Shown: positions 1 to 64,000 of the stretch, one piece after another
Layout: each line of letters starts with the position of its first letter
Position numbering within the stretch: the first letter of the stretch is position 1
NCBI GenBank assembly: GCA_041664445.1
Contig: JBAYKT010000007.1
Span: 4,360 to 68,359 of the forward strand
Length of the DNA stretch: 64,000 nt
Source of the DNA: Patescibacteria group bacterium
GTDB lineage: Bacteria > Patescibacteriota > Patescibacteriia > Patescibacteriales > UBA12465
Reading direction: 5' to 3'
Program-made: the position numbers and the translations under genes
Notes under the pieces: generated by a model
What the model saw: only the letters and a program-made list of their open reading frames with translations
Told to the model about the DNA's origin: nothing
Databases searched by the model: none

Positions 1-2
1 AT

Positions 3-1181
3 ACGGATCTGTTGTTTAAAAATAGTTCCGGCACAACCATGAGTACTAATATGATAATTAAGGCGAACGGCAACGTCGGCATTGGTTCAGTCGCACCCAA
101 CCAAAAATTACACATCTTAGACAAAGTATCCAGCTATGCGACAATAAATATTGAAGGCAAAACTGATACCGCCGATGCCGGAGCAGCAATTCTGTTTAAT
201 GAAGGAAACAGCACCTCTGGGCAATGGGACGGCGGTCTTTATGGATTTAAAGCCGCCTATGATGGTGGTAATAATTATTTATATTTTGAAGGCTTTGCGA
301 ATGGAACCAGTCAAGGAAAACATTTAAATATCTTACGTACCGGTAATGTCGGTATCGGAACCACCGCTCCTAACGCAAAGTTATATGTCTCCGGTCAAAA
401 CGTTTCTTTTTTATCTGCCACCAGCTCTAACACGATGCTAATGGGCCGAAGCGCGTCAGAACATCTCTCCGTTTATGTTGAAGACACGGGTGTTCTTTTA
501 GAATCAGTTCAAGATGAGAATACTGCCGGATTTGGTAATATGATTTTTAGGACTGATAATGATGGAACGGCAGATGGTTATTTTGCTTTTCAAAACAAGG
601 CGGCTACTAATTTTATGAGAATAACCGCCACCGGCAGCGTCGCTATTGGCACCACTGCTCCAGTTTCCAGATTATCTGTGGTCACTTCTACCTTTCTGGA
701 TAATGCGCACGCAATTTCCTTTGGGGATAATTTAAACTATTACTACGGAATTGGCATTGCTGGAGGCTCCGGGACAGAAGGAGTCGGTATCTGGGGTGGC
801 TCGGAAGGCTCTGACAAATCCTTAACTAATCCCAATTTCTTTGTCAAAAGAGGTGGTAATGTTGGCATCGGCCTAACCGCTCCCGCGGCTAAATTAGATG
901 TCGCCGGAACCGTAAAGTTAGGAACTGCCGGCGGCGCTTTTACAGACATGGGAACTTGTACAATCGCTTCTACCGCCATCAGTACGACTAAAACAGCATA
1001 TACTTGCACCGGCGTTCCCGCCTCAACCGCGGTAGCGGTAAACTGTAGTGGCTCGACTACCCAAAGCGGTAGTGGAACAGTATATTGCCGTGCTACTGGA
1101 AATATCAACGAAGTTGCCTGCAACACCTCAGCCGCCAATACGACAGCAATGACCTGGACTTGCATGTGGATTCGACCATAA
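3..1181 (+). CDS. Surface/secreted repeat protein, N-terminus cut by window edge
   Basis: The frame is open back to position 3; the track start at 12 is only a TTG. Four copies of a G-N/S-V-G/A-I-G-x-x-A-P-x-x-K/R-L-x-V motif (e.g. GNVGIGTTAPNAKLYV). G/T/S/A-rich, with a Cys-rich last ~80 aa. Resembles tail-fibre-like repeat proteins, but no precise family assigned. Confidence 0.6.
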   Translation, partial: TDLLFKNSSGTTMSTNMIIKANGNVGIGSVAPNQKLHILDKVSSYATINIEGKTDTADAGAAILFNEGNSTSGQWDGGLYGFKAAYDGGNNYLYFEGFANGTSQGKHLNILRTGNVGIGTTAPNAKLYVSGQNVSFLSATSSNTMLMGRSASEHLSVYVEDTGVLLESVQDENTAGFGNMIFRTDNDGTADGYFAFQNKAATNFMRITATGSVAIGTTAPVSRLSVVTSTFLDNAHAISFGDNLNYYYGIGIAGGSGTEGVGIWGGSEGSDKSLTNPNFFVKRGGNVGIGLTAPAAKLDVAGTVKLGTAGGAFTDMGTCTIASTAISTTKTAYTCTGVPASTAVAVNCSGSTTQSGSGTVYCRATGNINEVACNTSAANTTAMTWTCMWIRP

Positions 1182-1198
1182 TCAATAATTATTAAAGT

Positions 1199-1558
1199 AT
1201 GGAAAGCAAACCTAAAAAAATGAGCAAAGTTCTAATTTTAATAATTGCCATTCTCTTACTCTTGATTCTTATGGCCGCCGCCTATTTGTTAACAATTAAT
1301 AATAAATCAACAAGTGAAAACGATATTCCCCAAACAAATACCGACGATTATCAGAATGCGGAGCCATTAACCACTGACATCCCAACTGCTAATAGCAACA
1401 TTACGACGACTGAAGCGGAACCACTTTCCGAATTAAGAACAACGGCCATCGCTACTAGCAGCTCTGAAACCATAAAACCGGAAGAGGCTAACGCCCCCGC
1501 GAATAATATTGAACAGCGCGACGATAGACTTAATAATAACCCGCGCCAGCATAACTAA
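1199..1558 (+). CDS. Small membrane-anchored protein, low-complexity T/N/E-rich ectodomain
   Basis: 119-aa ORF with one N-terminal TM helix (VLILIIAILLLLILMAAAYLL). Lies 18 nt after the preceding gene on the same strand. No recognisable domain. Confidence 0.5.
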   Translation: MESKPKKMSKVLILIIAILLLLILMAAAYLLTINNKSTSENDIPQTNTDDYQNAEPLTTDIPTANSNITTTEAEPLSELRTTAIATSSSETIKPEEANAPANNIEQRDDRLNNNPRQHN

Positions 1559-1606
1559 GGGTAAAACAAAATAATTAAATAAATCAAATATCTATAAAGT
1601 TATACT

Positions 1607-3043
1607 ATGCCTAACATCCAAGAAACCCCGAACTCTCAAGAAGAAGGGGTAATTAAAAAAACAAAAAGCGTCTTCCTGTCTCCCGTAAAATCAAAAGGGG
1701 TTCTGGCTTCGGTAGGGGTGGTTTTGATTTTCCTAATCGCCCTCATATTTGTGAACTACTTTTCACTCATGAAAACTCGCCAGGAACTACAAAATTATTC
1801 CGCTATTACTGCCAACCTAGAAAATGAACTAAAAACTATTTCTAAAAGATCGACCTTAGTTTCCAGCTGGCGTAGTTTTGGCGATAACTTTTCCTCCTAC
1901 GCCTATATATCCAAGGAAGAAACTGATATGTTTTTTGATGAAAGAGTAACTGCTTTTAATTTCCCGCCGGTTTATAATTTTGATTCTGTTTCCGGCTGTG
2001 AAGACTCTGCTTGCGGCCTAAAATCCTCTTCCCTTGTTGCAACCGATCAGGATGGCGGCCAACAAATAAGCAAAGTGCCTGCTGAATTAAAGGATAAAAA
2101 AATTATTTTTTCCCAGCTCAATAAATTGAATTCCCTGCAAGTAGCTTCCTTTATTGTAACTGACGGACCGGAAGAAAGGGCTTATGTTTATTTTTACGAC
2201 GGCAAAAAATTTACCCCGATTATTACTGAAAACACCGAAAACCAAATAATTACCAAATATAGCCGCGGTGGTGGCGCTATTGTCGCTGGCGGCGATGATA
2301 AAGATTTTATCATTCTCTATATCGGTTACGAAGGCTTGGGATTCCACTACAAAAATGGACAATTGAAAAATATTTCGGATTTCTTTGGTTTAAGAGTAGC
2401 TGATAATGGCTTCAAACCATATATAGTCAAGGAGGGTAAAGATAATAATGCCGTTTGGTATGTTTTAAGCCTAAACAGCAATAAACCAAAACTCATAAAA
2501 CTTTGGCAAAATAACACATCAGAAATAGTTGGCGCCGTTGATTTAAGCAATGTTTTTGATGCTAGCGAAGGATCTCTAGCCGCTTTCGCCCCCGGAGACA
2601 AGATGCAAGAAATTAAATTTATCTTTAAAAAAGACGGCAGCACTAATGTTAATGCCCCCGCGCAAATTTTAATTCCCGGCGCTTCATCACAGACAGAAGT
2701 GCAAATACCGGCTTCTTTGTCGCCTTATGAACTAAGATTATTCTCAGACAAGGGTTTTGATAACACCATTGACCGCTCCGTAGTATCGGTAAATCTCAAC
2801 GAGGCGCAAGGAAATGTTACTAAAGCTAAAATAAACGAAATTGGGGTAAATGGCGAAGCAAAATTATTTTTGTCCAATTCGGATAAAATATTTTTTGAAA
2901 CTAAAGAAAATGAGGAAATTGTCTTTACTCTGCATGGCCGTGATTTATTCTGGAGAGCTGATTTCCAAAAAGGTGACAGCAATCAATATTCGCCCTGGTT
3001 TGATAATATCAACTACTTAGACTATTACTTGCAGGTCGATTAA
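1607..3043 (+). CDS. Membrane-anchored hypothetical protein
   Basis: 478-aa ORF with an N-terminal TM helix (VLASVGVVLIFLIALIFVNYF) followed by a large, probably extracytoplasmic domain. No motif recognised. Confidence 0.6.
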   Translation: MPNIQETPNSQEEGVIKKTKSVFLSPVKSKGVLASVGVVLIFLIALIFVNYFSLMKTRQELQNYSAITANLENELKTISKRSTLVSSWRSFGDNFSSYAYISKEETDMFFDERVTAFNFPPVYNFDSVSGCEDSACGLKSSSLVATDQDGGQQISKVPAELKDKKIIFSQLNKLNSLQVASFIVTDGPEERAYVYFYDGKKFTPIITENTENQIITKYSRGGGAIVAGGDDKDFIILYIGYEGLGFHYKNGQLKNISDFFGLRVADNGFKPYIVKEGKDNNAVWYVLSLNSNKPKLIKLWQNNTSEIVGAVDLSNVFDASEGSLAAFAPGDKMQEIKFIFKKDGSTNVNAPAQILIPGASSQTEVQIPASLSPYELRLFSDKGFDNTIDRSVVSVNLNEAQGNVTKAKINEIGVNGEAKLFLSNSDKIFFETKENEEIVFTLHGRDLFWRADFQKGDSNQYSPWFDNINYLDYYLQVD

Positions 3044-3044
3044 A

Positions 3045-4268
3045 TTAATTATTACCCGCGATAAACCCGGTACTCCAAGCGACCTGAAGATTAAAGCCGC
3101 CAGTCGGACCGGCAATATCCAACACTTCCCCGGCTAAATACAAATTGGAAATTATTTTAGAACCCATAGTTTTAACATCGATCTCTTTCAAATTCAGACC
3201 GCCGACAGTAATCATCGCCCTGTCATAACCAGAAAAATTAATAATTGTTAGTTTAAAATCCTTGATGTTCTCAAGGATTTTTTTTCGATCGCTCCTAGTA
3301 ATTGTCTTGGCTTTTATATTTTCATCAATATCGGAAATCTTTAATAAAAAAACCGCTAAGCGGGCGGGAATAATTTCTTCCAAACTATTTTTAACAAATT
3401 TATTATCTTTAGAAAAAAGGGTAATCAATAATTTATCCAAATCTTCTAAAGCAATCTCCGGCTGAAAATCTAGGCGCAAGGCAAAATTTTGATATTGGTT
3501 AAAATCTAAAAAGCGGCTAATATTTAAAGCTGCCGGGCCGCTAAGACCGGAAGCAGTAAAGATTATTGGACCCTGCTCCGCCGCTATTTCTTTCTGAACG
3601 CCAACCAATTTAAGTCTGACATCGCTTAAACTTAGGCCCTCTAGCTCTTTAATACTCTGATTATTAACCAAAATTGGGGCTAAGCCGGGATATAAAGGGG
3701 TTACTGAGTGACCAAGCTGTTTGAGCCACCGATAAGCATCCCCGCTCGAGCCAGTGGCCGGATAAGACTTGCCACCAGTAGCAATTAAGAAACGAGCGGC
3801 GCTTATTTCTTCCCCGCTATGCAAAATAATTTTCTCAATTAAATTATTCTGAACAATAAAATCTTTAACTTCGCACTCGGTTCTAATCGTTCCGCCGGCG
3901 GCCGTTATTCCATTTACAAAAACTGCTAATATATCGGTAGCTGAATTACTCTCGGGAAAAACCTTATTATCAGCTTCGGTTTTTAAACGAATACCTCGGC
4001 TGGCAAAAAAATCCATTATTTCTGAAACTCCAAAACGGCTTAATATTGGGATTAAAAAATTAGCAGCCGGGCCATAACTTTTAGCAAGCACACGATAATC
4101 AGGGATATCATTAGTTAGGTTACAGCGCCCACCACCGCTAATTAGTAATTTAACCCCTAAACGCTTGTTTTTCTCCAAAAGTAATACCTGGCTCCCCTTT
4201 TCAGCCGCCTGTAAAGCAGCCATAAGCCCTGACGGACCGCCACCAATGATTACTAAATCATATTTCAT
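3045..4268 (-). CDS. NAD(P)/FAD-dependent oxidoreductase, HI0933/BaiN-like flavoprotein
   Basis: N-terminal dinucleotide fold MKYDLVIIGGGPSGLMAA, the family motif ISGGGRCNLTN, and a C-terminal GEVLDIAGPTGGFNLQVAWSTG. Confidence 0.85.
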   Translation of the reverse strand: MKYDLVIIGGGPSGLMAALQAAEKGSQVLLLEKNKRLGVKLLISGGGRCNLTNDIPDYRVLAKSYGPAANFLIPILSRFGVSEIMDFFASRGIRLKTEADNKVFPESNSATDILAVFVNGITAAGGTIRTECEVKDFIVQNNLIEKIILHSGEEISAARFLIATGGKSYPATGSSGDAYRWLKQLGHSVTPLYPGLAPILVNNQSIKELEGLSLSDVRLKLVGVQKEIAAEQGPIIFTASGLSGPAALNISRFLDFNQYQNFALRLDFQPEIALEDLDKLLITLFSKDNKFVKNSLEEIIPARLAVFLLKISDIDENIKAKTITRSDRKKILENIKDFKLTIINFSGYDRAMITVGGLNLKEIDVKTMGSKIISNLYLAGEVLDIAGPTGGFNLQVAWSTGFIAGNN

Positions 4269-4288
4269 ATTTATCTAAACAAGCGCTT

Positions 4289-5584
4289 TTAATAAGCAAG
4301 TTTCTTTAAGCTTTCCAAGTCTTTTTTTATGGCTTCAACCAGTAATTCCGGATTCGCAAACTTTTCTAGTTCCCGTATTTTGCCCAAGACTTCAACTTGA
4401 AGAATTTCACCGTAAATATCATTTGCAAAATCAACAATTAAAATCTCTAGTGAAACTTCTTCTTTAAAAACATCTTTAAAGCCAAAATGCATCAAACCGG
4501 AATATGATTTATTATCAAAAATTATCTTCACGGCATAAACGCCATGAACAATATCCAAATCGGTTTTATCCAAATTGGCCGTCGGATATCCCAATAGCTT
4601 TCCTCTCCCCTGGCCATGAATTACTTTAGCGGAAAAAATTGTTTTTTTAGTCCGACCTAAAACAGAAATTTTATAAAAAGCGAATAATAAAACCGCGAGC
4701 GCTGTCAGCTGCATCCAGTTTAAATAGTTATGATTAAAAACATAATCTAAAACTAAAGCGGAAAAGGGCCAAAATAATTCCAAAATGGTTGCCGCAGAAG
4801 CCGGAACGCGCCGCAAACCGAAATAATAAATAAACATGGAACCAGCACCGCTCGTTAAAACAATTAAGCCTAATAAGCTCCACTGCTTAACGCTCACCAG
4901 CGATAAGGAGCCAAAAGAACCACTAACTAAAACTAGGACAATTGCCAAAATTGAAGTTAAGCCAAAACGCAGAGCGGCGACCGCCTTGTAGTCAAGATGA
5001 TTAGAAATCCGCTTGCCAAAAACTGTGGACGAACCAAAAGCAAAGGCGGCAATAAACGCGAATAAGGCACCATTATGCAGCCAGTTTATTTCCCAAAAGT
5101 CAGCCCCCAAATTGGCAAAAGCAATAAAATAAGAAGCGGCAATGGCAGCCATCGCCCAGCCATAGAATTTTTTGGGAAGTTTCTCGCCCAAAATTAAACG
5201 CGCTAGCAATAGAGCAAAGATTGGTTGTAATTTTTGCAAGATGACGACGGTGGCAAAACTAACTTCCCCGTCCATTGCCGCAAAAAAAGCTTTAGTAATA
5301 AAAACCGTCCCAATTAAACCACCGAATAAACTAACCCAGCCAAGAGCTAGCCAACTTTTGCGGCTCAAAGTTTTTATCTTTGGCCAAAAAATAAAAACAA
5401 AAGGCGAAAGCACTATAAATCCTAAAAGATGCTCCAACATAACTACTAGTTCGGCCGGTAAAACGTAAAATTGCGGTCTAATAAATAAGCCGTCAATACT
5501 CCAAAACAAAGCAGCGAGCATAATCGCCAAAGAACCAGCTATTTGCCCAGGCCTAAACCTTAACTTTAAATTATTTACAGACAT
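4289..5584 (-). CDS. Fusion protein: EamA/DMT-type transporter (about 10 TM helices) + C-terminal riboflavin kinase domain
   Basis: The first ~300 aa are polytopic and hydrophobic with a two-EamA-repeat look. The last ~125 aa carry riboflavin kinase signatures (VIHGQGRGKLLGYPTANL, HGVYAV, LEILIVDFANDIYGE, KIRELEKFANPELL). No FMN adenylyltransferase domain is present. Confidence 0.8.
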   Translation of the reverse strand: MSVNNLKLRFRPGQIAGSLAIMLAALFWSIDGLFIRPQFYVLPAELVVMLEHLLGFIVLSPFVFIFWPKIKTLSRKSWLALGWVSLFGGLIGTVFITKAFFAAMDGEVSFATVVILQKLQPIFALLLARLILGEKLPKKFYGWAMAAIAASYFIAFANLGADFWEINWLHNGALFAFIAAFAFGSSTVFGKRISNHLDYKAVAALRFGLTSILAIVLVLVSGSFGSLSLVSVKQWSLLGLIVLTSGAGSMFIYYFGLRRVPASAATILELFWPFSALVLDYVFNHNYLNWMQLTALAVLLFAFYKISVLGRTKKTIFSAKVIHGQGRGKLLGYPTANLDKTDLDIVHGVYAVKIIFDNKSYSGLMHFGFKDVFKEEVSLEILIVDFANDIYGEILQVEVLGKIRELEKFANPELLVEAIKKDLESLKKLAY

Positions 5585-5588
5585 GTGT

Positions 5589-5882
5589 TTAACTGTTACT
5601 TATTAAGTATAGATATATTAACCAAGCGGTGGCTAAATTTTGCAAAAATAATAACGGGATGCCAACTAAAAAATACCATTTTCGGGTTTTATGACGAAAG
5701 ACGAACATTCCCAGATAAACCCCCAAACTGCCAAAAGCGGTCGCTAAAAAGAATAACAGACCTTCGGAAATTCGGGAAGAGCCGGGATTAGCAGATTTTA
5801 ATTTGTCTAAAAACATCAAGAAAAAGGCGATTAAATTAAGCGCCAGCAAAAAGGCTAAGATTAGAAGCAAAGTATTGTTCAT
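5589..5882 (-). CDS. DUF1294-family small membrane protein
   Basis: 97 aa with 3 TM helices. Family motifs FLDKLKS...RISEGLL and FRHKTRKWYF. Confidence 0.75.
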   Translation of the reverse strand: MNNTLLLILAFLLALNLIAFFLMFLDKLKSANPGSSRISEGLLFFLATAFGSLGVYLGMFVFRHKTRKWYFLVGIPLLFLQNLATAWLIYLYLISNS

Positions 5883-5923
5883 TTTTTTAATATTGCCTTA
5901 TAATTATAGCATAATTACCATAT

Positions 5924-7702
5924 ATGCCCATCCTCCTGCAAGTGAACAACTTAAGTAAGGAATATAGCGGTCAAAAAATATTTTCCGGCCTGTCTTTTGC
6001 CGTCTCGGAAAAACAGAAAATCGGTGTTATCGGCCGCAATGGCGCCGGCAAATCAACGCTATTCAAAATAATTAGCGGCGAAGAACAGGCGGATAATGGC
6101 GAAACCATTGTTCATGAAGAGGCCAGTATTGGCTATTTGAAGCAAAATCCTGATTGGCTAGATACAGAAAGTGCTTTAGATTATCTGATTAGACAAAGTG
6201 GCCGACCGGAATGGCGAGCGCGCCAGTTAGCCAGTAAATTTGAGCTAGATGCCGATAAACTAGCACAAGCCGCTAGTGGGCTCTCCGGAGGCTGGCGCAT
6301 GCGTCTACGTTTAACAGCTATGCTTCTTAAAGAACCGAACCTCTTCTTATTGGATGAGCCTAGCAACTATTTAGATTTAAACACGCTCATTCTTTTGGAA
6401 GATTATTTAAACTCTTATCGCGGCAGTTTTTTAATAATTTCCCATGACCGTGAATTCTTAAAACGAACTTGTAAGGAAACCATTGAAATTTCTAAAACTG
6501 GCTGTTATCACTACCCCGGTAATATTGAGGCTTATCTAGCGTTTAAAGAACAGAAGCTAAGCACTCTTATCAAAGCTAACGAAAGCTTAGAAAGGCAACA
6601 ACAACATTGGCAAGAATTTGTTGATCGCTTTCGCTACAAAGCGTCTAAAGCTAAGCAGGCACAAGCCGTAATCCGCAAAATCACTAAGCTGGAAGCTAAG
6701 CGCATAACCATTGAGCATGAGGCTGGCATTACTCGCATTATTATCCCGCCAATCGCGCGTAAAAATAATTTTGCCTTAAAAATAAACGAGCTCAGTATTG
6801 GTTACGGTAATCAGCGTGTGGTTACGAATATTGATTTCGACTGCCGTTCCGGAGAAAAATTAGCGATTTTGGGCCTCAACGGCAGCGGCAAAACCACTTT
6901 AATAAAAACCCTGACCGGAAAATTAAACCCTTTGGCCGGTTCTTTCCGTTTGGCCGCTAATAGCCGCTTAGCTTATCATGGCGAAGAAGAAATAAGTCAC
7001 ATGAACGGCCAAGAACAAGCCGGTGATTTTTTGCGGCGAATTGCGTCCGGCGATTTAAAGACTGAAGCGGTTCTAAAAATGGCTGGTGATTTTTTATTTT
7101 TCGAAGAAGACTTAAAAAAACCGATTTCTGTTCTTTCCGGCGGTGAACGTTCGCGCTTATTGCTCGCCGGACTGCTCTTGTCTAAACCGGATATTCTAAT
7201 TTTAGACGAACCGACTTGCCATCTGGATTTTGAAACTACCGAAGCGCTAGCCGGTGGCTTACATAAATTTAACGGCACCGTGCTCTTCGCTAGTCATGAT
7301 CGGACTTTTGCCAGCCTCATTGCCACCGGGATTGTAGAAATAAAAAATGGTCTGGCAAAAAGAAAGCATGAAGATTATGAAGATTACGTTATTGCCTTAG
7401 AAAAAGAGTTAGCCCAGAAACGTGTTCTGGAAAAAACTGCAGCACCGGAAATAAAGGCCGAACTGAAATCCGACGATAGAAAAAAGTATCTAGAAAATAG
7501 AGCTCGCCAAAAAGAAATCCAAGCTTTAGAAAAAGACTTAAGCAAAATGCAAGCTTATAAAAATGAGTTATTGGAATATTTTTTGGAACACTATGAAAAC
7601 TACCGGCCAGAAAAAGTAGCGGAACTAGAAGAACTTAAACGCCGCATCGCCGATAAAGAAGACTTGTGGCTAATGCTGAGCGAAGAAAATAAAGAAAACT
7701 AA
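5924..7702 (+). CDS. ABC-F family ATPase (two ABC domains, no TM domain)
   Basis: Two Walker A motifs (GRNGAGKST, GLNGSGKTT), two signature motifs (LSGGWRMRL, LSGGERSRL) and two Walker B motifs (LLDEPSNYLD, ILDEPTCHLD). Charged coiled-coil C-terminal tail. Confidence 0.9.
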   Translation: MPILLQVNNLSKEYSGQKIFSGLSFAVSEKQKIGVIGRNGAGKSTLFKIISGEEQADNGETIVHEEASIGYLKQNPDWLDTESALDYLIRQSGRPEWRARQLASKFELDADKLAQAASGLSGGWRMRLRLTAMLLKEPNLFLLDEPSNYLDLNTLILLEDYLNSYRGSFLIISHDREFLKRTCKETIEISKTGCYHYPGNIEAYLAFKEQKLSTLIKANESLERQQQHWQEFVDRFRYKASKAKQAQAVIRKITKLEAKRITIEHEAGITRIIIPPIARKNNFALKINELSIGYGNQRVVTNIDFDCRSGEKLAILGLNGSGKTTLIKTLTGKLNPLAGSFRLAANSRLAYHGEEEISHMNGQEQAGDFLRRIASGDLKTEAVLKMAGDFLFFEEDLKKPISVLSGGERSRLLLAGLLLSKPDILILDEPTCHLDFETTEALAGGLHKFNGTVLFASHDRTFASLIATGIVEIKNGLAKRKHEDYEDYVIALEKELAQKRVLEKTAAPEIKAELKSDDRKKYLENRARQKEIQALEKDLSKMQAYKNELLEYFLEHYENYRPEKVAELEELKRRIADKEDLWLMLSEENKEN

Positions 7703-7703
7703 A

Positions 7704-7728
7704 AGACTGGGCCAAACCCAGTCTTTTA
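7704..7728 (+). terminator. Rho-independent terminator after the ABC-F gene
   Basis: Stem AGACTGGG (7704-7711) pairs with CCCAGTCT (7717-7724), loop CCAAA, followed by TTTT. Confidence 0.7.
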
Positions 7729-7735
7729 ATATATG

Positions 7736-7806
7736 CACGGGATGAGGGAATCGAACCCCCGTCTGCTCTTTTGGAGAGAGATATGTTGCCACTACACCAA
7801 TCCCGC
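7736..7806 (-). tRNA. tRNA-Trp (anticodon CCA)
   Basis: The reverse complement folds by hand as GCGGGAT-TG-GTGT/ACAT D arm, anticodon arm TCTCT-CTCCAAA-AGAGC (U33, CCA, A37), T arm GGGGG-TTCGATT-CCCTC, acceptor ATCCCGT. 3' CCA is not encoded. Confidence 0.85.
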
Positions 7807-7866
7807 AAAAATACTCCGAACCGGAGTATTTGTATTATAACAATTTAAATACTCTTGTCTACTTTT

Positions 7867-8007
7867 TTACTCTTCCCCGTCAAAGCCCTCTTTCTTAATC
7901 CGCATCTCTTCATCGCAGCAAACTAATTTGCCGCCGCCGTCTTTGGTAAATTTGACTTCGTTGCCGCAGATGCGGCAAAAATAAACTCTGTCTACTCGGC
8001 TGCTCAT
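7867..8007 (-). CDS. Desulforedoxin-type small iron protein (46 aa)
   Basis: MSSRVDRVYFCRICGNEVKFTKDGGGKLVCCDEEMRIKKEGFDGEE matches the desulforedoxin / Dfx N-domain pattern C-x2-C-G...GGG-x-LVCC-x-E-x-M. ATG at 8007-8005. The 99-aa track ORF is an artefactual upstream extension that overlaps the rubrerythrin gene. Confidence 0.75.
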   Translation of the reverse strand: MSSRVDRVYFCRICGNEVKFTKDGGGKLVCCDEEMRIKKEGFDGEE

Positions 8008-8014
8008 ATATTTA

Positions 8015-8542
8015 TTAGTAAGTTTCCTCAAAGACCTCAAAATGCGCTTGCGGATGCAAACAAGCTGGGCAAACTTCTGGAGCCTCTTCGCCTTCATGAA
8101 TAAAGCCGCAATTAGCACATTTCCAACGCTTAACAGTTTTCTTTTTAAAGACTTCCCCGTTTTCAATATTTTCTAATAACTTACGATAGCGAGTTTCATG
8201 CGCTTTCTCCGCCTTGGCAACATTATCAAATAATTTAGCAATCGCTTCATGTCCTTCTTCGCGCGCTTCCGCAGCCATGCGTGGATACATTTCCGAATTT
8301 TCATAGAGTTCACCTTCAATCGCCGCTTTTAAGTCGGCTGGCAAATCACCAATCAGCTCCAGTTGTTTAGCCCAAAGCTTGGCATGTTCTTTTTCATTTA
8401 ACGCCGTTTCTTCAAAAATATTGGCAATCTGCATATAACCGGCCTTGCGGGCGATAGAGGCAAAATAATCATATTTATTGCGCGCCATTGATTCACCAGC
8501 AAAAGCGTCTTCCAAATTTTTTTTAGTCTTTGGTCCTAACAT
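8015..8542 (-). CDS. rbr: Rubrerythrin
   Basis: N-terminal diiron four-helix-bundle motifs (E..H pairs: LNEKEHAKLW, KAEKAHETRY). C-terminal rubredoxin-like CANCG...CPAC. Confidence 0.9.
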   Translation of the reverse strand: MLGPKTKKNLEDAFAGESMARNKYDYFASIARKAGYMQIANIFEETALNEKEHAKLWAKQLELIGDLPADLKAAIEGELYENSEMYPRMAAEAREEGHEAIAKLFDNVAKAEKAHETRYRKLLENIENGEVFKKKTVKRWKCANCGFIHEGEEAPEVCPACLHPQAHFEVFEETY

Positions 8543-8551
8543 ATTTTTTAT

Positions 8552-9661
8552 TTATTTTTTAACTTTTTTAACTTTATCATTATTATCTTTAAGCTCCTTA
8601 TCTTCAGCCTCCGGCACCTCGCAAAATTCTAACTGATAAATATGGAATACCGAGGCGGCAAGCGCGATAATGAGCGGGCCCAAAACCACTCCCCAAAAAC
8701 CAAACAGTGTAATTCCACCTAAAATTGAAAGGAGAACAAAAATGGGATTAACTTCCGCCTTCCCCTTAATCATATAGGCGCGGATAATATTATCAATCGA
8801 GCCGATTACCAGTAACCCCCAAAGCAGAATAAAAGCTCCCTGCCAAATATCGCCTACTAACAAATAATAGACGCCAACGGGAATATAAAATATCATTGAG
8901 CCAAGATATGGAATCAGAGATAAAATAGCGATCAAGACGCCGGCTAAAAATGGCGGGAAACCGACAATTGCAAAGCCGATAGCCCCGACCGCCCCCTGAG
9001 CGATGGCCGTGACAAAAGTAGAAATAAAGGTCGTGTAGCTCACCGCACGAAATTTTTGAAAAATCTGAATATCGTATTTGTCTGGTAGCGGTGACAGCAA
9101 CATCAGCTTTTCCAACATCTTTTTGCCATCCACGAAGAAGAAAAACATCGTCAAGATTATCATTAAGAGCGAAATAATAAAATTGGTGGTTTCCTTAACG
9201 GCGATGGTCGCTCCGGAAATCAACCAATTGCTGGAACTTTTCACGACGCTTAAAACAGTATTTTTAAAAGTTTCATGATTCTGTGTAAAACTAATAATAT
9301 CAAAATTATCTAAAAAGCTATATCTAAAGGCTTCGGTTTTAAAAATATCATTAACATCATGATTATTAAAAAATTCCATCGTCTGTGAATAAGCGGTAAC
9401 CGATTTTTCGCCGGCATAAATGAAAGCTTTGACTACCGGAACAACAATCACCAACATTAAGAACAAACACATGAAAAGCGCCGCTAAATTACGTCGCCCC
9501 TTCAAGCTCTTAACTAAAAATTCATACGGACGATAAAATATGGAGACCAAAATTACCGCGACAAAAATCTCCGTTAAAAATGGCCGAAACACAAAATAAC
9601 AGCCGATTAAAACCAAAAACACCAAAATCAGCAGAAACGGTTTGGTTAAACTTTTTGACAT
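8552..9661 (-). CDS. AI-2E family transporter (PerM/UPF0118-like permease)
   Basis: Polytopic membrane protein with the typical AI-2E C-terminal half (PYLGSMIFYIPV, GLLVIGSIDNIIRAYMIKG, HPIFVLLSILGG-like). Start placed at the internal ATG (MSKSLTKPF...), not at the longest ORF. Confidence 0.75.
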   Translation of the reverse strand: MSKSLTKPFLLILVFLVLIGCYFVFRPFLTEIFVAVILVSIFYRPYEFLVKSLKGRRNLAALFMCLFLMLVIVVPVVKAFIYAGEKSVTAYSQTMEFFNNHDVNDIFKTEAFRYSFLDNFDIISFTQNHETFKNTVLSVVKSSSNWLISGATIAVKETTNFIISLLMIILTMFFFFVDGKKMLEKLMLLSPLPDKYDIQIFQKFRAVSYTTFISTFVTAIAQGAVGAIGFAIVGFPPFLAGVLIAILSLIPYLGSMIFYIPVGVYYLLVGDIWQGAFILLWGLLVIGSIDNIIRAYMIKGKAEVNPIFVLLSILGGITLFGFWGVVLGPLIIALAASVFHIYQLEFCEVPEAEDKELKDNNDKVKKVKK

Positions 9662-9724
9662 ATTGATGTTAATTTTTGGCCGCGCTCCGTAAAATCGGAG
9701 TGACAAGAAACGGACAAAAAATTA

Positions 9725-9880
9725 TTATTTAGTCTCTTTATGAATAGTATGCGCTTTGCACTTATTGCAGTACTTTTTCATTTCTAAGCGCTCTTTCAAG
9801 GTTTTTTTGTTTTTGTGAGAATGGTAGTTAGTAGTCTTACAAACGGTACATTCCAACTTGATCATGTTGTCTTGTGACAT
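9725..9880 (-). CDS. rpmG: 50S ribosomal protein L33
   Basis: 51 aa, [51 protein letters not shown]. Shows the L33 CxxC...CxxC pattern and the K-E-T-K end. Confidence 0.9.
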
Positions 9881-9958
9881 ATTTATTAGTTCATTATTCT
9901 TACCCCCTAACAATATATAAAAACTCGTTAAAAGTCAACTATCAACCCTTAAATTAGG

Positions 9959-10855
9959 CTATTTCTGGCAATAATCGCAATAATGGGTGCCTCGGCCGGC
10001 CAATTTAGTCTTAACAAGCGGGCGGCGGCATTTAGAGCAAGGCAGCTTCCCGCGCCCATAAACCTTAAGCAGACGCGAAAAATTCCCCTTCTTCCCGGCT
10101 GAATCCACATAATTATTAAAGGTCGTTCCCCGATTTACAATCGCTTTTTTAATAACTTTATTAATCTCTTGATAGAGTTTTTTTATCTCTACTAGTTTTA
10201 AGCTGGCGGCAATACGCATCGGCTTAATGCCGGCTAAAAACAAAGATTCGTCCACGTAAATATTTCCCAAACCGGCAATTATTTTTTGGTCTAATAAAAA
10301 GGCTTTAATATTCTTCTTTTTATTTTTTAACTTCGCGCCTAAATAAGTGGCCGAAAATTGAGCAGTAAGCGGTTCGGGTCCATAGCCAGCGGCAATTATT
10401 TTTTCTAGTTCCTGTTCATTTACAATTTTAAGATAACCAAACTTGCGCAGGTCATTAAAAAATAATTTTGTCCCACCGGTAAATTCAATAATCGCCCGCG
10501 TATATTTATTTGGCAGTTCCCCGCCCACAGAATCGGCAAAAGAATTTCCTCCCAAACTATGGCCGCCGCCAATTTTTTTGGCACCTTTTACTAGAATCAA
10601 CTGACCGGTCATTTTAAGATGAACCAAGAGATAATTTTGCGTTTTTTCAGATGCCTTGGGTTTAATTTTTAAAATCAATAATTTGCCGACACGAGCAATT
10701 TCCGTAATTTTATGGTCCTTTAAGGCCCCAACAAAAAAAGCCGCCTCATTCTTAGCGGTTTTTGCAAATAATAATTGAACAGCCGTAATTTCCGGTCCGA
10801 CAATACTCGCGGCCAAATCACGGCGGATAGTTTCCACTTCCGGAAGTTCTGGCAT
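9959..10855 (-). CDS. mutM: Formamidopyrimidine-DNA glycosylase
   Basis: N-terminal MPELPEVETIRR, H2TH region, and a C-terminal zinc finger CSKC...CDYC. Confidence 0.9.
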   Translation of the reverse strand: MPELPEVETIRRDLAASIVGPEITAVQLLFAKTAKNEAAFFVGALKDHKITEIARVGKLLILKIKPKASEKTQNYLLVHLKMTGQLILVKGAKKIGGGHSLGGNSFADSVGGELPNKYTRAIIEFTGGTKLFFNDLRKFGYLKIVNEQELEKIIAAGYGPEPLTAQFSATYLGAKLKNKKKNIKAFLLDQKIIAGLGNIYVDESLFLAGIKPMRIAASLKLVEIKKLYQEINKVIKKAIVNRGTTFNNYVDSAGKKGNFSRLLKVYGRGKLPCSKCRRPLVKTKLAGRGTHYCDYCQK

Positions 10856-10866
10856 AAAAATAAATT

Positions 10867-10971
10867 TTAAAAAGCAAGCAGGAGAATGATGACAATCACT
10901 AAAGACAAGAGTCCAATCGCGAACATCTTAGCTAAACCGACTCCGATTTTATCAGGATTAATGATTGCCAT
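10867..10971 (-). CDS. Possible 34-aa hydrophobic peptide upstream of mutM
   Basis: My own translation gives MAIINPDKIGVGLAKMFAIGLLSLVIVIILLLAF*. One TM helix. Stop lies 11 nt before the mutM start. No Shine-Dalgarno seen. Below the ORF-track size cutoff. Confidence 0.3.
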   Translation of the reverse strand: MAIINPDKIGVGLAKMFAIGLLSLVIVIILLLAF

Positions 10972-11173
10972 ATAAAAATATTATAGCTCTTTGAAAATAA
11001 AAAAGGAAGACTAATATTTGTAGATAGTCTTATTTTAGTATAATTTAAACCGCAAAAGCCATCTTTATAAATTTAAATAATTGACATAATAACAATATAT
11101 TGGTATTGTATAGGGTTACTTTTATTAAAAAACAATAATTGAACATTAACAAATAATTAAAGGAGGATATATC

Positions 11174-11905
11174 ATGGATACAAAAATCATTAGAGGCAAC
11201 CTTTTAGGCGCGCCAATTTCGGCAAATTATGTAAGCATAAATGACGCTGATATCGGGACATTATTAAAAACAGCCTCTGGCTTAGCAAAAACATTATTTG
11301 TGGTAGGCGCTGCTGCCGGAATCATTCAAACTCTTCTTCATATTTACGCTAATGTAGAGACGGAAGAGGAAAGCGAAGAAAAAAGAATAAAAAGAGAGGA
11401 AAACGAAAAAAAAGAAAAAGCAGAGCGAGAACTCATCCCATGGGGGACTTTAGTGCAAGTAGTAAGCTGGCGACCTAAAGGTCTAAGAAAAATAAACCGT
11501 AAATTTTGCGGCACTTGTCTAAACGAAACCGTTACTATCGCCTGTGATTCGCACAATCTAATTATCCCGATTAACCAAATTAGAGGATACCAGAACTCTA
11601 TAAAAGAGCCATTCAAATTATTTAGCCTGCGGCGGCATTTTTACCACGAAGCTAAAATTACTCTTTTTGACGGCTCTATTTACATGGGTAAGATAGAATC
11701 TCCGGAAAAATTTGATTTTTTAACGCCAATTGGTAATCAGTCTATTTTAATTAATGATTTTCTAACAGAAACCTGCATAAAAAACATCGTAGTTAAAGAT
11801 GTTGAATTGCTCAGAATTAATATGATTAAGTTCATTGAAGAAAATCATAAAAAATTAGAGGATTACCTCGGGAAGGAAAATCTTGAACATTTTTTTCTCA
11901 CTTAA
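11174..11905 (+). CDS. Hypothetical protein
   Basis: 243-aa ORF with a strong SD (AAAGGAGGA, 7 nt before the ATG). One hydrophobic segment followed by an E/K-rich stretch. No motif recognised. Confidence 0.6.
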   Translation: MDTKIIRGNLLGAPISANYVSINDADIGTLLKTASGLAKTLFVVGAAAGIIQTLLHIYANVETEEESEEKRIKREENEKKEKAERELIPWGTLVQVVSWRPKGLRKINRKFCGTCLNETVTIACDSHNLIIPINQIRGYQNSIKEPFKLFSLRRHFYHEAKITLFDGSIYMGKIESPEKFDFLTPIGNQSILINDFLTETCIKNIVVKDVELLRINMIKFIEENHKKLEDYLGKENLEHFFLT

Positions 11906-11960
11906 CAAAACAAGCAAACAAAAAAGGCCTAACAACAGATAGGTCTTTTTTATTTAAATG

Positions 11961-12044
11961 TGGGCCGAGTAGGATTCGAACCTACGAAGGCACAAGGCCA
12001 GCAGATTTACAGTCTGCCCCAGTTGACCGCTTTGGTATCGACCC
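11961..12044 (-). tRNA. tRNA-Tyr (anticodon GTA), long variable arm
   Basis: Reverse complement GGGTCGA...GCAGA-CTGTAAA-TCTGC, variable arm GGC-CTTGT-GCC, T arm GTAGG-TTCGAAT-CCTAC, acceptor TCGGCCC-A. Confidence 0.85.
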
Positions 12045-12103
12045 GTTTATATTTGTTCTTATGATAAATAAAATATTTCTTTCTGTCAAACCATAAGAAA
12101 CAA

Positions 12104-12469
12104 CTACTTTTTAATGCCCTCAATGAGAACACGGACCAAACCGTAAGCGGAAAAAATAATGGCTAAACCGATGGCTGACCAAACAATTGTATCTCGGCCT
12201 TTCTTAACTTTATCGGCGCTACCGGAAGAAGTCATCCAGGTTATACCGCCATAGACAAACATTAATAAAGCAATAGAACCAACCACACCCAAAACCGTGT
12301 TAATAATCTTACCAATCAGCGCCTGAGGAGTATCAATGGAACCGAGAGGGTTGCATAAAGCAGTGCCGCCAGCAGGGCAAGTAGGCGTATTATCGGCTAA
12401 AACTGGGATAGCAACTAACATCGAAACGGTAATAATGCCAAGAGAAAGAAAAGATAATATTTTTTTCAT
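12104..12469 (-). CDS. TrbC/VirB2-like (T4SS-pilin-type) small secreted membrane protein
   Basis: Signal peptide (…AIPVLA/DN), a Cys pair, then two TM helices flanking YGGITWMTSSGSADKVKKGRDTIVWSAIGL. This architecture and motif are typical of the T4SS pilin-like family abundant in CPR genomes. Confidence 0.6.
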   Translation of the reverse strand: MKKILSFLSLGIITVSMLVAIPVLADNTPTCPAGGTALCNPLGSIDTPQALIGKIINTVLGVVGSIALLMFVYGGITWMTSSGSADKVKKGRDTIVWSAIGLAIIFSAYGLVRVLIEGIKK

Positions 12470-12561
12470 ATTTTTTATATATATTTAAATAATAACATTT
12501 TTGGATAAAAAAAAGAAGGGGTTACGACATTTATTGTCATTTCCCCTTCAAGCACATCCTT

Positions 12562-13320
12562 TTAATTAACCACCATTTTGACAGTAACTAATTCTGTGGA
12601 TTTTAATTTAAATCTTGGAGTCTCATAATATGGAGACTGGGTCTGGATACTTGGAGCATCATGAATTACTTTCCCGTCAGCAAATGCAATATCATAGCCA
12701 TTACTTGTTTGCGATGCTAATAAATATTTATTGCACTGCTGAGCACTAACTACACGTATAGTAAAAGGGGTTTCTCCTTTTACATCAATGTAATAAGTGC
12801 CTTTAGTAAAGACAGAATCTTTTGCCATACTAATTGATTTGGCTGTTTCTGGTTTAGTTGACGCCTGAAAAGTGATTGGTTTTTCTTTAACCTTTTGAGG
12901 GTAAAAAAGATTGTCAATACTATCCATCATTGCTTTGGCCTCTTCAACCTTTCCCTGTTTAAGAAGAACTGCGTATTTGCCAAGCAAATTATTTTTCTGC
13001 CGATTTTTCTCGGCTTCCAGAATTAAATCAGCTTTGACCTGTACAGAATCAACTGTTTTACCGATAAATAAATCGGTTTTCAAGGTTGCCCAAGGACTTT
13101 TGCTGGCCGTAATCGGTAAATAACTAGTGAATACTGCCCAACCAATAATCGCTACTGCGGGAATGTACAGCAAGCGGCTGTATTTTTCCGCGAACCAAAT
13201 AAAATTGATAACCAGAACTGTTGCCCAAACACTCCAATTAAAAACTAAATGGCACAGGATACCAATAACCACGGAAGCGATCATCAATTTCCAATACGAC
13301 AATTTTAATATTTCTTTCAT
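12562..13320 (-). CDS. Membrane-anchored hypothetical protein
   Basis: 252-aa ORF with 3 N-terminal TM helices and a soluble C-terminal domain. No motif recognised. Confidence 0.55.
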   Translation of the reverse strand: MKEILKLSYWKLMIASVVIGILCHLVFNWSVWATVLVINFIWFAEKYSRLLYIPAVAIIGWAVFTSYLPITASKSPWATLKTDLFIGKTVDSVQVKADLILEAEKNRQKNNLLGKYAVLLKQGKVEEAKAMMDSIDNLFYPQKVKEKPITFQASTKPETAKSISMAKDSVFTKGTYYIDVKGETPFTIRVVSAQQCNKYLLASQTSNGYDIAFADGKVIHDAPSIQTQSPYYETPRFKLKSTELVTVKMVVN

Positions 13321-13373
13321 GTTTTTATCCCGTCCTTACTTTACTCGGACAAGGTCTCTTTTTTTGTTTTTAA

Positions 13374-14741
13374 TTAACTACGAAATATCGCCCTAAAAAT
13401 TGCGGGCACAAATTCCACTATAGCATCGCTCGCTAAATGAACCGGAAACTCATTCCACATAGTATCCTTGTGAGCATGACTAGAAGCCGGGGTTGCGTCA
13501 GAGGAAGACGAGGATGAAGAAATGTTGGCCTTGTTTCGAGCTACTGAGTAAGCACCCGACCAAGTAACTAAACGCTCAAACCAAGGGTCTCCAGCTTGAG
13601 CATATTCCCTATCCATTAAACGTTCGACAACAATGCCAAACTCTTCAGCAATTTCCTCGCGTAAAGATAGCGGACCATAAATTAGAAGAATTAAAGTTAA
13701 AATAACTGCAATCTTCCAGATTAAATGATGCCAATGGCCAGGAACTTCGGTCGGCATAATTTGCGGGGTCAGAATTTTGTTATTGGCGATAGCTTTATCA
13801 CCAAAAACACTCTTCCAAGCCCTTTTATACCAAGGCTTAGGAGTTTCAGCAGGCTTAGCTTTTTCAAATGATTCAGCGGCATTAATACTAGTATAAGCAT
13901 CGGTCATCACTCTATTATAGACAAGTTCTTGTTTAGAGAACCCGTCATCATTCCGAAACCAACCTTGATTAAATAATGGTTGGCCGATACCGATAGCAAT
14001 AGACCAAATCCAGAAAAAAGCGACCATGCACATCAGAATAAAGGCACGCCCATTGTTAGTCCTAAAAAACCAGTCTAATGTCCACAAAGCCGGACCGCCT
14101 ATTCGAGGTGAACGTCGATGAATTTTCAGACGCGCGTGATCTTCAATTCCGCTAACAATCGCTTGGAGAGGAAATTCTTCTCCGGCAGCAATCACTCGCG
14201 GAACATCAAATACGGCAATACCCCTGTCATTAGTTTTCCTTAAATAGCGTCGACCATCAAAGATGATATCAACATTAACCGGCAAACCATAGCCCTGAGC
14301 CTTAATAACTCTAATAAAAATGCGGAAATTGCCCGCTCCATCGTGAGTGCGAATCAAAACAATTTTTTGAGGATCGTTTTTTGAAGAAGCAGCTTTTTCT
14401 TTTTCTGGTATTTCTACCGTAAGTAGAGATTTCTCGTTAGAATCTTTCATAAAGACTTCAAGCGTGAAAACCTGTTTTTTGTCCGTCTGAGTATATGGAA
14501 TTTTATATTCCAAGAACCCAATAATGTCAGTGTCAGTTTGCGCAACTTGTTTATAGTTGCTATGGATTATAACGTTCAGGGCGCACGGTGTGCCATCCTT
14601 ACTAGTCCTGATTCTTAAATTGATGTTTGAAGCATCAACAAAAGATGTTACATCTAAGCCAAATTTGGGCGTCGATGACTTTACTGGTTTAGGGGTTCCT
14701 GTTCCGGGACCACCGCCAGCGCCTGTACCTGTAGTTGCCAT
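13374..14741 (-). CDS. Hypothetical membrane protein with N-terminal beta-rich domains
   Basis: 455-aa ORF with an SD (AAAGGAGA) 7 nt upstream. Gly-rich N-terminus, central TM segments (FILMCMVAFFWIWSIAIGIG; IWKIAVILTLILLIYGPL), Ser-run near the C-terminus. Confidence 0.6.
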   Translation of the reverse strand: MATTGTGAGGGPGTGTPKPVKSSTPKFGLDVTSFVDASNINLRIRTSKDGTPCALNVIIHSNYKQVAQTDTDIIGFLEYKIPYTQTDKKQVFTLEVFMKDSNEKSLLTVEIPEKEKAASSKNDPQKIVLIRTHDGAGNFRIFIRVIKAQGYGLPVNVDIIFDGRRYLRKTNDRGIAVFDVPRVIAAGEEFPLQAIVSGIEDHARLKIHRRSPRIGGPALWTLDWFFRTNNGRAFILMCMVAFFWIWSIAIGIGQPLFNQGWFRNDDGFSKQELVYNRVMTDAYTSINAAESFEKAKPAETPKPWYKRAWKSVFGDKAIANNKILTPQIMPTEVPGHWHHLIWKIAVILTLILLIYGPLSLREEIAEEFGIVVERLMDREYAQAGDPWFERLVTWSGAYSVARNKANISSSSSSSDATPASSHAHKDTMWNEFPVHLASDAIVEFVPAIFRAIFRS

Positions 14742-14843
14742 GTTTTAATCTCCTTTTTACTTTAGTTTATACTGTTTTTATTTAATATTTTATTGTCAAC
14801 GAACAATAATTGCCATACACTCCTAGCTCTCATTGTTGAAAGA

Positions 14844-14872
14844 ATTATATCATATTTTTACAAGTTTGTCAA
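14844..14872 (-). promoter_or_regulatory. Consensus sigma70-type promoter (TTGACA-17 nt-TATAAT)
   Basis: The minus strand reads TTGACA aacttgtaaaaatatga TATAAT, a perfect match to both hexamers at optimal spacing. It lies about 100 nt upstream of the ATG at 14741. Confidence 0.6.
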
Positions 14873-14950
14873 TAAATGACAAGGCCTAAACATAAAAAAT
14901 GGCTAATATTAAAAAAATAAGGGGATATTATAAATCCCCTTTTTCCAATT

Positions 14951-15643
14951 TTAACTGTTAACCGCTTGCCCATTAAAATAAATGAGACATTTTCCAGTCT
15001 TAATGGCAAATTTTTTAAATGATTCCAATAATTTCGCTCTTATATTTATTGATTCTTTAAGTGCTTCTAAATAACTAGAAACGCTCAAGTCATAAATTAT
15101 AAAAAAATAGAAATTATCCAAATCATCAACAGAAGCGACGCTGCCCTCGCTCCTTTTGTGTACAATCTTTTTAAAACTCGGCTCAAAATTCAAAAGCTTA
15201 ACAATCACTTCTTCTGTCAAGACGCTAACAGAAAAAAATCCCTCAGACCATATCTCTGTATGAAATTCCCATACATCAGGTGGCTTAGAGGCTTCATCAT
15301 TTTGTTTATCTTCTGATGGAAAAAGATTGTCCCAACCAAAAACATCTGCCATAGAGTGGGCTAAATGGTTAATCCCAAATGTAGATAATTTTCTGTCAGT
15401 TTTGAATAAGAATCTAGCTCTTAACACAAGGGCCTTATCAATGTCATCGAAAATTGACTGCTGTTTTTTGTTAAATTTAATTATTCTTTTCAAACTGATA
15501 AGAGCCTGTTTAGCGGATAAAATATTCGCACTAGAAGAGTCGTTAATTTCCTCATACAAAACCGGCAATCTCTCTGATGTAGAATCAAAATCTCCTTTTT
15601 TGATATCAATCATCAATTTCTGCAATTCATCTAAATCAATCAT
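14951..15643 (-). CDS. Hypothetical acidic protein
   Basis: 230-aa ORF with no TM helix and no motif recognised. Confidence 0.5.
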   Translation of the reverse strand: MIDLDELQKLMIDIKKGDFDSTSERLPVLYEEINDSSSANILSAKQALISLKRIIKFNKKQQSIFDDIDKALVLRARFLFKTDRKLSTFGINHLAHSMADVFGWDNLFPSEDKQNDEASKPPDVWEFHTEIWSEGFFSVSVLTEEVIVKLLNFEPSFKKIVHKRSEGSVASVDDLDNFYFFIIYDLSVSSYLEALKESINIRAKLLESFKKFAIKTGKCLIYFNGQAVNS

Positions 15644-15753
15644 GTCGATAATTTTTTATTGTTAAAATACTGGGTTAAATTACTAAAATCTATTTATATT
15701 ACCATATTTATTCATAGACGTCAACTATTAATCATTAAACAACCTCACAAAAA

Positions 15754-15779
15754 ACAACCCCTTTCGGGGTTGTTTTTTT
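15754..15779. terminator. Bidirectional rho-independent terminator (downstream of tRNA-Thr)
   Basis: ACAACCCC (15754-15761) pairs with GGGGTTGT (15766-15773), loop TTTC, with an A-run on one side and a T-run on the other. Confidence 0.7.
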
Positions 15780-15783
15780 CTGA

Positions 15784-15856
15784 GCCGTTGACCGGGATTG
15801 AACCGGTGACCTTCTCCTTACCATGGAGATGCTCTACCAGCTGAGCTACAACGGCA
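15784..15856 (-). tRNA. tRNA-Thr (anticodon GGT)
   Basis: Reverse complement GCCGTTG-TA-GCTC-AGCTGGTA-GAGC-A-TCTCC-ATGGTAA-GGAGA-AGGTC-ACCGG-TTCAATC-CCGGT-CAACGGC-T. Confidence 0.9.
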
Positions 15857-15863
15857 CTCCTAA

Positions 15864-16727
15864 TTACATATTATTTATCTCTTCCCTCAACTCTTCCAAT
15901 TTCTGATTTTCGGGGTTAGCGGCGGCTAATTTTTCAAAATATCTCAGCGCCGATTCCTTATCTTTCCTTATTATACTTAAATCCAAAATTAAATCAAGAT
16001 AACGCGGGCTGCTCGCCTCAAACTCTAAAGCTTCCAAGACATTATCAAAGGCGGCATCGTAATGCCCGGCTAATTTTTCCAGCCAAGCCAAGGAAAAATA
16101 AATTTCCGGCAAACTTAAATCACCCAACATTTTTAAATCATCTTTAAACTGCTTTGCCAATTTTAAGGCATACTCATAAGTCTGGCGCGCTTCTGGGAAT
16201 TTCTTTAATTCTTCATAAATGCCTCCCAGCTTAAAAAAAGCCCCTAAATTTTTCTGATCCAGACTGATAACTTCCACCAGCTTCTCTTCCGCTTCATTAA
16301 ATTTTTCTTTCTTAATTAAATCTTCGGCCGCTGATAATAATTCTTTAATTTGTTTTTGTTTTTCCGGCCAAGGAATTTTAGAACTAACTTTATAACTGAG
16401 TTTCATCTTCTTCAAATTAATATGAGCGGCTTTTAAGGCTTTGGATAAACTAGAATTAATAAACAGAAAAATCCGCCCGAAAAATCCGCCCCATTTTGCC
16501 AGGTCTCTTTCCACGCGCGCCTTAATGATAGTATTTTTAAATTTAGCCTCTTTTTCTCCGGGCAAATTATTAACGTCTAAAATCGCCAAAGCCGGAAACT
16601 TTTTGATAACAATGGCGAGGATAACCGCCACCGAAATTAAAACCAAAATAATAGAAATAATAGTAAGCATGGGTTTAGAGTTTAACGATTGAAGCAAATT
16701 CTTGGACATTGAGACTAGCGCTGCCAA
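15864..16727 (-). CDS. TPR-repeat protein with N-terminal TM anchor
   Basis: TM helix LTIISIILVLISVAVILAIVI followed by TPR-like helical repeats (FNEAEEKLVEVISLDQKN, ARQTYEYALKLA, YDAAFDNVLEALEFE). Start uncertain: the longest ORF overlaps tpiA by 53 nt, and an ATG at 16670 would remove the overlap. Confidence 0.65.
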   Translation of the reverse strand: MAALVSMSKNLLQSLNSKPMLTIISIILVLISVAVILAIVIKKFPALAILDVNNLPGEKEAKFKNTIIKARVERDLAKWGGFFGRIFLFINSSLSKALKAAHINLKKMKLSYKVSSKIPWPEKQKQIKELLSAAEDLIKKEKFNEAEEKLVEVISLDQKNLGAFFKLGGIYEELKKFPEARQTYEYALKLAKQFKDDLKMLGDLSLPEIYFSLAWLEKLAGHYDAAFDNVLEALEFEASSPRYLDLILDLSIIRKDKESALRYFEKLAAANPENQKLEELREEINNM

Positions 16728-17406
16728 TCAGCAAACCATCAATATTTTTTTCTTGTAAAAATTGCGCCGCATTGCCGCCATTAACACTGCCGCCATAAAC
16801 GATTCTTATTTTTTTGCCCAAAATCTTAGCAACTTCGGCTTTCAAGAAAATATGAATTGCTTCCGCTTCTAGCGGAATTATCGGCTCACCGGTGCCAATC
16901 GCCCATAATGGTTCGTAAGCGATAATAATTCCGGAAGAATTTTTAATATTTACATCTTTTAAAGCGCCCTTAACTTGAGCTAATAAAACTTTTTTAGTTT
17001 GTCCGAGCTCTCTTTCATTTAAAGTTTCGCCCACGCAAATGATGGGAATTAATTTAGCTGCCAGGGCCGCTTTTATCTTGGCATTTATCAAATCAGAGTC
17101 TTCTTTCAGAATTAAGCGTCGTTCGCTGTGACCGACAATCACATATTTTACTCCCAATTCATTTAAAGTTTCCGGTGAAGTTTCGCCCGTTAAAGCACCG
17201 CGATTTTTAAGGGCGCAATTTTGAGCACCTAACAACAAATCGCCACCCCGTAAAATATCGACAACCGGTGCAATCGCCAAAAACCCCGGGCAAATAACCG
17301 TATCGTTTTTAGGATTTTTAATTTTTTTCTTCAATTCTTTAGCTAAAATCAAGCTATCTTTAAAGCTTAATTGCATCTTCCAGTTGGCAATAATAATTTT
17401 TTTCAT
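16675..17406 (-). CDS. tpiA: Triosephosphate isomerase
   Basis: IIANWKM (catalytic Lys), GHSERR (His) and AYEPLWAIGTG (Glu) are all present. Start placed at MKKIIIANWKM. Confidence 0.9.
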   Translation of the reverse strand: MKKIIIANWKMQLSFKDSLILAKELKKKIKNPKNDTVICPGFLAIAPVVDILRGGDLLLGAQNCALKNRGALTGETSPETLNELGVKYVIVGHSERRLILKEDSDLINAKIKAALAAKLIPIICVGETLNERELGQTKKVLLAQVKGALKDVNIKNSSGIIIAYEPLWAIGTGEPIIPLEAEAIHIFLKAEVAKILGKKIRIVYGGSVNGGNAAQFLQEKNIDGLLIGSASLNVQEFASIVKL

Positions 17407-17407
17407 A

Positions 17408-18337
17408 TTATTTGCGCTTATTATTTTTAGCCCAATCAATTGTTAGTTTAATTCCGCTCGTCAAATCAATTTTCGGTTCCCAATTTAAAACATCCTTGGC
17501 TCGCTGATGACTCAAACAGCTCCTTCTCTGCTCTCCGGCCTTAGCGGGTTCTTCTTTGATCTTAATTTTTTCGCCCAAGGCGGCTTCGATTCCGGAAATA
17601 ATATCCAACAAACTTGATTCTTGGCTGGTGCTAATATTTATTTCACCTCGACAATCAATTTCCTTGGCCGCACTCAAAGCCTCAACGACATCGGGTGCGC
17701 AAACAAAATCGCGTGTTTGCAGGCCATCACCAAACATTTTACTCTCTAATCCTTTAACCGCGTTATCAATAAAAATAGCAATTACCCCGGCTTCCCCGCC
17801 CTTAAATTGACGTGGGCCATAGACATTGGCAAAACGCAAAATTGTATAATTTAAACCGTAAACCTGATAATAATAATTTAAATATTTTTCAAAAGTTAAT
17901 TTATTGATTCCGTAAGGCGAAAGCGGATAGGTTGGTGCGTATTCGGTTGTCGGAATTTCTTCGGCTTCGCCATAAATCGCGCCGCCAGTGGAAGAAAAAA
18001 TAATTTTTTTGACTTTTTGTAGACGGCAATTTTCTAAAATATTTAAAGCACCGACAACATTAATATCATTATCAAGTTGCGGATTCGCTACGGAAACGCG
18101 CACATCAATTTGCGCCGCCAAATGATAAACAAAATCAAACTGTTCACGCTTAAAAATCTTGGCAATTTTAGCGGAACGAATATCTAATTTATATAACTTT
18201 GCTTTATTATTAACGTAATCTTTGCGTCCGGAAGATAAATTATCAAGCACAACTAGCTCATGTCCTTCGGAAATGAGTTTATCAACTAAATTAGAACCGA
18301 TAAAGCCGGCGCCGCCGGTCACAAGGATTTTAGCCAT
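17408..18337 (-). CDS. NAD-dependent epimerase/dehydratase (UDP-glucose 4-epimerase-like SDR)
   Basis: VTGGAGFIGSNLV Rossmann motif, catalytic Y-x3-K (SPYGINK), 309 aa. Confidence 0.85.
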   Translation of the reverse strand: MAKILVTGGAGFIGSNLVDKLISEGHELVVLDNLSSGRKDYVNNKAKLYKLDIRSAKIAKIFKREQFDFVYHLAAQIDVRVSVANPQLDNDINVVGALNILENCRLQKVKKIIFSSTGGAIYGEAEEIPTTEYAPTYPLSPYGINKLTFEKYLNYYYQVYGLNYTILRFANVYGPRQFKGGEAGVIAIFIDNAVKGLESKMFGDGLQTRDFVCAPDVVEALSAAKEIDCRGEINISTSQESSLLDIISGIEAALGEKIKIKEEPAKAGEQRRSCLSHQRAKDVLNWEPKIDLTSGIKLTIDWAKNNKRK

Positions 18338-18366
18338 ATAAAAACATCATAACACGATTTTTTGAT

Positions 18367-18405
18367 AAAAAAAAGTCCAGTTTCCGCGTTATACGAAAAC
18401 TGGAC
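18367..18405 (-). terminator. Rho-independent terminator after the 18413-18889 gene
   Basis: GTCCAGTTT (18375-18383) pairs with AAACTGGAC (18397-18405). An 8-nt T-run follows on the minus strand (plus-strand A-run 18367-18374). Confidence 0.7.
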
Positions 18406-18412
18406 AGCTATT

Positions 18413-18889
18413 TTATTTTTCAGTCTCTGAAACATGGCCGGAAAATATTAGCTCACCGAAAAGAATTGTGTCTTGACGATAGAGTTCTGCTTTCCAGCCA
18501 GCATTACGCGTTTTTAAAATTTGCGCGTGCCATATTCTGTCCGATCCGGCAGAAATTAAAACCGTATTGCAGGCTCCCTTGATTCTAAACTTGGTTTCTG
18601 AGTCTGTTTCATTCAAATTAAACAAACGCCAAATATCAGCTGGATCAAGTCCTTGGTCCAAATAAACACACCAATAGCTCAAACAGTTGCTGGTAATTTC
18701 CGCCTTAGCTCGGTAACAATCAACTTTTCTTTCCGGCAAATTAGTAATTAAACCTTCAAGAAACATGTTATTAAACAAGCGACTAGGAGTAATCCCAGCT
18801 TGATGAAAAGCGTCGGCGTAAGAAATAACGCCCACAAATTTCGGCAGCACTATCGTGCCGACGAATTCAATTTGTTCTGGATAATTCAT
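18413..18889 (-). CDS. Hypothetical protein
   Basis: 158-aa ORF, soluble, no motif recognised. Lies 3 nt downstream of the preceding membrane-protein gene. Confidence 0.5.
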   Translation of the reverse strand: MNYPEQIEFVGTIVLPKFVGVISYADAFHQAGITPSRLFNNMFLEGLITNLPERKVDCYRAKAEITSNCLSYWCVYLDQGLDPADIWRLFNLNETDSETKFRIKGACNTVLISAGSDRIWHAQILKTRNAGWKAELYRQDTILFGELIFSGHVSETEK

Positions 18890-18892
18890 GAT

Positions 18893-19309
18893 TTAGCCCT
18901 CTTTAATTACTCGTTTAGTTGATTTTGTTTCTTCTAAAACGTTCTGGGAATTTTCCATCCAAGATTTAAGCCAACGACGGTGATTAATCAAGCCAATAAA
19001 AAACACAACAACAAATATGGCAGCCTCAATAATAACAATAAGCGACGGCTGACCGGGAAACGCCGAATTAGCAGTCCAGAAAACTACGGCAACCACGACG
19101 GTTGGCGCTATCAGGCCAAAAATGGAAAAAATCCAAACATCTTCCACTAAATTAAAAGCGGAAAATAAGAAGCGCGGCGACATGGTCGCCAAACAGATTA
19201 GCAAATCTTCTTGCCTATGGCTACCGTTTTCTAAAAACACTACCACAGCAAAGAAAATTCCGAATACAAAAAGAATCCAGGAAAACATCCAAATCATTTT
19301 TTTAATCAT
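18893..19309 (-). CDS. Hypothetical membrane protein (4 TM)
   Basis: 138-aa ORF with four hydrophobic helices. Confidence 0.5.
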   Translation of the reverse strand: MIKKMIWMFSWILFVFGIFFAVVVFLENGSHRQEDLLICLATMSPRFLFSAFNLVEDVWIFSIFGLIAPTVVVAVVFWTANSAFPGQPSLIVIIEAAIFVVVFFIGLINHRRWLKSWMENSQNVLEETKSTKRVIKEG

Positions 19310-19569
19310 AGCAAACAGATTTTTTGGTTAATATTTAAAATTGTTAAATTACTTTTTTGGTTTCCAAATATGTTAGTATAAAAGTCGTTTTTAGTCAAAT
19401 TATTGCCTTATTTTAAAGCAAAAACAGGCTCTAACCCTCGCTGCCGAAGGCTTGCTTTTGCTTTATCTTTTTGCTAAAATAATAGTAGATAATTAATAAA
19501 CTTAGTCTAAATTAATTGGGCTAATCTAACTATAAAAACCCCCTATTAACCGGGAATTTTTGTTTTAAT

Positions 19570-21618
19570 ATGACAAAAGAAGATAACAAGAAACACAGTA
19601 ATTACGGTGCTGACCAAATTACCGTTTTGGAAGGTTTAGATCCAGTTCGAAAAAGACCGGGCATGTACATTGGCTCAACTTCTGCCGCCGGTTTGCACCA
19701 TTTAATTTGGGAAGTGGTTGATAATTGTATCGATGAAGCCATGGCCGGTTACGCCAATGAAATTTCGGTTTCCCTACTCCCGGACAGAATAGTCAGCGTC
19801 ACCGATAATGGCCGCGGCATTCCAGTTGAACAACATAAAGTAACCGGGGTCTCGGCCTTAGAAACAGTTTTAACCAAATTACATGCCGGCGGTAAATTTG
19901 GCGATGGCGGCTATAAAGTTTCCGGCGGTCTTCATGGCGTTGGTGTTTCCGTAGTTAACGCTCTAAGTGAATATTTAAAAGCGGAGATATATCGTGATGG
20001 TAAAGTCTGGGAACAGGAATATAAAATTGGTAAACCACTCAAGGCCATTAAATCTGTCGGCAAAACTGATAGAACCGGAACAACTATTACTTTCAAACCA
20101 GATGCCAGTATTTTTACAGAACTGGAATTTAGTTGGGGTAAAATTCTTGATCGCTTGCGCCAACAATCATATTTAACCAAAGCCATAACAATCAACGTCT
20201 TTGACAAACGCGAAGGACATCGAGCCAAAAGATATAAATTCCATTTTGAGGGCGGCATTAAATCTTATATCAAATCTTTACACCGCAACAAATCTGTGAA
20301 GAACGACACAATTTTTTATCTTGATAAAGATATAAATGGCTGCAAGGTAGAAGTTGCCCTGCAATACAATGACGAATATAACGAAACTGTTTTGACCTTC
20401 GCCAATAATATTCATAATCCTGAAGGCGGAACTCATTTAATCGGTTTTAAAACTGCTTTGACTAGAACTCTTAATAACTACGGCCGCAGCAAAAACCTGG
20501 TCAAAGAAAAACAAGAAAATCTGACCGGTGAAGATGTCCGCGAAGGCTTAACGGCAATTATTAGTGTTAAGCTCCCTGACCCGCAATTTGAAGGCCAAAC
20601 TAAAGGCAAGCTTGGAAACGCCGAAATGAAAGGTTATGTTGAACAATTGTTCGGCGAGGCTTTTAATACTTTTTTAGAAGAACATCCTAAAGAAGCGGAA
20701 GCGATAATCGGTAAATGTATTTTATCTTCTCAGGCCCGCTTAGCGGCTCGTTCCGCACGCGCTTCAATTTTAAGAAAAGGCGCCCTAGAAGGCATGACCT
20801 TGCCGGGAAAATTGGCTGATTGCTCCAGCCGTCATCCGGAAGAATGCGAACTTTATATCGTTGAGGGAGACTCTGCCGGCGGCAGCGCTAAACAAGGACG
20901 TAATCGCCGCTTTCAAGCGATTCTGCCTTTACGCGGTAAAATTTTAAATGTGGAAAGAGCGCGTCTTGATAAAATGCTCGCCAATAACGAAATCAAAAAT
21001 TTGGTTATTGCGATGGGAACTAACATTGATGAGCAATTTGATTTAGATAAATTAAGATACCACCGCATCATTATTATGACCGATGCCGATGTCGATGGTG
21101 CTCATATCAGAACTCTGCTCTTAACTTTATTTTTCCGCCACTTCACTCAACTCATCACCCAGGGACATGTTTATATCGCGCAACCGCCGCTCTATCAAGT
21201 TAAAAAAGGAACGGCCGTTCGTTATGCTTATAGCGACGTCGAGAAAGAAAAGGCAATTTTAGAATTTGGCGGCAGCGTTGAAGAAGCCGTGGAAATAGGC
21301 GAAGAAAATGACGAGGGCGAAGAAAATGAAATAGAAATGCCCGGCGAAGAAGAAAAAAATAAAAAGAAAAAGGACGATGAAGACAAAAAAAGAAATTCCC
21401 GCATTATTATCCAGCGCTATAAAGGTTTAGGTGAAATGAATCCAGAACAGCTTTGGGACACAACCATGGATCCGGATAAGCGCATCGTCAAACAAGTAAC
21501 CGTAGAAGACGCCGCGCAAGCCGATCAAATATTTGATATGCTGATGGGAGACAACGTGGCTCCGCGCAAAAACTTTATTCAAACCCACGCCAAAAAAGTT
21601 AAAAATCTTGATATCTAA
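19570..21618 (+). CDS. gyrB: DNA gyrase subunit B
   Basis: GHKL ATPase motifs (GLHHLIWEVVDNCIDE, DNGRGIP, GGLHGVG), Toprim motifs (ELYIVEGDSAGGSAK, IMTDADVDGAHI), and a C-terminal QRYKGLGEMNPEQLW. Confidence 0.95.
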   Translation: MTKEDNKKHSNYGADQITVLEGLDPVRKRPGMYIGSTSAAGLHHLIWEVVDNCIDEAMAGYANEISVSLLPDRIVSVTDNGRGIPVEQHKVTGVSALETVLTKLHAGGKFGDGGYKVSGGLHGVGVSVVNALSEYLKAEIYRDGKVWEQEYKIGKPLKAIKSVGKTDRTGTTITFKPDASIFTELEFSWGKILDRLRQQSYLTKAITINVFDKREGHRAKRYKFHFEGGIKSYIKSLHRNKSVKNDTIFYLDKDINGCKVEVALQYNDEYNETVLTFANNIHNPEGGTHLIGFKTALTRTLNNYGRSKNLVKEKQENLTGEDVREGLTAIISVKLPDPQFEGQTKGKLGNAEMKGYVEQLFGEAFNTFLEEHPKEAEAIIGKCILSSQARLAARSARASILRKGALEGMTLPGKLADCSSRHPEECELYIVEGDSAGGSAKQGRNRRFQAILPLRGKILNVERARLDKMLANNEIKNLVIAMGTNIDEQFDLDKLRYHRIIIMTDADVDGAHIRTLLLTLFFRHFTQLITQGHVYIAQPPLYQVKKGTAVRYAYSDVEKEKAILEFGGSVEEAVEIGEENDEGEENEIEMPGEEEKNKKKKDDEDKKRNSRIIIQRYKGLGEMNPEQLWDTTMDPDKRIVKQVTVEDAAQADQIFDMLMGDNVAPRKNFIQTHAKKVKNLDI

Positions 21619-21644
21619 AAACCTCTTACGAGGATTTAACATTT

Positions 21645-22076
21645 ATGTATATTTACATTCTGGCGCCGATTATCGCCTTTATAATCGCTCAGGGGACAAA
21701 AGTATTACTGCGCTCATTCAAAAGAAAAGTTACCTTGCACGATATTTTTGCTTATTCCGATATGCCCTCCGGACACACCTCGGTAGTAGTCGGGTTAACT
21801 TCCATTATCGGTTTTAAATTAGGGATTGCTTCCCCGATTTTCGCGGCTGCCTTTGTCTTTGCCACCATTGTTATCGTTGACGCTATCGGTTTACGTAATT
21901 ATTTAGGCCAGCACGGAAAAACGCTTAACGTTTTAGTTAAAGATTTAAAGGAGGATGATTTTTTGGACAACAGCTACCCCAAGCAGTTGGAAAAAATCGG
22001 CCACACGCCGTTACAGGTTTTAGTGGGCGGCACGATTGGCTTCTTAACCAGTTTTTTCGCTTGGTTATTATTTTAA
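21645..22076 (+). CDS. Divergent PAP2 family membrane protein (DUF212)
   Basis: 143 aa with TM helices. Family motifs SDMPSGHTS and DAIGLRNYLGQHGK. Confidence 0.75.
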   Translation: MYIYILAPIIAFIIAQGTKVLLRSFKRKVTLHDIFAYSDMPSGHTSVVVGLTSIIGFKLGIASPIFAAAFVFATIVIVDAIGLRNYLGQHGKTLNVLVKDLKEDDFLDNSYPKQLEKIGHTPLQVLVGGTIGFLTSFFAWLLF

Positions 22077-22101
22077 AATAAAAAAAATAATTATAAAAAA
22101 G

Positions 22102-22129
22102 CCGTTTCTGAAAAAGAAACGGTTTTTTT
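22102..22129. terminator. Bidirectional rho-independent terminator
   Basis: CCGTTTCT (22102-22109) pairs with AGAAACGG (22115-22122), loop GAAAA, T7 run downstream and A6 run upstream. Sits between convergent genes. Confidence 0.7.
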
Positions 22130-22152
22130 GTTAGTCGTCTCACTATTAGGTT

Positions 22153-22410
22153 TCAAGTAAACCAACCCTCGGTAAAACCAAGACCCAGTTTTTTTTCAAA
22201 TACGCAACCCCTATCTTTCATTTTTGGTTGCGAACGAATGAAATCCAATGGTTTGAAAAGATCAATTTGGTGGCCATTTTTGCCGTTATTCATAAACGAA
22301 CCAAGGCCGCCTCTCATAAAGATTTCAAAATCTACAATGGTCACGCCACCGCCGACCAGGATTCCTCCTTGAGGAATACCAAAGCCGATTTTTATATTTC
22401 TATTTTTCAT
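22153..22410 (-). CDS. Hypothetical Gly-rich small protein
   Basis: 85-aa ORF whose ATG overlaps the stop of the upstream iPGM-like gene by 11 nt, an operon-like arrangement. No motif recognised. Confidence 0.4.
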   Translation of the reverse strand: MKNRNIKIGFGIPQGGILVGGGVTIVDFEIFMRGGLGSFMNNGKNGHQIDLFKPLDFIRSQPKMKDRGCVFEKKLGLGFTEGWFT

Positions 22411-23302
22411 CTACTAAACTAATGCCAGACATGCCGGCGTCTTTTTCTATACCCATTAAATTTAAAATAGTCGGAGCAATATCTGATAAACTGCCGGCCG
22501 GAGCCAATAAACTCAAATCTCCGTTCGGAGCATCTTTAAAACCGATTGTTTTACCTTCAAAATCATGACCGATAATAATTAGAGGGACTGGATTGTCAGT
22601 AATGTTTTTATCAGGCAGGTCGGTCACCATATCCTTCAGGCGCTCGGCATTGCCGGCGCTAGAAGAGATAATTAATATGCCTTGATGGTCTAAAACTTCC
22701 GCGGCTAACGATTTAAGAGCTTTATCTAAAGCTTCGGCTGTTTTAACAGTTTCGGCAAAATCTCCACTAGCGGCCATAATATCTAAAGCTGAACAAGCGG
22801 CGACAATAAAATTATATTTTCTACTCTTAACAGCCTTCACTGATTCACGAAAAATTCTTTTTAAAGCCAGAAGAACATTAATCTCCTGTTTGTCGTCTTC
22901 CAGAGAAATAGAAAGCCAATCCTCGCCAATCAGACGTTCTTCGCGACGGCCATTAAAAAAACTGCTCAAAGCCGCCAAACGTTCACTATCAAAAATTTTC
23001 AATTGTTTTAAACCGGCATCGGAAATTATGGAACTTAAATCTTTGCCGACAGCCTGTGTTTCATCGCTAACGGCGAGTCCACTGCCTAAAATTAAATAAC
23101 GCGCATTAATATTAAGCGCGTTGGCTTCTAAAATAGCGGCCGGATATTCTTTAGCCATTTTAGAAAAATTAGGAATACGAGCGCTGCTAATAGCGTTGGC
23201 TTCATTTTTTTCAGCAATCCCCCAGCCATCAAGCAACAACAAAAAAACTAAATTGGATTTAGAACTTAAATCAGGATTGTCGGACGCTTCATTTTTTTCC
23301 AT
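22400..23302 (-). CDS. Truncated, degenerate cofactor-independent phosphoglycerate mutase (iPGM)-like protein
   Basis: LLLLDGWGIAEKNEANAIS..ARIPNF aligns to the iPGM N-terminus. GLKQLKIFDSERLAALSSFFNGRREE, NPVPLIIIG and DIAPTILNLMGI align to the iPGM C-terminal phosphatase half. At 300 aa it lacks the ~230-aa transferase insert of the ~510-aa canonical enzyme. Confidence 0.7.
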   Translation of the reverse strand: MEKNEASDNPDLSSKSNLVFLLLLDGWGIAEKNEANAISSARIPNFSKMAKEYPAAILEANALNINARYLILGSGLAVSDETQAVGKDLSSIISDAGLKQLKIFDSERLAALSSFFNGRREERLIGEDWLSISLEDDKQEINVLLALKRIFRESVKAVKSRKYNFIVAACSALDIMAASGDFAETVKTAEALDKALKSLAAEVLDHQGILIISSSAGNAERLKDMVTDLPDKNITDNPVPLIIIGHDFEGKTIGFKDAPNGDLSLLAPAGSLSDIAPTILNLMGIEKDAGMSGISLVDEK

Positions 23303-24554
23303 AATTTTCTAAAATATCAGCAATTTCCATTAAGCGATTATACTTTACTACCCGTTCTCCTCGAGATAAAGAACCGGCCTTAAGATAATCTGCCCCCAGA
23401 GCTACCGCTAAATCCACCAGGAAATCATCAGTAGTTTCCCCGCTGCGCTGAGAGACAATAATTTTAAAATTATGCTTATTGGCCAATTTTACACAATCCA
23501 CAGCCTCCGTCAAGGTGCCAACTTGATTTGGCTCAATAATAATGGAATTAGCAGCCTTTTCTTGAATGCCAAGACGCAAACGATCAATGTTAGTGGTAAA
23601 TAAGCTGTCGCCGGCAATCATTAACTTGTCTCCCATTTCGGAAGTTAAATTGCGCCAATTCTCCCAATCATTTTCAGCTAGCGGATCTTCTAAATAAATA
23701 ATCGGATATTTTCTTAACCAAGAATCATATAAACCGACAAGATTGGCGGCGCTAAAATAAGTTTTATCCAAGGGAAAAATATAACGCTTAGTTGTTTCTT
23801 CAAATAAAATATTGGAACCAATATCAATCCCTATCCACATATCTTTACCAGGGTTATAGCCAGCACGAATCGCAGCCGCTAACATAAATTCTATCGCTTC
23901 AATGCTAGAATCTAAATTAGGCGCATACCCGCCCTCAGAACCAGTGTCAGTATCATAACCGGCGGCCTGTAGTTCTTCTTTAAGGGCATAAAAAATCTCC
24001 GCGCCCTCGCGAATCATTTCCGCAGCGGTATTTTTTTTCGGAATAAGTAAGAATTCTTGAAAATCCAAATTAGTATCAGCATGAGTTGCGCCATTAAAAA
24101 TATTAAAAAACGGCACGGGAATCTTCGGCGCCGCTAAGGAGTAGGTTTCTTGTAAGTAGGAAAACAATTCTTGCTTCTGACTCAAGGCGCCAGCGCGGGC
24201 GCAAACCAAAGAAACGGCCAGAGTAGAATTGGCTCCCAAATGGCTCTTATCATTAGTGCCATCAAGTTCAATTAACTTTTTATCAATGGCTTCTTGTTTT
24301 AAAATATCAAATCCAATAAGCGCCGGGGCGATAATTTCCTTTATTTTAGTAAGCGCCTGCAAAACACCGCGGCCCTGATAACGTTTTTTATCGCCATCAC
24401 GCAACTCAAAGGCTTCATAAGTTCCGAGCGCCAAACCTCCAGGAACACTGGCCTTAGCCTGCAAGCCATTATCCAGCAGGATGCTAGCTTCAATCGTCGG
24501 CCAGCCGCGAGAATCTAAAATTTCTCTAGCACTTAAATTTTTTATTTTTGGCAT
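23289..24554 (-). CDS. eno: Enolase homologue (non-canonical active site)
   Basis: Full-length similarity to enolase: REILDSRGWPT, ELRDGD, QEF, SEGGYAPN, LEDPLAENDW, NQVGTLTE, RSGETTD, KYNRLMEI. Several catalytic positions are substituted (see findings). Confidence 0.85.
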   Translation of the reverse strand: MPKIKNLSAREILDSRGWPTIEASILLDNGLQAKASVPGGLALGTYEAFELRDGDKKRYQGRGVLQALTKIKEIIAPALIGFDILKQEAIDKKLIELDGTNDKSHLGANSTLAVSLVCARAGALSQKQELFSYLQETYSLAAPKIPVPFFNIFNGATHADTNLDFQEFLLIPKKNTAAEMIREGAEIFYALKEELQAAGYDTDTGSEGGYAPNLDSSIEAIEFMLAAAIRAGYNPGKDMWIGIDIGSNILFEETTKRYIFPLDKTYFSAANLVGLYDSWLRKYPIIYLEDPLAENDWENWRNLTSEMGDKLMIAGDSLFTTNIDRLRLGIQEKAANSIIIEPNQVGTLTEAVDCVKLANKHNFKIIVSQRSGETTDDFLVDLAVALGADYLKAGSLSRGERVVKYNRLMEIADILENYGKK

Positions 24555-24564
24555 AAAGAAAAAA

Positions 24565-25740
24565 TTAAACTACAATTTTTTTAAGTCCCGGCATTGGCGC
24601 TCCACCCAAATAGGAAAGCATGGCGCCACCGGCCGTTGAAACCCAATCGACATATTCCATCATCCCCGTCATCTTCAAAGCAGACACTGTTTCACCGCCG
24701 CCAGTAACGCCATAAGCGCGACCTCGAGAACGAGCGGCAATTATCATAGCTAAAGAAATGGTGCCATTTTTAAAATGGGGGTCTTCAAATTTACCCATCG
24801 GACCATTCCAAATAATAGTATTGGCTTCTTTGATATATTCGGCGTATAGACTGACGGTTTCTGGCCCAATATCAAAAATGCAATCGGTTTTGGTAACAGC
24901 ATCAGCCTTCTTGGATAATATTTTTCCATTTTTAGTTTTAACAACCACATCTAAAGGTAAAATAATTTTTTTATCGCGAGCCTTGCCGTTTAATAATTTC
25001 TTAACGACCAGCATTGAACCGGCATCAAATAATGATTTTCCAATTTCTAATTTTTTAAACTTTAAAAAATTATTAGCTAGACCGCCACCCAAAAGAATAT
25101 GGCTCGCCTGCGGATAAAGCTTGGCGATTAAAGCCGCTTTGGTTTCTATCTTAGCGCCGCCCATCATTACTACCAGAGGTTTTTTGGGAACTAATATTTT
25201 ATGCAAAGCTTTAAGTTCTTGTTCTAATAAAATTCCGGCATAAGCAGGCAGATAATCTTTGATAGCCGCAACCGAAGTCTGGGCGCGATGGGAAACAGCG
25301 AAAGCATCATTAACATAAATATCCGCTAAAGTGGCCAACTGTTTCGCAAAAGCCTTATCATTTTTAGTTTCTCCTGGATTAAATCTAACATTTTCTAAAA
25401 ATAATATTTCCCCGGCCTTCATTTCATTAACAGCCGCTTCAACCTTGGGCCCGACAATGGCGGGCACAAATTTAACCTTTAAATCCGCTATTTTGGCTAG
25501 ACGCGCCGCTAAAGGCGCGGTTGATAAAGATTTAAGAGTTTTACCGTTTGGCTCTCCCAAGTGCGTAATGATTATCAGCTTAGCGCCTTGAGACGATAAA
25601 TATTTTATTGTTTCCAAGCCAGCGCTTATTTTATAATCGTCTTTAATTTTTCCCTTTTCTAGTGGGACATTAAAATCAACCCGTACTAAAAATTTCTGAT
25701 TACTAATTTTTTTTAAACGGCTAATAGAATTAATTTTCAT
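24565..25740 (-). CDS. pgk: Phosphoglycerate kinase
   Basis: RVDFNVPL, LENVRFNPGE, DAFAVSHRA, GGAKIETK, WNGPMGKFE, GGGETVSA, STAGGAML. Confidence 0.9.
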   Translation of the reverse strand: MKINSISRLKKISNQKFLVRVDFNVPLEKGKIKDDYKISAGLETIKYLSSQGAKLIIITHLGEPNGKTLKSLSTAPLAARLAKIADLKVKFVPAIVGPKVEAAVNEMKAGEILFLENVRFNPGETKNDKAFAKQLATLADIYVNDAFAVSHRAQTSVAAIKDYLPAYAGILLEQELKALHKILVPKKPLVVMMGGAKIETKAALIAKLYPQASHILLGGGLANNFLKFKKLEIGKSLFDAGSMLVVKKLLNGKARDKKIILPLDVVVKTKNGKILSKKADAVTKTDCIFDIGPETVSLYAEYIKEANTIIWNGPMGKFEDPHFKNGTISLAMIIAARSRGRAYGVTGGGETVSALKMTGMMEYVDWVSTAGGAMLSYLGGAPMPGLKKIVV

Positions 25741-25752
25741 ATTAAATAAAAT

Positions 25753-26910
25753 TTATTTTTCTTCTCCTAACTTGAGGGTTACCTCTTTTTCGACACCGTC
25801 TCTAATATAAGTTAATGTAATATTGTCTCCAGGATTAAAAGAAGCGACAATATCAGCTAAATCATTATTGGCGTCCAGCGCCTGATTATTAACCCAGCTA
25901 ATAACATCCCCCTCTTGCAAGCCGGCGCTAGCGGCCGGACTGTTTTTAACAACGGCCGGCAAGGCCTCTGAACTATGGAGCCAGGCGCCCTTCTCTAAAT
26001 TTAAGCTTAAAGATTTGGTAGTGCTTAAATCTAAATAATTGACTCCCAATAAAGGCTGGGAAGCGGACCCGGTTTTAAAGAAACTCTGCCAATAAGAATT
26101 ATAGGAAAAAGCGGGAACGATTTCTTTGTCTTCACCAATAATCGCCACCAAATCTCCGGCTAAATTAAAGACAAAAGAATTTTTAAATTGATCTTCCGGT
26201 GTTCCGGCTAACGTGAATCTAGTGTTTAAGGAATCGCTGCTAAGTACGGTCGGCGTTTTTTTAAACGAAGAAAGCGATGTTAACAGCACATTGCTAAAAT
26301 CGTTAATCGCTAAAACAGACTGCCCCAAAGAAACATCGGTGCGCGCAACAATTTTTTTAACCGTTAAATTATTGGCGGCTTCCAAATGAAAGAAAATTAA
26401 ATCGCCCGGTAAGTTATCGAAATCCGAAATTTTATCTATTTTATAAACTTTGCGGTCACTGGTAATAGCCACAAAGTTTTTAACATTAAAGTTTTTCTTA
26501 AAATCTGCCGGCGCGGAAATAGCTATCCAGCCGTCAGCGGTAACTGCTAAGCCGACCAGCAGCGGTTCATCCAATTTATAATATTGCGTGGAGGTAGATT
26601 TTTCATTAGTCGTGAGTGTCTTGAAAACACCGACTAAAGACGGCCGCAACGAGCCGATAGTCTCGCCAACCTTAACATCTTGATTAACTACCACTTTTTT
26701 AGCGTCTTGAATGATTAAATTGGAACGGTTGTTGTTTAGGCTGGCTAAATTAACTTCGTTGTTAAAATAAGGAACGGAAAAATCTTTCAAAAAATAAACT
26801 CGGGTCACAATTTCTCCGGCCGCGCCGGCGATTAGTCCCAAAAAAATCGCTAAAATAATTACCGGCAACAGTCGATGCTTGTTATCTTTTGTAGTAACTG
26901 GGGTGTTCAT
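25753..26910 (-). CDS. Membrane-anchored HtrA-like protein with C-terminal PDZ domain (protease triad apparently degenerate)
   Basis: N-terminal TM helix (LLPVIILAIFLGLIAGAAG), a trypsin-fold-like middle region, and a PDZ domain (AGLQEGDVISWVNNQAL...GDNITLTYIRDGVEKEVTLKLG). No GNSGGP or TNxHV motifs are visible. Confidence 0.6.
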   Translation of the reverse strand: MNTPVTTKDNKHRLLPVIILAIFLGLIAGAAGEIVTRVYFLKDFSVPYFNNEVNLASLNNNRSNLIIQDAKKVVVNQDVKVGETIGSLRPSLVGVFKTLTTNEKSTSTQYYKLDEPLLVGLAVTADGWIAISAPADFKKNFNVKNFVAITSDRKVYKIDKISDFDNLPGDLIFFHLEAANNLTVKKIVARTDVSLGQSVLAINDFSNVLLTSLSSFKKTPTVLSSDSLNTRFTLAGTPEDQFKNSFVFNLAGDLVAIIGEDKEIVPAFSYNSYWQSFFKTGSASQPLLGVNYLDLSTTKSLSLNLEKGAWLHSSEALPAVVKNSPAASAGLQEGDVISWVNNQALDANNDLADIVASFNPGDNITLTYIRDGVEKEVTLKLGEEK

Positions 26911-26935
26911 AATAAAAATGTTATTTGTTCTAAAA

Positions 26936-27700
26936 TTAAAACCAACGTGAACTTAAAAGTAAAATTATAATCAAAATAATACCAAAACTTAAAGGCCAAC
27001 GTAAATTATTTCCGGAAAAATTATTTTTTAAAAAAAGCCGCAACACCAACAAAATAAAGTAATAAAAAATCGCGGTAAAAAATCCTAAAATATTAAAACT
27101 AAGCGGCAAAAAATAAATTACCGCCGTCATCTCCGCCAAAACTAAAGAAGCGCTTAAAAATAACGGCCAATTATCTCTAATATTTATTCTTCCCAAAACA
27201 AAAGATTGAAAAAATAGCGGGGACACCAGAATCACAAACAACGGCAGTAGGCCCCAAAAATTCCAACTTAAAAATGTTGGCAAACCATAAAGAGAGGAAG
27301 CTAAAGCGAACACCGACAAGAATCCGCCGGAAAGCATTAAACCGTCCAGCCTCTCCGCGCGTTCCGAGGCGCCATAATGAAAAAAGTAATAAATGTTTCT
27401 CAAATAAGAGAAAGAAAAATAAGCCGATAACAATAAAATAATTTGAATCCAATAATAATTGGGAAGAAAGGTTATATACAAAGAAACCGACAAAAAGAAT
27501 AAAGCTGGAAAAAAGAAAAACAGCGGCCAATTCTGATTCTGTTTATTTTTTTCGCTCCCTCTAACAACTAAGGCTAAAAGTAAAAATCCGGCAGTAATGA
27601 CTAAAAAGAAAAATTGCGGACGCGCTAAAAATAACTGGCTTAAGAGCCATAAGACTACAGGGGTTATAAAAATAGCTTTTTTACTTTTAAAAAAATTCAT
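26936..27700 (-). CDS. Polytopic membrane protein, unknown function
   Basis: 254-aa ORF with about 8 hydrophobic helices and no motif recognised. Confidence 0.55.
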   Translation of the reverse strand: MNFFKSKKAIFITPVVLWLLSQLFLARPQFFFLVITAGFLLLALVVRGSEKNKQNQNWPLFFFFPALFFLSVSLYITFLPNYYWIQIILLLSAYFSFSYLRNIYYFFHYGASERAERLDGLMLSGGFLSVFALASSLYGLPTFLSWNFWGLLPLFVILVSPLFFQSFVLGRINIRDNWPLFLSASLVLAEMTAVIYFLPLSFNILGFFTAIFYYFILLVLRLFLKNNFSGNNLRWPLSFGIILIIILLLSSRWF

Positions 27701-27702
27701 AA

Positions 27703-30084
27703 TTATCTAGAATTATTAGCCGGCTCAGTAGTTTCCGTCATAGTTGATGTAGTTGTGGCCGGTGTAGTCGTAGCCGGAGTTGTCTCTGGTATTGTAGTTG
27801 TCGCTGGCGTAGTCGTAGCCGGAGTTGTCTCTGGTATTGTAGTTGTCGCTGGCGTGGTTGTGGCTGGCGTTGTAGTTGCGCTTGTCTCTATAGTTGGCGT
27901 GGTTGTCGCCGTTCCGCCATCTTGAATAGTTGTTTCAGTCATCGAAGATTCAGAGCCTTCTGATTCTATCGGCATTTCTTCGGATCCAATCGAATCAGTG
28001 TTTTCCGGAACATCATCCGTGGTAATGATATAGTCCTCGACGCTCGGAGTCAATAACAAAGAACCAACTTCACTTAGATTATCAATTTTATTAATCTTTA
28101 AAAATTTATTGGAAAATGTCAATAAATTATTATCCGCTAGTGTGCTGTAACGGACGGTGTTGTCATAATAGCTAAATCCTCCCCAAGAATCAGCCGTTGA
28201 CATCAAGCCGCCACGAGAATGGTCAATCCTCCCTTTAAGATTTAGGACGCCACCATCAGTAGAAAAAACTAAAGCCCCGGAAAACGACAAACGACCGCTA
28301 TCATAAAGCGACACCGGCACCGAAACAATATTGCCGCTAATTGAATTATAAAGCGCTTCATAGTTATCCAGCGCCATAGAATTACTGCTCGCATCGCCGA
28401 TAACATAACCGCTAAGCTCTTTGGGGCTTTGTAAATCAGAAAAATCAAACAGTGATAATTTTAAACCAGTTTTTATTAATGATGATTCGGCTCCGGTTTC
28501 CAGATTACGACCAAAACTTAATAAAATATTCCCTTTATCATCTGCTTGGTAAATTTGCGCGGAAGAATTTGGTATTTGCACCGCCCCTAAAATTCCCGGC
28601 TTAGCGCTATCAGAAAAATCAGCGACATAGAGAGCGTCACTCACTTTGGCAGTTTTTAAATAAGCCCGATTACCCATAAATTTTACTGAATGGATTTTAG
28701 CGCCGGTAGCAATATTTTCCAATTTACCAAGCGACCGCAGGCCGTCGTCCAGCACATAAAGGTTATTGTATACTTTAGTAGTATCTTTAAAAAGTTTAGA
28801 CCACATTTCATTGCGTGAAGCTACTAATCTAACTTGGCCGTCGCTCTCACTCAAACCTGAGCCTTTAATAATCTGCCCGAAGATGTTCCCTTTGGCTTGG
28901 TAAACTGTTTTACCGGCATCAAAAATAATTTTATAGATTGTCGTTTTTTCAATTTCATTCATGTTGGCTTTTATTTTTTCAACCAAGGAGCCATCAACAG
29001 CGGCCTGCAAACTATCTTTCTCCGAACTCGATAACGAGGCGATGTGGGCGTTAACAATGGCGGCCACTTTAGCGACTTTCTCCGAAGAACTCAAAAGAGT
29101 TTCCGACAAGGCCTCAATTTCTTCAATTTGTTGCTGATCAGCGGCGCTTAAATTATTAAAAACTTGGTCACGCTTCAACTGATTTTGTAAATCATACTCG
29201 CTAATCGAGTTGGTATAAGTTAAATAAAGACTATTCGTCGGGGCATAAGCTTCTTGATTGATATCCAATAAATAGTCATTAACATTTAAGGCCTTGCTGG
29301 TATCAGATAAACTAATGGCCGCGACTGATAGAAAATAATAATTACTATAAGAATAATCAAAATAATATACTTCCGGAACCAAGCAATTATTAGTATCTTG
29401 GCAGTCGCCGCTGACAACTTGTCCGGCCTCAAAAATTCTCGGGGTTAAAGGTTCGTCTTCAATATAATTAATATTAGCGGCCGTCATCAAATAAGCGTGG
29501 CTGCCAATCAATTTCACCCCGGTATACTTACCTTCAAATGATAAGGACCTAACTTCTTTAGGGCTAGCCGGATCGGCAACATCATATATTTTGAAAAATA
29601 CATAATCGCTTTCTCGCTTGAAAGAGTTCCAGGCGGAACTAGATTTTATTTCTGTATCAACGCCATAAACGGCCACCCGCTGTCCGGAAACTAAAATCCC
29701 CGATGGCCTAGTCGCTAAAGAAATTTTACCGACAACTTTAGCTTGCGGCGCATATAAAGAATTGGTGATAAGAATATCGTTCTTAACTAAGGTATAAATA
29801 TAGTTTCCCTCAACCGCCAACACCTCTTCATTATCAGCCCCGGGTATTGTGTTTATTATTGAAGTGGCGGCCGAATGAGAAAACATAAAATCTTTCAAAA
29901 ATGCCACATCAGAAATTTTTTTAAGGTCACCGCTTGAACCGGCGCTCTTTTGATCATTGGGAGCATAGCTAACAAGCGGCGCATCTTGAATCACCCGGTT
30001 TTTTTCCCAAGGAAAAGTACAGGCGCTGACGGTAAGCGCTACCAAGGTTAGCAAAAAAATTGCTTTAAAAGTTGATTTTAACAT
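27703..30084 (-). CDS. Secreted beta-propeller domain lipoprotein with Thr/Pro-rich C-terminal tail
   Basis: Start placed at MLKSTFKAIFLLTLVALTVSAC (lipobox-like VSAC). The segment IHSVKFMGNRAYLKTAKVSDALYVADFSDSAKPGILGAVQIPNSSAQIY resembles the bacterial Beta_propel family. The tail is (TTPATTTIPE)-type repeats. Confidence 0.7.
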   Translation of the reverse strand: MLKSTFKAIFLLTLVALTVSACTFPWEKNRVIQDAPLVSYAPNDQKSAGSSGDLKKISDVAFLKDFMFSHSAATSIINTIPGADNEEVLAVEGNYIYTLVKNDILITNSLYAPQAKVVGKISLATRPSGILVSGQRVAVYGVDTEIKSSSAWNSFKRESDYVFFKIYDVADPASPKEVRSLSFEGKYTGVKLIGSHAYLMTAANINYIEDEPLTPRIFEAGQVVSGDCQDTNNCLVPEVYYFDYSYSNYYFLSVAAISLSDTSKALNVNDYLLDINQEAYAPTNSLYLTYTNSISEYDLQNQLKRDQVFNNLSAADQQQIEEIEALSETLLSSSEKVAKVAAIVNAHIASLSSSEKDSLQAAVDGSLVEKIKANMNEIEKTTIYKIIFDAGKTVYQAKGNIFGQIIKGSGLSESDGQVRLVASRNEMWSKLFKDTTKVYNNLYVLDDGLRSLGKLENIATGAKIHSVKFMGNRAYLKTAKVSDALYVADFSDSAKPGILGAVQIPNSSAQIYQADDKGNILLSFGRNLETGAESSLIKTGLKLSLFDFSDLQSPKELSGYVIGDASSNSMALDNYEALYNSISGNIVSVPVSLYDSGRLSFSGALVFSTDGGVLNLKGRIDHSRGGLMSTADSWGGFSYYDNTVRYSTLADNNLLTFSNKFLKINKIDNLSEVGSLLLTPSVEDYIITTDDVPENTDSIGSEEMPIESEGSESSMTETTIQDGGTATTTPTIETSATTTPATTTPATTTIPETTPATTTPATTTIPETTPATTTPATTTSTMTETTEPANNSR
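27764..27853 (-). repeat. 45-bp tandem direct repeat x2 (coding, Thr/Pro-rich tail)
   Basis: gtagtcgtagccggagttgtctctggtattgtagttgtcgctggc occurs at 27764-27808 and again exactly at 27809-27853, with degenerate copies on both sides. Confidence 0.9.
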
Positions 30085-30166
30085 ATGAATGTTAGAAAAA
30101 TAATCATGCACCAAGATTATAACATATTTATCGTTTATTTTCACGGGCAAAAACTAATAAGCGATA

Positions 30167-30859
30167 TTATTTGTGAATAAAAACTTGCAGGCCGACATCT
30201 ACCCGATCAAATAAATATTGTGCCGGTCCGACGCCCAAGCGAATGCAGCCGTGAGAAACTGCTTTTCCTAAATGATTTTCGCCCTCACGATAGCCGCTAG
30301 GCCAAACCGGAAGTTCATGAATGCCGATACGGCCACGGTCCAGACCTAGCCAAAAAGGCATCCAGAGACTATAAGTTTTAGACCACGCTTTTTTAATCCG
30401 ACTCACAACCGTAAAAGTCCCCGTGGGTGTCGGCATACTGGGCTTACCGGTAGAAACCGTAAATTCTTTCCAAGCTATTCCGGAAACAAAATAAGTAAGC
30501 TTTTGCTCTTTTAGAGATATATCTACTTTTTGAGTTAACTTCTTAGTGGAGGTGGAGAGCGGGTCAAAGGCGAAATCAATTTCTGCAAAATCAGAATAGC
30601 CGTCAGCATCGGTATCGGCTAAAAGTGGATTGGTCTTAAATTTAATTTCCAAATCATCACTCAAGCTATCCTTATCAACATCGCTCTCGGTAATTTTTAT
30701 CGACTCAACATTAAAAGGCGACCAACCATTTTTTATTTCTATGTCATCAGTATAACCATCGCCGTCGGAATCGACGGCTTCTTCGGCTTTTAGGGTTTTT
30801 GGCCCTAAGACAAAAAACGCCAGCAACAACAAATAAATTATAAATTTTCGATATTTCAT
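30167..30859 (-). CDS. L,D-transpeptidase (YkuD domain) with thrombospondin-type-3-like Ca-binding repeats
   Basis: Signal peptide MKYRKFIIYLLLLAFFVL. Repeats DSDGDGYTDDIE, DVDKDSLSDDLE and DTDADGYSDFAE. Catalytic HELP...SHGCIRL. The ATG overlaps the upstream stop (TAATG). Confidence 0.8.
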   Translation of the reverse strand: MKYRKFIIYLLLLAFFVLGPKTLKAEEAVDSDGDGYTDDIEIKNGWSPFNVESIKITESDVDKDSLSDDLEIKFKTNPLLADTDADGYSDFAEIDFAFDPLSTSTKKLTQKVDISLKEQKLTYFVSGIAWKEFTVSTGKPSMPTPTGTFTVVSRIKKAWSKTYSLWMPFWLGLDRGRIGIHELPVWPSGYREGENHLGKAVSHGCIRLGVGPAQYLFDRVDVGLQVFIHK

Positions 30860-32439
30860 TATTTTTGTTTTTTGATAATTGAATATTCGCAGCCGCAAAA
30901 TTTTTGACGATACATTTTTAATTCCTTGGCTAATTCTTGCGAGCGTCGATAAGCATCATCAGCTTGAAAATCTTCATCTAAAAATTTAATTCCCTTCTCG
31001 GCGGCTAACTTCCGCGACATCTTAACAATCGCTTCTTTATCTTTATAAGGACTAACGGTTAAGGAGGTGGCAAAAAAATCAAATTTTTTAGCGACCGCCA
31101 AATTAACGGTCGCGCGCAGGCGGTCTAAATAACAAATTTGGCAACGGGCGCCGCGCTCCGGGTCTGCTTCCCGCCCCTTTACCAACTCACACCAATTCTG
31201 ATGTTCATACGGAACGACGATTAACGGAATGGAAAATTTGGCCGCCATTAATTTTACATATTGTAGGCGTTTATCATATTCCTCTTGGGAAACTAAATTA
31301 GGGTTATAAAAAAACCAAGTTAAGCGGTAACGCGGCAACAAGCGGACGCTACTGATATAAGTTGCGCAGGGCGCACAGCAAATATGCAAGAGCAAAGATG
31401 GTTTCAATTTTTCCTGGCGCTTATCCAAAAATTGAAAAATAATAACAATCGCCAACATAATTAATAACAGTAGCAGCAACACCAAAAGCTTTCCTCGGCT
31501 CTGAAGAAATAAACCGCTTAAACCGAAAACTAGAGAGAAAAAATAAAATACCAAAACTGTTTGCCGCTGATTTAAACCTAAATTTAAAAGCCGATGATGA
31601 AGATGTTTATTGTCGGCAAAACGAAAAGGGTTTTTACCTTGAAAAAGACGCCTCATAATTGTCCAGGCGACATCTAAAATGGGGATACCCATGATTAATA
31701 AGGCAATCGCAATCTTTCCGCCGGAAATAATTGCCAAAACACCCAAGGCATAACCAAAAAATAAAGAACCGCCTTCGCCCAAGAAAATTTTAGCCGGGTA
31801 AAAATTAAAAATTAAAAATCCGAGCGCGGAACCCAATAAAATCACGGCCGCCAAGGCAATATCCGGTTGAAAATATTTAGTGGTCAGCGTAAATAAAAAA
31901 ATCACTAGTGCACCAATCGCTCCGACCCCGCTTACTAAACCATCAACTCCATCTAAAAGTTTAGTGGTGTACATCATTCCTAAAAGCCATAAAGCGATTA
32001 AAGCCGGTCCGACAATTACCAAATCTTTAAGATAAATAAAACCACCCAAAGGATTGGTAATTTTTTCAATTTCGACGCCGCCAATAACGATAGCTAAAAT
32101 GGCCAGTAACGGAAAAATGATTTGCCATTTGGCTGACAAATTATATTTGTCATCCAAAATACCGCCGCTAATAATGAGTAGCGCGCCAATAAAAAATCCC
32201 AGCAAATGCCGCCAGTCTAAATTTCCTGCTAAAAAACGGTCGGCATATAAAAATAAAATGGCAAAAAAAGACAAAAAAACAGCCACCCCGCCCAAGAGCG
32301 GTGTCGCCTTAACATGAATCTTGCGCTCCCCTGGTTTATCAACCAAATTAAAACGAAGCGCGATTTTTTTAACGCCCACTGTCAAAATCAGAGCTAAAAT
32401 AAAACTGGCTAAAAATGGCAGAATATAAGTTGAAAACAT
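30859..32439 (-). CDS. Fusion protein: polyprenyl-phosphate sugar-1-phosphate transferase (WecA/MraY, GT4 family) + QueH (DUF208) epoxyqueuosine reductase domain
   Basis: N-terminal ~340 aa: LVDKPGERKIHVKATPLLGG, DDKYNLS, NFYPAKIFLGEGGS and multiple TM helices. C-terminal ~185 aa: LLLHICCAPCATY, FFYNPNLVSQEEY, ERGARCQICY, MYRQKFCGCEYS. Single uninterrupted 526-codon frame. Confidence 0.8.
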   Translation of the reverse strand: MFSTYILPFLASFILALILTVGVKKIALRFNLVDKPGERKIHVKATPLLGGVAVFLSFFAILFLYADRFLAGNLDWRHLLGFFIGALLIISGGILDDKYNLSAKWQIIFPLLAILAIVIGGVEIEKITNPLGGFIYLKDLVIVGPALIALWLLGMMYTTKLLDGVDGLVSGVGAIGALVIFLFTLTTKYFQPDIALAAVILLGSALGFLIFNFYPAKIFLGEGGSLFFGYALGVLAIISGGKIAIALLIMGIPILDVAWTIMRRLFQGKNPFRFADNKHLHHRLLNLGLNQRQTVLVFYFFSLVFGLSGLFLQSRGKLLVLLLLLLIMLAIVIIFQFLDKRQEKLKPSLLLHICCAPCATYISSVRLLPRYRLTWFFYNPNLVSQEEYDKRLQYVKLMAAKFSIPLIVVPYEHQNWCELVKGREADPERGARCQICYLDRLRATVNLAVAKKFDFFATSLTVSPYKDKEAIVKMSRKLAAEKGIKFLDEDFQADDAYRRSQELAKELKMYRQKFCGCEYSIIKKQK

Positions 32440-32537
32440 CTTAAGGTGTTATTGACTACTTAAAAAATAAATGATAATTTAAATAATACTAATTTTCTTT
32501 TAAATACAAATAATTAACAACAGGAGGACAAAGCATC

Positions 32538-32720
32538 ATGAATGACCTATCTCACATCGAAGCTAAAGCGATGGCTCAATCAGAAAACATCGCTGGCATC
32601 AAGAACAGCATTAACCGAGAGCTAAAAAAGGAGAATCCTAATCCACAAAAATTGGAAAATCTCAAAAAAACGCTCCGCCTCACAGAAAATGCGTTTTCTC
32701 GAACGCAATTAATGGTCTAA
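32538..32720 (+). CDS. Small hypothetical protein (60 aa)
   Basis: Strong SD (ACAGGAGGA) 8 nt before the ATG, followed by a terminator. Helical and charged sequence. Confidence 0.5.
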   Translation: MNDLSHIEAKAMAQSENIAGIKNSINRELKKENPNPQKLENLKKTLRLTENAFSRTQLMV

Positions 32721-32740
32721 CTGTTAAAATAACCTGAACA

Positions 32741-32770
32741 AAAGCGCGCCCTAAACCAGCGCGTTTTTTT
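32741..32770. terminator. Bidirectional rho-independent terminator
   Basis: AAAGCGCGC ... GCGCGTTTTTTT, a GC stem with a CCTAAACCA loop, A-run upstream and T7 run downstream. Sits between convergent genes. Confidence 0.65.
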
Positions 32771-32773
32771 ATT

Positions 32774-35461
32774 TTATAATTCTGCGGCCTTCTCAATGAT
32801 TATTTCCGCTTTATTATTAATTACCACCTGGTCTCTTCTTTTTAACTCACCGGCTAAAATTTTATTAGCCACCGCATCTTCAACCCGTTCCTGCAACAAG
32901 CGACGTAAAGGACGCGCGCCAAATTTAGGATCATATCCGGCCTTGGCTAAAATAGTGACTCCGTCTTTATCGGCCTTTAGTCCGATTCCCTTGTCCGCCA
33001 GTATCTTTTTAATCTTCTTGAGCATCAAGGTCGTAATCGTAAAAATATTTTCCTCATTTAGAGGCTTAAAGACGATGATGCCGTCAAAACGATTAATAAG
33101 TTCCGGGCGCATATGCTCGCGCAACTGATTATCAATCAATTCCTGCTTAATAATATTTAGGCTGGTCTGAGCTTTAATCTGATCTTGAATAAAGATGGCG
33201 CCGATATTGGAAGTGGCGATAATGATTGATTCCGCAAAACTGATAGTTCTCCCCTGCCCGTCGGTCAATCGACCATCGTCCAACATTTGTAAAAATAAAT
33301 TTAAAATATCGGGATGAGCTTTTTCTACTTCATCCAACAAAACCAAAGAAAAAGGCTTTTTCCGAACAGCCTCCGTTAGATATCCTAAAGTCCCATCAAC
33401 ATCGCCAATCATTTTACGAACACTGTCTTGATTTTGATATTCACTCATATCCAAGCGAATCAGATAATCCTCACTACCAAAATAAATCGCCGAAACCGCT
33501 TTAGCGAGCTCAGTCTTACCGACACCGGTCGGGCCTAAGAATAAGAAGCTAGCAATCGGTCGCTTGCTATCTTTCATCGCTGCGCGCGCTCGGCGCAAAC
33601 TGGCTGAAACCGCCTTCACCGCCTCTTCTTGACCGACTAAACGTTCGTGAATTTCTACTTCTAAATTGAGCAATTTTTGACCCTCATCCGCGCTCACTTT
33701 ATTAACCGGGATGCCAGTCATCTCCGAAATAGCGGAAGCAATATCTTCTTTGGAACAAAAAGTTTTTTCCGGATTGTTTTTACTGGCTACAGCCGCAATC
33801 ATTGCTGCTTTTTCCAATAAGTCGATAGCCTTTGAAGGTAAAAACTTATCATGCAGATAACGCGCAGACATTTTCACGGCCTGTTCAATGGCACTATAGA
33901 CGATGTAGGTATCATACTTTGACTCCAAAAATCCGACGCGGCTTTCCAAAATTTGAATAGCGGCGTTAGTATCTGGCTCACTGATGCCAATCGTTGTCAT
34001 CACCTCTCCCAAAGATTTTTTCTCAATGTAGCGCGTATAGTTTTCAGCTGTGGCGGTCGCAATACATAGAATATGATTCTTAGATAAAGCTTCGGCTAAA
34101 ACTTCCGATAAGTCCAAACTTTCCTGACTGCCGGCGCTAATGCCAATTAAATTTTCAATATTATCAATAAATAAAATAACATTTCCAGAACGGTTAGCCT
34201 CATTAATACAATCCAATAGCCTTTCTTCGGCCACCGAAGGATTCGCTCCACTAACCAATTTGGAAACCTCCAGCTCCACCAAACGCTTATCTCTCATAAA
34301 ATCAGGCACATTTTCCTCAACCATCATCTGCGCGACACCACCGACAATTGTACTTTTACCAATACCAGTTGGCGCCACTAATAAAACGCCATTATGGCCG
34401 CCGGTAAAAATATCAAAAATTGCTTGAATTTCCTTATTGCGGCCGACGCATAAATCTAGATGCCCAAATTTAGCTTTTAAAGTTAAGTCAACGGCGAAGT
34501 GATCTAAAACCGGAGTAGCAATAGCGGTATAAGAACGATTCATCCCCGAACTGGGCTTAAAGAGCGCCAGCTGGCGATAAGCATGATAACGAGCGACTAA
34601 TAATTTATTGACCCTAAACCATTCCACGGCATTGGTAATTTTATCGGCATCAACTTCCAAATCATACATAATTTCCGCGAGCGCCGGGTCCCGTTCATAA
34701 CAAAATAAAATTATATTTAAAACATCAATGCTTTTTTGTTTCAAATTAAAGGCGTCTTGAAAAGCTAACATAAAAACTTCTTGAAGCCTATCGGAAATTT
34801 GATCATCGCCTACAGGATCTTTAGCGCTCTTAACTAACTGACGGTCAATCATCTCAATCATTTTTTTAGCATCAACATTTAGACGAATAAAGAGACTTTG
34901 AATCTCTTTGGTTCGAAGCGCCGCTCTAAAAAAATGAATAATGTCTATTTGTTTGCGATGTAATTTGCCGGCCAAAAGGAAAGCCTCTTCCAGGATTCTA
35001 TTTGTCTCGTCAGAAAAAGCGCGCGCGGCATTATAACGCTGTCTTGATTCGCGTTTAATCTTTTTATCTTCCCTAAAAAATCGATAATTTATTTTTTTAG
35101 CGCCGGCCACCGCCAAACTAAATTTATAAAAAAGAAATAAATCAAACCATAAAGACAGGAGAAAAAAAGCCACCAAAATATCCGGGCTGGACCAAAAAAA
35201 TAATATTTTTAAAGGATCGGCTTCCAAACTAGCGCGATTCAAAAATATCCAAGCCGCGAAAGCAAACCAGCCAGCAAAAATAATCAACCAAGAAAAAAAG
35301 CCTAAAATTTTATTAATCTGTTTTTCGGCCCGTTCCAAGGCGATTACCGATTTCTTAATTTTTTTATCCCAATATAAAAAGCGACCTAAAAACCAGGCCC
35401 CCCGCCCCTTAGCGGCGGTATCTTTCACAAATTCCAATTGTTCCCTGTTTCTCAAGTCCAT
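32774..35461 (-). CDS. Membrane-anchored Hsp100/Clp-family double AAA+ ATPase (no M-domain, degenerate D1)
   Basis: N-terminal ~120 aa with 2-3 TM helices (FFSWLIIFAGWFAFAAWIFL; ILVAFFLLSLWFDLFLFY). D1 has Walker A APTGIGKS and Walker B LFIDNIEN. D2 has [31 protein letters not shown] and GARPLRRLLQ. Confidence 0.8.
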   Translation of the reverse strand: MDLRNREQLEFVKDTAAKGRGAWFLGRFLYWDKKIKKSVIALERAEKQINKILGFFSWLIIFAGWFAFAAWIFLNRASLEADPLKILFFWSSPDILVAFFLLSLWFDLFLFYKFSLAVAGAKKINYRFFREDKKIKRESRQRYNAARAFSDETNRILEEAFLLAGKLHRKQIDIIHFFRAALRTKEIQSLFIRLNVDAKKMIEMIDRQLVKSAKDPVGDDQISDRLQEVFMLAFQDAFNLKQKSIDVLNIILFCYERDPALAEIMYDLEVDADKITNAVEWFRVNKLLVARYHAYRQLALFKPSSGMNRSYTAIATPVLDHFAVDLTLKAKFGHLDLCVGRNKEIQAIFDIFTGGHNGVLLVAPTGIGKSTIVGGVAQMMVEENVPDFMRDKRLVELEVSKLVSGANPSVAEERLLDCINEANRSGNVILFIDNIENLIGISAGSQESLDLSEVLAEALSKNHILCIATATAENYTRYIEKKSLGEVMTTIGISEPDTNAAIQILESRVGFLESKYDTYIVYSAIEQAVKMSARYLHDKFLPSKAIDLLEKAAMIAAVASKNNPEKTFCSKEDIASAISEMTGIPVNKVSADEGQKLLNLEVEIHERLVGQEEAVKAVSASLRRARAAMKDSKRPIASFLFLGPTGVGKTELAKAVSAIYFGSEDYLIRLDMSEYQNQDSVRKMIGDVDGTLGYLTEAVRKKPFSLVLLDEVEKAHPDILNLFLQMLDDGRLTDGQGRTISFAESIIIATSNIGAIFIQDQIKAQTSLNIIKQELIDNQLREHMRPELINRFDGIIVFKPLNEENIFTITTLMLKKIKKILADKGIGLKADKDGVTILAKAGYDPKFGARPLRRLLQERVEDAVANKILAGELKRRDQVVINNKAEIIIEKAAEL

Positions 35462-35463
35462 AT

Positions 35464-35832
35464 TTAAGCTTTAGCTTGAAAAAATAAAGCCACTAATATT
35501 AATAGCGGCAAAGCTAACCACAAAATCGCGCCGGCGATAACCAGCGCCAACCAAAAAAGTAAAGCGAGGCCACGGACGATAATTTGAATTAAGCGAATAA
35601 AAAAACTGATAACGCGTCCGGCGGCATCATACTGGCCATACATCGGTACAAAAATATTAGCGAGCCACACCCGAAAACCAAGGATTTTTTCTTGATTGCT
35701 AAAAAAAATCCATTCTTTCTTCAAGGTCTCCACAAAACCGACGCTATACCACCAAAAAGGAAAATAAATAATACTACCCAGGGTTTGAAAAATTATTTTT
35801 AGTCCGTAAGTAAAAAAATTATGTGATTGCAT
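35464..35832 (-). CDS. Small polytopic membrane protein, first gene of the operon with the membrane Clp ATPase
   Basis: 122-aa ORF with 3-4 TM helices. Its stop lies 2 nt before the ATPase start. Confidence 0.55.
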   Translation of the reverse strand: MQSHNFFTYGLKIIFQTLGSIIYFPFWWYSVGFVETLKKEWIFFSNQEKILGFRVWLANIFVPMYGQYDAAGRVISFFIRLIQIIVRGLALLFWLALVIAGAILWLALPLLILVALFFQAKA

Positions 35833-35945
35833 AAATCATTTTAATAATTTTATTTTATCATAAAATTAAAATAATCACAATTAAATTTTAGCTTAATCTA
35901 GGCGCGGAAATCTCAAAAAATGCCGAATTATAACCCGCTAAACAA

Positions 35946-35974
35946 TTGACAAGTAATGCGCCTTATATTAAGAT
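35946..35974 (+). promoter_or_regulatory. Putative clpB promoter
   Basis: TTGACA (35946-35951), 17-nt spacer, TAAGAT (35969-35974), directly abutting the CIRCE element. Confidence 0.45.
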
Positions 35975-35978
35975 GTAA

Positions 35979-36005
35979 TTAGCACTCTAATATTAGGACT
36001 GCTAA
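35979..36005 (+). promoter_or_regulatory. CIRCE operator (HrcA binding site)
   Basis: TTAGCACTC-taatattag-GACTGCTAA compared with consensus TTAGCACTC-N9-GAGTGCTAA gives 17 of 18 positions. It lies 28 nt upstream of the clpB ATG. Confidence 0.8.
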
Positions 36006-36032
36006 AATTTAAAAACTCAAAAAATACTATAT

Positions 36033-38672
36033 ATGTTTAATAAATTTACCGATAAATCCCAGGAAGTAATTATTAATTCCCAGGCAATCGCCTCTAATTA
36101 CGGCCAACCAAATATTGAAGCGGTTCATATTCTGCTAGCGCTTCTAGAGCAAAATGAGGGCTTAGTAAAACCGATTCTAGAAAAAATGAAAATTGACCCG
36201 GAGTTAATGGAAGAAAAAATTATCAAAACTATTAAAACTCTGCCCCAAAGCCGAATAAACCAAACGCCCGGACCGGTGCAAGCCGTATCCGGAACCGCCG
36301 AAACGGCCGCCGTTTTAGAAAGAGCGCAAAAAGAAGCAGATGGCATGAGTGATGAGTTCATCTCCACCGAACATATTTTACTCGCGCTTATCGGCGTCTC
36401 TTCCCCGGCCCAAAGAATTTTGCTGGATTTTAAAGTTGAGTACCAAGAAGTTAAAAATATTTTAAAGGAATTACGCGGCTCACAAACCATTACCGATCCT
36501 TTTCCGGAAAATAAATTCCGCGTCTTAGAAAAATATACCACCAATCTTACCGAATTAGCTCGCCAAGAAAAATTAGATCCAGTTATCGGACGTGATATGG
36601 AAATCCGCCGCATTATGCAAGTTCTGCTGCGTCGCACTAAAAACAATCCGGTACTTATCGGCGAAGCCGGAACCGGCAAAACCGCGGTGGTAGAAGGTCT
36701 AGCGCAAAGAATCGTGTCTGGCGATGTTCCAGAAAATTTAAAAAATAAAGAAATTATTGCTTTGGATTTAGGCTCAATCGTTGCTGGCGCTAAGTTTCGC
36801 GGCGAATTTGAAGACCGCTTAAAAGCAATTTTAAAAGAAGTTAAATCGCAAAATGGCCGCTTAATCTTATTTATTGATGAACTGCATACTTTAATCGGTG
36901 CCGGCGCCTCTGAAGGCTCCATGGATGCTTCTAACATGTTAAAACCGGCTCTCGCCCGTGGTGAACTGCGAACTATCGGCGCCACCACCACTAAAGAATA
37001 CCAAAAATATATTGAAAAAGATGCTGCTCTCGAAAGACGCTTCCAGCCGATTTATGTTTCCGAACCCAGCATTGAAGATACTATCAGCATGCTCCGTGGC
37101 CTCAAAGAAAAATATGAGGTTCATCATGGTGTTAGAATTACCGATAATGCCTTGATTGCCGCCGCCAAGCTGTCGCATCGCTATATCAGCGACCGTTTTT
37201 TACCGGACAAAGCTGTAGATTTAATTGATGAGGCGACTTCTTCCCTACGTATGGAAATTGATTCCATGCCGGATGAACTCGACCAATTAAAGCGTAAAAT
37301 AAACCAACTAGAGCTTAACAAAGCGGGTCTCATGACGACCGATAAAAAATCATCAAAAATCCGTGCTATTAATCAAGAACTTGCTAAAATTAAAGAAAAA
37401 TCAACACAATTAGAACTTCACTGGAACAACGAAAAAAATATTATTTCTCAAATCAGAACTTCCAAAAAAGAAATGGAAGACTTAAAAATCAAAGCTGAAA
37501 TTGCTCAAAGACAAGGAGCTGACTTAACTGAAGTTGCTAAAATAAAATATGGCCTAATTCCTGAGTTGGAACACGGAATAGACAACTTGCAAGAAGAGCT
37601 GTTGAAAATTCAAAAAAAGGGACAACGAATTCTTAAAGAAGAGGTGGATGAGGAAGATATTGCTAAAGTAGTTGCTCGCTGGACCGGAATTCCGGTCAAC
37701 AAAATGTTGCAGGATGAAATTAAAAAATTAAGCGATGCCGAAAAAGAACTCAATCAAGAAGTAGTCGGGCAAGAAGAAGCCATCAAGGCGGTTGCTAACG
37801 CCTTAAGAAGATCGCGTGCCGGCATCAACGAAGAAAAACGCCCCATTGGTTCTTTTCTATTTGTCGGACCGACCGGTGTCGGCAAAACCGAACTCGCCAA
37901 AACCTTGGCCAAGTTTATGTTTGACGACGAAAAATCATTAGTTCGTTTAGATATGAGCGAATTCATGGAAAAGCATTCGGTTGCTAAACTGATTGGCTCG
38001 CCTCCGGGTTATGTCGGCCATGACGATGGCGGCCAACTAACCGACAAAGTCCGCCGCCACCCTTACAGCGTTGTCTTGTTTGATGAAATCGAAAAGGCAC
38101 ATCCGGATATGTTTAACATCCTGCTGCAAATCTTAGACGATGGCCGGCTGACTGATTCCAAGGGACGAATGATTAATTTCAAAAACACCATCGTCATTAT
38201 GACCTCCAACCTCGGCAACGAAGTAATTAAACATTATTCCATCGGTTTTAATGACGAAAGCGATAAAAAAGAGGCCTCCAAGCTACGTGAAGGAGAAATG
38301 AAAGAAAAAATAGATAAGATTCTTAAAGAAAATTTCAAACTGGAATTTTTAAATAGAATCGATGAGATTGTTCTCTTCCATAGCTTGTCGCCGGAAGCGC
38401 TAGAGAAAATAGTTGATTTAGAATTGAATAAAGTTGAGAAACGACTGGCCAATAAAAATATCAGCGTTAAAGTCGGCCCGAAAGTCAAAAAAATGTTGGC
38501 GCAAAAAGGTTATGACATCACTTACGGTGCCCGACCGTTAAAGCGCATCATCCAAAATTTGATTTTAGATGAACTAGCGCTAGAAATTATTGAAGGTAAA
38601 ATCAAAGAAGGCGCCAAAGTAAAAATAGACTTGGGGGAACCGGAAAAAATAATTATTAAAGCCTTAAAATAA
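36033..38672 (+). CDS. clpB: Chaperone ClpB (Hsp100 disaggregase with full-length M-domain)
   Basis: Clp_N repeats, [25 protein letters not shown]1 [15 protein letters not shown], a ~130-aa coiled-coil M-domain, D2 [31 protein letters not shown]. Confidence 0.93.
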
Positions 38673-38683
38673 AAAAATAAAAA

Positions 38684-38705
38684 CCCGTGCTAGCGCGGGT
38701 TTTTT
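38684..38705 (+). terminator. Rho-independent terminator after clpB
   Basis: CCCGTGC (38684-38690) pairs with GCGCGGG (38693-38699) with one G-U pair, followed by TTTTTT. Confidence 0.7.
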
Positions 38706-38781
38706 GGTTGCCGAAGACCTAAAAATATATTATAATGAAAATCAACTAGTGTATAAAAAATCATTTAAAAATACAGCTACC

Positions 38782-40272
38782 ATGAAAAATCAAAAAATAA
38801 GCACAGTCTCTTTAATATTAGCGGTTTTTTCTCTTTCTTTGGCCATTTCGACGCATTTTGTAAAGGCCCAAACTGAAATAGAAGCTAATTTTAATCCTAA
38901 CAACATAATCTCCGATAATGACTTACTGAATGCTCGTTCGATGACGCTATCGGAAATCCAAAATTTTCTACAAAGCAAGAAGAGCTATTTAGCCAATTAC
39001 AGTGCCCCTAACAATAGCGGCGTCACCAAAACAGCGGCCGAAATAATTTACGATGCCACTAATCGTAACTTTGATTGTGATGGCGTCTCTTTAAGTGAAT
39101 CTCCGACTGAGGAAGAAAAACGTTTAAAGTGCAAAACTATTACCACGGTCAACCCTAAATTTATCTTAGTTCTCCTGCAAAAAGAAGCGAGCTTAATTGA
39201 GGACACTAGCCCCGCGCAAGCACGTTTAGACTGGGCTACTGGATATGGCTGTCCTGATAACTGGACCTGCAATCCTTATTACAAAGGTTTTGGCAAACAG
39301 GTAAACAGCGCTTCCCTGCAATTTTTAGCTTACATGCAAGAACAAGAAAAATATAAATACCAGGCCGGAAAAGCCTACACCTTTACCAACCCCTACGGTA
39401 CAATCTCTAACGCGCCCATGACTGTTATTCCGGAAAATAAAGCGACTGCCGCTTTATATAACTACACCCCCCATGTTTTTAACGGCAATTATAATGTCTA
39501 CAAACTTTTTAATCGTTATTTTCCCGATTCAACTTTTGTGGCCACTTACCCCGACGGTTCAGTTTTAAAAGTAGACGGCGACCCGGGAGTTTGGCTGATT
39601 GAAAAAGGTCAAAAAAGATTATTCTTAAATTATTCTTCTTTTATTTCTCGCTTCAGCCCCCAACAAATAATCAGCGTTTCCTCTAGTGCCCTGGATGGCT
39701 ACCCGATCGGAGAAGGCATTAAATTTTCCAATTACTCTTTAGTCCAGACACCGGATAAAAAAATATATATGCTAGTCGGCTCCGAAAAAAGACAATTTGA
39801 CAGCTTAACGTCCTTTAAAGCTATCGGCTTTAATGTCGCCGAGATTGAAAGCGCCAGCAGCGCCGAATTAGCCAGCTACAACGACGGGAAAACGATCACT
39901 GCGACCTCCACTTACGTAACCGGTGCCCTGCTCCAAGACACTAAAACTGGAGGTGTATTTTATGTAGAAAATAACACTAAAGCCCCGCTACTAGATAAAA
40001 TTCTATTAACAACCAGATTTAAAGATAAAAAAATAGTTAGAGTTTCCAGTACTATCTTAAATAAATACACCACCGTCGCCCCCGCCTTATTTAATGACGG
40101 AACCTTATTAAAAACTGATTCGTTCCCAACCGTCTATCTGATATCCAACGGACAAAAACGACCGTTTGCCAATGAGACCGCCTTCAAAACTTTAGGTTAT
40201 GATATGACCAATGTGATAACCATCTCTTCCAAGTTAATGTCTAATTATTCTCAAGGAGATCCGATACAATAA
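38782..40272 (+). CDS. Secreted hypothetical protein
   Basis: Start placed at the ATG giving the signal peptide MKNQKISTVSLILAVFSLSLAISTHFVKAQ; the track start is a non-ATG extension through the clpB terminator. The C-terminal half contains repeated ~60-aa modules (…VWLIEKGQKRLF…, …IYMLVGSEKRQF…, …VFYVENNTKAPL…, …VYLISNGQKRPF…). Confidence 0.65.
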   Translation: MKNQKISTVSLILAVFSLSLAISTHFVKAQTEIEANFNPNNIISDNDLLNARSMTLSEIQNFLQSKKSYLANYSAPNNSGVTKTAAEIIYDATNRNFDCDGVSLSESPTEEEKRLKCKTITTVNPKFILVLLQKEASLIEDTSPAQARLDWATGYGCPDNWTCNPYYKGFGKQVNSASLQFLAYMQEQEKYKYQAGKAYTFTNPYGTISNAPMTVIPENKATAALYNYTPHVFNGNYNVYKLFNRYFPDSTFVATYPDGSVLKVDGDPGVWLIEKGQKRLFLNYSSFISRFSPQQIISVSSSALDGYPIGEGIKFSNYSLVQTPDKKIYMLVGSEKRQFDSLTSFKAIGFNVAEIESASSAELASYNDGKTITATSTYVTGALLQDTKTGGVFYVENNTKAPLLDKILLTTRFKDKKIVRVSSTILNKYTTVAPALFNDGTLLKTDSFPTVYLISNGQKRPFANETAFKTLGYDMTNVITISSKLMSNYSQGDPIQ

Positions 40273-40276
40273 AAAT

Positions 40277-41098
40277 ATGCCCCTTATAAAAGCCTTTTTA
40301 CTGCCACATTCGCCACTTTTAGTTCCGGAAATTGGTCGCGCTAATCATGAATTTCTTGCCAAGACTGCTGCCGCCTACCAAAAAGTCAAGACCGACTTCA
40401 TAGAAGCCGGCGTGGAAACACTAATTATAATTTCTCCTCACAATAAAATCCGAGAAAATTTTTTCATTGTTAACTCCGCCCCGGAAATGGAAATCAGTTT
40501 TCCGGATTTTGGCTTTATTCCTCCAAAAAATTTTTTGAAAGGTGATATTATTTTTTCCGATAAAATAAAAAACAACCTTAAAAATGAAGTGCCTTTAAGG
40601 ATCTTGTCGGATAGCGCGTTAGATTACGGCAGCGCTATTCCCTTATACTTATTAAAAACTGCGGAAACTAATTTTAAAATTCTGGTAATTTCTCCAGCTG
40701 ATGATTTTAGTTTAGAAGAAAATTTTAATTTCGGCTTAAAGCTGTCAGAAACCATTGAAACTGAAGCTAAAAAAATTGCCATCATTGTTTCCGGAGATTT
40801 ATCGCATCGCCTGAAGCGAAAGTCTCCAGGCGGCTATTCTCCCAAAGGCGCTAAGTTTGACAACAAATTAATTGAATATCTCAGCGACCCGGAAAATGCT
40901 AAAAAAAATATTCTGAATATGGACAAGCGCTTAATCTCAGAAGCCAGCGAATGCGGTCTAAAGCCGCTAGTAATTCTCTTGGGTATTTTGGACAAGCTAA
41001 AATGGGAACCGGATATTTTAGCTTACCAAACTGACTTCGGTATTGGTTATTTAAGTTTAGAATTTTTACTTCCCGAAAGTAAAATCGAGACCGCCTAA
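40277..41098 (+). CDS. Class III extradiol dioxygenase (LigB/MEMO-like) family protein
   Basis: FLLPHSPLLVPEIG, IIISPHN, VSGDLSHRL. Subfamily not resolvable by eye. Confidence 0.55.
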   Translation: MPLIKAFLLPHSPLLVPEIGRANHEFLAKTAAAYQKVKTDFIEAGVETLIIISPHNKIRENFFIVNSAPEMEISFPDFGFIPPKNFLKGDIIFSDKIKNNLKNEVPLRILSDSALDYGSAIPLYLLKTAETNFKILVISPADDFSLEENFNFGLKLSETIETEAKKIAIIVSGDLSHRLKRKSPGGYSPKGAKFDNKLIEYLSDPENAKKNILNMDKRLISEASECGLKPLVILLGILDKLKWEPDILAYQTDFGIGYLSLEFLLPESKIETA

Positions 41099-41104
41099 AA
41101 TTAT

Positions 41105-41383
41105 ATGAAAGACAGCTTCCAATCTTTCTCGGATATCTTCAAAAATCGTAAGCCGGTTAAAGCGCCGGCCTATCCTTGGCAAGATTTAGCTTTACGCGTC
41201 ATCAAAGATTTAGGAATACCAGACTTTAAACGCTCTTCGGTTTTTAAGGCTTGTAAAGATTTACCTATTAATATCATAGAAATGGCTCTCAACGACACTA
41301 AAGAATTATGTAAAACCGGAGCCAGGTGGAAATACTTTTTTAAAATAGTAGATGAAAGAAAAGAAAATAAAATAGAAAAATAA
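41105..41383 (+). CDS. Hypothetical protein
   Basis: 92-aa ORF, 6 nt after the preceding gene. No motif recognised. Confidence 0.45.
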   Translation: MKDSFQSFSDIFKNRKPVKAPAYPWQDLALRVIKDLGIPDFKRSSVFKACKDLPINIIEMALNDTKELCKTGARWKYFFKIVDERKENKIEK

Positions 41384-41400
41384 AATTTAGCTAATAATAT

Positions 41401-41904
41401 ATGGCCAAACAATTAAATATTCTTATAAATCCTCACCCGATTTTAAGAAAAAAATCATTAGAGATAGAGCCGAAGGAGCTTTTGAGCAAACAAATGAAAA
41501 CGCTGCTCTTGGATATGGAAGAAACCATGAAAAAGAAAGACGGCGCTGGCTTAGCAGCGCCACAAATCGGCAAAAATATCCGCATGATTGTCGTCAGCGA
41601 CGAAAACAAAACCATCTTTTTGATTAATCCGAAAATAACTAAAAAATCCTGGGCCAGAAAAGTGGAAGACGAAGGCTGCTTGTCAGTTTTAAATGACAAG
41701 GGAGAAATAATCTACGCACCAATTTCGCGCCACAAAAAAATAAATTGTGTCTATCTTGATGAAAAAGGCAATAAAAAAACTCTCGCCGCGGAGAACTTGC
41801 TGGCCAGAGTCATTCAACACGAAATCGATCATTTAGACGGAATTCTTTTTATTGATTATCTTAAAAATTTTCCAAATAATCCAGAGTCCACCAAAAATAA
41901 GTAA
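41401..41904 (+). CDS. def: Peptide deformylase
   Basis: All three motifs are present: GAGLAAPQIG, EGCLS, QHEIDHLDG. Confidence 0.92.
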   Translation: MAKQLNILINPHPILRKKSLEIEPKELLSKQMKTLLLDMEETMKKKDGAGLAAPQIGKNIRMIVVSDENKTIFLINPKITKKSWARKVEDEGCLSVLNDKGEIIYAPISRHKKINCVYLDEKGNKKTLAAENLLARVIQHEIDHLDGILFIDYLKNFPNNPESTKNK

Positions 41905-42456
41905 GCCCCAAGATATTTCGTTGTAATATTGAGAAAGGAGCTCTTTATTAGAACCGATAAAATAGCCGAGAGCAGCCAAAACGGACACCCAAAGCAGCGA
42001 GCCTAGAGTTGTATAAAATATGAAGGGCCAAAAAGGCATTTTTGAAAATCCCGCCGGTAAAGAAACAAGTTGTCTGATAACGGGAATTAAGCGACCGATA
42101 AAAGTTGCGGCCACCGAATTTTCCAAAAAATATTTTTCTGCTCGCTCCAAGCTTTCAGGATTGATTAATAAAAATTTAGCAAAACGATGGCGCGATAACT
42201 TATAAATAAGCGGTCGTCCTAAAAAATAAGCAAAATAATAATTAAATATAGCGCCGACCACACTCCCGACTACTCCAGCCAATATTATTAACCAAATATT
42301 TAAGGAACCCTGGCTGGCTAAATAAGCCGCTGGCGGAACAATAATTTCTGAAGGCATCGGAATAAATGAGCTTTCAATCGCCATTAAAATACCAATACCA
42401 AAATAGCCCATACCCTGGGCGATGCTCAACAAAAAATTAAAAAATCCAGTTAACAT
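41833..42456 (-). CDS. DedA family membrane protein
   Basis: 207 aa. SFIPMPSEIIVPPAGYLA-like N-terminus, GRLIPVIRQLVSLPAG motif, and TM helices. Confidence 0.8.
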   Translation of the reverse strand: MLTGFFNFLLSIAQGMGYFGIGILMAIESSFIPMPSEIIVPPAAYLASQGSLNIWLIILAGVVGSVVGAIFNYYFAYFLGRPLIYKLSRHRFAKFLLINPESLERAEKYFLENSVAATFIGRLIPVIRQLVSLPAGFSKMPFWPFIFYTTLGSLLWVSVLAALGYFIGSNKELLSQYYNEISWGLLIFGGLWIIWKIFKIINKKNSV

Positions 42457-42483
42457 AATCTAAATATACCACACTCGCTAACT

Positions 42484-43434
42484 ATGTCCAGCCAAGAAAA
42501 GAAAAAAATTATCTTCATGGGGACGCCTGAATTTTCCCTGCCCGGCTTAAGCGCTTTGATTCAAAGCGCTGATTTTGAAGTTGTCGGTGTTTTCACTCAA
42601 CCAGACAAACCCGTGGGGCGCAAGCAACTGTTAACACTACCGCCGGTTAAAGTTTTGGCCCTAGAAAATAACATAAAAGTATTTCAACCGGAAAAGATAA
42701 AAACCGAAATAGATAATATCCGTTCTTTGGCACCTGACTTAATTGTGGTGATTGCTTATGGAAAAATAATTCCTCAGGAAATTTTAGACATTCCAAAATA
42801 TGGCTGCATCAACGTCCATGCTTCCCTGCTACCAAAATATCGCGGCGCCGCTTGTCTTAACGCGCCAATTTTAAACGGCGACTCAGAAACCGGGGTGACT
42901 ATCATGAAAATGGAAGCCGGCTTAGATACTGGCCCTATTTTACGCCAAGGATTAATGACGCTTAAGGGACAAGAAACTTTAAGTGATGTCCATGATTTTC
43001 TTTCTAATTTAGGAGCCGAGATTTTACCGGAAACTTTAAAGTCTTGGATGAATGGAAAAATAGAACCACAAATTCAAAACGACGCCCAGGCCACTTATGT
43101 CAAAACTTTGAATAAAGAAGACGGCAAAATTGATTGGACCAAATCCGCTATCGAAATTGAGAGTCAAATTCGCGCTTATAACCCTTGGCCGGGAACTTTT
43201 TGTTATGATAAAAATGGTAAAATTATAAAGATATTGGCAGCCGAAATATCGCCCGATAAGCCCGCTTCAGAAGCCCGGGCGGGCGTGGTTTCTTGGGCAC
43301 AAAACCAATTGACAGTCGCTTGCGGACAAGGTAGTATAATTATATTAAAATTACAAACTGAGGGCGGTAAGGCCTTGGATACTAAGAGTTTTATGAGCGG
43401 CCACCAAGATTTCAGCGCAGAAATTTTAAAATAA
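42484..43434 (+). CDS. fmt: Methionyl-tRNA formyltransferase
   Basis: IIFMGTPEFS, NVHASLLPKYRGAA, YNPWPG, and a C-terminal beta-barrel domain. 316 aa. Confidence 0.92.
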   Translation: MSSQEKKKIIFMGTPEFSLPGLSALIQSADFEVVGVFTQPDKPVGRKQLLTLPPVKVLALENNIKVFQPEKIKTEIDNIRSLAPDLIVVIAYGKIIPQEILDIPKYGCINVHASLLPKYRGAACLNAPILNGDSETGVTIMKMEAGLDTGPILRQGLMTLKGQETLSDVHDFLSNLGAEILPETLKSWMNGKIEPQIQNDAQATYVKTLNKEDGKIDWTKSAIEIESQIRAYNPWPGTFCYDKNGKIIKILAAEISPDKPASEARAGVVSWAQNQLTVACGQGSIIILKLQTEGGKALDTKSFMSGHQDFSAEILK

Positions 43435-43440
43435 AATTAC

Positions 43441-43512
43441 GGTCTCTTCGTCTAACGGCTAGGACGCCAGGTTCTCATCCTGGTAATAGGGGTTCGATTC
43501 CCCTAGGGACTA
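43441..43512 (+). tRNA. tRNA-Glu (anticodon CTC), integration target
   Basis: GGTCTCT-TC-GTCT-AACGGCTA-GGAC-G-CCAGG-TTCTCAT-CCTGG-TAAT-AGGGG-TTCGATT-CCCCT-AGGGACT-A. The acceptor stem has two G-U pairs. Confidence 0.85.
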
Positions 43513-43513
43513 C
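43468..43513 (+). repeat. attL core (within the intact tRNA-Glu)
   Basis: caggttctcatcctggtaataggggttcgattcccctagggactac is identical to 58546-58591. Confidence 0.9.
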
Positions 43514-43543
43514 AGAATAAGAAATGGGCTAAAAGCCTGTTTT

Positions 43544-44659
43544 TTATTGGGTTTTTTGAAGTATTTTAGTTTCCAGTAAATCAGAAACTAAAATATTTTT
43601 ATCATTAATTATCGGAGCGGTGACTAAATGTTGACCAAAATTATTAGCCAAGGTCTCAACCGCACCCCTTACAGCTTGAGCGGTTAGGTGAGAATAGCGC
43701 ATTGTTGTCTTAATGTCAGCATGTCCCAGTAACTCTTTAATTAGAACAATAGAAACCCCATTCTGAGCTAAGTGAGAGGCAAAGGTATGTCTTAAGGTGT
43801 GCCAACCTATTTTACGCAACCCAGCTCGGTTACAGGCTCGGTGCAACCAGTTTAAACATAAAACTGGATTAAGATGATTGCCGTCTTTATCAAAGGCTAT
43901 CCCATGCTTTTTGGCCCTTAAAATAATAAGCTCTTTAACATCTCCCAATAATGGGACATATCTAATCTTGTTACTCTTAGGACTTCCCAAATGCCCCCTA
44001 GCGATTGATTTCTGAACAGTTAATAGATTGCCCTTAAAATCAATATCATTCCATTCTAAGGCAATTAACTCTCCAAAACGAAGCCCAGTTTTAAGACCAA
44101 AAAGAATCATCTCTTTTAACATCCCGTCAGAATTATCTAATAATAACTGACATTCCTCTGAACTAAGAAAATCAAATTTTTGCGGCTGAACCTTTAGAAG
44201 TTTAACTTTAGGAGTATTTTGAATTATTCCCCATTCTTGAGCAGTATTAAAACATTTGTTTAGAACAATTAAATGATTGTTAACACTTTTATTAGACTGG
44301 CCTGACTGTATTTTATTAGCCTTATAGTTTTCAATATCTAGGTTACTAATTTTATCTAATTGTTTTTGGCCAAAGAATGGATTTAAATGGGCCCTAAGTA
44401 AACTTTCTTTATTTAGAATTTCTGAATATTTATTATTGTTCTTAACATACACTTCAAGCCAATTATCAGAGAATTCTTTAAAAGTTGGGACTGCCTTTTG
44501 CTCTTCTACTATAGGCTCTCCGCGTGCTAGCTTCTGTCGCAATAAAGCCTCATAAGCCTTAGCCCCGGCCTGAGTATTCTGCGGGCTAAGTTTACGATAT
44601 CTTTTATTTTGGCAATAAATACTTACCCAGTATTTATTCTTATTTTTATAAACGCTCAT
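43544..44659 (-). CDS. int: Tyrosine recombinase / phage-type integrase
   Basis: N-terminal SAM-like domain. Catalytic domain with GLRFGEL (Arg), HTLRHTFASHL (H-x-x-R) and LLGHADIKTTMRYSHL (His/Tyr). Confidence 0.92.
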   Translation of the reverse strand: MSVYKNKNKYWVSIYCQNKRYRKLSPQNTQAGAKAYEALLRQKLARGEPIVEEQKAVPTFKEFSDNWLEVYVKNNNKYSEILNKESLLRAHLNPFFGQKQLDKISNLDIENYKANKIQSGQSNKSVNNHLIVLNKCFNTAQEWGIIQNTPKVKLLKVQPQKFDFLSSEECQLLLDNSDGMLKEMILFGLKTGLRFGELIALEWNDIDFKGNLLTVQKSIARGHLGSPKSNKIRYVPLLGDVKELIILRAKKHGIAFDKDGNHLNPVLCLNWLHRACNRAGLRKIGWHTLRHTFASHLAQNGVSIVLIKELLGHADIKTTMRYSHLTAQAVRGAVETLANNFGQHLVTAPIINDKNILVSDLLETKILQKTQ

Positions 44660-44667
44660 ATAATTTA

Positions 44668-44865
44668 TTAGACGACTGCATCAATACGAGCATTATCTAT
44701 ATACTTTTCAATATCAGATATTTTAAATCTCAAACTGCCACTTATTTTATAAAATGGTATTTTGCGTTTTTCTATTAATCTATACACCGAAGGCTTGGAC
44801 ATTCTTAAAATTGAAGCCAGCTCATCAGGTGTTATTAAGTTGTTCGTATTGGAAACGTCGTTCAT
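44668..44865 (-). CDS. xis: Excisionase-family HTH DNA-binding protein
   Basis: 65 aa. LITPDELASILRMSKPSVYRLIEKRKIPFYKISGSLRFKISDIEKYI is the HTH_17/excisionase pattern. Located directly upstream of int. Confidence 0.8.
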   Translation of the reverse strand: MNDVSNTNNLITPDELASILRMSKPSVYRLIEKRKIPFYKISGSLRFKISDIEKYIDNARIDAVV

Positions 44866-44966
44866 TTAGTTATTAAGGAGCGATATAAGGCGAGTTAATT
44901 AAAACTCGTAGACAATATCGATCCTAACATATTTTTATGAGAATTTACATATTTTTGTTTTCCAGC

Positions 44967-45410
44967 TTAGTATTGACTTAGCTGTTTTTGGTCTGAATCA
45001 CCGTGTTTTAAAAAGGTATTTTTAAAATATTCATTAACATAAGCATTGCGAGCCGCGTATTCTGATGCTGGGTCAATTGTCTGATTATCATTAAACATCC
45101 CTAAAGACTTACCTATCGCAATAATGGCTTGGAGTTTGGTGCTGTCTGATTTAGCTTCCTCGGCTAGTTGTTTTAATTTTGCTAAAACATAGTTGGCATC
45201 TAGCTCTAAAACAGCAAATCTCTCCTTTAGATACTCCCGGATCTTAGCGTTCCTGAGCAATCTTGAAGCGTTAACGGCTGCCGTATTATCATCAAGTTCT
45301 TGACCATACACGGCCTTATAAGCAATCGTCCCATTTCGATTGGAGATTATATACTGCTCGGCAAATATGATTTGCTTATCAACTATTTTTGGTTTATTAA
45401 TCTGATTCAT
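44967..45410 (-). CDS. Terminase small subunit-like protein (P27-family-like)
   Basis: 147 aa. KQIIFAEQYIISNRNGTIAYKAVYG...AAVNASRLLRNAKIREYL matches the N-terminal HTH pattern of small terminases. Confidence 0.55.
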   Translation of the reverse strand: MNQINKPKIVDKQIIFAEQYIISNRNGTIAYKAVYGQELDDNTAAVNASRLLRNAKIREYLKERFAVLELDANYVLAKLKQLAEEAKSDSTKLQAIIAIGKSLGMFNDNQTIDPASEYAARNAYVNEYFKNTFLKHGDSDQKQLSQY

Positions 45411-45413
45411 AAC

Positions 45414-45599
45414 CTTGTTATTTGTTAACTGCTTGTTAAATATTCTTTAACAAATAAATTTGTTTAATATTAGTTAATTACGATTTCAGGTTATTAAAAT
45501 TCCCCAGAAGAAGGTGATATATCTTGGTTTACTAATAAACCAAGAATATTCTTCTTGTTAACTTGTTAACCTATATATAGATATTAACAAGTAACAAGC
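45414..45599. repeat. Iteron-like repeat cluster ((C/T)TTGTTAA(C) in both orientations) plus a 9-bp-stem hairpin
   Basis: Direct copies of TTGTTA(A) start at 45415, 45422, 45433, 45555 and 45563; TTGTTTAA starts at 45461. Inverted copies lie at 45447-45454 and 45583-45599 (two adjacent). Hairpin CTTGGTTTA-CTAA-TAAACCAAG at 45523-45544. Confidence 0.6.
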
Positions 45600-45601
45600 T
45601 G

Positions 45602-46696
45602 CTAAGAGTTTATAAAATAGTATTTAGCCTTGCCTTGTTGGCTGACATCAATTTTATTCTCTGAAACTAATTCTTTTAGGGCAATTCTGATATTACTAAT
45701 ACCCGCATTTGATTTTTCTTCTAAGTCCTTAACAGTGGCTCCCTGGCTAGAACTCAAGGATTCCATAATATAAATTTTAGCCTCTTCAACCTTTTTCCCT
45801 TTCTCCTCAACTTCTCCCAAATATTCCCAATTTATCTGGTCCGTTTCTTGGTTATTAAAAACTTTAAATGATATCTTACCGTCCAAACGAAGTGAACTTC
45901 TGGCTTTCTCCTGGCTAACGGTAACCTCTAAAACTTTATTACCTAATTCATCTTTATAATTTTTACTATCCAAAAGAAGATGAGAGGAAACTTTGGCAAT
46001 TATTTCCGAACTCCCACGGCTAGATGATTGGCTCAATTTTTCGCCCTTTTGTGGCTTGCGATGATGATGAAGGTAAATCACGGAGACTTTAGTTAGCCTA
46101 ATTAATTTTAGTATCTGCTTATTTACAGCCTTCATCGCGCCAGAGTCATTTTCTTCCTTGTCATGAATCTCTGTAAAAGTATCAAAAATAATCACCTTAT
46201 ACTCATTTTTAACTATTAAAACAACTAAGCGAGCAAAATCTGAGGGGTCCGTTATCATAAACCTTTGATCAATAATGTAATTTATGGGAATATCCTTATC
46301 TATTAACTTTTTGAATCTTGTTACGATTTCATTCTTATTCATCTCTTGATCAATAATAAGAATACGGCTTTGCTCGACTTCATATTTGTTAAATAGCGGT
46401 AATCCTGCAGCTATATGATATGCCAGAATAAGGGCAAACAAACTTTTACCTTTACCGGAGTCAGCCGTAATTGAAGTAACCGCTTCTTTAGGAATTAATG
46501 GATTAATTACAAAAAACTCTGGCTGAACTTCATATGCTAATAATTCTTGGCAAGTAGAAATTACGAGTTCATTTTCGCTTTCTCCTAAATTATTATCTTC
46601 TTTATCAATATCAACCGATTCATCGAAACCTTCTTGCTCAAGAATATTCTCACCTTTAGGCACTTCATAATTATTTAAATTGGTAATTATTTCCAT
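45602..46696 (-). CDS. RepA-like RecA-fold ATPase (AAA_25 type) with C-terminal winged-helix domain
   Basis: Walker A ADSGKGKSLFAL, Walker B RILIIDQE, VIYLHHHRKP, and a C-terminal wHTH-like ATVKDLEEKSNAGISNIRIALKELVSENKI. Confidence 0.7.
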   Translation of the reverse strand: MEIITNLNNYEVPKGENILEQEGFDESVDIDKEDNNLGESENELVISTCQELLAYEVQPEFFVINPLIPKEAVTSITADSGKGKSLFALILAYHIAAGLPLFNKYEVEQSRILIIDQEMNKNEIVTRFKKLIDKDIPINYIIDQRFMITDPSDFARLVVLIVKNEYKVIIFDTFTEIHDKEENDSGAMKAVNKQILKLIRLTKVSVIYLHHHRKPQKGEKLSQSSSRGSSEIIAKVSSHLLLDSKNYKDELGNKVLEVTVSQEKARSSLRLDGKISFKVFNNQETDQINWEYLGEVEEKGKKVEEAKIYIMESLSSSQGATVKDLEEKSNAGISNIRIALKELVSENKIDVSQQGKAKYYFINS

Positions 46697-46756
46697 ATAA
46701 GTCTCTAATCACGCGGCAGAGAACGGATTAATACCGCCCTCTGCCGAAAAATTATT

Positions 46757-47014
46757 TTACTCCTCGGTACCATAGAATATGCTCGTCACCTCTCTGTCTG
46801 GTAAATCTAAAAATTTTCCACAAATAATATCATCCAAATGGCTCCGAAGTGATCCAAATGAATTTTCTGAAACAAACCACTTTTTCTCCCAAAACATTTT
46901 TGGAAGTTTTTCCTTTAGTACTGAGAAAAGCTTATTATTTGCTTTAATGACTTCTTTAGTTGCATCTCCTATAATTTTCCACTCCTCTAAACTTAGCTCT
47001 ATATTTTTATTCAT
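46757..47014 (-). CDS. Hypothetical small protein (island)
   Basis: 85-aa ORF upstream of the RepA-like gene on the same strand. Confidence 0.45.
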   Translation of the reverse strand: MNKNIELSLEEWKIIGDATKEVIKANNKLFSVLKEKLPKMFWEKKWFVSENSFGSLRSHLDDIICGKFLDLPDREVTSIFYGTEE

Positions 47015-47330
47015 ATATTTATGAAATTAATAATTAATTTGTTATTCGAGAGGCTTCGCAACCTATCGATAGACCGCGAAGCCTAGTTGTCTCGAATGGA
47101 AACATTTTGTTTCCTTTGTATAGACCTCGTCAGCTAAATAGATATTTCCAAAATGAGTTAAATTTCTAAAATACACAGAACTTTAGAGATTCAGCATTCA
47201 TTCCAGAAATTATAAATTCATGGGCCTCGATATGTAATCCTATCCTTCATAAAGTAATTTAGCTCGTTTATAAACAATTCAATAATTTCGTTAGTCTTCA
47301 TACTATATATGCACGAAATTTCGCTTAAAT

Positions 47331-47365
47331 AAAAAAAATCCACTAATTTTAAATGAATTAGTGGA
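47331..47365 (-). terminator. Rho-independent terminator of the 48867-47398 operon
   Basis: TCCACTAATT (47339-47348) pairs with AATTAGTGGA (47356-47365). A T8 run follows on the minus strand (plus-strand A-run 47331-47338). Confidence 0.75.
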
Positions 47366-47397
47366 ATTATACTCGAAAAAACGCAGGCGAAATTTCG

Positions 47398-48228
47398 TCA
47401 ATGATTATTTAAATAAGTCTTTGGGTTTATTTCTGATATATTTCTATCTTGCCAGGATTCTCTAAATTCAGGAGATGGAGAAAGTTTTATTTTTATCTGA
47501 TATGCATCGTTATCTTTAAGATATATTATAGGGCTATCTTTAAGGCCAAAATATTTCCTTAATCTTTTTGATAAATCCTGTATATCCTTTTTAAATGTTT
47601 CTTTCTTAGTTTTATTACCAGAAAAAGAATTTAATTTTATACAGCCATTCTGAGTAGAAAACAAAATAAGGGCCCCCCAGCTTTTTACATAAGCCATTTT
47701 TTGAGAACTATCCTGTCTAGTATCAGCAAAACCGAGCTTATCATAGCTAGAGTCTTCTTCTTTGCCATCTACCGTTAACTTAACATCGCACTTATTTTTA
47801 AACGTAATACTTACATTTTCCCATTCTTTTGTTAATTCTTTCACATAAGCCGCTCTGTCTTTAATCGAATATTTATTATAAATATTATAAAAATCTTTAT
47901 TAACATTAACCGAGTAGCGATGCATCGGGGTTGCATATCCCTCGTCAGGTCTTGGCCAATTATCACACTCGACATCAAGGCTTATATCTCTTGAATTTTC
48001 TTTTATAATATGAATAATTTTTTCATCAAATAGCTTTTTAAGCGCAAGACAAAAAACATGAGTAGTTATTTTACACATTTCTATATCACCCATGCTCAAT
48101 GCGATGTCAACATGATCCAATCCCTTGTCGTCATTCAAAAAATGACGCTTGTTAGCATCAAGCTTTATTTTTATAATATTTAAAACAGATAGAACCTGCT
48201 TATCAAAATTAAAATCCATATTTGGCAA
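47398..48228 (-). CDS. Hypothetical protein (island orphan, 276 aa)
   Basis: Long ORF, last gene of a tightly spaced 3-gene operon. No motif recognised. Confidence 0.55.
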   Translation of the reverse strand: MPNMDFNFDKQVLSVLNIIKIKLDANKRHFLNDDKGLDHVDIALSMGDIEMCKITTHVFCLALKKLFDEKIIHIIKENSRDISLDVECDNWPRPDEGYATPMHRYSVNVNKDFYNIYNKYSIKDRAAYVKELTKEWENVSITFKNKCDVKLTVDGKEEDSSYDKLGFADTRQDSSQKMAYVKSWGALILFSTQNGCIKLNSFSGNKTKKETFKKDIQDLSKRLRKYFGLKDSPIIYLKDNDAYQIKIKLSPSPEFRESWQDRNISEINPKTYLNNH

Positions 48229-48232
48229 CTAA

Positions 48233-48535
48233 CTAACCTTCATTTCTATGTTTAATAGAATAGATTAATAAAGCTCCACATAGAAATATTATAGCATCAT
48301 ATGTCCAAATTTTCCTATACAGCGATCGGCTTGAGTTTGCGTCCATTTGAGTAGCCATATTAATCATTGAGACTGTGGCTGCTCCAGGAGTTTCAGATAC
48401 TATAGAAAAAACCGTTGGTTTTTTACTATATTCGGCTCTCAAATAGCTTGTTATGAAAATCATCGATGTAAAAACTAATAACGTGATAATAATTAATAAA
48501 TATTGAAAAATTATTCTTTTAATTTTTTTAAACAT
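48233..48535 (-). CDS. Small membrane protein, 2 TM (island orphan)
   Basis: 100 aa. TM helices IIFQYLLIIITLLVFTSMIFITS and AIIFLCGALLIYSI. Confidence 0.5.
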   Translation of the reverse strand: MFKKIKRIIFQYLLIIITLLVFTSMIFITSYLRAEYSKKPTVFSIVSETPGAATVSMINMATQMDANSSRSLYRKIWTYDAIIFLCGALLIYSIKHRNEG

Positions 48536-48561
48536 ATTTTTATAAATAGAGTCTTTTATTG

Positions 48562-48867
48562 TTAATTTTTAAGTAATAGCTGATCAAGGCCAATAGAGTC
48601 TTCTATTTTCTTCTTTAATTCTTTCGCCAAATTCTCAGGAACTAATAAATCTAACTCTCGCTCATAGTAAATGCTTAGAACAAAACGGGCATTACTAACA
48701 TTGGCAATATTCATCCACTCAATCTCACCGTCTTTATCTGTTATATTTTTGCCATTACAAAGAAACGTTTCAATAAAACTCTCGACATCCTTTTGAATAG
48801 CCTCATTATACGTTAGGCCTTTTCCATTTAGCCCATCAAATTTAGTTATTGGTATGTATCTAACCAT
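48562..48867 (-). CDS. Hypothetical protein (island orphan, 101 aa)
   Basis: First gene of the 3-gene operon. No motif recognised. Confidence 0.5.
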   Translation of the reverse strand: MVRYIPITKFDGLNGKGLTYNEAIQKDVESFIETFLCNGKNITDKDGEIEWMNIANVSNARFVLSIYYERELDLLVPENLAKELKKKIEDSIGLDQLLLKN

Positions 48868-49111
48868 AAAAATAAATATTAAAATAACACAAAAGGTCCC
48901 CCGACACGATTAACACACCCTTTCGGATATGCGCCTAGATAGCGAAAATCGGTCAGAAGACCATCTCTGCTATCTAGGACTTTAAACCATGCCTTAATAA
49001 ATTAAGGTTTAGGTTAATTCAATTGTTCTTTTATTATCCAATAAAATTGGGTAATAGTCAATTTTTATTAAATATATTTAATTTTAAAAATCTTTATTAT
49101 ATAATATATTT

Positions 49112-49318
49112 ATGAGTAAAATTTCTATACAAGATACAAAGCTTCTATCATTAAATGATTTAATGCGGATATTTAGTATATCAAAAACAACTGCCTACAG
49201 AATTGTTTATGGCAGAAAAATACCTTTTTATAAAATAAATCGCAATATCAGATTTGCCGAAGAGGATGTTATTAATTATTTAAATAACAATCGTGTTGAA
49301 CAGATAAAGAATAGATAA
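49112..49318 (+). CDS. Second excisionase-family HTH protein
   Basis: 68 aa. LSLNDLMRIFSISKTTAYRIVYGRKIPFYKINRNIRFAEEDVINYL is a paralogue of the 44668-44865 product. Divergent from the 3-gene operon. Confidence 0.75.
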   Translation: MSKISIQDTKLLSLNDLMRIFSISKTTAYRIVYGRKIPFYKINRNIRFAEEDVINYLNNNRVEQIKNR

Positions 49319-49460
49319 ATTATTCTATACTATTTTGCGGTCACAACGCAGAAATGCGTGGCAATACAGGGCAAAATGTTTTAGAATTTTTTAATAAAAT
49401 ACCGCCTAGGTCGAGGGTGGTATTTTTTTAATTATTTAATATAACAACCCGATCAATAAT

Positions 49461-49676
49461 CTAGCGTTTGCTTAAAGTAACCAAAAATATCAATATAATC
49501 CCAACAAATATAAGAATCCCTAAAAATTTAACAAATCTTTTATATACCGCTTCTAACACATCATGGGCTATAGTTTTTAGTAATATAAGAATCCGTTTAA
49601 TCAGCTTAAACGGGGCCAATATAATTATGAGTATAATATCTATCCAGCCATAACCAGTTGTATAACTTTTTTTCAT
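49461..49676 (-). CDS. Small 2-TM membrane protein
   Basis: 71 aa with two hydrophobic helices and a basic C-terminus. Confidence 0.4.
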   Translation of the reverse strand: MKKSYTTGYGWIDIILIIILAPFKLIKRILILLKTIAHDVLEAVYKRFVKFLGILIFVGIILIFLVTLSKR

Positions 49677-49782
49677 ATATGCAATTAAAATTTAAATAAC
49701 AAAAAAATATAGCATAATTACTATATTTTTACAAGTTAACTATAAATATATTTGCAAAAATGCCAGCAAGACCGACTAGGCT

Positions 49783-49950
49783 TTAATTTTTATGTTTTGT
49801 CTTATCGACTAACGTAAATTTCTTAGCTTCGCCTTCGTAAGGAGGAACGCGATCTCCTCGTGAAAGAGTAATCTCTTTTCGAGAACTGGCCGGTCGATAT
49901 TGACCCGACACTTTCGCTACCCCTCCAGTACTTACCTGTACTTTAGGCAT
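49783..49950 (-). CDS. Possible 55-aa small protein (below track cutoff)
   Basis: My own translation gives MPKVQVSTGGVAKVSGQYRPASSRKEITLSRGDRVPPYEGEAKKFTLVDKTKHKN*. Locally GC-richer, non-low-complexity sequence, reminiscent of YjzC-like small proteins (weak recollection). No SD seen. Confidence 0.35.
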   Translation of the reverse strand: MPKVQVSTGGVAKVSGQYRPASSRKEITLSRGDRVPPYEGEAKKFTLVDKTKHKN

Positions 49951-50345
49951 ATGACTTGAAGTTAACTAATGAATTAATAGAAGCGTCTGACCTTTAATCC
50001 GCCTCCCCAACTACAAACCTTAGTGAGATTTGCAAGTGGAGAGCGATTAAAGTGAGCTAGACTAAAAATTCAAAAGAATGGCTTCGATCTTTTTCTTGCT
50101 GGCGTTTTTATAAACAAAATTAATTAAACATACCTTTAACGATTATTCTTTATTTTTCAAAGCATCTATGACGTCATTTGTATTATGATCCCCCCATCAG
50201 AAAGAATTTTTAACATCGGGAGCATTATTGTTTCAAAACTATTTGGAATTGGCATATATTTATTTTTTATATACTAATTAAATCTTTATCTCTATATAGC
50301 GTTATACGTTTTGTGAAGCTGGCAATACAAAAGAAAGTGGTGAAA

Positions 50346-50924
50346 CTAAAAATTAAAGGCTTTTTCGGTATATTCAAACATCGCATTAATTAAACTATTA
50401 ACTTGAATGTTTTTTTCTTTAAACATTTTGGTGGTTAGTTTAATTTTTTTGAATTTTATATAACCGTCATTATTGTCCACAACAATCTTTATTCTTACAA
50501 AACCATCTCTAGTCATGGATTGCCAATTAGCATGCGCTATATTATTTCTAAATTGATTTATCTCACGCATAGAAATAATGATATTATGTAATTCTTTTTT
50601 ACTTTTATTTTCACGCGCCTGGGCTTCAAGTTGAGAATACATTTTAATAAATAAATCAATTTTATTATACATAGTTAGCCCTTCTATTATTAAATATCCC
50701 ATATCATGGGAACGTTGACTTATAAATTCGGCTATTGCTATGTTTAAATCGTGCTCAAAAAAACTAAAATTTATTAAAAACGATCCCATCAGATTACCAA
50801 ATGTCTTTTTTATTTCTGTTATTTCAAGTTGGTTATCGTCAACTAAATAATCATACTGCTCTAGCTTATCAACTGATTTATTACTTTTTGCCATACTATT
50901 ATTTTTTTGAAATTTTTCTATCAT
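50346..50924 (-). CDS. HEPN-domain protein (Rx4H motif), putative RNase effector
   Basis: All-helical-looking 182-192 aa. QFRNNIAHANW contains R-N-x-x-A-H (R codon 50547-50549, H codon 50532-50534). Alternative ATG at 50894 lies 4 nt after the upstream stop. Confidence 0.65.
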   Translation of the reverse strand: MIEKFQKNNSMAKSNKSVDKLEQYDYLVDDNQLEITEIKKTFGNLMGSFLINFSFFEHDLNIAIAEFISQRSHDMGYLIIEGLTMYNKIDLFIKMYSQLEAQARENKSKKELHNIIISMREINQFRNNIAHANWQSMTRDGFVRIKIVVDNNDGYIKFKKIKLTTKMFKEKNIQVNSLINAMFEYTEKAFNF

Positions 50925-51543
50925 ATGGAATGCATATCTGCCTATTCGTCCTCAGCCCCGTACTTACCGCTTTTCGTAATGAATATTGCAACATAACATC
51001 AGCGTTTCCCGAATGCCAACCAAGAGCACGTTGTTCTACATGAAAACCATTTAAATCTATATTAATATTTTGGCTTATCAATGGCGTTTCCTTGCCGCTA
51101 TAGTGAGCGACTATTAACTTGCCGGATACCATAGAATATTTAAAAATTACTGGGCCATGATAATTATCAACATTAAAAACAACATCTAGAGGAATCACAT
51201 TTTTTAAATAAACTGGCAATTTACTATAGTCTATAATTGTATCATCAATTAAATCTTGAAAGCCTATCTCGGAAATTTTTTGCCTATCTTCTTTCCGCTG
51301 AACAATTAAATACTCATTATTTTTATATTTTACACTAACACGACCAGATTGATGCCAAGAAATATGATCAATTTCTTTATTAAATGAATTTTCAAGATTA
51401 TGAAAATTAGTTGATGGTATGTATAATAAATCTCCTGAATAAGTTTTTATAATAACAGATCCTACCTTATAATATTTATCATTGCTTTTAATCAAAATCT
51501 TATAACAAACGGATTTTTTTATTTTACTTTCATCGGTAAGCAC
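50899..51543 (-). CDS. Hypothetical protein (214 aa orphan in R-M-linked cassette)
   Basis: Uninterrupted ORF with a GTG start and no internal Met until late in the sequence. No motif recognised. Confidence 0.5.
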   Translation of the reverse strand: MLTDESKIKKSVCYKILIKSNDKYYKVGSVIIKTYSGDLLYIPSTNFHNLENSFNKEIDHISWHQSGRVSVKYKNNEYLIVQRKEDRQKISEIGFQDLIDDTIIDYSKLPVYLKNVIPLDVVFNVDNYHGPVIFKYSMVSGKLIVAHYSGKETPLISQNINIDLNGFHVEQRALGWHSGNADVMLQYSLRKAVSTGLRTNRQICIPYDRKISKK

Positions 51544-51580
51544 TTTATTTTATATAGTAACTTATATATTTTTAAAAAGA

Positions 51581-52450
51581 TTATAAATTGGAAGGAAATA
51601 AATGAGAAAATGTGTACTCTTCTAAGACATCCCCACTTAATTTATAAAATTTAAAAACTATATTTTGTTTTTTATTTTTTTCTATAACGCGCTGAGCAAC
51701 TGCCCGATCAATATTTTCAGACACAACAATAAAAAGTAATGGTTTATTTATAAATATATATCTCATTTTTTCTAAAACTCTTCGAGTCATAAAATCAACT
51801 TGAAATCTTACGTTTTCTGAAAAATTTGATATATATTTTATTTCTACAATTCGTGAAATTTCTTCTTGATTTGATTTTTTATAAATTACTCCATCTAGAA
51901 TAATATGACCATATTCGTTAGAAATTTTTACACCCTTTCTAAATAAGTCACCATACACCTTCTCCAAATATACAAAAACTTTATTTTCAATTTGAGTATT
52001 TTTCTCTCTTATCGCTTTAAAATCATGATTTGAATGAATATTATTATTTGTGCCAGGAGCCATCTCATTTTTTATAATTTTTTCTTCAACGATTTTTTCA
52101 GTCGCTAGCTCTTCGGACGTAGCATCTTGAGTTATTTGTTTTAAATTTTCAGCAATATCTTTACTTTCACTTCTAAATATGATTGCTAATTTTTTCATAA
52201 AATCCTCGCTTGCTATCACTAGCCCTCCTATAAATAAAGAAGCAAAAATTGTATATGAGTTATTCGAAATAATAGCAAATATAAAAACCATTGATCCCCC
52301 CGTAAGTCTCGCAAATCGTTCTTGTTTATCACTTTTTTTGAAAAATAAAAGTGGAATAATTGAGAACAGCATTAATAGAAGAAAACAATACATGGCAACG
52401 CCCCTTACGTTGTTAAATTCAAAAATATTTTGAATATATTGGTTATTCAT
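51581..52450 (-). CDS. Membrane-anchored protein with C-terminal PD-(D/E)xK-nuclease-like motif
   Basis: Three N-terminal TM segments. The C-terminal domain shows E(…YLEKVYG)…GHIILDGVIY…RIVEIKY, a D…E-x-K arrangement typical of restriction-endonuclease-fold proteins. Its ATG overlaps the upstream stop by 8 nt. Confidence 0.55.
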   Translation of the reverse strand: MNNQYIQNIFEFNNVRGVAMYCFLLLMLFSIIPLLFFKKSDKQERFARLTGGSMVFIFAIISNNSYTIFASLFIGGLVIASEDFMKKLAIIFRSESKDIAENLKQITQDATSEELATEKIVEEKIIKNEMAPGTNNNIHSNHDFKAIREKNTQIENKVFVYLEKVYGDLFRKGVKISNEYGHIILDGVIYKKSNQEEISRIVEIKYISNFSENVRFQVDFMTRRVLEKMRYIFINKPLLFIVVSENIDRAVAQRVIEKNKKQNIVFKFYKLSGDVLEEYTFSHLFPSNL

Positions 52451-52643
52451 ATTTATTTTTTTTAACTATTTGAAATTCTTTTTGCAAAAATATTAAATCT
52501 TTTTCTAGGTTTTTTAATATATTAATATTAGTTTTTTCTAATTCTTTTTTATTAATATTTTGTTTAACTAAACTTAAAATAGTCGCAATTGTTCCAAAAT
52601 AATCTTTTGATTCTATGTGAAATTTTATAGACTTTATGCTCAT
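52443..52643 (-). CDS. Small helical protein (66 aa) immediately downstream of hsdS
   Basis: ATG lies 25 nt after the hsdS stop. Coiled-coil-like K/E/L-rich sequence. Confidence 0.45.
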   Translation of the reverse strand: MSIKSIKFHIESKDYFGTIATILSLVKQNINKKELEKTNINILKNLEKDLIFLQKEFQIVKKNKYE

Positions 52644-52668
52644 TCTTTTAACATTTTATTTTAAATAA

Positions 52669-54270
52669 TTATTTTTTAGGTCTTCCTCTTCCTTGAGATT
52701 TACTTCCACCAATTACATCACGCAGTTGATTAATTAAAACCATTATTTCTTCTACTTTTTTAACAATGCGTTTTTGTTCACCTTGCGGTGGTAACGGTAT
52801 CAATGTATTTTTTAGATTATCTTGTGTAATCTGATTTATTGTCATTGTATTTACTCCTTCCAATAAATTTCTGAAAATTGTTGATTTCAAAAAAACCTCC
52901 ACATAAGGATTACATTCACTACGAAATACAGACATAAATGCACCAAAAGCCATCTTTTCTTCTAAATCTTTAATCATGGCAGTCTTGCCAACCAATGACT
53001 TACTCCCATTTCTAACACAAATTAAAAGGTCTCCTTCTTGCACCACTACGCTACTCTTTACCTCTTTTTTTACCCTAACTAAATCATTAAAATCTAATTG
53101 TCCTTTTTGAATATTTGTAGAACGCAGCACTGGAATCCCTTCAGTAGAAATATCATTTGGGGAATATGTTAATCCAATATTTGTCTCTCCAATATCATTA
53201 AATTTTACCCACTTCCAAGTATTTGGAATTTCAAACGGTATTTCGTTTTCTAATATATCAGGTATGGATTTTTTCTTTTTAACATTAATTTGTTCGGTTT
53301 TTTCTTTTTTAATTTTTTTATATAATTCTTCAGCTGTACCATCCTTTCTATCCTGTTTAACTAATTTTCCTGATACAGCTAAAGAGAGAAGAGCATTTTC
53401 GAGTTCCTTTATGTCATCAGATGTTTTTATGAGCTCAGTAATATTTTCAAAGGCTATTTTATATTTTCCATTTCCAAGAGAATACATCGCACTATGAACA
53501 AGAAGTGTTCGTATTTTGTCACTTTGTTGTTTTCTAATTTCAAGTTCGTCAAGTTGCTTTATAACTTCATTCACTTTCTTTATTATTCTTTTTTGTTCTG
53601 CGAGTGGTGGAAGAGAAATTAAAATTTTTTCCAAAATACCTATGTTTAAGGCTGGAATAGCGCCACCAATTTGATACTTAGCTAAATCAATATTTGTTAA
53701 ATGAAGGAACATCCATTCATTAAAGATTTTTGAGCTCGGAAGATATCCTAAACAATTATTATCAATACAACTAGGTTTAATAAGTATCCTACGTTTATTT
53801 GTCGCAATAGCCCCACCAATTTTAGGGAAAATGATTGTGTTTATTGGCAACACTTTAGCCCTCATTTTTTTTACAATTTCTTCCGAAATCCAGTTTTCAG
53901 AGTCTATCATCTCTTTAATATTTCTATTCATATCACTAACTTTAAAAAAAGGTATCTCTCCTCCCTTTTTTATTTGATATTCTTTAGGGAATCCAGTGCC
54001 ACCCATAAAATTACCAACTTCACCTAATTTTACCCATTTCCATGATTTTGGAATTTCAAAAGGAGCAACCTCTGAAGTAGTTAATTGTTTATATTCATTT
54101 TTTATTTGAGCATAAAGCTGTTCTGCAGTGCCATCTGTTTTATTTTGAGAAACTAATTTCCCCGCAATGGCAAGAGTAAAAACTGCTTTGCGCAGTCGCT
54201 GAATAGCATCGGGAACCTCTATAAAATCGCCAATATTATCAGCGACAATTTTAACTTCATTTGGAGTCAT
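52669..54270 (-). CDS. hsdS: Type I restriction-modification specificity subunit HsdS
   Basis: Two target-recognition halves, each preceded by GKLV(S/K)Q.(K/R).DGTAE(Q/E)LY and PFEIP(K/N).WKWVK, and each followed by a conserved helix LPP(L/Q).EQKRI(I/V)KKV. ATG at 54270; the longest ORF uses a TTG at 54288. Confidence 0.9.
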   Translation of the reverse strand: MTPNEVKIVADNIGDFIEVPDAIQRLRKAVFTLAIAGKLVSQNKTDGTAEQLYAQIKNEYKQLTTSEVAPFEIPKSWKWVKLGEVGNFMGGTGFPKEYQIKKGGEIPFFKVSDMNRNIKEMIDSENWISEEIVKKMRAKVLPINTIIFPKIGGAIATNKRRILIKPSCIDNNCLGYLPSSKIFNEWMFLHLTNIDLAKYQIGGAIPALNIGILEKILISLPPLAEQKRIIKKVNEVIKQLDELEIRKQQSDKIRTLLVHSAMYSLGNGKYKIAFENITELIKTSDDIKELENALLSLAVSGKLVKQDRKDGTAEELYKKIKKEKTEQINVKKKKSIPDILENEIPFEIPNTWKWVKFNDIGETNIGLTYSPNDISTEGIPVLRSTNIQKGQLDFNDLVRVKKEVKSSVVVQEGDLLICVRNGSKSLVGKTAMIKDLEEKMAFGAFMSVFRSECNPYVEVFLKSTIFRNLLEGVNTMTINQITQDNLKNTLIPLPPQGEQKRIVKKVEEIMVLINQLRDVIGGSKSQGRGRPKK

Positions 54271-55702
54271 GATGAGATAGTGCTTCAATTATAATATTAC
54301 GAATTTTTATTAGGACTTCTTTTGTTTCTTTTTGTTTAGAAAGATACGTCTTTAATAATTCTTCAGGTGATTCTATGATATCAACTGGTGTACGTGGATT
54401 TTTAATATCTAAATTGTAATTACGGTTTATTATTTCATCTATAGAAACTTTCCATGCATGTTCATTTTCCTCACGATTATTCCACCATTTTTTTTCAGCA
54501 TCAAATTCTTCAACAGTAATTGGATTTGATGTTGAATAACTTGTTTTTCCTTCAGGATATGGATGCTCGTAGTACCAAATTTCTTTTGTTGGTTCTCCTT
54601 TTGTAAAGAAAAGAAGGTTTGTATTAATACTTGTGTATGGAGAAAAAACATTTTTAGGTAAACGTACAATTGTATGCAAATTACATTCTTCAAGCAGCAT
54701 CTTCTTCAGTACCGTTTTCATTCCTTCCCCAAAAAGAGTTCCATCTGGAAGAACAATACCCGCTCTACCGTGTTTCTTTAATAGGCGAACAATAAGAACA
54801 AGAAAAAGGTCCTCTGTGGCACGAGTCTGAAATTCCTTAGGAAAGTTTGATTCGATACCTGGTTCTTCTGTACCTCCAAAAGGAGGGTTTGTTATAACAC
54901 AATCTATTTTGTCTGCATCGGTATACTCACGAAGAGGTTTTTCTAAAGTATTTCCACGTCTCATTGTTACTGGCTCTTCAATACCATGAAGCATCATATT
55001 CGTAATTAGAAGCATGAAAGGAAGTGGCTTCTTCTCTACCCCATGAATACTTTCTTGAATTTTTTGTTCATCCTTTACTGATTTAACTTGTTTTCTCATA
55101 TGCTCCAAGGCATGAACTAGAAATCCTCCTGTTCCAACTGCTGGGTCAAGAATTGATTCACCAACCTTGGGGTTTACCATTTCAACAATAAATTCTGTTA
55201 AGGCTCGCGGAGTATACATCTCTCCAAAATTTCCAGCACTTTGAAGCCCCTTCAAAAGTCTTTCGTATATCTCATTAAATGCGTGTCTATCTTTGGAAGC
55301 ATTAAAATCAATTTCATTTATTTTGTTTATGACTTGTTTTAAAAGTGTACCCTTACGCATAAAGTTATACACATCTTTAAAGGCCATACGTGTAAGATCT
55401 GTTCTTTTATTATCTCCTTTGGGGAGATTACGTAATCCTGGCAATAAATCATTATTTACAAATTCAATAAGCTTATCTCCTGTCATCCCGTCCATTGAAC
55501 CAGCCCAAATACTCCACTGATACTTTTTGGGTAGAGTTGATATAAATTTATCTTTACGAATTTCTAATGCTTTATCTTCATCATCAAGTATTTTTAAATA
55601 AATAAGCCAAACCATTTGTGAAAGTCGTGTTGCGTCACCATCTAGACCAATATCTTGACGCATGATATCTTGAATTGCTTTTATTGTTGATGGCGTAAAC
55701 AT
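54257..55702 (-). CDS. hsdM: Type I restriction-modification methyltransferase subunit HsdM (N6-adenine)
   Basis: HsdM_N-like N-terminus, the AdoMet motif DPAVGTGGFL, and the catalytic motif VITNPPFGG. Confidence 0.92.
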   Translation of the reverse strand: MFTPSTIKAIQDIMRQDIGLDGDATRLSQMVWLIYLKILDDEDKALEIRKDKFISTLPKKYQWSIWAGSMDGMTGDKLIEFVNNDLLPGLRNLPKGDNKRTDLTRMAFKDVYNFMRKGTLLKQVINKINEIDFNASKDRHAFNEIYERLLKGLQSAGNFGEMYTPRALTEFIVEMVNPKVGESILDPAVGTGGFLVHALEHMRKQVKSVKDEQKIQESIHGVEKKPLPFMLLITNMMLHGIEEPVTMRRGNTLEKPLREYTDADKIDCVITNPPFGGTEEPGIESNFPKEFQTRATEDLFLVLIVRLLKKHGRAGIVLPDGTLFGEGMKTVLKKMLLEECNLHTIVRLPKNVFSPYTSINTNLLFFTKGEPTKEIWYYEHPYPEGKTSYSTSNPITVEEFDAEKKWWNNREENEHAWKVSIDEIINRNYNLDIKNPRTPVDIIESPEELLKTYLSKQKETKEVLIKIRNIIIEALSHHDSK

Positions 55703-55703
55703 A

Positions 55704-58073
55704 TTATTGAGTATATATTACATCAAGTAATTTATCGACTGTTTCAAAGTATCCTTCTTTTCCGCCAAATAAAGAAACCAGTTCGTAATCAGTACCAAGA
55801 GAGCGAAGCGGTTCAAGAGTAAGAATACGAACACTTTCAATATCTTTTAGGGCAACATCGGCATATTTAGAAATTAATGCTTCTAGCACTTCTCGTGCCT
55901 TACCATTATATTTATCTAAATAATTAGAGCGACGAAGAGCTTCTATCCTTTCGTTTTTTTTCATCATTTTTTTATCGTACGCAACATGCATGATAAGGTC
56001 AAATAAATCAAATTCTGCCCCTATTTGTTTCTGTAATTCTTCAAGAGGAATACCGCTTTCATTTATTTGGTCAATTATCACTTGGCGTCTTTCGGCCGAC
56101 TGCCAAGCAGTAAAAAAACTTTCAAGGGTTGGATAATGTGTCAGAATATTTTTTCTAGTAAAGTCGGTTAATGATTGAGTAAGAAGTTTTCCATCTGGGC
56201 CAAGATATTGTATTTGTTCTTTTACAACTGCATATGGCACTCCACTTAATGTAAATACAGGAGGTCTATCTGTAATTTCTAAAGATGAGCCTTTTGAAAG
56301 TATTACATCAATTAGTTTATCTTCATCTTCTTTTTCTTCAATAGTAACATCCGGAGGATCTTGTTCTTTTAATGTTTTAGCAATATCTGCATCTTCAGTT
56401 ACTTCGAATACACGCTCAGCGACACCATCAAATCTAGGGTCAGCAAAAAGTTTTGTAACTCCTTGAAAATCCATAATAGTAAACCACATCTTTCCCTTAT
56501 CTTCTCTAACACGAGTACCACGTCCAATAATTTGTTTGAACTCCGTCATGCTTTCTATTGGTTTATCAAGTACTATTAGTTTACATGTTTGAGCATCAAC
56601 TCCCGTGGAGAGCAATTGTGAGGTAGTAACTAAAGTAGGAAATTTTTCTTCCGGATCAATAAAACGGTCAAGTTGATTTTTTCCTTCTTCATCATCACCA
56701 GTAATTCTCATGACATAACGAGAATCCTCTAATGCTCTATCTCCAGAAGCATTCACTAACGCTGAGCGCATACGTTCAGCATGAGCAGTTGTTCTACAAA
56801 AAATAATTGATTTTGCATATTGATCATCAATTGCGTTTAAATATTCAACAATCTTTTCAGCAACAACTTTATCACGTTGCGGGAAAATAACTGATTTATT
56901 AATATCTCGAAGTTCAAAAAGACGGTCTTCAACAATATTTCCACCATCATCTAACGTGCCGATAGATGGGCGCCATCCTGTAATATCATTATCAAGCAAA
57001 ACCCTTAATACTTTATATGGAGCTAAAAATCCATCATCTATTCCCTGTTTAAGGGAGTATGTATAAATTGAATCTCCAAAATAATGTGAAGTGCTAGTAT
57101 CTATTGTTTCTTTTGGTGTTGCAGTAAGACCGAGGTGAGTAGCACTTGTAAAGTGGTCTAGAATTTCATGCCATTCACTGTCTTGCGAAGCGCTACCACG
57201 GTGACACTCGTCTATAATGATTAAATCAAAAAAATCTTTTGGAAGTTTTTTAAAAAGTTTGTCTTCCTCAGTAACCCCGCTCATGGCCTGATAAAGTCCT
57301 AAAAAAATTTCATAAGACATTAGAGAGCCTATGTCATTAAAATTGTGTCGAGAAATTTTTGTAAGAGCATCACCAAAATGTTTCAAGTCATTTATACGAG
57401 CTTGGTCTACTAAAATATTTCTATCAGCAAGAAAGAGTATCCTCTTCGCATTCCCTGATTTCCAAAGGCGCCACATTATTTGCCCTGCTGTATACGTTTT
57501 TCCCGTACCGGTAGCCATTACTAATAATAAACGTTTTTTTCCACTGGCAATAGCCTCAACAGAACGATCAACAGCAATTCTCTGAAAATAACGAGGTGAT
57601 TTGGTTGGGTCATCAGAATAGAAGGGCGTCTCAACAACTGCACGTAAAAGAGGGGCTTCCCCTTTCCATTTAAGATAGCGCTCATAAAGTTCTTCTGGGG
57701 ATGGGAATGCGTCTGGAGTAAGAATTGTTTCTGTTATTGTTGATAAACCTGTTTTATCATGAAAAAGAAATCCACTTCCATTTGCAGAAAAAACGAAAGG
57801 AATATCGAGAGCGTTTGCATATCCCAGAGCTTGTTGCATCCCCATACCAAGGTCTTTGTCTGAGTGTTTAGCCTCAATTATTGCTAGTGGTAAATTAGGT
57901 TTATATTCAAGAAGAAAATCTACTTTCTTCTTTTCTCCACGCTTTGTTGTTTTTCCACTAACATGAATACGCCCCATTGTGTATGGATACTCTTCTCTAA
58001 TCTGATGGTCCTTCCAACCAGAATTTATTATTGATGGTCTGATTAATCTATTTCGTGTTTCTTCTTCGTTCAT
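55704..58073 (-). CDS. hsdR: Type I restriction enzyme endonuclease/translocase subunit HsdR
   Basis: N-terminal nuclease region (DFLLEY...IIEAKH, a D…E-x-K arrangement). SF2 motor motifs VMATGTGKT and IIDECHRG, helicase C motifs. C-terminal region resembling the EcoEI R C-terminal domain. Confidence 0.92.
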   Translation of the reverse strand: MNEEETRNRLIRPSIINSGWKDHQIREEYPYTMGRIHVSGKTTKRGEKKKVDFLLEYKPNLPLAIIEAKHSDKDLGMGMQQALGYANALDIPFVFSANGSGFLFHDKTGLSTITETILTPDAFPSPEELYERYLKWKGEAPLLRAVVETPFYSDDPTKSPRYFQRIAVDRSVEAIASGKKRLLLVMATGTGKTYTAGQIMWRLWKSGNAKRILFLADRNILVDQARINDLKHFGDALTKISRHNFNDIGSLMSYEIFLGLYQAMSGVTEEDKLFKKLPKDFFDLIIIDECHRGSASQDSEWHEILDHFTSATHLGLTATPKETIDTSTSHYFGDSIYTYSLKQGIDDGFLAPYKVLRVLLDNDITGWRPSIGTLDDGGNIVEDRLFELRDINKSVIFPQRDKVVAEKIVEYLNAIDDQYAKSIIFCRTTAHAERMRSALVNASGDRALEDSRYVMRITGDDEEGKNQLDRFIDPEEKFPTLVTTSQLLSTGVDAQTCKLIVLDKPIESMTEFKQIIGRGTRVREDKGKMWFTIMDFQGVTKLFADPRFDGVAERVFEVTEDADIAKTLKEQDPPDVTIEEKEDEDKLIDVILSKGSSLEITDRPPVFTLSGVPYAVVKEQIQYLGPDGKLLTQSLTDFTRKNILTHYPTLESFFTAWQSAERRQVIIDQINESGIPLEELQKQIGAEFDLFDLIMHVAYDKKMMKKNERIEALRRSNYLDKYNGKAREVLEALISKYADVALKDIESVRILTLEPLRSLGTDYELVSLFGGKEGYFETVDKLLDVIYTQ

Positions 58074-58545
58074 AAAAAATATTTAGTTTTGTTTTCGCTA
58101 AAAACTATACTATTTTAACAAATCATCAATTTTGAGGGTTTATTTATTCTTTAGATATATTCTATCTTTACTTCATAATCCCATAAATTAACCCAAAAGT
58201 CAAAAATACTGATTTTTAAGATTAGCCAAAAAAGAAGCCTAAAATATACCCATTATTTCCCTCAGGTTAACCCCCAAATTTTACCAAAAATTTAGGGATG
58301 CATTCTATATTAATTAAACTGCCAGGAGGTAAAGCCGAAGGTGGTCATAATCGGCCGGGGGGCGTCCATCACCTTCCCTCATATCGCCGCCGCCAAAGTG
58401 GTGACTAAATGGTGTCTAAAAAGTGATGGAATACGATTAATCATTGGTATAGATAATAACAGATAATAACACTAGAAACCCTTGTTTATTGTGTTATAAT
58501 GGTATATAGTACCGAATTAATTATCTATAATAAAAACGGTCCTTA

Positions 58546-58591
58546 CAGGTTCTCATCCTGGTAATAGGGGTTCGATTCCCCTAGGGACTAC
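58546..58591 (+). repeat. attR core (3' fragment of tRNA-Glu, no 5' half)
   Basis: Identical to 43468-43513. The upstream sequence (…acggtccttac) cannot form the D arm or acceptor stem. Confidence 0.9.
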
Positions 58592-58600
58592 GTAATAAAA

Positions 58601-58630
58601 ATACTACAACAAAGTTGTAGTATTTTTATT
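58601..58630. terminator. Bidirectional terminator hairpin following attR (probably the original tRNA-Glu terminator)
   Basis: ATACTACAAC (58601-58610) pairs with GTTGTAGTAT (58614-58623), loop AAA, with A-run and T-run flanks. Confidence 0.7.
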
Positions 58631-58632
58631 AT

Positions 58633-58808
58633 GCCGGCGTTAGCCGAGGGGGATCGAACAGGTTGGAAGCGATTCTTGAGCGACGGCGGGAGCCGGAGCG
58701 AAAAGAAGAGCGTCGGACGAAGCTCTGGGGGAGCTTCGGACGCCAACCAAGGACAAGTGAGTCCGCCAGCTGGCGGACGAGCGCGATAATTCCCCCGGGG
58801 ACCACGCT
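58633..58808. ncRNA. Unassigned GC-rich structured element (candidate ncRNA)
   Basis: Strikingly GC-rich patch in an AT-rich genome. Nested helices: GCGTC/GACGC enclosing CGAAGCTC/GAGCTTCG (58710-58743); GTCCGCC/GGCGGAC (58761-58778); long-range GGTTGG (58661-58666) with CCAACC (58743-58748); and GGGGGA (58648-58653) with TCCCCC (58791-58796). Strand and family unknown. Confidence 0.35.
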
Positions 58809-58882
58809 TTCATTTAACGTATCATAAATTGTGATTAAAAATAATAAATGATACAATATTTATATATAAATAATCTTCAAAT

Positions 58883-59713
58883 ATGTCTAAAGTTAAAAAA
58901 ATATTTATTATTTTTAGTTTATTTCTGATACTTTTAGTTTTAGTTTGGTTTGCATTTATTATCTGGTCTCAGCAGAATAGCGCCGAGAATTACCCACCAC
59001 TTGTCGGCTCGGTTATTGAAATTGGTGAACAGATTGCTAGCCCTAAATCAAGGGCCGTTGGATTTGATCATTATGTAAAGGGAAATTCTGCTTACCTTTA
59101 TTCCGCGAGTCACGATGGTCTTAATTATAGAAGTTGTTCAATAGAGAAAGTTGATTCAAAAACATTTATAGCAATTAACCCGATATATACCAAAGACAAA
59201 GATAGAGTTTTTGCTGTCTGTAAAGAAATTATAGGCGCTGATCCAGAAACATTTGAATTAATTTCTGGTTATGCAAAAGACAAAAATTACGCCTATATAT
59301 ATGAAAATAGAATAGAAGGTAGTGACGGAAAAACATTTGAAGTTTTAAGCAATGGTTTCAATAAAGATAAAAATAATTTTTATCTTGGAGCCAAGCGTAT
59401 AGACGTCGATTACTTAACTTTTACAATTGGACAATGTTATAGTAAAGACAAAAACAATGTTTATTATAATAGTAATTTTAATTCTCAAGTTCAAGTTAAT
59501 CCAATAATTAAAGTTGCAGATGTAAAAAGTTTCAAAGAACTTGGTGATTGTTACGCTAACGATGCTTATAATGTATTTTTTATAGGACGCGTAATAGAAG
59601 GCGCCGATACTAATTCGTTCGAAATTGCAAATACTGATAAAACATATATCCATAGAACATATGATGCCGTGGATAATAATTTTAAATATAAATCTGGAAA
59701 AAGAATAGACTAA
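58883..59713 (+). CDS. DKNYY-repeat family protein with N-terminal TM anchor
   Basis: TM helix IFIIFSLFLILLVLVWFAFIIW. Repeated DK(D/N)-x-(V/A/F)(F/Y) units spaced ~30 aa apart, each followed by D..(T/S)F(E/K). Confidence 0.65.
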   Translation: MSKVKKIFIIFSLFLILLVLVWFAFIIWSQQNSAENYPPLVGSVIEIGEQIASPKSRAVGFDHYVKGNSAYLYSASHDGLNYRSCSIEKVDSKTFIAINPIYTKDKDRVFAVCKEIIGADPETFELISGYAKDKNYAYIYENRIEGSDGKTFEVLSNGFNKDKNNFYLGAKRIDVDYLTFTIGQCYSKDKNNVYYNSNFNSQVQVNPIIKVADVKSFKELGDCYANDAYNVFFIGRVIEGADTNSFEIANTDKTYIHRTYDAVDNNFKYKSGKRID

Positions 59714-59803
59714 AATAATTCCAAAATTCCCGCCCACTTTTCAATTCCCCCAATAATCTCTACTATTTTTTCGAAAACTTACGACTTTAAGGCTACTAAA
59801 CAA

Positions 59804-59830
59804 AAACTCTAACGTATGCTAGAGTTTTTT
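59804..59830. terminator. Bidirectional rho-independent terminator
   Basis: AAACTCTA (59804-59811) pairs with TAGAGTTT (59820-59827), followed by a T-run. Sits between convergent genes. Confidence 0.7.
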
Positions 59831-59856
59831 ATTACGTAAATTGTACCACATCATCT

Positions 59857-61341
59857 TTAACCTTTTAAAATCCGCACAGTCCCTTTATCCGCATCGACTT
59901 CAACAAAATCACCATCTTTTAAATTATGCATCGCATTTTTAAGAGCAATTATACAAGGAATTCTAAATTCCCTGGAAACAACAGCCGCATGGCAAGTTAA
60001 GCCCCCAACCTCAGTAATAATTGCTACCGCTCGTTTCATTGCCGGTAAATAATCAACAGTTGTCGCATGAGTAACCAAAATATCGCCGTCTTTAACCTTA
60101 TTATTTTCATCGGGCGAAGAAACTATTTTAATCTTTCCCCTAGCTCTTCCAGGACTCGCGCAAATTCCTTGAGATTCATCATTACCCTGAGCATTGGCAG
60201 AATTTTTTTCAATATATTTAAACATTTTTACGGCCTCTTGTTCTAAAAAAATAAAACGCTTAGACATACTTTTGTTAAAACCAAAACCGCGCATCTTTCC
60301 GGCGGCCTGAAGCAACTGGCCGATATCTTTTTTACCCAATAAACAAGCGACTAGCTCGTCTTCAAATAAAAGCCTGATTTGATTAATGGAAGCATTTAAT
60401 CTTTTAGCAATTTCCCGGTATAGTGGCAAAAGATAAAATCCAGAAAAACTAACAAAATACTCAGCCTCATTGCGTCCATCGAGCGCCAAGCCAAAATCAA
60501 TAAATTTTTGCAAATCTTGAGATTGAATATTATATTTTTTTACAATTTGCGCAATATCATTATTTCTATTCTGACGATAATTTTTCAATAAAAAATATTC
60601 TTTCTCTACTTCTTTTAAATTTTTGCTAATCAGACTTTTTAATTCCTGATGATAATATTCTTCATCCCAAGGCTCGCCATAACAAAAAACTGGCATCCAG
60701 CCATAACTTTTAGCCATTTTTTTACTCGCCCGCTCTAAGTTAATTTTTTTACGTTTAATTTCAATGGCCTGTTTTAAGGTGTCTCTTTTTTCCGACAAAG
60801 TAGTGGAAATTTTTTCCGGCTTAGTTAAAACAAATAACACTCGATTGTATTCGGATGAATTTTTTAACAAACCGAGTTTATTAACTAAGACCTCTTCCGC
60901 TAAAGAAAGTAAAAAGTCCTCACCAACAAAACCAAATTGATCAAAAATAGTAACTCTTCGGATACAATCTCGCACAAACAAAAAACGATTAGCCAGTTTT
61001 TTATTTGACAGCTCCGAATATTTTAATTTAGAAACCGGAGCAATGGCTATTTTAGAAGCTTTTTTAAGAGAATAAAAAAATTTTAACTTTTTCTCTAAAG
61101 ATTTATAGTCTCTTTTATTGATATTTAAAATTCTTTGTTTAAGATTTTGAAATAAATCTTTAGTAAGGTAGCCGTGGAAAAGCCCCTCAGAAAAAACATA
61201 AAGCCCTCCCTTGTAAATACCAAAATGCTCTTTAAAATAATCCGATGATTTATTTCCGAACCAAGTCTCGCCGTCTAAGGGCAGCAAGGCCCATTTCCCA
61301 ACTTTGACGACCTCGGTTTTATAGTAATGGTTTTTATTCAT
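59857..61341 (-). CDS. PEP-utilising-enzyme mobile (swivelling phospho-His) domain protein with uncharacterised N-terminal region
   Basis: The C-terminal ~90 aa read GICASPGRARGKIKIV…DGDILVTHATTVDYLPAMKRAVAIITEVGGLTCHAAVVSREFRIPCI…DGDFVEVDADKGTVRIL. The N-terminal ~390 aa are not recognisable as a PPDK_N ATP-grasp by eye. Confidence 0.7.
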   Translation of the reverse strand: MNKNHYYKTEVVKVGKWALLPLDGETWFGNKSSDYFKEHFGIYKGGLYVFSEGLFHGYLTKDLFQNLKQRILNINKRDYKSLEKKLKFFYSLKKASKIAIAPVSKLKYSELSNKKLANRFLFVRDCIRRVTIFDQFGFVGEDFLLSLAEEVLVNKLGLLKNSSEYNRVLFVLTKPEKISTTLSEKRDTLKQAIEIKRKKINLERASKKMAKSYGWMPVFCYGEPWDEEYYHQELKSLISKNLKEVEKEYFLLKNYRQNRNNDIAQIVKKYNIQSQDLQKFIDFGLALDGRNEAEYFVSFSGFYLLPLYREIAKRLNASINQIRLLFEDELVACLLGKKDIGQLLQAAGKMRGFGFNKSMSKRFIFLEQEAVKMFKYIEKNSANAQGNDESQGICASPGRARGKIKIVSSPDENNKVKDGDILVTHATTVDYLPAMKRAVAIITEVGGLTCHAAVVSREFRIPCIIALKNAMHNLKDGDFVEVDADKGTVRILKG

Positions 61342-61506
61342 GATTTTATAATAATGTTTTTCTTTGATTTTGTCAAAAATAAAAGATATTTACTTATCTA
61401 AAATTCCCGCTTACTTTTCAATTTTCCCAATAGTCCTCTCAAACTTGAAAACGTTGTCCAATTGCTAAAATTATGATATTTTAACTATATAAAGATAATT
61501 AAATTT

Positions 61507-62754
61507 ATGCCAACAATTCAACATTTTGTCAGCCACGTTAAGCAATATGGCAACAAACACAAAGCCTTATATCTATTATCCTTGATGATATTATTTTGGG
61601 CGACATACGATGGCATAATCACCTTTATTTCCCCGCTAATTATGACTGCCAGCGGACTCTCAGGGACACAGATGGGTATTATTATCGGCACCTCATCAAT
61701 CAGCGGCGCCTTTTTTGATTTTATCGCCTGTCGTATTTTTAAAAACATGTTTTTTAGAAGAATGTTTTTAATAATGTTCATTCTCTGTTTCTTTTATCCG
61801 CTGATTCTGTTCCAGGCCAACACTTTTTTAATTTACCTGATAGCGATGGCGATGTGGGGAGTCTATTATGACCTTAAAAACTTTGCGGAATTTGATTTTG
61901 TCGCCCGTCATATAGAGCCCAAAGAGCACGCCTCCAGTTTTGGAATAATTCAAGTTTTTACATCTTTGGGATATTTAATTGCTCCAATAATCGCTGGGCT
62001 AGCTATCGGCGAAGCCATCGATTGGAAACCATTTTTAATTAGCTGGATATTTTTAGGAATTTCGATAATTTTTTTCATCTATTTAATAATACTAACCAAA
62101 AAATACAAAAACAAAACCAGTGATTTAGAAACCATACCAAAAAAAGTTAGTTTCTTAAAAGAAATAAATCTCTGGGAAAAAATTGGCCGCACAATCTTGC
62201 CAGTGCTAATTCTAACTCTAGTTCTTAATTTCATTGATGCTTTTTTCTGGACTATCGGCCCCTTGTTGGCTGAAAGCTTTAGAGACGCGCCGCAATTTTC
62301 CGGCTTCTTTATGACCGCCTATTCTCTGCCCGTTCTCTTGGCTGGTTGGTTTGTCGGCTCCATAACCGCTAAATACGGAAAAAAGAAAACTGCTTTTATA
62401 AGCTTGCTTCTAGGCTCTCTATTATTAAGCACTTTATTTTTATTTGAAAACTTCTTACCAATAATCGGAGTAATCTTCTTGTCTTCTATTCTAATGTCTT
62501 TGTCTTGGCCGGCAATTAACGGCGCTTATGCCGACTATATTGATGAGACAAAGCGTGCCGCCAAAGAGATTTCCGGCTTACAAGACTTATTCACCAACAT
62601 CGGTTATATTATCGGCCCAATATTCGCCGGCATTTTATTCGACGCGATTGGCGGAGCAGCCGCCTTCTCGATTCTTGGTTTATTTGGAACAATAATCGCC
62701 ATTGTCCTGTTGATTATTACACCCAAGCATATAAAGATTAAATTGGTGTCTTAA
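61507..62754 (+). CDS. MFS-type transporter
   Basis: 415 aa with about 12 TM helices in a 6+6 arrangement separated by a basic central loop (TKKYKNKTSD). Confidence 0.65.
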   Translation: MPTIQHFVSHVKQYGNKHKALYLLSLMILFWATYDGIITFISPLIMTASGLSGTQMGIIIGTSSISGAFFDFIACRIFKNMFFRRMFLIMFILCFFYPLILFQANTFLIYLIAMAMWGVYYDLKNFAEFDFVARHIEPKEHASSFGIIQVFTSLGYLIAPIIAGLAIGEAIDWKPFLISWIFLGISIIFFIYLIILTKKYKNKTSDLETIPKKVSFLKEINLWEKIGRTILPVLILTLVLNFIDAFFWTIGPLLAESFRDAPQFSGFFMTAYSLPVLLAGWFVGSITAKYGKKKTAFISLLLGSLLLSTLFLFENFLPIIGVIFLSSILMSLSWPAINGAYADYIDETKRAAKEISGLQDLFTNIGYIIGPIFAGILFDAIGGAAAFSILGLFGTIIAIVLLIITPKHIKIKLVS

Positions 62755-62816
62755 AACTACTTCAAAACCAAAAAGGCTGGAGAAAATCCAGCCTTTTTTA
62801 TTTCTTTATCTTAATT

Positions 62817-64000
62817 TTATTTAAACCATTTATCAACTTGGTCCAAACCGTCTTCGATTGCCTTCTTGATTTTTTTCTCTTCTCTTGTGAGCATGCGGCG
62901 ATGACGAATGTTATGGATTAAACCTAAATTATTTTCCAGAATATTTTTTACAAAGGATAATATTTTAGCATTATTTCGCTTAATGGTGGTGAGACCAATT
63001 TTAGATTTAACCGGAGGCTTAGAAAAAATTCGGCCCAGATAAAAAGCGGCGGAGATTAATATTAGAATAATCAATATCAATAAGCCAACTAATGGCAGGG
63101 TTTTGAAAGTTGAGGAGCCAATGGTAGTTATTAATCTCGGAGTCGCCTCAAGCTGTAAATGCTTGGAGGCAGCCACGCTATTACCCGCACCGATTTCCGA
63201 CCATATCTCATAATTACCAGCCTTTAAATTTGGTATTAGAGCAAAGAAATTTTTCTCATAATTTGACTTGGTTTTAAATACCACGAGTTCACCATTTTCA
63301 TTTTTAATATTAATAGTCACCTCGGTATCCGGCTCTTGCGTACTTCCTTGGATAATCAATTTATCATCAGCAGAAATTAAAGACGGTAAAGCGCCGAGTT
63401 GAGGAGCTATCAATTCCGGTTCCAGCTGTGGAACTACCGGTTCAAGCGGCGGCACCAGCATCCCAGTGGCATAAAAACTACCCAAAGCCTCGACACTATT
63501 TTTAGCCTTGTCATATGCAATTAATTTAATATTATTTTCACCAAGCGCATATAACTCTAGGCTGTATTTGCCATCGACAAACTCTCCCGCCGGAATATTT
63601 TTAATTAAACTGTCATTAAGGAATAATTCATAATGGTCGAGTCCGGAAGTCGCGTCTAAAATATCGGCTGTGATATTTAAGCGCTTACTATTTTCATCAT
63701 AGCTAAATTCAACTTTTTTCTTTTCCGGAGCCAAGGAATCAATCTTAACAACATAAGTAGCGATTGGCCCCCAAGTTTTATCTTTACGCGCTCTCGCTTT
63801 GAAATACCAAGTGCCGTCCTCTAAATTTTGAACTGCTTTTTTACTAATTGCTGGCGCATAAATAACGCTGGGGCTAAAAGAATTATTATTGTTAATTCCG
63901 GTTTGAACAGCGTTAATATCTTTTGGCAAATTCCATTGGAAAATCGGATTCTGATCTTTATACCACTCTTCACGATTTGGATGAGTCAAAGAAGTAATTT
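62817..64000 (-). CDS. Surface protein with Ig-like/beta-rich ectodomain and C-terminal TM anchor; N-terminus beyond window
   Basis: The frame stays open to position 64000; the track start at 63989 is a TTG. TM helix LPLVGLLILIILILISAAFYL lies near the C-terminus, followed by a basic cytoplasmic tail. Confidence 0.55.
   Translation of the reverse strand, partial: ITSLTHPNREEWYKDQNPIFQWNLPKDINAVQTGINNNNSFSPSVIYAPAISKKAVQNLEDGTWYFKARARKDKTWGPIATYVVKIDSLAPEKKKVEFSYDENSKRLNITADILDATSGLDHYELFLNDSLIKNIPAGEFVDGKYSLELYALGENNIKLIAYDKAKNSVEALGSFYATGMLVPPLEPVVPQLEPELIAPQLGALPSLISADDKLIIQGSTQEPDTEVTINIKNENGELVVFKTKSNYEKNFFALIPNLKAGNYEIWSEIGAGNSVAASKHLQLEATPRLITTIGSSTFKTLPLVGLLILIILILISAAFYLGRIFSKPPVKSKIGLTTIKRNNAKILSFVKNILENNLGLIHNIRHRRMLTREEKKIKKAIEDGLDQVDKWFK

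Follow-up and report, generated by a model that had tools for sequence, protein, structure and literature searches.

The catalytic apparatus of GpmI (EC 5.4.2.12, TIGR01307), the usual cofactor-independent phosphoglycerate mutase (iPGM), consists of the Ser62 nucleophile and two Mn sites, one formed by Asp12, Ser62, Asp444 and His445 and the other by Asp403, His407 and His462 (B. stearothermophilus structures 1EJJ and 1O98), and the arginines that bind the substrate all lie within the transferase domain (1EJJ). In B. subtilis, the 2009 two-hybrid work of Commichau and co-workers reportedly linked PfkA to both PGM and enolase. The latter enzyme moonlights in RNA-degradosome-like networks, with RNase E in E. 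coli and with RNase Y and PfkA in B. subtilis (review PMC8152036), and in the cyanobacterial iPGAM a unique 17-residue loop and the C-terminal tail modulate the binding of the PirC regulator (bioRxiv 10.1101/2024.10.28.619893). In the literature consulted, we found no described iPGM pseudoenzyme, no inactive CPR enolase and no PGM in Falkowbacteria.

The locus considered here belongs to a Patescibacteria group bacterium and lies in a stretch of DNA of 64,000 nucleotides, the whole of which is called the window. It encodes a 300-aa iPGM-like protein, hereafter the short protein, in the following context:

16675..17439, minus strand: triose-phosphate isomerase (tim), nearby, with intact catalytic motifs ANWK, GHSERR and AYEPLWAIGTG
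22095..22122, minus strand: terminator-like hairpin and T-run (CCGTTTCTTTTTCAGAAACGG then CTTTTTTATA), which ends the co-directional gene run
22153..22410, minus strand: ORF of 85 aa, the start of which overlaps the end of the iPGM-like gene, found in the closest relatives only
22400..23302, minus strand: iPGM-like protein of 300 aa, phosphatase (alkaline-phosphatase-fold) domain only, very probably a degenerate descendant of gpmI2
22502..22567, minus strand: family-specific insert, residues ~246-267, with the invariant D262-L263-S264
23042..23080, minus strand: deletion junction, residues 75-87, linker GLAVSDETQAVGK, located by alignment with full-length relatives
23289..24554, minus strand: enolase homologue (eno), 421 aa, with degenerate catalytic residues
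24565..25740, minus strand: phosphoglycerate kinase (pgk), apparently intact (Pfam PGK, E 3e-126)
25753..26910, minus strand: membrane-anchored DegP/HtrA-like PDZ protein (pdz), conserved as the gene that opens the pdz-pgk-eno-short block

The pgk gene lies 10 nt upstream of eno, the ATG of the short gene (23302-23300) is situated 14 nt inside the 3' end of eno (overlap sequence ...AATTATGGAAAAAAATGA) and its stop overlaps the start of the 85-aa ORF by 11 nt, both overlaps having already been recognised in a sequence-only reading of this DNA. The 85-aa ORF, which has no Pfam or NCBIfam match, was rejected as a conserved partner of the short protein because tblastn retrieves it from the closest relatives only, namely L007 (91%), L001, L002 and L008 (79%) and L012 (56%).

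The short protein corresponds to the phosphatase domain of iPGM. The PF01676 Metalloenzyme domain covers its whole length (residues 19-287, E 3e-29), no match is obtained with Pfam to iPGM_N (PF06415), the inserted domain with the Arg and His residues that bind the substrate, and phmmer aligns its residues 19-60 and 88-297 with residues 6-47 and 316-509, respectively, of the B. stearothermophilus enzyme (1ejj/1o99). This two-block alignment leads us to conclude that the transferase domain of ~230 residues has been swapped for a 13-residue linker, which stands for B. stearothermophilus residues ~48-315, is in frame at the deletion junction and keeps its length across the short family. The AlphaFold model (pLDDT 87.5, pTM 0.89) resembles the known iPGM structures solely in the phosphatase domain (Foldseek E ~1e-18, query TM ~0.8). 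The alignment to two iPGM phosphatase pieces and the absence of the phosphotransferase insert, both claimed in the sequence-only reading, are thus borne out. On TIGR01307, the short protein scores 123.6 bits in two stretches, about one third of the equivalog cut-off of 330.65, and it reaches only 18.2 bits against archaeal-type apgM (TIGR00306, cut-off 320) and 12.6 bits against the phosphopentomutase model (cut-off 254).

Two of the seven metal ligands are kept in the short protein, Asp12 as D25 and Asp403 as D174. The Ser62 nucleophile is lost, Ala67 or Ile65 being aligned with it according to the alignment used and the residue varying across the clade; the GNSEVGH motif has become INARY, and the other changes are His66 to Y69, Lys336 to R108, His407 to A178, Asp444/His445 to S215/A216 and His462 to I234. 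The residue map agrees with the earlier view that GNSEVGH, NPDMVGHSG and ADHGN are replaced, the loss of His462 and the retention of Asp12 and Asp403 having gone unmentioned there, and the alignments do not recover intact metal and Ser ligands. The short protein therefore shares with GpmI the PF01676 fold, the position in the pgk-eno cluster and the equivalents of Asp12 and Asp403, but it lacks iPGM_N, Ser62, His407, Asp444, His445 and His462 and possesses a DLS insert. The core fold and a binuclear-metal ancestry are also common to the short protein, to archaeal apgM and to the phosphopentomutase DeoB (PF01676), which, unlike the short protein, retain their metal ligands, their nucleophile and cap domains of their own. 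One criterion for a pseudoenzyme, that residues indispensable to the ancestral reaction have disappeared, is fulfilled, and we infer from these residues that the short protein would be a non-catalytic member of the iPGM family. The near-invariance of D25 and D174 leaves room for a residual single-metal or ligand chemistry. Could the short protein remain a PGM or a phosphatase, with a novel mechanism that dispenses with the transferase domain and relies perhaps on the Asp pair and Ser264? The loss of the nucleophile and of five of the seven metal ligands, with replacements that vary between species, and a TIGR01307 score of 124 for a cut-off of 331 make this very unlikely, even though D25, D174 and S264 are invariant, the short gene occupies the usual operon position of gpmI, no other PGM is seen nearby and many enolases of the loci called type C below look active.

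The short form is widespread. The search for homologues gives 747 matches, the best 120 of which are all short (281-315 aa) and in frame, and the family counts 2115 representatives, with 418 relatives among the GTDB species genomes. The bacteria that keep the short protein are ultra-small (Patescibacteria/CPR) and make up a large clade. The same in-frame architecture is found in 62 syntenic loci and in at least 59 distinct species-level sequences, which come from independent assemblies, go down to 35% identity and have ~40 columns conserved at 90% or more. A frameshifted full-length gpmI, which would have refuted the sequence-only reading, is ruled out by these in-frame homologues and loci. 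More generally, the idea of a neutral remnant being lost, or of an assembly or frameshift artefact, could invoke the lost catalytic residues and the variability of the residues that replace them; it is refuted by the recurrence of the architecture in independent assemblies, by the absence of any room or remnant for a transferase domain in the flanking frames, given that the short gene overlaps eno, and by dN/dS ratios of 0.05-0.07 at dS 0.67-0.90.

Indeed, purifying selection acts on the short protein as strongly as on pgk and tim. Between the window and L007 and L008, dN/dS amounts to 0.046 and 0.069 for the short gene, to 0.059 and 0.054 for pgk and to 0.039 and 0.064 for tim, and dS in the comparisons of the short gene (0.67-0.90) is unsaturated. 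A second criterion for a pseudoenzyme, purifying selection combined with long-term retention, is met by these ratios and by the at least 59 orthologues in conserved synteny. We consider it highly likely that the short protein is not a PGM, but is functional and selected. In 60 of the 62 loci, the spacing between eno and the short gene is comprised between -38 and +35 nt. The former proposal of a non-catalytic or repurposed protein expressed from an eno/pgk operon is supported by the missing domain and ligands, the coupling to eno and the purifying selection. That the short protein acts together with the enolase-like protein is only a tentative proposal: there is no direct evidence of a physical complex, and in a mirror-tree test the short-eno partial correlation (0.51) is not above those of short-duf212 (0.52) and short-pdz (0.64).

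Conservation reaches 92% or more for D25 and D174, and it also extends to the clade-specific Gly to Arg68 and His to Tyr69 changes and to a basic residue in place of Lys336, whether or not the neighbouring enolase is still canonical. Such a pattern would be compatible with an enolase-independent sensor or regulator, the pocket of which would still bind a phosphorylated or carboxylated metabolite, for instance 3-PG or 2-PG, and which would signal via another partner. We hold this role to be improbable: the arginines with which iPGM binds its substrate all disappeared with the transferase domain, Pfam detects in the short protein no domain typical of a regulator, of DNA binding or of signalling, and the universal linkage is to eno.

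The origin of the short gene can be followed in an evolutionary series built on 86 loci. In the 15 loci of type A (pgk-eno-gpmI1-gpmI2), both gpmI copies have the intact DSHKDHDHH signature and the DLS insert is present in copy 2 only. This second copy (for instance L069 9035-10627 and L086 from 9074) is full length (~527 aa), has all nine catalytic or ligand positions intact and scores 632 bits on TIGR01307, and is therefore presumably an active PGM. In the three loci of type B (L006, L059 and L067), arranged as eno-gpmI1-short, Ser62 is already replaced in every short copy (Cys, Leu or Lys), and the copy of L006 retains all the metal ligands. In the 62 loci of type C, arranged like the window as pdz-pgk-eno-short, the canonical gpmI1 is gone from the locus and no transferase-domain match was found within ~20 kb in any of them. 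A split enzyme, the transferase domain of which would be encoded by another gene, was also considered and discarded, such a domain being found neither in the 62 type-C loci nor in the window. In the NJ tree, the short degenerate clade is nested inside the insert-bearing forms, and the place of the short gene, directly downstream of eno or of eno-gpmI1, is that of gpmI2. From the A, B and C series we deduce that the short gene descends from a paralogue and not from the housekeeping gpmI; it is very probable that this paralogue is gpmI2, the insert-bearing second gpmI copy specific to Patescibacteria. As the direct ancestor type, gpmI2 carries the same DLS insert, lies likewise downstream of eno(/gpmI1) and is the closest to the short protein in sequence; it differs from the short protein by its full length and its intact catalytic positions. 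The series also bears on the putative new PGM or phosphatase mechanism: L059 and L067 each possess an already degenerate short copy in addition to a canonical gpmI1, the enolase decays downstream, and S264 is not a replacement nucleophile because it is equally conserved in the full-length gpmI2, which has its own Ser62.

The DLS insert (xDLSL), located between the NPVP strand and the C-terminal GxLxDxAPT helix, is missing from 18 gpmI1, and its D262-L263-S264 triplet is conserved at 97% or more in 59 short sequences and at 95% or more in 20 full-length gpmI2. It occupies the same structural site as the cyanobacterial iPGAM loop, just after the β-strand that follows the last His ligand. We claim no homology between the two inserts, and iPGAM is a full-length, active enzyme; its loop is proof that, within the iPGM family, protein-protein regulation can be exerted through this site. 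No PirC-like partner was identified here.

The next enzyme of the pathway is also affected. Lys345 (yeast numbering) is the general base of enolase and its replacement abolishes activity. In the window enolase, Lys345, His373 and the Ser39 Mg-II loop (yeast numbering) are not retained: in E. coli numbering, the SGASTG loop has become GGLALG (G39, A42), which means that the Mg-II serine loop is destroyed, and D318S, K342E (GAG at 23532-23534) and H370Q (23448-23450) are observed. The protein still passes TIGR01060 with 491 bits for a cut-off of 300. The 15-site enolase signature is canonical in 16 of 16 type-A/B loci and altered, in 20 distinct patterns, in 33 of the 59 distinct type-C enolases (Fisher p = 2.5e-5, without phylogenetic correction). 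At the columns invariant in A/B loci, type-C enolases have a mean of 8.5 substitutions per 101 columns, against 1.05 per 44 for pgk, and the window itself has 11 in eno and none in pgk. The enolases of type-C genomes are repeatedly losing catalytic residues while PGK and TIM stay intact, a phenomenon reported here for the first time. The window enolase is under strong constraint (dN/dS 0.014-0.054), and this low ratio was measured after catalytic loss, since L007, L008 and L009 all share K342E; the loss of the general base, of H370 and of the Mg-II serine loop is a feature of the sublineage to which the window belongs. The other suggestion of the sequence-only reading, that the PGM step is performed in some other way, is weakened for the window genome by an enolase deprived of its general-base lysine and of other catalytic residues.

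Is the reaction ensured by genes located elsewhere? A complete unlinked PGM (canonical gpmI, apgM or dPGM), and maybe a second enolase, would make of the degenerate eno and short genes a neofunctionalised spare set. The full catalytic signature kept by 26 of the 59 type-C enolases implies a supply of 2-PG in those lineages, so that some members of the clade may still carry out the enolase reaction and thus have a source of 2-PG, and archaeal-type apgM is carried by some CPR (Jaffe et al. 2020, PMC7304191). The 64-kb window contains no RHG[EQ] dPGM motif, no second iPGM homologue and no other relevant Pfam match, no PGM is present within 10 kb on its left or 3 kb on its right, and no apgM was found in the window and this 13-kb flank. 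The sequence covered amounts to ~77 kb of the ~150-kb source contig, to ~20 kb of the complete relative CP066698.1 (977 kb) and to ~20 kb per relative, so that the genome may still hold another PGM or enolase outside this sequence. The orthologue of the short protein in CP066698.1 is 88% identical, and the enolase there has the same K342E change. When the nearest canonical gpmI1, that of L059, was compared with the protein database, no type-C contig appeared in the best 120 of ~8000 matches, which is weak evidence. CPR genomes, of ~1 Mb, have little redundancy, which speaks against a spare set, as does the absence of any PGM-type domain in the window and its flank; furthermore, the independent losses of enolase residues are seen only in genomes without gpmI1, as predicted by an absent PGM flux. 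The unlinked PGM remains possible without being our favoured explanation. It concerns the metabolic context and is compatible with the short protein being non-catalytic.

The model we propose, to which we give a probability of about 0.6, is that of a co-selected, non-catalytic pair made of the iPGM-like and enolase-like proteins, the segment from 3-phosphoglycerate to PEP being catalytically abandoned at the locus; the new function is inferred. The loci show the following order. The duplication of gpmI was followed by the gain of the ~16-residue DLS insert by the second copy, gpmI2. In one lineage, gpmI2 lost its transferase domain, its Ser nucleophile and five of its seven metal ligands while the canonical gpmI1 was still adjoining; gpmI1 later vanished from the locus, thereby leaving pdz-pgk-eno-short, and the decay of the enolase came afterwards. 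What we infer is that, at the window locus, the conversion of 3-phosphoglycerate to 2-phosphoglycerate and PEP would no longer be catalysed, and that the two proteins, produced together in stoichiometric amounts, would persist for a moonlighting function in binding or scaffolding, in which the former active-site pocket (D25, R68, Y69, R108, D174) and the DLS loop would be the likely contact or ligand surfaces. The degradosome enolases offer a precedent for such a retention through protein-protein interactions, but they are catalytically active, whereas the catalytic base of the window enolase is replaced; no RNase partner was identified in the short-protein loci. It is conceivable, but far from established, that throughout a Patescibacteria clade (Falkowbacteria and relatives) two consecutive enzymes of glycolysis, PGM and enolase, have turned at their original place into co-transcribed and co-selected non-enzymes that share a new role, sugar catabolism stopping at 3-phosphoglycerate after the ATP-yielding step of PGK.

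In conclusion, CPR are organisms known mainly through their annotation, and their metabolic reconstructions depend on the presence or absence of HMM matches. The JGI annotation of the short protein is gpmI, and a major CPR-wide survey used a manual PGM threshold of 92.9 bits (PMC7304191, Table S2), which the short protein, with 124 bits, would pass. Pipelines that call the short protein and the window enolase working glycolytic enzymes are probably wrong and, since the former passes a lenient threshold and the base-less enolase passes all of them, the presence of lower glycolysis is probably overcalled for a sizeable clade. On the other hand, the succession of the A, B and C loci provides an unusually complete record of the birth of a pseudoenzyme. 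Two apparently dead enzymes, maintained under housekeeping-level selection and in tight translational linkage, point to a non-catalytic function that is still unknown and that can be tested.

The iPGM-like protein of the window is most fittingly classed as a pseudoenzyme with a deleted domain, belonging to the gpmI2 lineage, a second Patescibacteria copy of the gene for cofactor-independent phosphoglycerate mutase (iPGM, GpmI) that has had no earlier name. Its ORF, here called short, belongs to the following gene run:

25753..26910, minus strand, PDZ protein gene (pdz), 12 nt from the downstream pgk
24565..25740, minus strand, pgk, 10 nt from the downstream eno
23289..24554, minus strand, enolase gene eno, directly upstream of and overlapping the iPGM-like ORF
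22400..23302, minus strand, iPGM-like ORF of 300 aa (ORF call)
22153..22410, minus strand, Gly-rich 85-aa ORF overlapping the iPGM-like stop, upstream of the operon terminator
22122..22102, minus strand, terminator-like hairpin ending the co-directional run after the 85-aa ORF

The ATG of short sits within the eno 3' end (...AAT TAT GGA AAA AAA TGA), and the two overlaps described by the sequence-only reading, of the start with the eno stop and of the stop with a small ORF, are confirmed at 14 nt and 11 nt. The 85-aa ORF is kept only in the relative loci L007 (91%), L001/L008 (79%) and L012 (56%). The conserved opening gene of the pdz-pgk-eno-short block, pdz, encodes a membrane-anchored, DegP/HtrA-like protein. 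By sequence no more than PDZ and the last part of the protease domain can be recognised in it, so its trypsin-like catalytic portion may be degenerate too. Among the distance matrices, that of the enolase shows the highest correlation with that of the pdz product (partial r 0.76). The window has, between gyrB and an epimerase gene, an ORF of 158 aa and a membrane-like one of 138 aa (18413-19309), both missing from the 88%-identical relative L001; L004 has a 158-aa gene at the matching place.

The sole Pfam match of the iPGM-like protein is PF01676 (Metalloenzyme), end to end (E 3e-29), with no Pfam match to iPGM_N, and the NCBIfam gpmI equivalog TIGR01307 gives 123.6 bits, in two separate stretches, against a cut-off of 330.65. 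Residues 19-60 and 88-297 align with residues 6-47 and 316-509 of B. stearothermophilus iPGM, so that a 13-residue linker stands in for the inserted phosphotransferase domain. The AlphaFold model, for which 25 family members were aligned, has high confidence (pLDDT 87.5, pTM 0.89), and in Foldseek it matches iPGMs best, along their phosphatase domain (E ~1e-18, query TM ~0.8). The proposal of a phosphatase-domain-only iPGM relative is thus borne out. Ser62 and seven ligands are established, from structures 1EJJ and 1O98, as the iPGM catalytic machinery.

Catalytic positions of B. stearothermophilus iPGM and their counterparts in the window protein
Asp12: D25, kept
Ser62: Ala67 or Ile65, depending on the alignment, lost
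His66: Y69, changed
Lys336: R108, changed, still basic
Asp403: D174, kept
His407: A178, lost
Asp444: S215, lost
His445: A216, lost
His462: I234, lost

The predicted loss of the phospho-Ser and of most metal ligands holds, Ser62, His407, Asp444, His445 and His462 all being absent, and on this sequence evidence we conclude that the protein would be unable to use the iPGM mechanism. It is homologous to GpmI, yet five of the six testable defining features of GpmI are unmet.

Of the 747 homologues returned by a word-indexed search, the 120 best are without exception Patescibacteria proteins of 281-315 aa with PF01676 only, those named being Falkowbacteria and Magasanikbacteria. When 1.8 billion representatives were searched exhaustively with a profile, 2115 relatives were returned. 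Short homologues are annotated as gpmI by JGI and as hypothetical by NCBI, and the 92.9-bit PGM threshold of Jaffe et al. (PMC7304191) would admit the window protein as a PGM. Across the 25-member alignment (45-88% identity), 32 positions are invariant and column identity averages 57%.

Nei-Gojobori dN/dS, window against the three closest orthologues
short (iPGM-like): 0.046-0.137
pgk: 0.054-0.090
tim: 0.039-0.064
eno: 0.014-0.054

With dS unsaturated (0.67-0.90) in the two closest pairs, these values place the iPGM-like protein under purifying selection of housekeeping level. A simple broken gene is ruled out by this selection and by the conserved short family.

The origin of short was sought in 418 relatives, one genome per GTDB species, of which the best 80 loci were taken with 10-kb flanks and joined to six earlier loci (L001-L006); ORFs were classified by phmmer and the catalytic columns then read. 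Three layouts emerge:

Type A (15 loci, e.g. L069, L074, L086): pgk-eno-gpmI1-gpmI2
Type B (L006, L059, L067): eno-gpmI1-short
Type C (62 loci, 59 distinct sequences, window included): pdz-pgk-eno-short-(variable)-duf212-gyrB...tim

In type A, the canonical gpmI1 and gpmI2 each encode ~520 aa, keep the signature DSHKDHDHH intact and exceed the TIGR01307 cut-off (554 and 632 bits); in copy 2 alone, an insert of ~16 residues with the motif xDLSL follows the NPVP strand. L070 and L080 are among the few loci with gpmI2 alone after eno. The tandem full-length, apparently active genes (L069 7429-10627, L074, L086 and 12 other type-A loci) belong to Kuenen-, Uhr- and some Falkowbacteria with ~1-Mb genomes. 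The type-B short gene bears the same xDLSL insert; the L006 copy has every metal ligand and a Cys at the Ser62 position, and those of L059 and L067 are already degenerate. No transferase-domain match was found anywhere in the 62 type-C loci, and in an NJ tree the degenerate short clade is nested among the insert-bearing forms. In type C, columns conserved at ≥90% are mainly inherited structural residues plus D25, D174, Q100, E107 and E220; the DLS triplet is likewise conserved, and clade-specific switches occur (Gly to Arg68, His to Tyr69, His to Ala111).

In the model we propose, gpmI would have been duplicated in tandem, copy 2 would have acquired the insert and then, with copy 1 still present, lost the transferase domain, the nucleophile and the ligands, and copy 1 would finally have disappeared from the locus. 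The iPGM-like protein is, as the gene comparisons show, the descendant of a spare paralogue and not of the housekeeping gpmI. Other ~300-aa transferase-less forms retain all metal ligands (L006 8001-8912; L005 1203-2120; relatives P0162, P0166, P0178, P0194, P0226, P0229 and P0260), several with Cys replacing the Ser62 nucleophile; that of L005 neighbours sugar-nucleotide and glycosyl-transfer genes, not glycolysis. These forms may be stand-alone phosphatases.

The neighbouring enolase has decayed as well. All locus enolases were aligned with E. coli enolase, which agrees with the type-A/B enolases at every site read, and 15 catalytic or ligand sites were compared: 16/16 type-A/B enolases are canonical, against 26/59 distinct type-C sequences, the other 33 showing 20 distinct altered patterns (Fisher p = 2.5e-5, uncorrected). 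The window enolase has IIIEPNQVG where every canonical enolase has IKxNQ.

Altered enolase sites
Window, L001, L007: S39G, S42A, D318S, K342E, H370Q
L004, L046: D246N, D317S, S372G
L057, L061-64: H159Y, H370A, S372G
L029, L036: E209L

The general base of enolase is Lys345 in yeast numbering (K342 in E. coli), Ser39 is a ligand of the second Mg and His373 contacts the substrate, all by established enzymology; the window enolase, altered at these sites, is therefore very probably inactive. K342E is common to the window, L007, L001/8 and L009, and the low eno dN/dS therefore reflects constraint after catalytic loss. At columns invariant in types A and B, type-C loci average 8.5 substitutions in 101 for eno against 1.05 in 44 for pgk (window, 11 and 0), and TIM retains its Lys, His and Glu motifs. 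Annotation models are blind to this change, TIGR01060 giving the window enolase 491 bits against a cut-off of 300. Both the enolase-like and the iPGM-like proteins are retained under strong selection, as the codon comparison shows.

Enolase decay is confined to loci without gpmI1 and leaves pgk and tim untouched, the pattern predicted by a lost PGM flux. We infer that in the window sublineage the steps 3-PG to 2-PG to PEP proceed without catalysis by this locus, and that the two proteins have a non-catalytic role, probably a joint one, with no evidence of a physical complex. The eno stop lies -38 to +35 nt from the short start in 60 of the 62 type-C loci, some overlaps being possibly overestimated by mechanical start calls; the short-eno mirror-tree signal was not distinctive. 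No PGM was found in the window or in an extra 10 kb to its left and 3 kb to its right, a search limited to that part of the 150,297-bp contig (window, ~83.2-147.2 kb), and a PGM or second enolase elsewhere in the genome is not excluded. Since 26 type-C lineages keep a canonical enolase, their sequences suggest that 2-PG production persists in part of the clade. With the enolase probably dead, PEP metabolism in this genome may have some link to a 494-aa protein (59857-61341) that is recognisable only by a C-terminal PEP-utilising-enzyme mobile (phosphohistidine) domain and lacks the catalytic domains of PPDK or PEP synthase.

At the exact site of the DLS insert, cyanobacterial iPGAM has a 17-residue loop, which connects to the last His ligand via a beta-strand, is required for activity and influences how the regulator PirC binds (bioRxiv 10.1101/2024.10.28.619893); by this analogy the DLS site could plausibly serve in protein contact. 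A precedent for interaction-driven selection comes from the moonlighting of enolase in degradosome-like networks (PMC8152036).

Elsewhere, the window carries a ~15.1-kb genomic island (GC 28-33% against ~39%, many orphan ORFs) with direct repeats of ~46 nt, which match the tRNA 3' half, at 43468-43523 and 58546-58601:

43441-58601, island, integrated at tRNA-Glu (43441-43513)
43544-44659, tyrosine integrase
52669-54288, HsdS
54257-55702, HsdM
55704-58073, HsdR, with HsdS and HsdM a complete type I restriction-modification system

The gyrB ORF of L033 and L055 (1118 aa) exceeds that of other loci (~680 aa) by ~430 aa, an excess that suggests an insertion such as an intein. Many public MAGs titled 'uncultured Gammaproteobacteria', 'Candidatus Nanoarchaeia archaeon' or 'Candidatus Saccharimonadales' (L014-L017, L019, L020, L027-L029 and others; L059; L009) carry the block; these titles are probably taxonomic mislabels, because it is clearly of Patescibacteria type.

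In conclusion, the literature searched gave no description of the domain-deleted iPGM form, and none of tandem gpmI or inactive enolases in CPR. The finding is real, and its metabolic and evolutionary implication exceeds what the sequence-only reading saw.

Follow-up and report, generated by a model that had tools for sequence, protein, structure and literature searches.

Replacement of the general base and of Mg(II)-site residues in an enolase orthologue of Candidatus Falkowbacteria: a possible pseudo-enolase under purifying selection

Few enzymes are as conserved as enolase, and a match to its family is read by annotation pipelines as proof of the glycolytic step. A gene in the window (the whole stretch of DNA analysed, 64 kb in length) raises the question of whether an enolase homologue with replaced catalytic residues still performs this step. 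The original prediction, made from the sequence alone, had concluded that the encoded protein lacks enolase activity, relies on a rearranged catalytic apparatus or acts on a different substrate. The gene and its neighbours are as follows.

23289..24554, minus strand: variant enolase gene (eno), 421 aa, from the open reading frame and its translation
24565..25740, minus strand: phosphoglycerate kinase gene (pgk), 10 nt upstream of eno and on the same strand
22400..23302, minus strand: gene for a short protein of 300 aa derived from iPGM, its start overlapping the eno stop by 14 nt
22153..22410, minus strand: open reading frame of 85 aa without family match, sharing 11 nt with the end of the short iPGM-like gene

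The protein encoded by 23289..24554 is identical to MFA6417051.1, which NCBI labels ‘phosphopyruvate hydratase’. Pfam analysis revealed the two full-length enolase domains (PF03952, Enolase_N, 159.7 bits; PF00113, Enolase_C, 269.2 bits), and the TIGR01060 score of 491.5 bits passed the cut-off of 300 at the NCBI equivalog level. Searching the solved structures with HMMER gave the B. subtilis enolase 4a3r as the top match (E=2.6e-113). The AF2 model, a check that the original prediction had proposed for the active site, is confident (pLDDT 94.5, pTM 0.93) and has the enolase fold, with a TM-score of 0.95 and an rmsd of 1.4 Å to 4a3r in Foldseek; the best 50 Foldseek matches were all enolases. 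The gene order pdz - pgk - eno - short iPGM - small ORF is also found beside canonical relatives, which identifies the gene as an orthologue and rules out a divergent paralogue. No second enolase-like sequence was found within the 64-kb window. The gene is therefore the enolase orthologue of a groundwater lineage of Candidatus Falkowbacteria (CPR), and the sole one detected in the 64-kb window searched.

HMMER alignments of the variant with solved enolases contained no gaps around the three divergent motifs. This ruled out an error in the register that had been read by eye, and no Lys falls at the catalytic position. In these alignments IIIEPNQVGTLTE stands opposite ILIKVNQIGTLTE, SQRSGETTD opposite SHRSGETED and, in the L1 loop, VPGGLALG opposite VPSGASTG. 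Together with the family alignment, they define the following replacements.

23532..23534, minus strand: Lys345 (general base) to Glu, codon GAG
23448..23450, minus strand: His373 to Gln, codon CAG
24429..24431, minus strand: Ser39 (Mg(II) ligand) to Ala, codon GCG
24438..24440, minus strand: Ser36 (L1 loop) to Gly, codon GGA
23604..23606, minus strand: Asp321 (places the Mg(II) waters) to Ser, from the family alignment
24084..24089, minus strand: Gly157 and the family-typical Lys before His159 to Ala-Thr (L2 loop), from the family alignment

The Glu at the Lys345 equivalent and the Gln at the His373 equivalent had been predicted at exactly these codons. The predicted loss of the Ser ligand of the second metal ion also stands, with a corrected residue: Ser39 is the second Ser of PSGASTG and is replaced by Ala, and the Gly that had been assigned to it sits at Ser36. 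Gly157 is unchanged in all 117 relatives outside the clade to which the variant belongs. A sequencing or assembly artefact was ruled out, since assemblies from four independent sources (ENA, Logan, JGI and NCBI) encode the identical protein and the codon at 345 varies synonymously, being GAA or GAG in the relatives with Glu; it is GCG (Ala) in a sister lineage and AAA or AAG in canonical relatives.

Lys345 is the general base of enolase, Ser39 is the sole direct protein ligand of Mg(II), and Asp321 positions the two waters of this ion (PMC4450660). The variant thus has Glu where an enolase is expected to have its base, and Ala and Ser where the Mg(II) site is expected to have Ser39 and Asp321. 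An engineered base-less enolase is yeast K345A (Poyner et al. 1996, as cited in PMC4450660). The M. tuberculosis mutants K335A (equivalent to Lys345), E163A, E204A and D241A are non-functional, in agreement with the earlier statement that replacement of Lys345 abolishes activity in studied enolases, whereas S42A (equivalent to Ser39) has about 5% activity left and still turns PEP into 2-PG without Mg(II) (PMC10619443). The positions altered in yeast K345A and in M. tuberculosis K335A and S42A are identical to those altered here, but the variant is natural and fixed, has Glu instead of Ala at the base, combines several changes and is under purifying selection. No new Lys, His or Tyr was found at the conserved active-site columns of the variant in the family alignment, and relocation of the base within the protein is thereby ruled out. 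The sole new Lys, G192K, lies on a helix segment that lacks conservation in other enolases.

The Mg(I) ligands Asp246, Glu295 and Asp320 (D244, E289 and D316 in the query) are kept and are unchanged in all 121 family sequences, that is, the query and its 120 nearest relatives. According to the family alignment, E168, K396, H159, Q167, E211, R374 and S375 are kept as well; the retention of D246, E295, D320, E168 and K396 had been anticipated. The variant thus has the general acid Glu211 together with Glu168, but Gln at His373. As H373Q also recurs in otherwise canonical relatives, this replacement may be tolerated. The residues that bind phosphate and carboxylate (His159, Gln167, Arg374, Ser375 and Lys396) are present and constant across the 13 distinct sequences of the clade. 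Among these sequences 105 of 416 positions vary and none of the 14 retained metal- or ligand-binding residues does (P ~0.016, on the assumption that all sites are equal). Judged from these residues, the pocket of the K345E clade is preserved.

K345E, S39A and D321S/A mark a small clade within Falkowbacteria; its 13 distinct sequences all have Ser or Ala at the Asp321 position. The triad of K to E, H to Q and S to G had been put forward as a possible clade marker; K345E with S39A indeed marks the 13 sequences, but H373Q is present in 6 of them, in the query's subclade only. In the sister lineage (P0005/P0007, locus L008) Lys345 is replaced by Ala and the remainder is canonical. This lineage and the codon path AAG to GAG to GCG fit one ancient loss of Lys. 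Lys345 is kept in 115 of the 121 family sequences, so most relatives are canonical and its loss is not a general CPR trait. Active-site substitutions occur in 27 of the 121 members, in at least 10 lineages, and the other variants include E211L (P0107/P0112), H373Q/S, S39P/L/I/V/T, S375N/G and H159Y. The sister lineage and the other family variants share 66-74% identity and the same synteny with the query and have likewise lost canonical active-site residues while the rest is conserved; each lineage loses different residues, and only the query's clade joins loss of the base to loss of the Mg(II) site. Across 76 enolases of other phyla, the 14 active-site positions compared show no change. Position 345 is Lys in all 76 of these; of the 150 nearest representatives of 50% clusters, 149 have Lys and one has Arg. 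Natural Glu was found at this position in neither set. Literature searches brought up no description of a natural enolase substituted at K345 or of the active sites of CPR enolases.

The selection acting on the variant gene was assessed from dN/dS. The values for eno between the query and the related loci L010 and L011 were 0.014 and 0.035, respectively, similar to those of gyrB for the same pairs (0.014 and 0.022) and under those of pgk (0.042 and 0.054) and tim (0.038 and 0.054). The dS values (NG86) were 0.56-0.75 in these informative pairs, deeper pairs being near saturation. For every pair inside the clade, the amino-acid identity of eno exceeded that of pgk and tim. These results demonstrated that the variant eno is kept by strong purifying selection without decay, and a decaying pseudogene or relaxed selection was ruled out by the match to gyrB. 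The E211L pair is likewise under purifying selection (dN/dS of 0.076 for eno and 0.126 for pgk). The 117 relatives have 225 columns with a conservation of at least 90%; the clade departs at about 19 of them, and the non-conservative departures include S39A, G157A, D321S/A, K345E and H373Q; by this alignment the changes of the clade are concentrated at the active site. Measured against the neighbouring PDZ protein, enolase changed about two-fold faster along the branches between the K345E and K345A lineages and then slowly within the clade.

The neighbours of eno were analysed as well. The pgk and eno genes are likely part of one operon. The order pgk - eno - short iPGM-like gene was kept in all related loci examined, each of which also has an ORF of 85-94 aa at the place of the 85-aa ORF. 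At every locus examined, the conserved iPGM-like gene, coding for about 300 aa, overlaps the stop codon of eno. The short iPGM-like protein contains the Pfam Metalloenzyme domain alone and reaches 123.6 bits with TIGR01307, for which the cut-off is 330. Aligned with the iPGM structure 1ejj, it shares the alkaline-phosphatase-like domain; the transferase domain, which spans about residues 77-310, is absent, and no part of it aligns with the Ser62 segment. AF2 and Foldseek matched only the phosphatase half of iPGM (TMq about 0.8). Of the metal-site and catalytic residues, the query has H407A, D444S, H445A, H462I and K336R and keeps the equivalents of Asp12 and Asp403. The same pattern runs through the whole family: in 120 homologues of 281-315 aa, His407, Asp444 and His462 are replaced throughout and His445 persists in 37. 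The product of 22400..23302 thus has neither the two domains nor the Ser62 and binuclear Mn site of an iPGM and is, by its sequence, a catalytic relic or pseudoenzyme across the family. As the adjacent iPGM is a pseudoenzyme, the customary supply of 2-PGA is absent at this locus. A PEP-utilizers-domain protein at 59857-61341 was rejected as an alternative source of PEP, as it consists of the swivel domain only and scores far under the PEP synthase and PPDK cut-offs.

The sequence-level tests all support the inference that the protein is inactive, rearranged or directed to another substrate, and leave these three options undistinguished. The case for it was strengthened by the loss of Asp321 and by the dead iPGM relic, both of which the original prediction had missed. 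With moderate confidence, we propose that the variant is a ligand-binding, non-dehydrating pseudo-enolase that is maintained for a non-catalytic role. On this view the variant no longer has the residues needed for the first step of enolase chemistry, namely the base Lys345 and both determinants of the Mg(II) site, Ser39 and Asp321, and in the query's subclade His373 too. Glu168, Glu211, Lys396, the Mg(I) ligands and the residues binding phosphate and carboxylate are kept, as is the fold, and the folded protein would still bind Mg2+ and probably a phospho-carboxylate ligand (2-PGA or PEP). Dehydration of 2-PGA would not proceed at a useful rate, and selection would maintain a putative role in binding, scaffolding or sensing, which may involve the iPGM-derived pseudoenzyme encoded next door. 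The overlap of the start codon of the relic with the stop codon of eno suggests translational coupling, and a functional coupling of the two proteins may exist on the basis of gene overlap and synteny. The variant combines clear enolase homology with replacement of essential catalytic residues, and purifying selection persisted after their loss (clade dN/dS 0.014-0.035), as in a pseudoenzyme.

Glu is a possible base, and with intact Mg(I) ligands, Glu211, Glu168 and Lys396 the chemistry would allow a weak or altered catalysis. In other enzymes Glu can deprotonate carbon acids. The protein may thus still be a working enolase that is either slow or uses Glu345 as the general base (as the acid for PEP to 2-PGA) in a single-metal mechanism, which we consider unlikely. 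The Mg(I) ligands, Glu168, Glu211, Lys396, His159, Gln167, Arg374 and Ser375 are constant in the 13 sequences, and continuing catalysis explains this invariance at least as easily as mere ligand binding. The very strong purifying selection, the place of the gene in an operon with pgk and the residual activity of the M. tuberculosis S42A mutant (PMC10619443) point in the same direction, and the loss of Asp321 beside the new Glu could compensate the charge. However, the K335A mutant is non-functional (PMC10619443), the near-universal Lys345 of the representatives and of the other phyla is never replaced by Glu, and the Ala345 of the sister lineage cannot be a base. Four separate catalytic determinants are altered, H373Q having come later, as if catalysis had ceased to matter, and the adjacent iPGM, which would be expected to supply 2-PGA, is dead.

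Two further possibilities, together distinctly unlikely in our judgement, are a lyase that performs enolase-type chemistry with Glu345 and one Mg2+, and a pair of pseudoenzymes, eno and the iPGM relic, with a non-metabolic job. For the former, the base in the E345/H373 subclade might be a carboxylate-His pair on strands beta6 and beta7, by analogy with the dyad of the mandelate-racemase subgroup. If true, such a lyase would show that a textbook enzyme has a second mechanism in nature. In a pseudoenzyme pair catalysis would be optional, which would explain the repeated catalytic losses in the family.

A neofunctionalised enzyme, in which a remodelled pocket would accept another phospho- or carboxylate substrate for another metal-dependent reaction, appears improbable. 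The clustering of changes in highly conserved columns at and near the active site of an otherwise conserved protein, the burst of change before the stasis within the clade and the hydrophobic L1 loop (GGLALG) would fit such a redesign. Yet the residues that recognise 2-PGA/PEP by its phosphate and carboxylate are unaltered, a new candidate acid or base is missing from the conserved columns, and the synteny is as in canonical relatives, with no new neighbour genes hinting at another pathway. Moreover, other lineages lose different residues (E211L, H159Y, S39X), which resembles loss and not directed redesign. Finally, CPR genomes are reduced with a patchy distribution of enolase (PMC7304191) and a genome of roughly 1 Mb could hold a second eno copy outside the 64-kb window, but it is highly improbable that the gene is a decaying pseudogene, an artefact or a redundant paralogue that drifts while a canonical enolase exists elsewhere, given the intact frame, the dN/dS as low as in gyrB, the four independent data sources, the syntenic position of the family enolase, the window free of other enolase-like sequences and the confident structure model; the first two of these readings are refuted.

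A non-catalytic role of the proposed pseudo-enolase would have precedents. The best Foldseek matches include enolase from the E. coli RNase E degradosome (5ohg, 2fym), a RibD-enolase complex (9no2) and a Csm/AcrIIIA2/enolase complex (9no4); surface enolase binds plasminogen (PMC7435893), and plants have a PGAM-enolase-PK assembly (PMC7481185). In these cases the enolase fold was repeatedly recruited for non-catalytic binding. All of these binding partners are competent enzymes, whereas the variant, judged by its residues, appears to have given up catalysis. Compared with the canonical bacterial enolase (EC 4.2.1.11, 4a3r), with which it shares the architecture, about 45% identity and the pgk neighbour, the variant differs by Lys345 to Glu, Ser39 to Ala, Asp321 to Ser, His373 to Gln and Gly157 to Ala. 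Among bacteria, such an orthologous pseudo-enolase, probably single-copy and strongly selected, would be a rarity. Its family provides a natural series (canonical, K345A, K345E, E211L, H373Q and others) for studying why a central enzyme outlasts its catalysis.

The database label of the variant as a working glycolytic enolase is probably wrong, as far as active-site residues can tell. The variant passes the NCBI cut-off without the base and the second-metal site and its neighbour is a relic, so metabolic reconstructions would wrongly close the path from 3-PGA to PEP. This bears on the ATP production of Falkowbacteria episymbionts and on their PEP for cell-wall synthesis. The relic itself sometimes carries the iPGM label.

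The gene for the variant enolase (eno) and the gene next to it are as follows:
23289..24554, minus strand: enolase ORF, 421 aa
22400-23302, minus strand: iPGM-derived protein, 300 aa, its start overlapping the eno stop by 14 nt

Sequence, fold and synteny place the eno product in the enolase family. Both Pfam enolase domains were matched over their full length, and the NCBIfam equivalog TIGR01060 scored 491.5 bits (cut-off 300). Alignment to solved enolases was end-to-end, with the B. subtilis enzyme (4a3r) as top match (E=2.6e-113), and a confident AlphaFold2 model (pLDDT 94.5, pTM 0.93) gave TM 0.95 and rmsd 1.4 A when superposed on enolase structures. The identical protein is on record at NCBI as MFA6417051.1, under the name 'phosphopyruvate hydratase'.

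Its close relatives are found in Candidatus Falkowbacteria genomes, including S5_I03 (99% identity) and the closed 977-kb chromosome CP066698.1 (95%). The gene lies in a tight same-strand cluster of a PDZ-domain protein, pgk (10 nt upstream of eno), eno, the 300-aa gene annotated as 'Metalloenzyme' and an 85-aa ORF; a TIM gene with intact catalytic residues is located about 6 kb away. The same cluster order was found beside fully canonical as well as other variant enolases of relatives, which identifies the gene as the lineage's orthologous enolase and rules out a stray paralogue. No second enolase-like sequence was found within the 64-kb window. The 85-aa ORF (22153-22410, minus strand) overlaps the end of the iPGM-derived gene by 11 nt and has a counterpart of 85-94 aa at the same place in every related locus; Pfam and NCBIfam searches gave no match. 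The PGK gene (24565-25740, minus strand) encodes HLGEP for the usual HLGRP, the 3-PG-binding Arg giving way to an acidic residue, and has GGGET in place of GGGDT; HLG[ED]P and GGGET occur in PGK of most related loci examined, irrespective of the enolase state.

The alignments to solved enolases were ungapped around the three motifs quoted in the original prediction, so that its by-eye register was right. The query's IIIEPNQVGTLTE stood opposite ILIKVNQIGTLTE, with Glu (GAG, 23532-23534) for Lys345, and SQRSGETTD stood opposite SHRSGETED, with Gln (CAG, 23448-23450) for His373, both exactly as had been proposed. The proposed replacement of Ser39 by Gly held for the loss of Ser39 and not for the identity of the new residue: with VPGGLALG opposite VPSGASTG in the L1 motif, Ser39, a Mg(II) ligand and the second Ser of PSGASTG, corresponds to Ala (24429-24431), and it is Ser36 that has become Gly. 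Three more sites that are otherwise conserved have changed, Asp321 to Ser, Gly157 to Ala and an adjacent Lys to Thr. The family alignment bore out the expected retention of the Mg(I) ligands Asp246, Glu295 and Asp320, of Glu168 and of Lys396; His159, Gln167, Glu211, Arg374 and Ser375 are kept as well.

According to the literature, Lys345 serves as general base and takes the proton from C2, with Glu211 as general acid. The catalytic Mg(II) is bound directly by a single residue, Ser39, and Asp321 positions two waters completing the coordination sphere of this ion (PMC4450660). From these roles, the clade would have neither the base nor the second metal site, both of which the first step requires. 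In M. tuberculosis enolase, Ala mutants at the equivalents of Lys345, Glu168, Glu211 and Asp246 were non-functional, and the Ser39-equivalent mutant retained about 5% activity (PMC10619443). Judged by its residues, the query fails the defining catalytic features of an enolase, general base and Mg(II) site; in its clade the residues that anchor the substrate and those of the acid side remain, and Mg(I) is predicted still to be bound.

The query and its 120 nearest homologues (Patescibacteria, 66-99% identity) carried Lys at position 345 in 115 of 121 sequences, Glu in 4 and Ala in 2; His373 was present in 109. Extended with cluster members, the K345E clade comprised 13 distinct sequences, all having Gly36, Ala39, Ala157, Ser/Ala321 and Glu345. 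Gln373 was found in 6 of the 13, query included; the original prediction had asked whether its substitution triad defines a clade, and the three changes do not mark a single one, Glu345 and Ala39 being common to all 13 and Gln373 confined to 6 of them. In a simple distance (neighbour-joining) tree the clade was sister to the K345A pair, and the codons at position 345 (AAA/AAG for Lys, GAG/GAA for Glu, GCG for Ala) fit a single old loss of Lys followed by a change from Glu to Ala. On this distribution, His373 appears to have been lost later, in the query's branch only, which is the order expected if dehydration had by then ceased to matter.

At least one change among 12 canonical active-site positions was found in 27/121 family sequences, in at least 10 separate lineages (elsewhere in the family E211L, H159Y, S39P/L/I/V/T, H373Q/S and S375N/G). 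In 76 enolases of other phyla, no change was seen at any of 14 active-site positions. Among the nearest 150 50%-identity cluster representatives, 35 had some active-site change; at position 345, 149 had Lys and a single one Arg, which makes Glu345 very unusual even among odd enolases. Our literature searches found no paper on the natural replacement of Lys345 in an enolase, and none on eroded enolase active sites in CPR bacteria. Eight distant representatives (P0141, P0198, P0225, P0231, P0236, P0241, P0249, P0256) combine E168D with H373A (seven) or H373G (one) and may constitute another natural active-site variant family. In another family lineage, the enolases of loci L090 and L091 (6001-7251) have GELGG for GxEGG, with Leu for Glu211 and a Glu one residue before, and Val/Thr for Ser39; synteny is the same and purifying selection persists.

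The query enolase gene is not decaying. Its dN/dS values were compared with those of other genes:

dN/dS (NG86) of query genes against S5_I03 and CP066698.1, respectively; dS moderate to high
eno: 0.014, 0.035
gyrB: 0.014, 0.022
pgk: 0.042, 0.054
tim: 0.038, 0.054
iPGM-derived gene: 0.047, 0.070

Amino-acid identity of enolase exceeded that of pgk and tim in each within-clade pair. The clade differs at about 19 of 225 columns that are at least 90% conserved in 117 relatives outside it; most of these differences are conservative, with the active-site changes among the exceptions. Variation within the clade (13 sequences) affected 105 of 416 sites and spared all 14 retained active-site residues (P about 0.016, assuming equal sites). 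With the adjacent PDZ protein as reference, the rate of enolase evolution was about doubled on the branches between the K345E and K345A lineages, and within the K345E clade enolase evolved more slowly than pgk: a modest burst, then stasis. The E211L pair P0107/P0112 behaved likewise, with dN/dS of 0.076 for eno versus 0.126 for pgk, at dS >1.

The iPGM-derived protein aligned with G. stearothermophilus iPGM (1ejj) only at residues 6-47 and 316-509. In contrast to 1ejj, it is without the entire transferase domain and the Ser62 nucleophile segment, and carries His407 to Ala, Asp444 to Ser, His445 to Ala, His462 to Ile and Lys336 to Arg. Matches of its model (pLDDT 89) to iPGM structures were confined to the phosphatase half, with TM about 0.8 when normalized to the query and about 0.48 when normalized to the target length. 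The best 120 homologues are all 281-315 aa long; His407 is lost (Ala in 117), none retains Asp444 or His462, and they share invariant residues of their own. This family of about 300 aa is conserved across Falkowbacteria-type genomes, and more than 30 of the 120 lie on contigs of the same size as family-enolase contigs. Named hypothetical by NCBI and iPGM by JGI, the protein is, on its residue pattern, a conserved pseudoenzyme family-wide. The overlap of its start with the enolase stop suggests translational coupling.

We put at about even the chance that the query is a ligand-binding pseudo-enolase kept for a non-catalytic role. Such a protein would be folded and bind Mg(I), would probably keep 2-PGA or PEP binding, and would be unable to dehydrate at a useful rate. 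The role may be common to the whole family's enolase, which would explain why different lineages lost different catalytic residues while the protein stayed conserved. Enolase is often a binding partner in solved complexes (RNase E, RibD, Csm/AcrIIIA2), and also in a plant PGAM-enolase-PK assembly (PMC7481185); gene overlap and synteny make the iPGM-derived protein the obvious candidate partner here. Residual or Glu-based catalysis, supported mainly by the fact that those catalytic residues still present are strictly invariant, is unlikely, and a new reaction catalyzed by this enolase is less probable still. A pseudogene, artefact or redundant paralogue is very improbable, the first two being refuted and the last depending on a second enolase copy, which would have to lie elsewhere in the genome. 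An assay should precede any classification of the query as a functional phosphopyruvate hydratase.

Elsewhere in the window, a 494-aa protein (59857-61341, minus strand) has the C-terminal PEP-utilizers swivel (phosphohistidine) as sole domain; no family was assigned to its N-terminal approximately 375 residues, no PEP/pyruvate-binding domain was found, and it scored far under the PEP synthase and PPDK cut-offs. A tRNA-Glu (43441-43513) directly precedes a tyrosine integrase (43544-44659). The small subunit of a terminase (44967-45410), an AAA_25 ATPase (45602-46696) and numerous ORFs without annotation come next, and 43441-52450 as a whole resembles a prophage or integrative element inserted at a tRNA. 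Directly after this putative element lies a complete type I restriction-modification system (hsdS, hsdM, hsdR; 52669-58073, minus strand). Two fusions are encoded on the minus strand, a 526-aa Glycos_transf_4 (MraY/WecA-type) and QueH (epoxyqueuosine reductase) protein kept in related loci (30859-32439) and a 431-aa EamA-type transporter with a riboflavin kinase domain (4289-5584). Two ClpB-like AAA+ chaperone genes are adjacent and divergent (32774-35461, minus strand, 895 aa; 36033-38672, plus strand, 879 aa).

Follow-up and report, generated by a model that had tools for sequence, protein, structure and literature searches.

The window analysed here, a stretch of 64,000 nucleotides from a Patescibacteria genome, carries a single open reading frame of 526 codons that encodes two complete Pfam domains, Glycos_transf_4 (PF00953; GT4 below) and QueH (PF02677). 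The frame and the features around it are listed in Table 1. A first-pass annotation of the sequence had described the frame as a WecA/MraY-type transferase followed by a complete QueH domain, and both assignments hold, each Pfam profile scoring above its cutoff; we place the gene on the minus strand. The motifs named there, i.e. DKPGERKIH, DDKYNLS, NFYPAKIFLGEGGS, DKRQEKLKPS, HICCAPC, RCQICY and FCGCEYS, are all found, and the domain boundary falls at about the position that had been estimated. The statement that the pathways of QueH and of the WecA/MraY enzymes are unrelated is also correct.

The stop codon of the fusion gene and the start codon of the next gene share one base. This TAATG overlap had been pointed out before and is real: ...AAA TAA TG AAA... 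is read as KKQK followed by the stop in one frame and as MKYRKF... in the other, the latter being where the signal peptide of YkuD begins. In CP066698.1, too, the downstream gene is annotated as starting at the final base of the fusion's stop codon. The idea of an envelope operon stands in part, as a YkuD gene lies downstream of the fusion in many genomes but not in all of them. A terminator-like hairpin behind the upstream ClpB-like gene suggests that a separate transcription unit begins with the fusion gene. The locus as a whole belongs to a long conserved syntenic block that includes ClpB, PGK and enolase.

Table 1. Features of the GT4-QueH locus, with positions counted along the window.
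Feature	Positions	Strand	Remarks
Terminator-like hairpin	32745..32763	minus	after the upstream ClpB-like gene; consensus scan only
Fusion ORF GT4-QueH	30859..32439	minus	one ATG-to-TAA frame, 526 codons; TAA stop at 30859-30861
PNPT membrane domain (Glycos_transf_4, WecA/TagO-like)	31426..32439	minus	residues 1-338; Pfam, NCBIfam, hydropathy, AF2, Foldseek
DDKYNLS motif (D96, D97)	32134..32154	minus	Asp-Asp metal-binding motif of PNPT enzymes; predicted cytoplasmic loop
Junction (DKRQEKLKP)	31399..31425	minus	residues 339-347; predicted cytoplasmic extension of the TM11 helix
QueH (DUF208) epoxyqueuosine-reductase domain	30862..31398	minus	residues 348-526; predicted cytoplasmic
HICCAPC motif (C354, C355, C358)	31366..31386	minus	alignment; invariant in homologues
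RCQICY motif (R432, C433, C436)	31129..31146	minus	alignment; invariant in homologues
FCGCEYS motif (C515, C517)	30880..30900	minus	alignment; invariant in homologues
Downstream YkuD L,D-transpeptidase gene, with signal peptide and TSP3 repeats	30167..30859	minus	one base of its ATG shared with the fusion's TAA

The N-terminal part of the protein is matched by PF00953 over residues 80-239, with 94.8 bits against a cutoff of 27. Eleven TM helices are predicted from the hydropathy and the helices of the AF2 model, at residues 3-23, 46-66, 77-95, 104-124, 131-157, 165-185, 192-211, 219-239, 241-262, 293-313 and 317-338. Foldseek matches the model of this domain to MraY and DPAGT1 with target TM-scores of 0.65-0.80 (0.80 for the MraY structure 6OYZ and 0.65-0.67 for DPAGT1), and the eleven hydrophobic segments together with these matches agree with the polytopic MraY/GPT fold of 10-11 TM helices. 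WecA, TagO (TarO) and MraY have the same conserved DD, DGxDG and HxHH motifs, which lie in loops predicted to be cytoplasmic, and residues D96, D97, D163, D166, H279 and H281 are invariant in the alignment of 76 fusion proteins. WecA (TIGR02380) is the top-scoring NCBIfam model, with model positions 4-330 of 346 aligned, and we take the 11-TM arrangement with a cytoplasmic C-terminus to be WecA-like as well. However, the domain differs from WecA, TagO and MraY in lying below both curated cutoffs and in bearing an extra Fe-S domain of 180 residues. A strict WecA was rejected with 127.7 bits against the TIGR02380 equivalog cutoff of 326.05, the domain being WecA-like only, and MraY was rejected with 67.1 bits against the TIGR00445 equivalog cutoff of 192.05. 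Related GT4 proteins of the CPR have DUF192 or GT2 domains in the same C-terminal position, so the GT4 C-terminus appears to be a place where fusions arise easily.

QueH is a cobalamin-independent epoxyqueuosine reductase. PF02677 matches residues 349-521 of the fusion protein (profile positions 1-173 of 175) with 191.2 bits (gathering score 23.5), and phmmer matches the domain end to end with the Thermotoga maritima QueH 7LC5 (E 4e-24). The T. maritima structures (7LC5, 7LC7 and 9DEU) are 31-33% identical to it over the full length and have the same fold: the AF2 model is matched to 7LC5 with a target TM-score of 0.88 and an rmsd of 1.7 A over 177 columns, and to QueH structures in general with 0.85-0.89 and 1.7-2.2 A; superposition on T. 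maritima QueH gives rmsd values of 1.7-2.0 A. The cofactor-binding Cys motifs of the family (CCAP[C/D], RCxxC and CGC) are all present, and T. maritima QueH has them in common with the fusion (CCAPx, RCxxC, CGC) along with YNPN, SPxK and YRQ. In the alignment C354 is the counterpart of T. maritima C9, and C358 takes the position of D13, where the other CPR QueH sequences examined have Cys as well. The QueH structures matched by Foldseek include the C9S and D13N mutants.

It could be asked whether the fused QueH is still an enzyme. The domain might be a relic or have been repurposed in cells without a queuosine pathway (queA and/or tgt absent), where it would be decaying or be kept by the transferase as a cytoplasmic module with a structural or regulatory role. 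The CPR-wide counts fit with this, as QueA is encoded in just 426 CPR genomes versus 1614 for Tgt, the latter being close to the 1645 of PheRS-alpha (PMC6744442, Supplementary Data 1); Tgt is near-universal across the CPR, and QueA, present in a subset, is 'depleted' overall (PMC6744442). That both enzymes exist in the CPR speaks for a working QueH, while the depletion of QueA makes the need for an oQ reductase in this clade less certain. The several losses of queH inside the clade and the lack of any queuosine-pathway gene in the sampled loci, which come nearly all from one neighbourhood, also fit. Pfam detected no tgt, queA or other queuosine gene among the roughly 55 ORFs of the 64 kb window, an Rfam scan of the window detected no preQ1 riboswitch, and neither tgt nor queA adjoins the standalone or VanZ-fused QueH genes in the contexts sampled. 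Using tblastn with the Z. mobilis Tgt (matching PDB 1ENU) and the E. coli QueA (matching 1YY3 and 1VKY) as probes, we found no match in 1.54 Mb made up of the window and 86 loci; these loci represent nearly all the same neighbourhood, and about 6% of a genome was covered, so this result is uninformative genome-wide. A radical-SAM gene adjoining GT4 in locus L087 was considered as a candidate QueE and rejected, as it is SPASM/AhbD-like. No usable table of the queuosine pathway in CPR is contained in the supplements of PMC8204110 and PMC11130926.

The residues of the domain argue against a relic. All seven Cys (C354, C355, C358, C433, C436, C515 and C517) as well as N379, N381, R432 and K466, which are invariant in the family, are unchanged in the 76 fusion proteins, while these proteins differ at about 40% of their positions overall. 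Such invariance in otherwise divergent proteins indicates strong purifying selection on the catalytic and cofactor residues specifically. In addition the domain is of full length and its native fold is predicted with confidence. We consider a relic or repurposed domain quite improbable; the fused QueH is most likely still active in the reduction of epoxyqueuosine to queuosine in tRNA.

QueH is normally a soluble protein of about 180 aa, whereas in the fusion it is covalently attached to the final TM helix of an enzyme that is polytopic in the membrane. The basic, motif-bearing loops between the eleven hydrophobic segments all lie on one side, the same side as the C-terminus, and the predicted topology has the N-terminus outside and the C-terminus with QueH on the cytoplasmic side of the membrane. 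The YkuD domain acts on peptidoglycan outside the membrane, and in the relatives with a three-part GT4-QueH-YkuD fusion there is exactly one hydrophobic segment between QueH and YkuD. QueH should hence be cytoplasmic, as this one segment parts it from an extracytoplasmic domain. The junction, which corresponds to the GT4 tail and the QueH N-terminus of the split relatives, leaves only about 2 non-helical residues before strand beta-1 of QueH (helix 317-345, strand 348-353 in the AF2 secondary structure), and so short a linker would put the Fe-S site near the membrane. A membrane-tethered QueH, one of the possibilities raised by the first-pass annotation, is the one favoured by the eleven TM helices, the cytoplasmic C-terminus, the TM segment of the YkuD fusions and the intact QueH signature.

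Fusions of this type could be produced by errors, e.g. by a frameshift or a chimeric join that merged two genes in the contig of the window only. Some relatives do have split GT4 and queH genes, and one base change can interconvert the two states. But the same fusion recurs in independent assemblies, from differing studies and technologies, as in-frame proteins of the same length with 51-94% identity. Some of them, with equal length and 90-94% identity, are found in CP066698.1 (977 kb), JAEHGX010000013.1 and a Logan contig of SRR12113407. No compositional break is seen at the domain junction in the window sequence, and the linker is conserved in form among the relatives. A sequencing error or a one-off assembly chimera, which the first-pass annotation had named as what would undo its claim, is thus clearly rejected and the artefact explanation effectively refuted; we see practically no chance for it. 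The same architecture recurs widely among relatives, in more than 120 protein clusters: PF00953 and PF02677 occur together in all of the best 120 clusters (61-91% identity), and the full-length in-frame fusion is present in about 60 species-representative genomes, CP066698.1 among them. The GT4-QueH fusion is genuine and specific to one lineage, a group of ultra-small groundwater bacteria that is centred on Falkowbacteria within the Parcubacteria/Patescibacteria (CPR).

The origin of the fusion can be reconstructed from an older neighbourhood. GT4, VanZ and queH are three separate genes at the Parcubacteria loci L087-L089 and L092, inside the same block of ClpB-like, beta-propeller and PDZ genes; VanZ and queH overlap by 20 nt in L087, and L086 has the same order of the three genes with an ATGA overlap. 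The architectures among the relatives are VanZ-QueH, GT4-QueH, GT4-QueH-YkuD, split GT4/queH and loci that have lost queH. VanZ-QueH fusions are common, making up about 50 of the 120 best matches, and they (e.g. P0317, P0319 and P0333) share with GT4-QueH the C-terminal QueH, the short basic linker, the syntenic block and the CPR group. They differ in that the anchor is a small VanZ protein rather than GT4, and VanZ is gone from the locus in the clade of the window. Neither this sister fusion nor the three-gene ancestral order had been foreseen in the first-pass annotation.

The fusion is labile within its own clade. Eight species have split GT4 and queH genes, each with its own ATG, and the two ORFs are parted by just an in-frame stop and a few codons in L015 and L018. 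Loci that are unfused and without queH (L072, L074 and L083) are nested inside the fused clade. Fitch counts on 100 bootstrap NJ trees of two linked genes give at least 8 changes of architecture among 72 species, at least 4 switches between fused and unfused, and exactly 2 extensions by YkuD. As the fusion comes and goes among close relatives, it has the look of a by-product of tight gene packing and not of a new pathway.

We prefer, with a probability of roughly 60%, the reading that two enzymes independent of each other share one chain, with QueH held at the cytoplasmic face of the membrane, as the outcome of a collapse of the gene neighbourhood. The 11-TM domain, as a polyprenyl-phosphate hexosamine-1-phosphate transferase of the WecA/TagO type, would prime a lipid-linked glycan of the envelope at the cytoplasmic face, and a linker of about 9 residues continuing TM11 would keep the intact QueH on the inner side of the membrane. 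The tightly packed and sometimes overlapping ancestral genes GT4, VanZ and queH may have collapsed by the loss of VanZ and of a stop codon, by which the GT4 and queH ORFs merged; the same process could have joined VanZ to QueH in the sister lineages and added YkuD to the C-terminus at least twice. Both enzymatic activities have probably been retained, and the two functions are probably independent of each other. That queuosine and the synthesis of the envelope are obligately linked is not supported by our data. A functional link of the Rosetta-stone type and a different redox role of the domain in envelope synthesis, both of which had been suggested at first, are weakened by the interchange of fused, split, queH-less and YkuD-extended states and by the older GT4/VanZ/queH neighbourhood in the syntenic block.

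A functional coupling, either a true Rosetta-stone link or an adaptive membrane tethering of QueH/DUF208, would make the fusion more than such a by-product. QueH could process a salvaged queuosine precursor on entry, receive electrons from a membrane-associated donor, or catalyse a reduction, of an epoxide or of another kind, on a lipid-linked envelope intermediate produced by GT4. The two parts do exist separately elsewhere, in the split and three-gene loci and as a standalone GT4 orthologue (P0124). The adjacency of GT4, VanZ and queH is kept across divergent Parcubacteria, most members have QueH fused to a membrane protein through one of two different anchors, and both fusion types use a short basic linker. 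QueH structures with free queuosine (9DEU) and with GMP (7LC7) suggest that small molecules could be bound, and CPR bacteria rely on scavenging. Fusions of queuosine enzymes with membrane transporters, i.e. bTGT-QPTR, bTGT-MFS and bTGT-MMPL, are known and have been used, in the case of the first two, to predict salvage (PMC11130926). They resemble GT4-QueH in joining a soluble enzyme of the queuosine pathway to a polytopic membrane protein, but in them this protein is a transporter for which a role in salvage is plausible, while GT4 is a glycan-priming transferase and not a transporter, with no known connection to queuosine. Moreover, the conserved adjacency sits in a long block of unrelated housekeeping genes, in close relatives the same GT4 occurs with queH as a gene of its own or with no queH next to it, and the VanZ-QueH of L090 has no GT4 alongside. 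The QueH signature is the same as in bona fide QueH, and the acceptance of DUF192 and GT2 at the same GT4 C-terminus also speaks against a specific partnership. We regard functional coupling as possible but rather doubtful.

One form of it deserves to be spelled out. The two anchors in most members and the old adjacency could reflect selection for a membrane location instead of a neutral collapse. VanZ and GT4 would then have been recruited in this CPR group because QueH works at the inner membrane face, where its substrate might be a scavenged precursor, epoxy-queuosine or epoxy-queuine, reduced during import from the host, or where it might take electrons from a membrane-bound donor. We think this unlikely, but if true it would be a previously unrecognised mode of queuosine salvage in episymbiotic bacteria. 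Among the papers searched we found no relevant work linking QueH with glycosyltransferase fusions, VanZ, WecA, CPR or Patescibacteria.

If the fused QueH is active, a tRNA-modifying Fe-S enzyme would normally work tethered to the membrane in these organisms, and this might hint at the way in which bacteria that depend on a host acquire or complete queuosine. The relatives form an unusually complete natural series, from three genes through two alternative two-domain fusions to a three-part fusion, plus reversions, and it illustrates the merging and separation of overlapping genes by single mutations in streamlined genomes. The series also cautions that not every fusion represents a functional link. 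The practical value of the case lies in annotation and in understanding the evolution of CPR genomes. The fusion proteins are labelled in NCBI and JGI as either 'QueH' or 'GlcNAc-1-P transferase', and whichever of these single-domain labels is used, it passes over one of the two activities.

The membrane transferase (GT4) and the epoxyqueuosine reductase QueH (DUF208) are encoded in one frame of 526 codons, as the first-pass annotation had read, and it lies on the minus strand; all the motifs it quoted for both domains are found in the protein, and the TAATG overlap between the stop and the start of the downstream L,D-transpeptidase (YkuD) gene is genuine. Pfam places Glycos_transf_4 at residues 80-239 (94.8 bits against a cutoff of 27) and a practically full QueH profile at residues 349-521 (191.2 bits against 23.5). 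WecA is the top NCBIfam model for the GT4 part with nearly end-to-end coverage, scoring 127.7 against an equivalog cutoff of 326, and the MraY model scores lower.

In-frame fusions across independent assemblies, and the lack of a GC-content break across the domain junction, exclude an assembly or sequencing artefact. Both domains were found in all 120 best-scoring protein clusters (90%-identity clustering; 61-91% identical, ~500-545 aa); the source assemblies are from NCBI, JGI, ENA and Logan, and some of the contigs reach 0.8-1.0 Mb. The 977 kb chromosome record CP066698.1 of a Candidatus Falkowbacteria is collinear with the window and encodes an orthologue of 526 aa that is 90% identical. 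When each GTDB species was represented by one genome, the scan yielded 80 loci, and in ~60 of them the fusion is in frame and full length (51-94% identity); hence the architecture is found in other genomes of the Patescibacteria radiation (CPR), and the worry that it was a chimera absent from all relatives falls away. Clustering at 50% identity reduces the complete fusion to 2-3 library representatives, and the next matches are standalone GT4 proteins of ~350 aa, so the fusion clade is real but compact. Where record titles are informative, most name Falkowbacteria, Patescibacteria or Parcubacteria; isolated exceptions are Planctomycetota (L024) and Bacillota (L039). The Patescibacteria-specific syntenic block also occurs in dozens of TPA_asm MAG records titled 'uncultured Gammaproteobacteria bacterium' (L009, L011, L013-L015 and many others); the Gammaproteobacteria, Planctomycetota and Bacillota names look wrong.

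Hydropathy predicts 11 TM segments in the GT4 part, with the basic loops carrying DKPGERKIH, DDKYNLS, LLDGVDG, NFYPAKIFLGEGGS and HLHHR all on the side of the C-terminus; this N-out/C-in layout is the one known for WecA. With 76 homologues as input, AlphaFold2 gives a confident model (mean pLDDT 85.7, pTM 0.68) that leaves no room for a long flexible linker, since the TM11 helix (317-345) passes nearly straight into the first QueH strand (beta-1, 348-353). Structure comparison pairs the membrane part with MraY and human DPAGT1; the QueH part fits crystal structures of Thermotoga maritima QueH at rmsd 1.7-2.2 A (target TM-scores 0.85-0.89). Several relatives have single ORFs of 731-808 aa (GT4-QueH-TSP3-YkuD), in which the old YkuD signal peptide is kept as one hydrophobic segment between the QueH and YkuD parts. 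YkuD works on peptidoglycan, outside the membrane, and with one hydrophobic segment before it QueH should therefore lie inside. The first-pass annotation had considered a membrane-tethered QueH without giving it a side; hydropathy and the YkuD-extended relatives predict the cytoplasmic one, which fits an Fe-S enzyme with a tRNA substrate.

Across 76 fusion proteins (mean column identity 61%), the transferase (PNPT) residues D96, D97, D163, D166, H279 and H281 are invariant, as are all seven QueH cysteines (C354, C355, C358, C433, C436, C515, C517) and N379, N381, E387, R391, R432, K466, Y510 and Q512 of QueH. By alignment C354 corresponds to C9 of T. maritima QueH and C358 to its D13 position, and mutant structures exist for both positions. 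Because these signature residues are invariant, both domains look catalytically competent; with each of the QueH signature residues strictly conserved, the domain would be expected to perform QueH chemistry and is unlikely to be a relic.

The covalent link itself is dispensable over short evolutionary time. GT4 and QueH are fused at about 50-60 species-level loci, share one ORF with YkuD at six, and are adjacent separate genes, each with its own ATG, at eight (ATGA overlap or 9-62 nt spacer, frames often different); queH is missing from the locus at ten. Among these ten, GT4 is followed directly by YkuD in L072, and by the beta-propeller gene in L074 and L083. Among the eight with separate genes, L015 and L018 have just a few codons and a stop in the same frame between the two ORFs, so one substitution toggles between fused and split. 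NJ trees of the GT4 domain and of concatenated ClpB-like and GT4 proteins (1,218 columns, 72 taxa, 100 bootstraps) both have unfused basal lineages and one large, mostly fused clade with split and absent states nested inside. By Fitch parsimony no replicate can be explained with fewer than 8 architecture changes, among them at least four fused/unfused switches, at least four queH gains or losses and exactly two independent YkuD extensions.

The transferase C-terminus is a recurrent, fusion-prone site, where related CPR GT4 proteins carry DUF192 (past an extra TM segment) or a GT2 domain instead. DUF192/COG1430 follows a WecA-like GT4 in P0154, P0167, P0178, P0182, P0209, P0229 and P0231; both sequences inspected (P0154, P0167) have an extra hydrophobic segment ahead of it, so this domain is probably extracytoplasmic. 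P0162 has the GT2 glycosyltransferase domain.

The conserved block runs p122, ClpB-like, GT4(-QueH), optional YkuD and beta-propeller genes, p254, PDZ and PGK, and its p122/ClpB-like/GT4 order is kept throughout the clade. The nearest standalone GT4 (P0124, 60% identity) is the positional orthologue and stops a few residues past TM11; a VanZ gene comes next, and queH is absent from its vicinity. The divergent standalone QueH of L086, used as a query, has among its listed matches numerous standalone QueH proteins and some 50 VanZ+QueH fusions (293-319 aa) belonging to the same CPR group. The contexts of these matches include GT4, VanZ and QueH as three separate genes in the same block, with VanZ and queH overlapping by 20 nt in L087 and as ATGA in L086; in L090 VanZ is fused to QueH and no GT4 lies beside the fusion gene. 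The junctions of VanZ-QueH (...IYWLDFSELRRPKLLLQVCCIGC...) and GT4-QueH (...FQFLDKRQEKLKPSLLLHICCAPC...) are alike in form. Given these gene trios and like junctions, the three-gene order is likely ancestral, and QueH has been joined to whatever membrane protein stood upstream. One Parcubacteria lineage has a radical-SAM/SPASM gene between the ClpB-like gene and GT4 (L087 7583-8629, plus strand; also L088, L089); we rejected it as QueE since its best matches are AhbD/NirJ-like, all far below cutoffs.

The simplest interpretation is that one chain carries two independent enzymes: the GT4 part would prime a lipid-linked glycan in the manner of WecA/TagO, and the QueH part would be a bona fide QueH acting while tethered to the cytoplasmic face. 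A WecG/TagA-like gene near the unfused GT4 orthologue in L003 fits a TagO/TagA-type pathway; being fused to NUDIX, it is a further enzyme-enzyme fusion among the envelope-glycan genes of these bacteria. The link could also be adaptive or mechanistic (salvage close to the membrane, an electron donor in the membrane or an envelope-related reduction), as the neighbourhood is old, QueH has two different membrane anchors and fusions of queuosine enzymes with transporters are a known salvage clue (PMC11130926), but the lability of the fusion and the housekeeping nature of the block speak against it. No tgt, queA or other queuosine gene was found in the 64-kb window or in the VanZ/QueH loci from the same neighbourhood, no tgt or queA in 1.54 Mb (the window and 86 loci, which sample practically one neighbourhood), and no preQ1 riboswitch in the window. 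Family counts across CPR genomes put Tgt in 1614, a number similar to those for PheRS-alpha (1645) and GyrB (1985), and QueA in 426 (PMC6744442, Supplementary Data 1), so the final queuosine steps are present in a subset of CPR bacteria.

Each domain is well known, and the architecture already sits in public databases, labelled inconsistently as 'QueH' or 'GlcNAc-1-P transferase'. We found no published description of GT4-QueH or VanZ-QueH fusions in the literature covered, which did not include two primary QueH papers. What makes the locus most useful is that its series of fusions and fissions is complete, and that a tRNA-modification enzyme may here be naturally tethered to the membrane.

Features of the window and of locus L003
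Feature	Position	Strand	Remarks
EamA-family transporter (two EamA stretches) + C-terminal riboflavin kinase (Flavokinase)	4289-5584	minus	431 aa
Small T4SS pilin-like (TrbC/VirB2-type) gene	12104-12469	minus	adjoins tRNA-Tyr 11960-12044
Beta-propeller (PF09826) protein	27703-30150	minus	815 aa; Thr/Pro-rich tandem repeat at end (TTPATTTPATTTIPE...)
GT4-QueH fusion ORF	30859-32439	minus	ATG to TAA, 526 codons
ClpB-like AAA+ gene adjoining fusion	32774-35461	minus	hydrophobic segments in N-terminal region
p122	35464-35832	minus	small hydrophobic 122-aa protein without family match; precedes ClpB-like gene adjoining fusion
Second ClpB-like AAA+ gene	36033-38672	plus	divergent to 32774-35461 gene
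tRNA-Glu	43441-43513		site of likely mobile element
Tyrosine integrase	43544-44659		in likely mobile element
Terminase small subunit	44967-45410		in likely mobile element
AAA_25 ATPase	45602-46696		in likely mobile element
LOOT sRNA	48910-49015		in likely mobile element
Type I restriction-modification system hsdS/M/R	52669-58073		in likely mobile element
WecG/TagA-type glycosyltransferase + NUDIX hydrolase fusion	L003 1791-2987	plus	398 aa; near unfused GT4 orthologue

The EamA-Flavokinase ORF is a second membrane-plus-soluble fusion within the window, in which a riboflavin importer would plausibly be coupled to its kinase. The Thr/Pro-rich repeat of the beta-propeller protein, matched by repeated hairpin-like DNA at 27773-27835, is probably a cell-surface stalk or O-glycosylation region. 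The region 43441-58073 is likely an integrated mobile element, and several ORFs without family match (12562-15643) come after the T4SS pilin-like gene.
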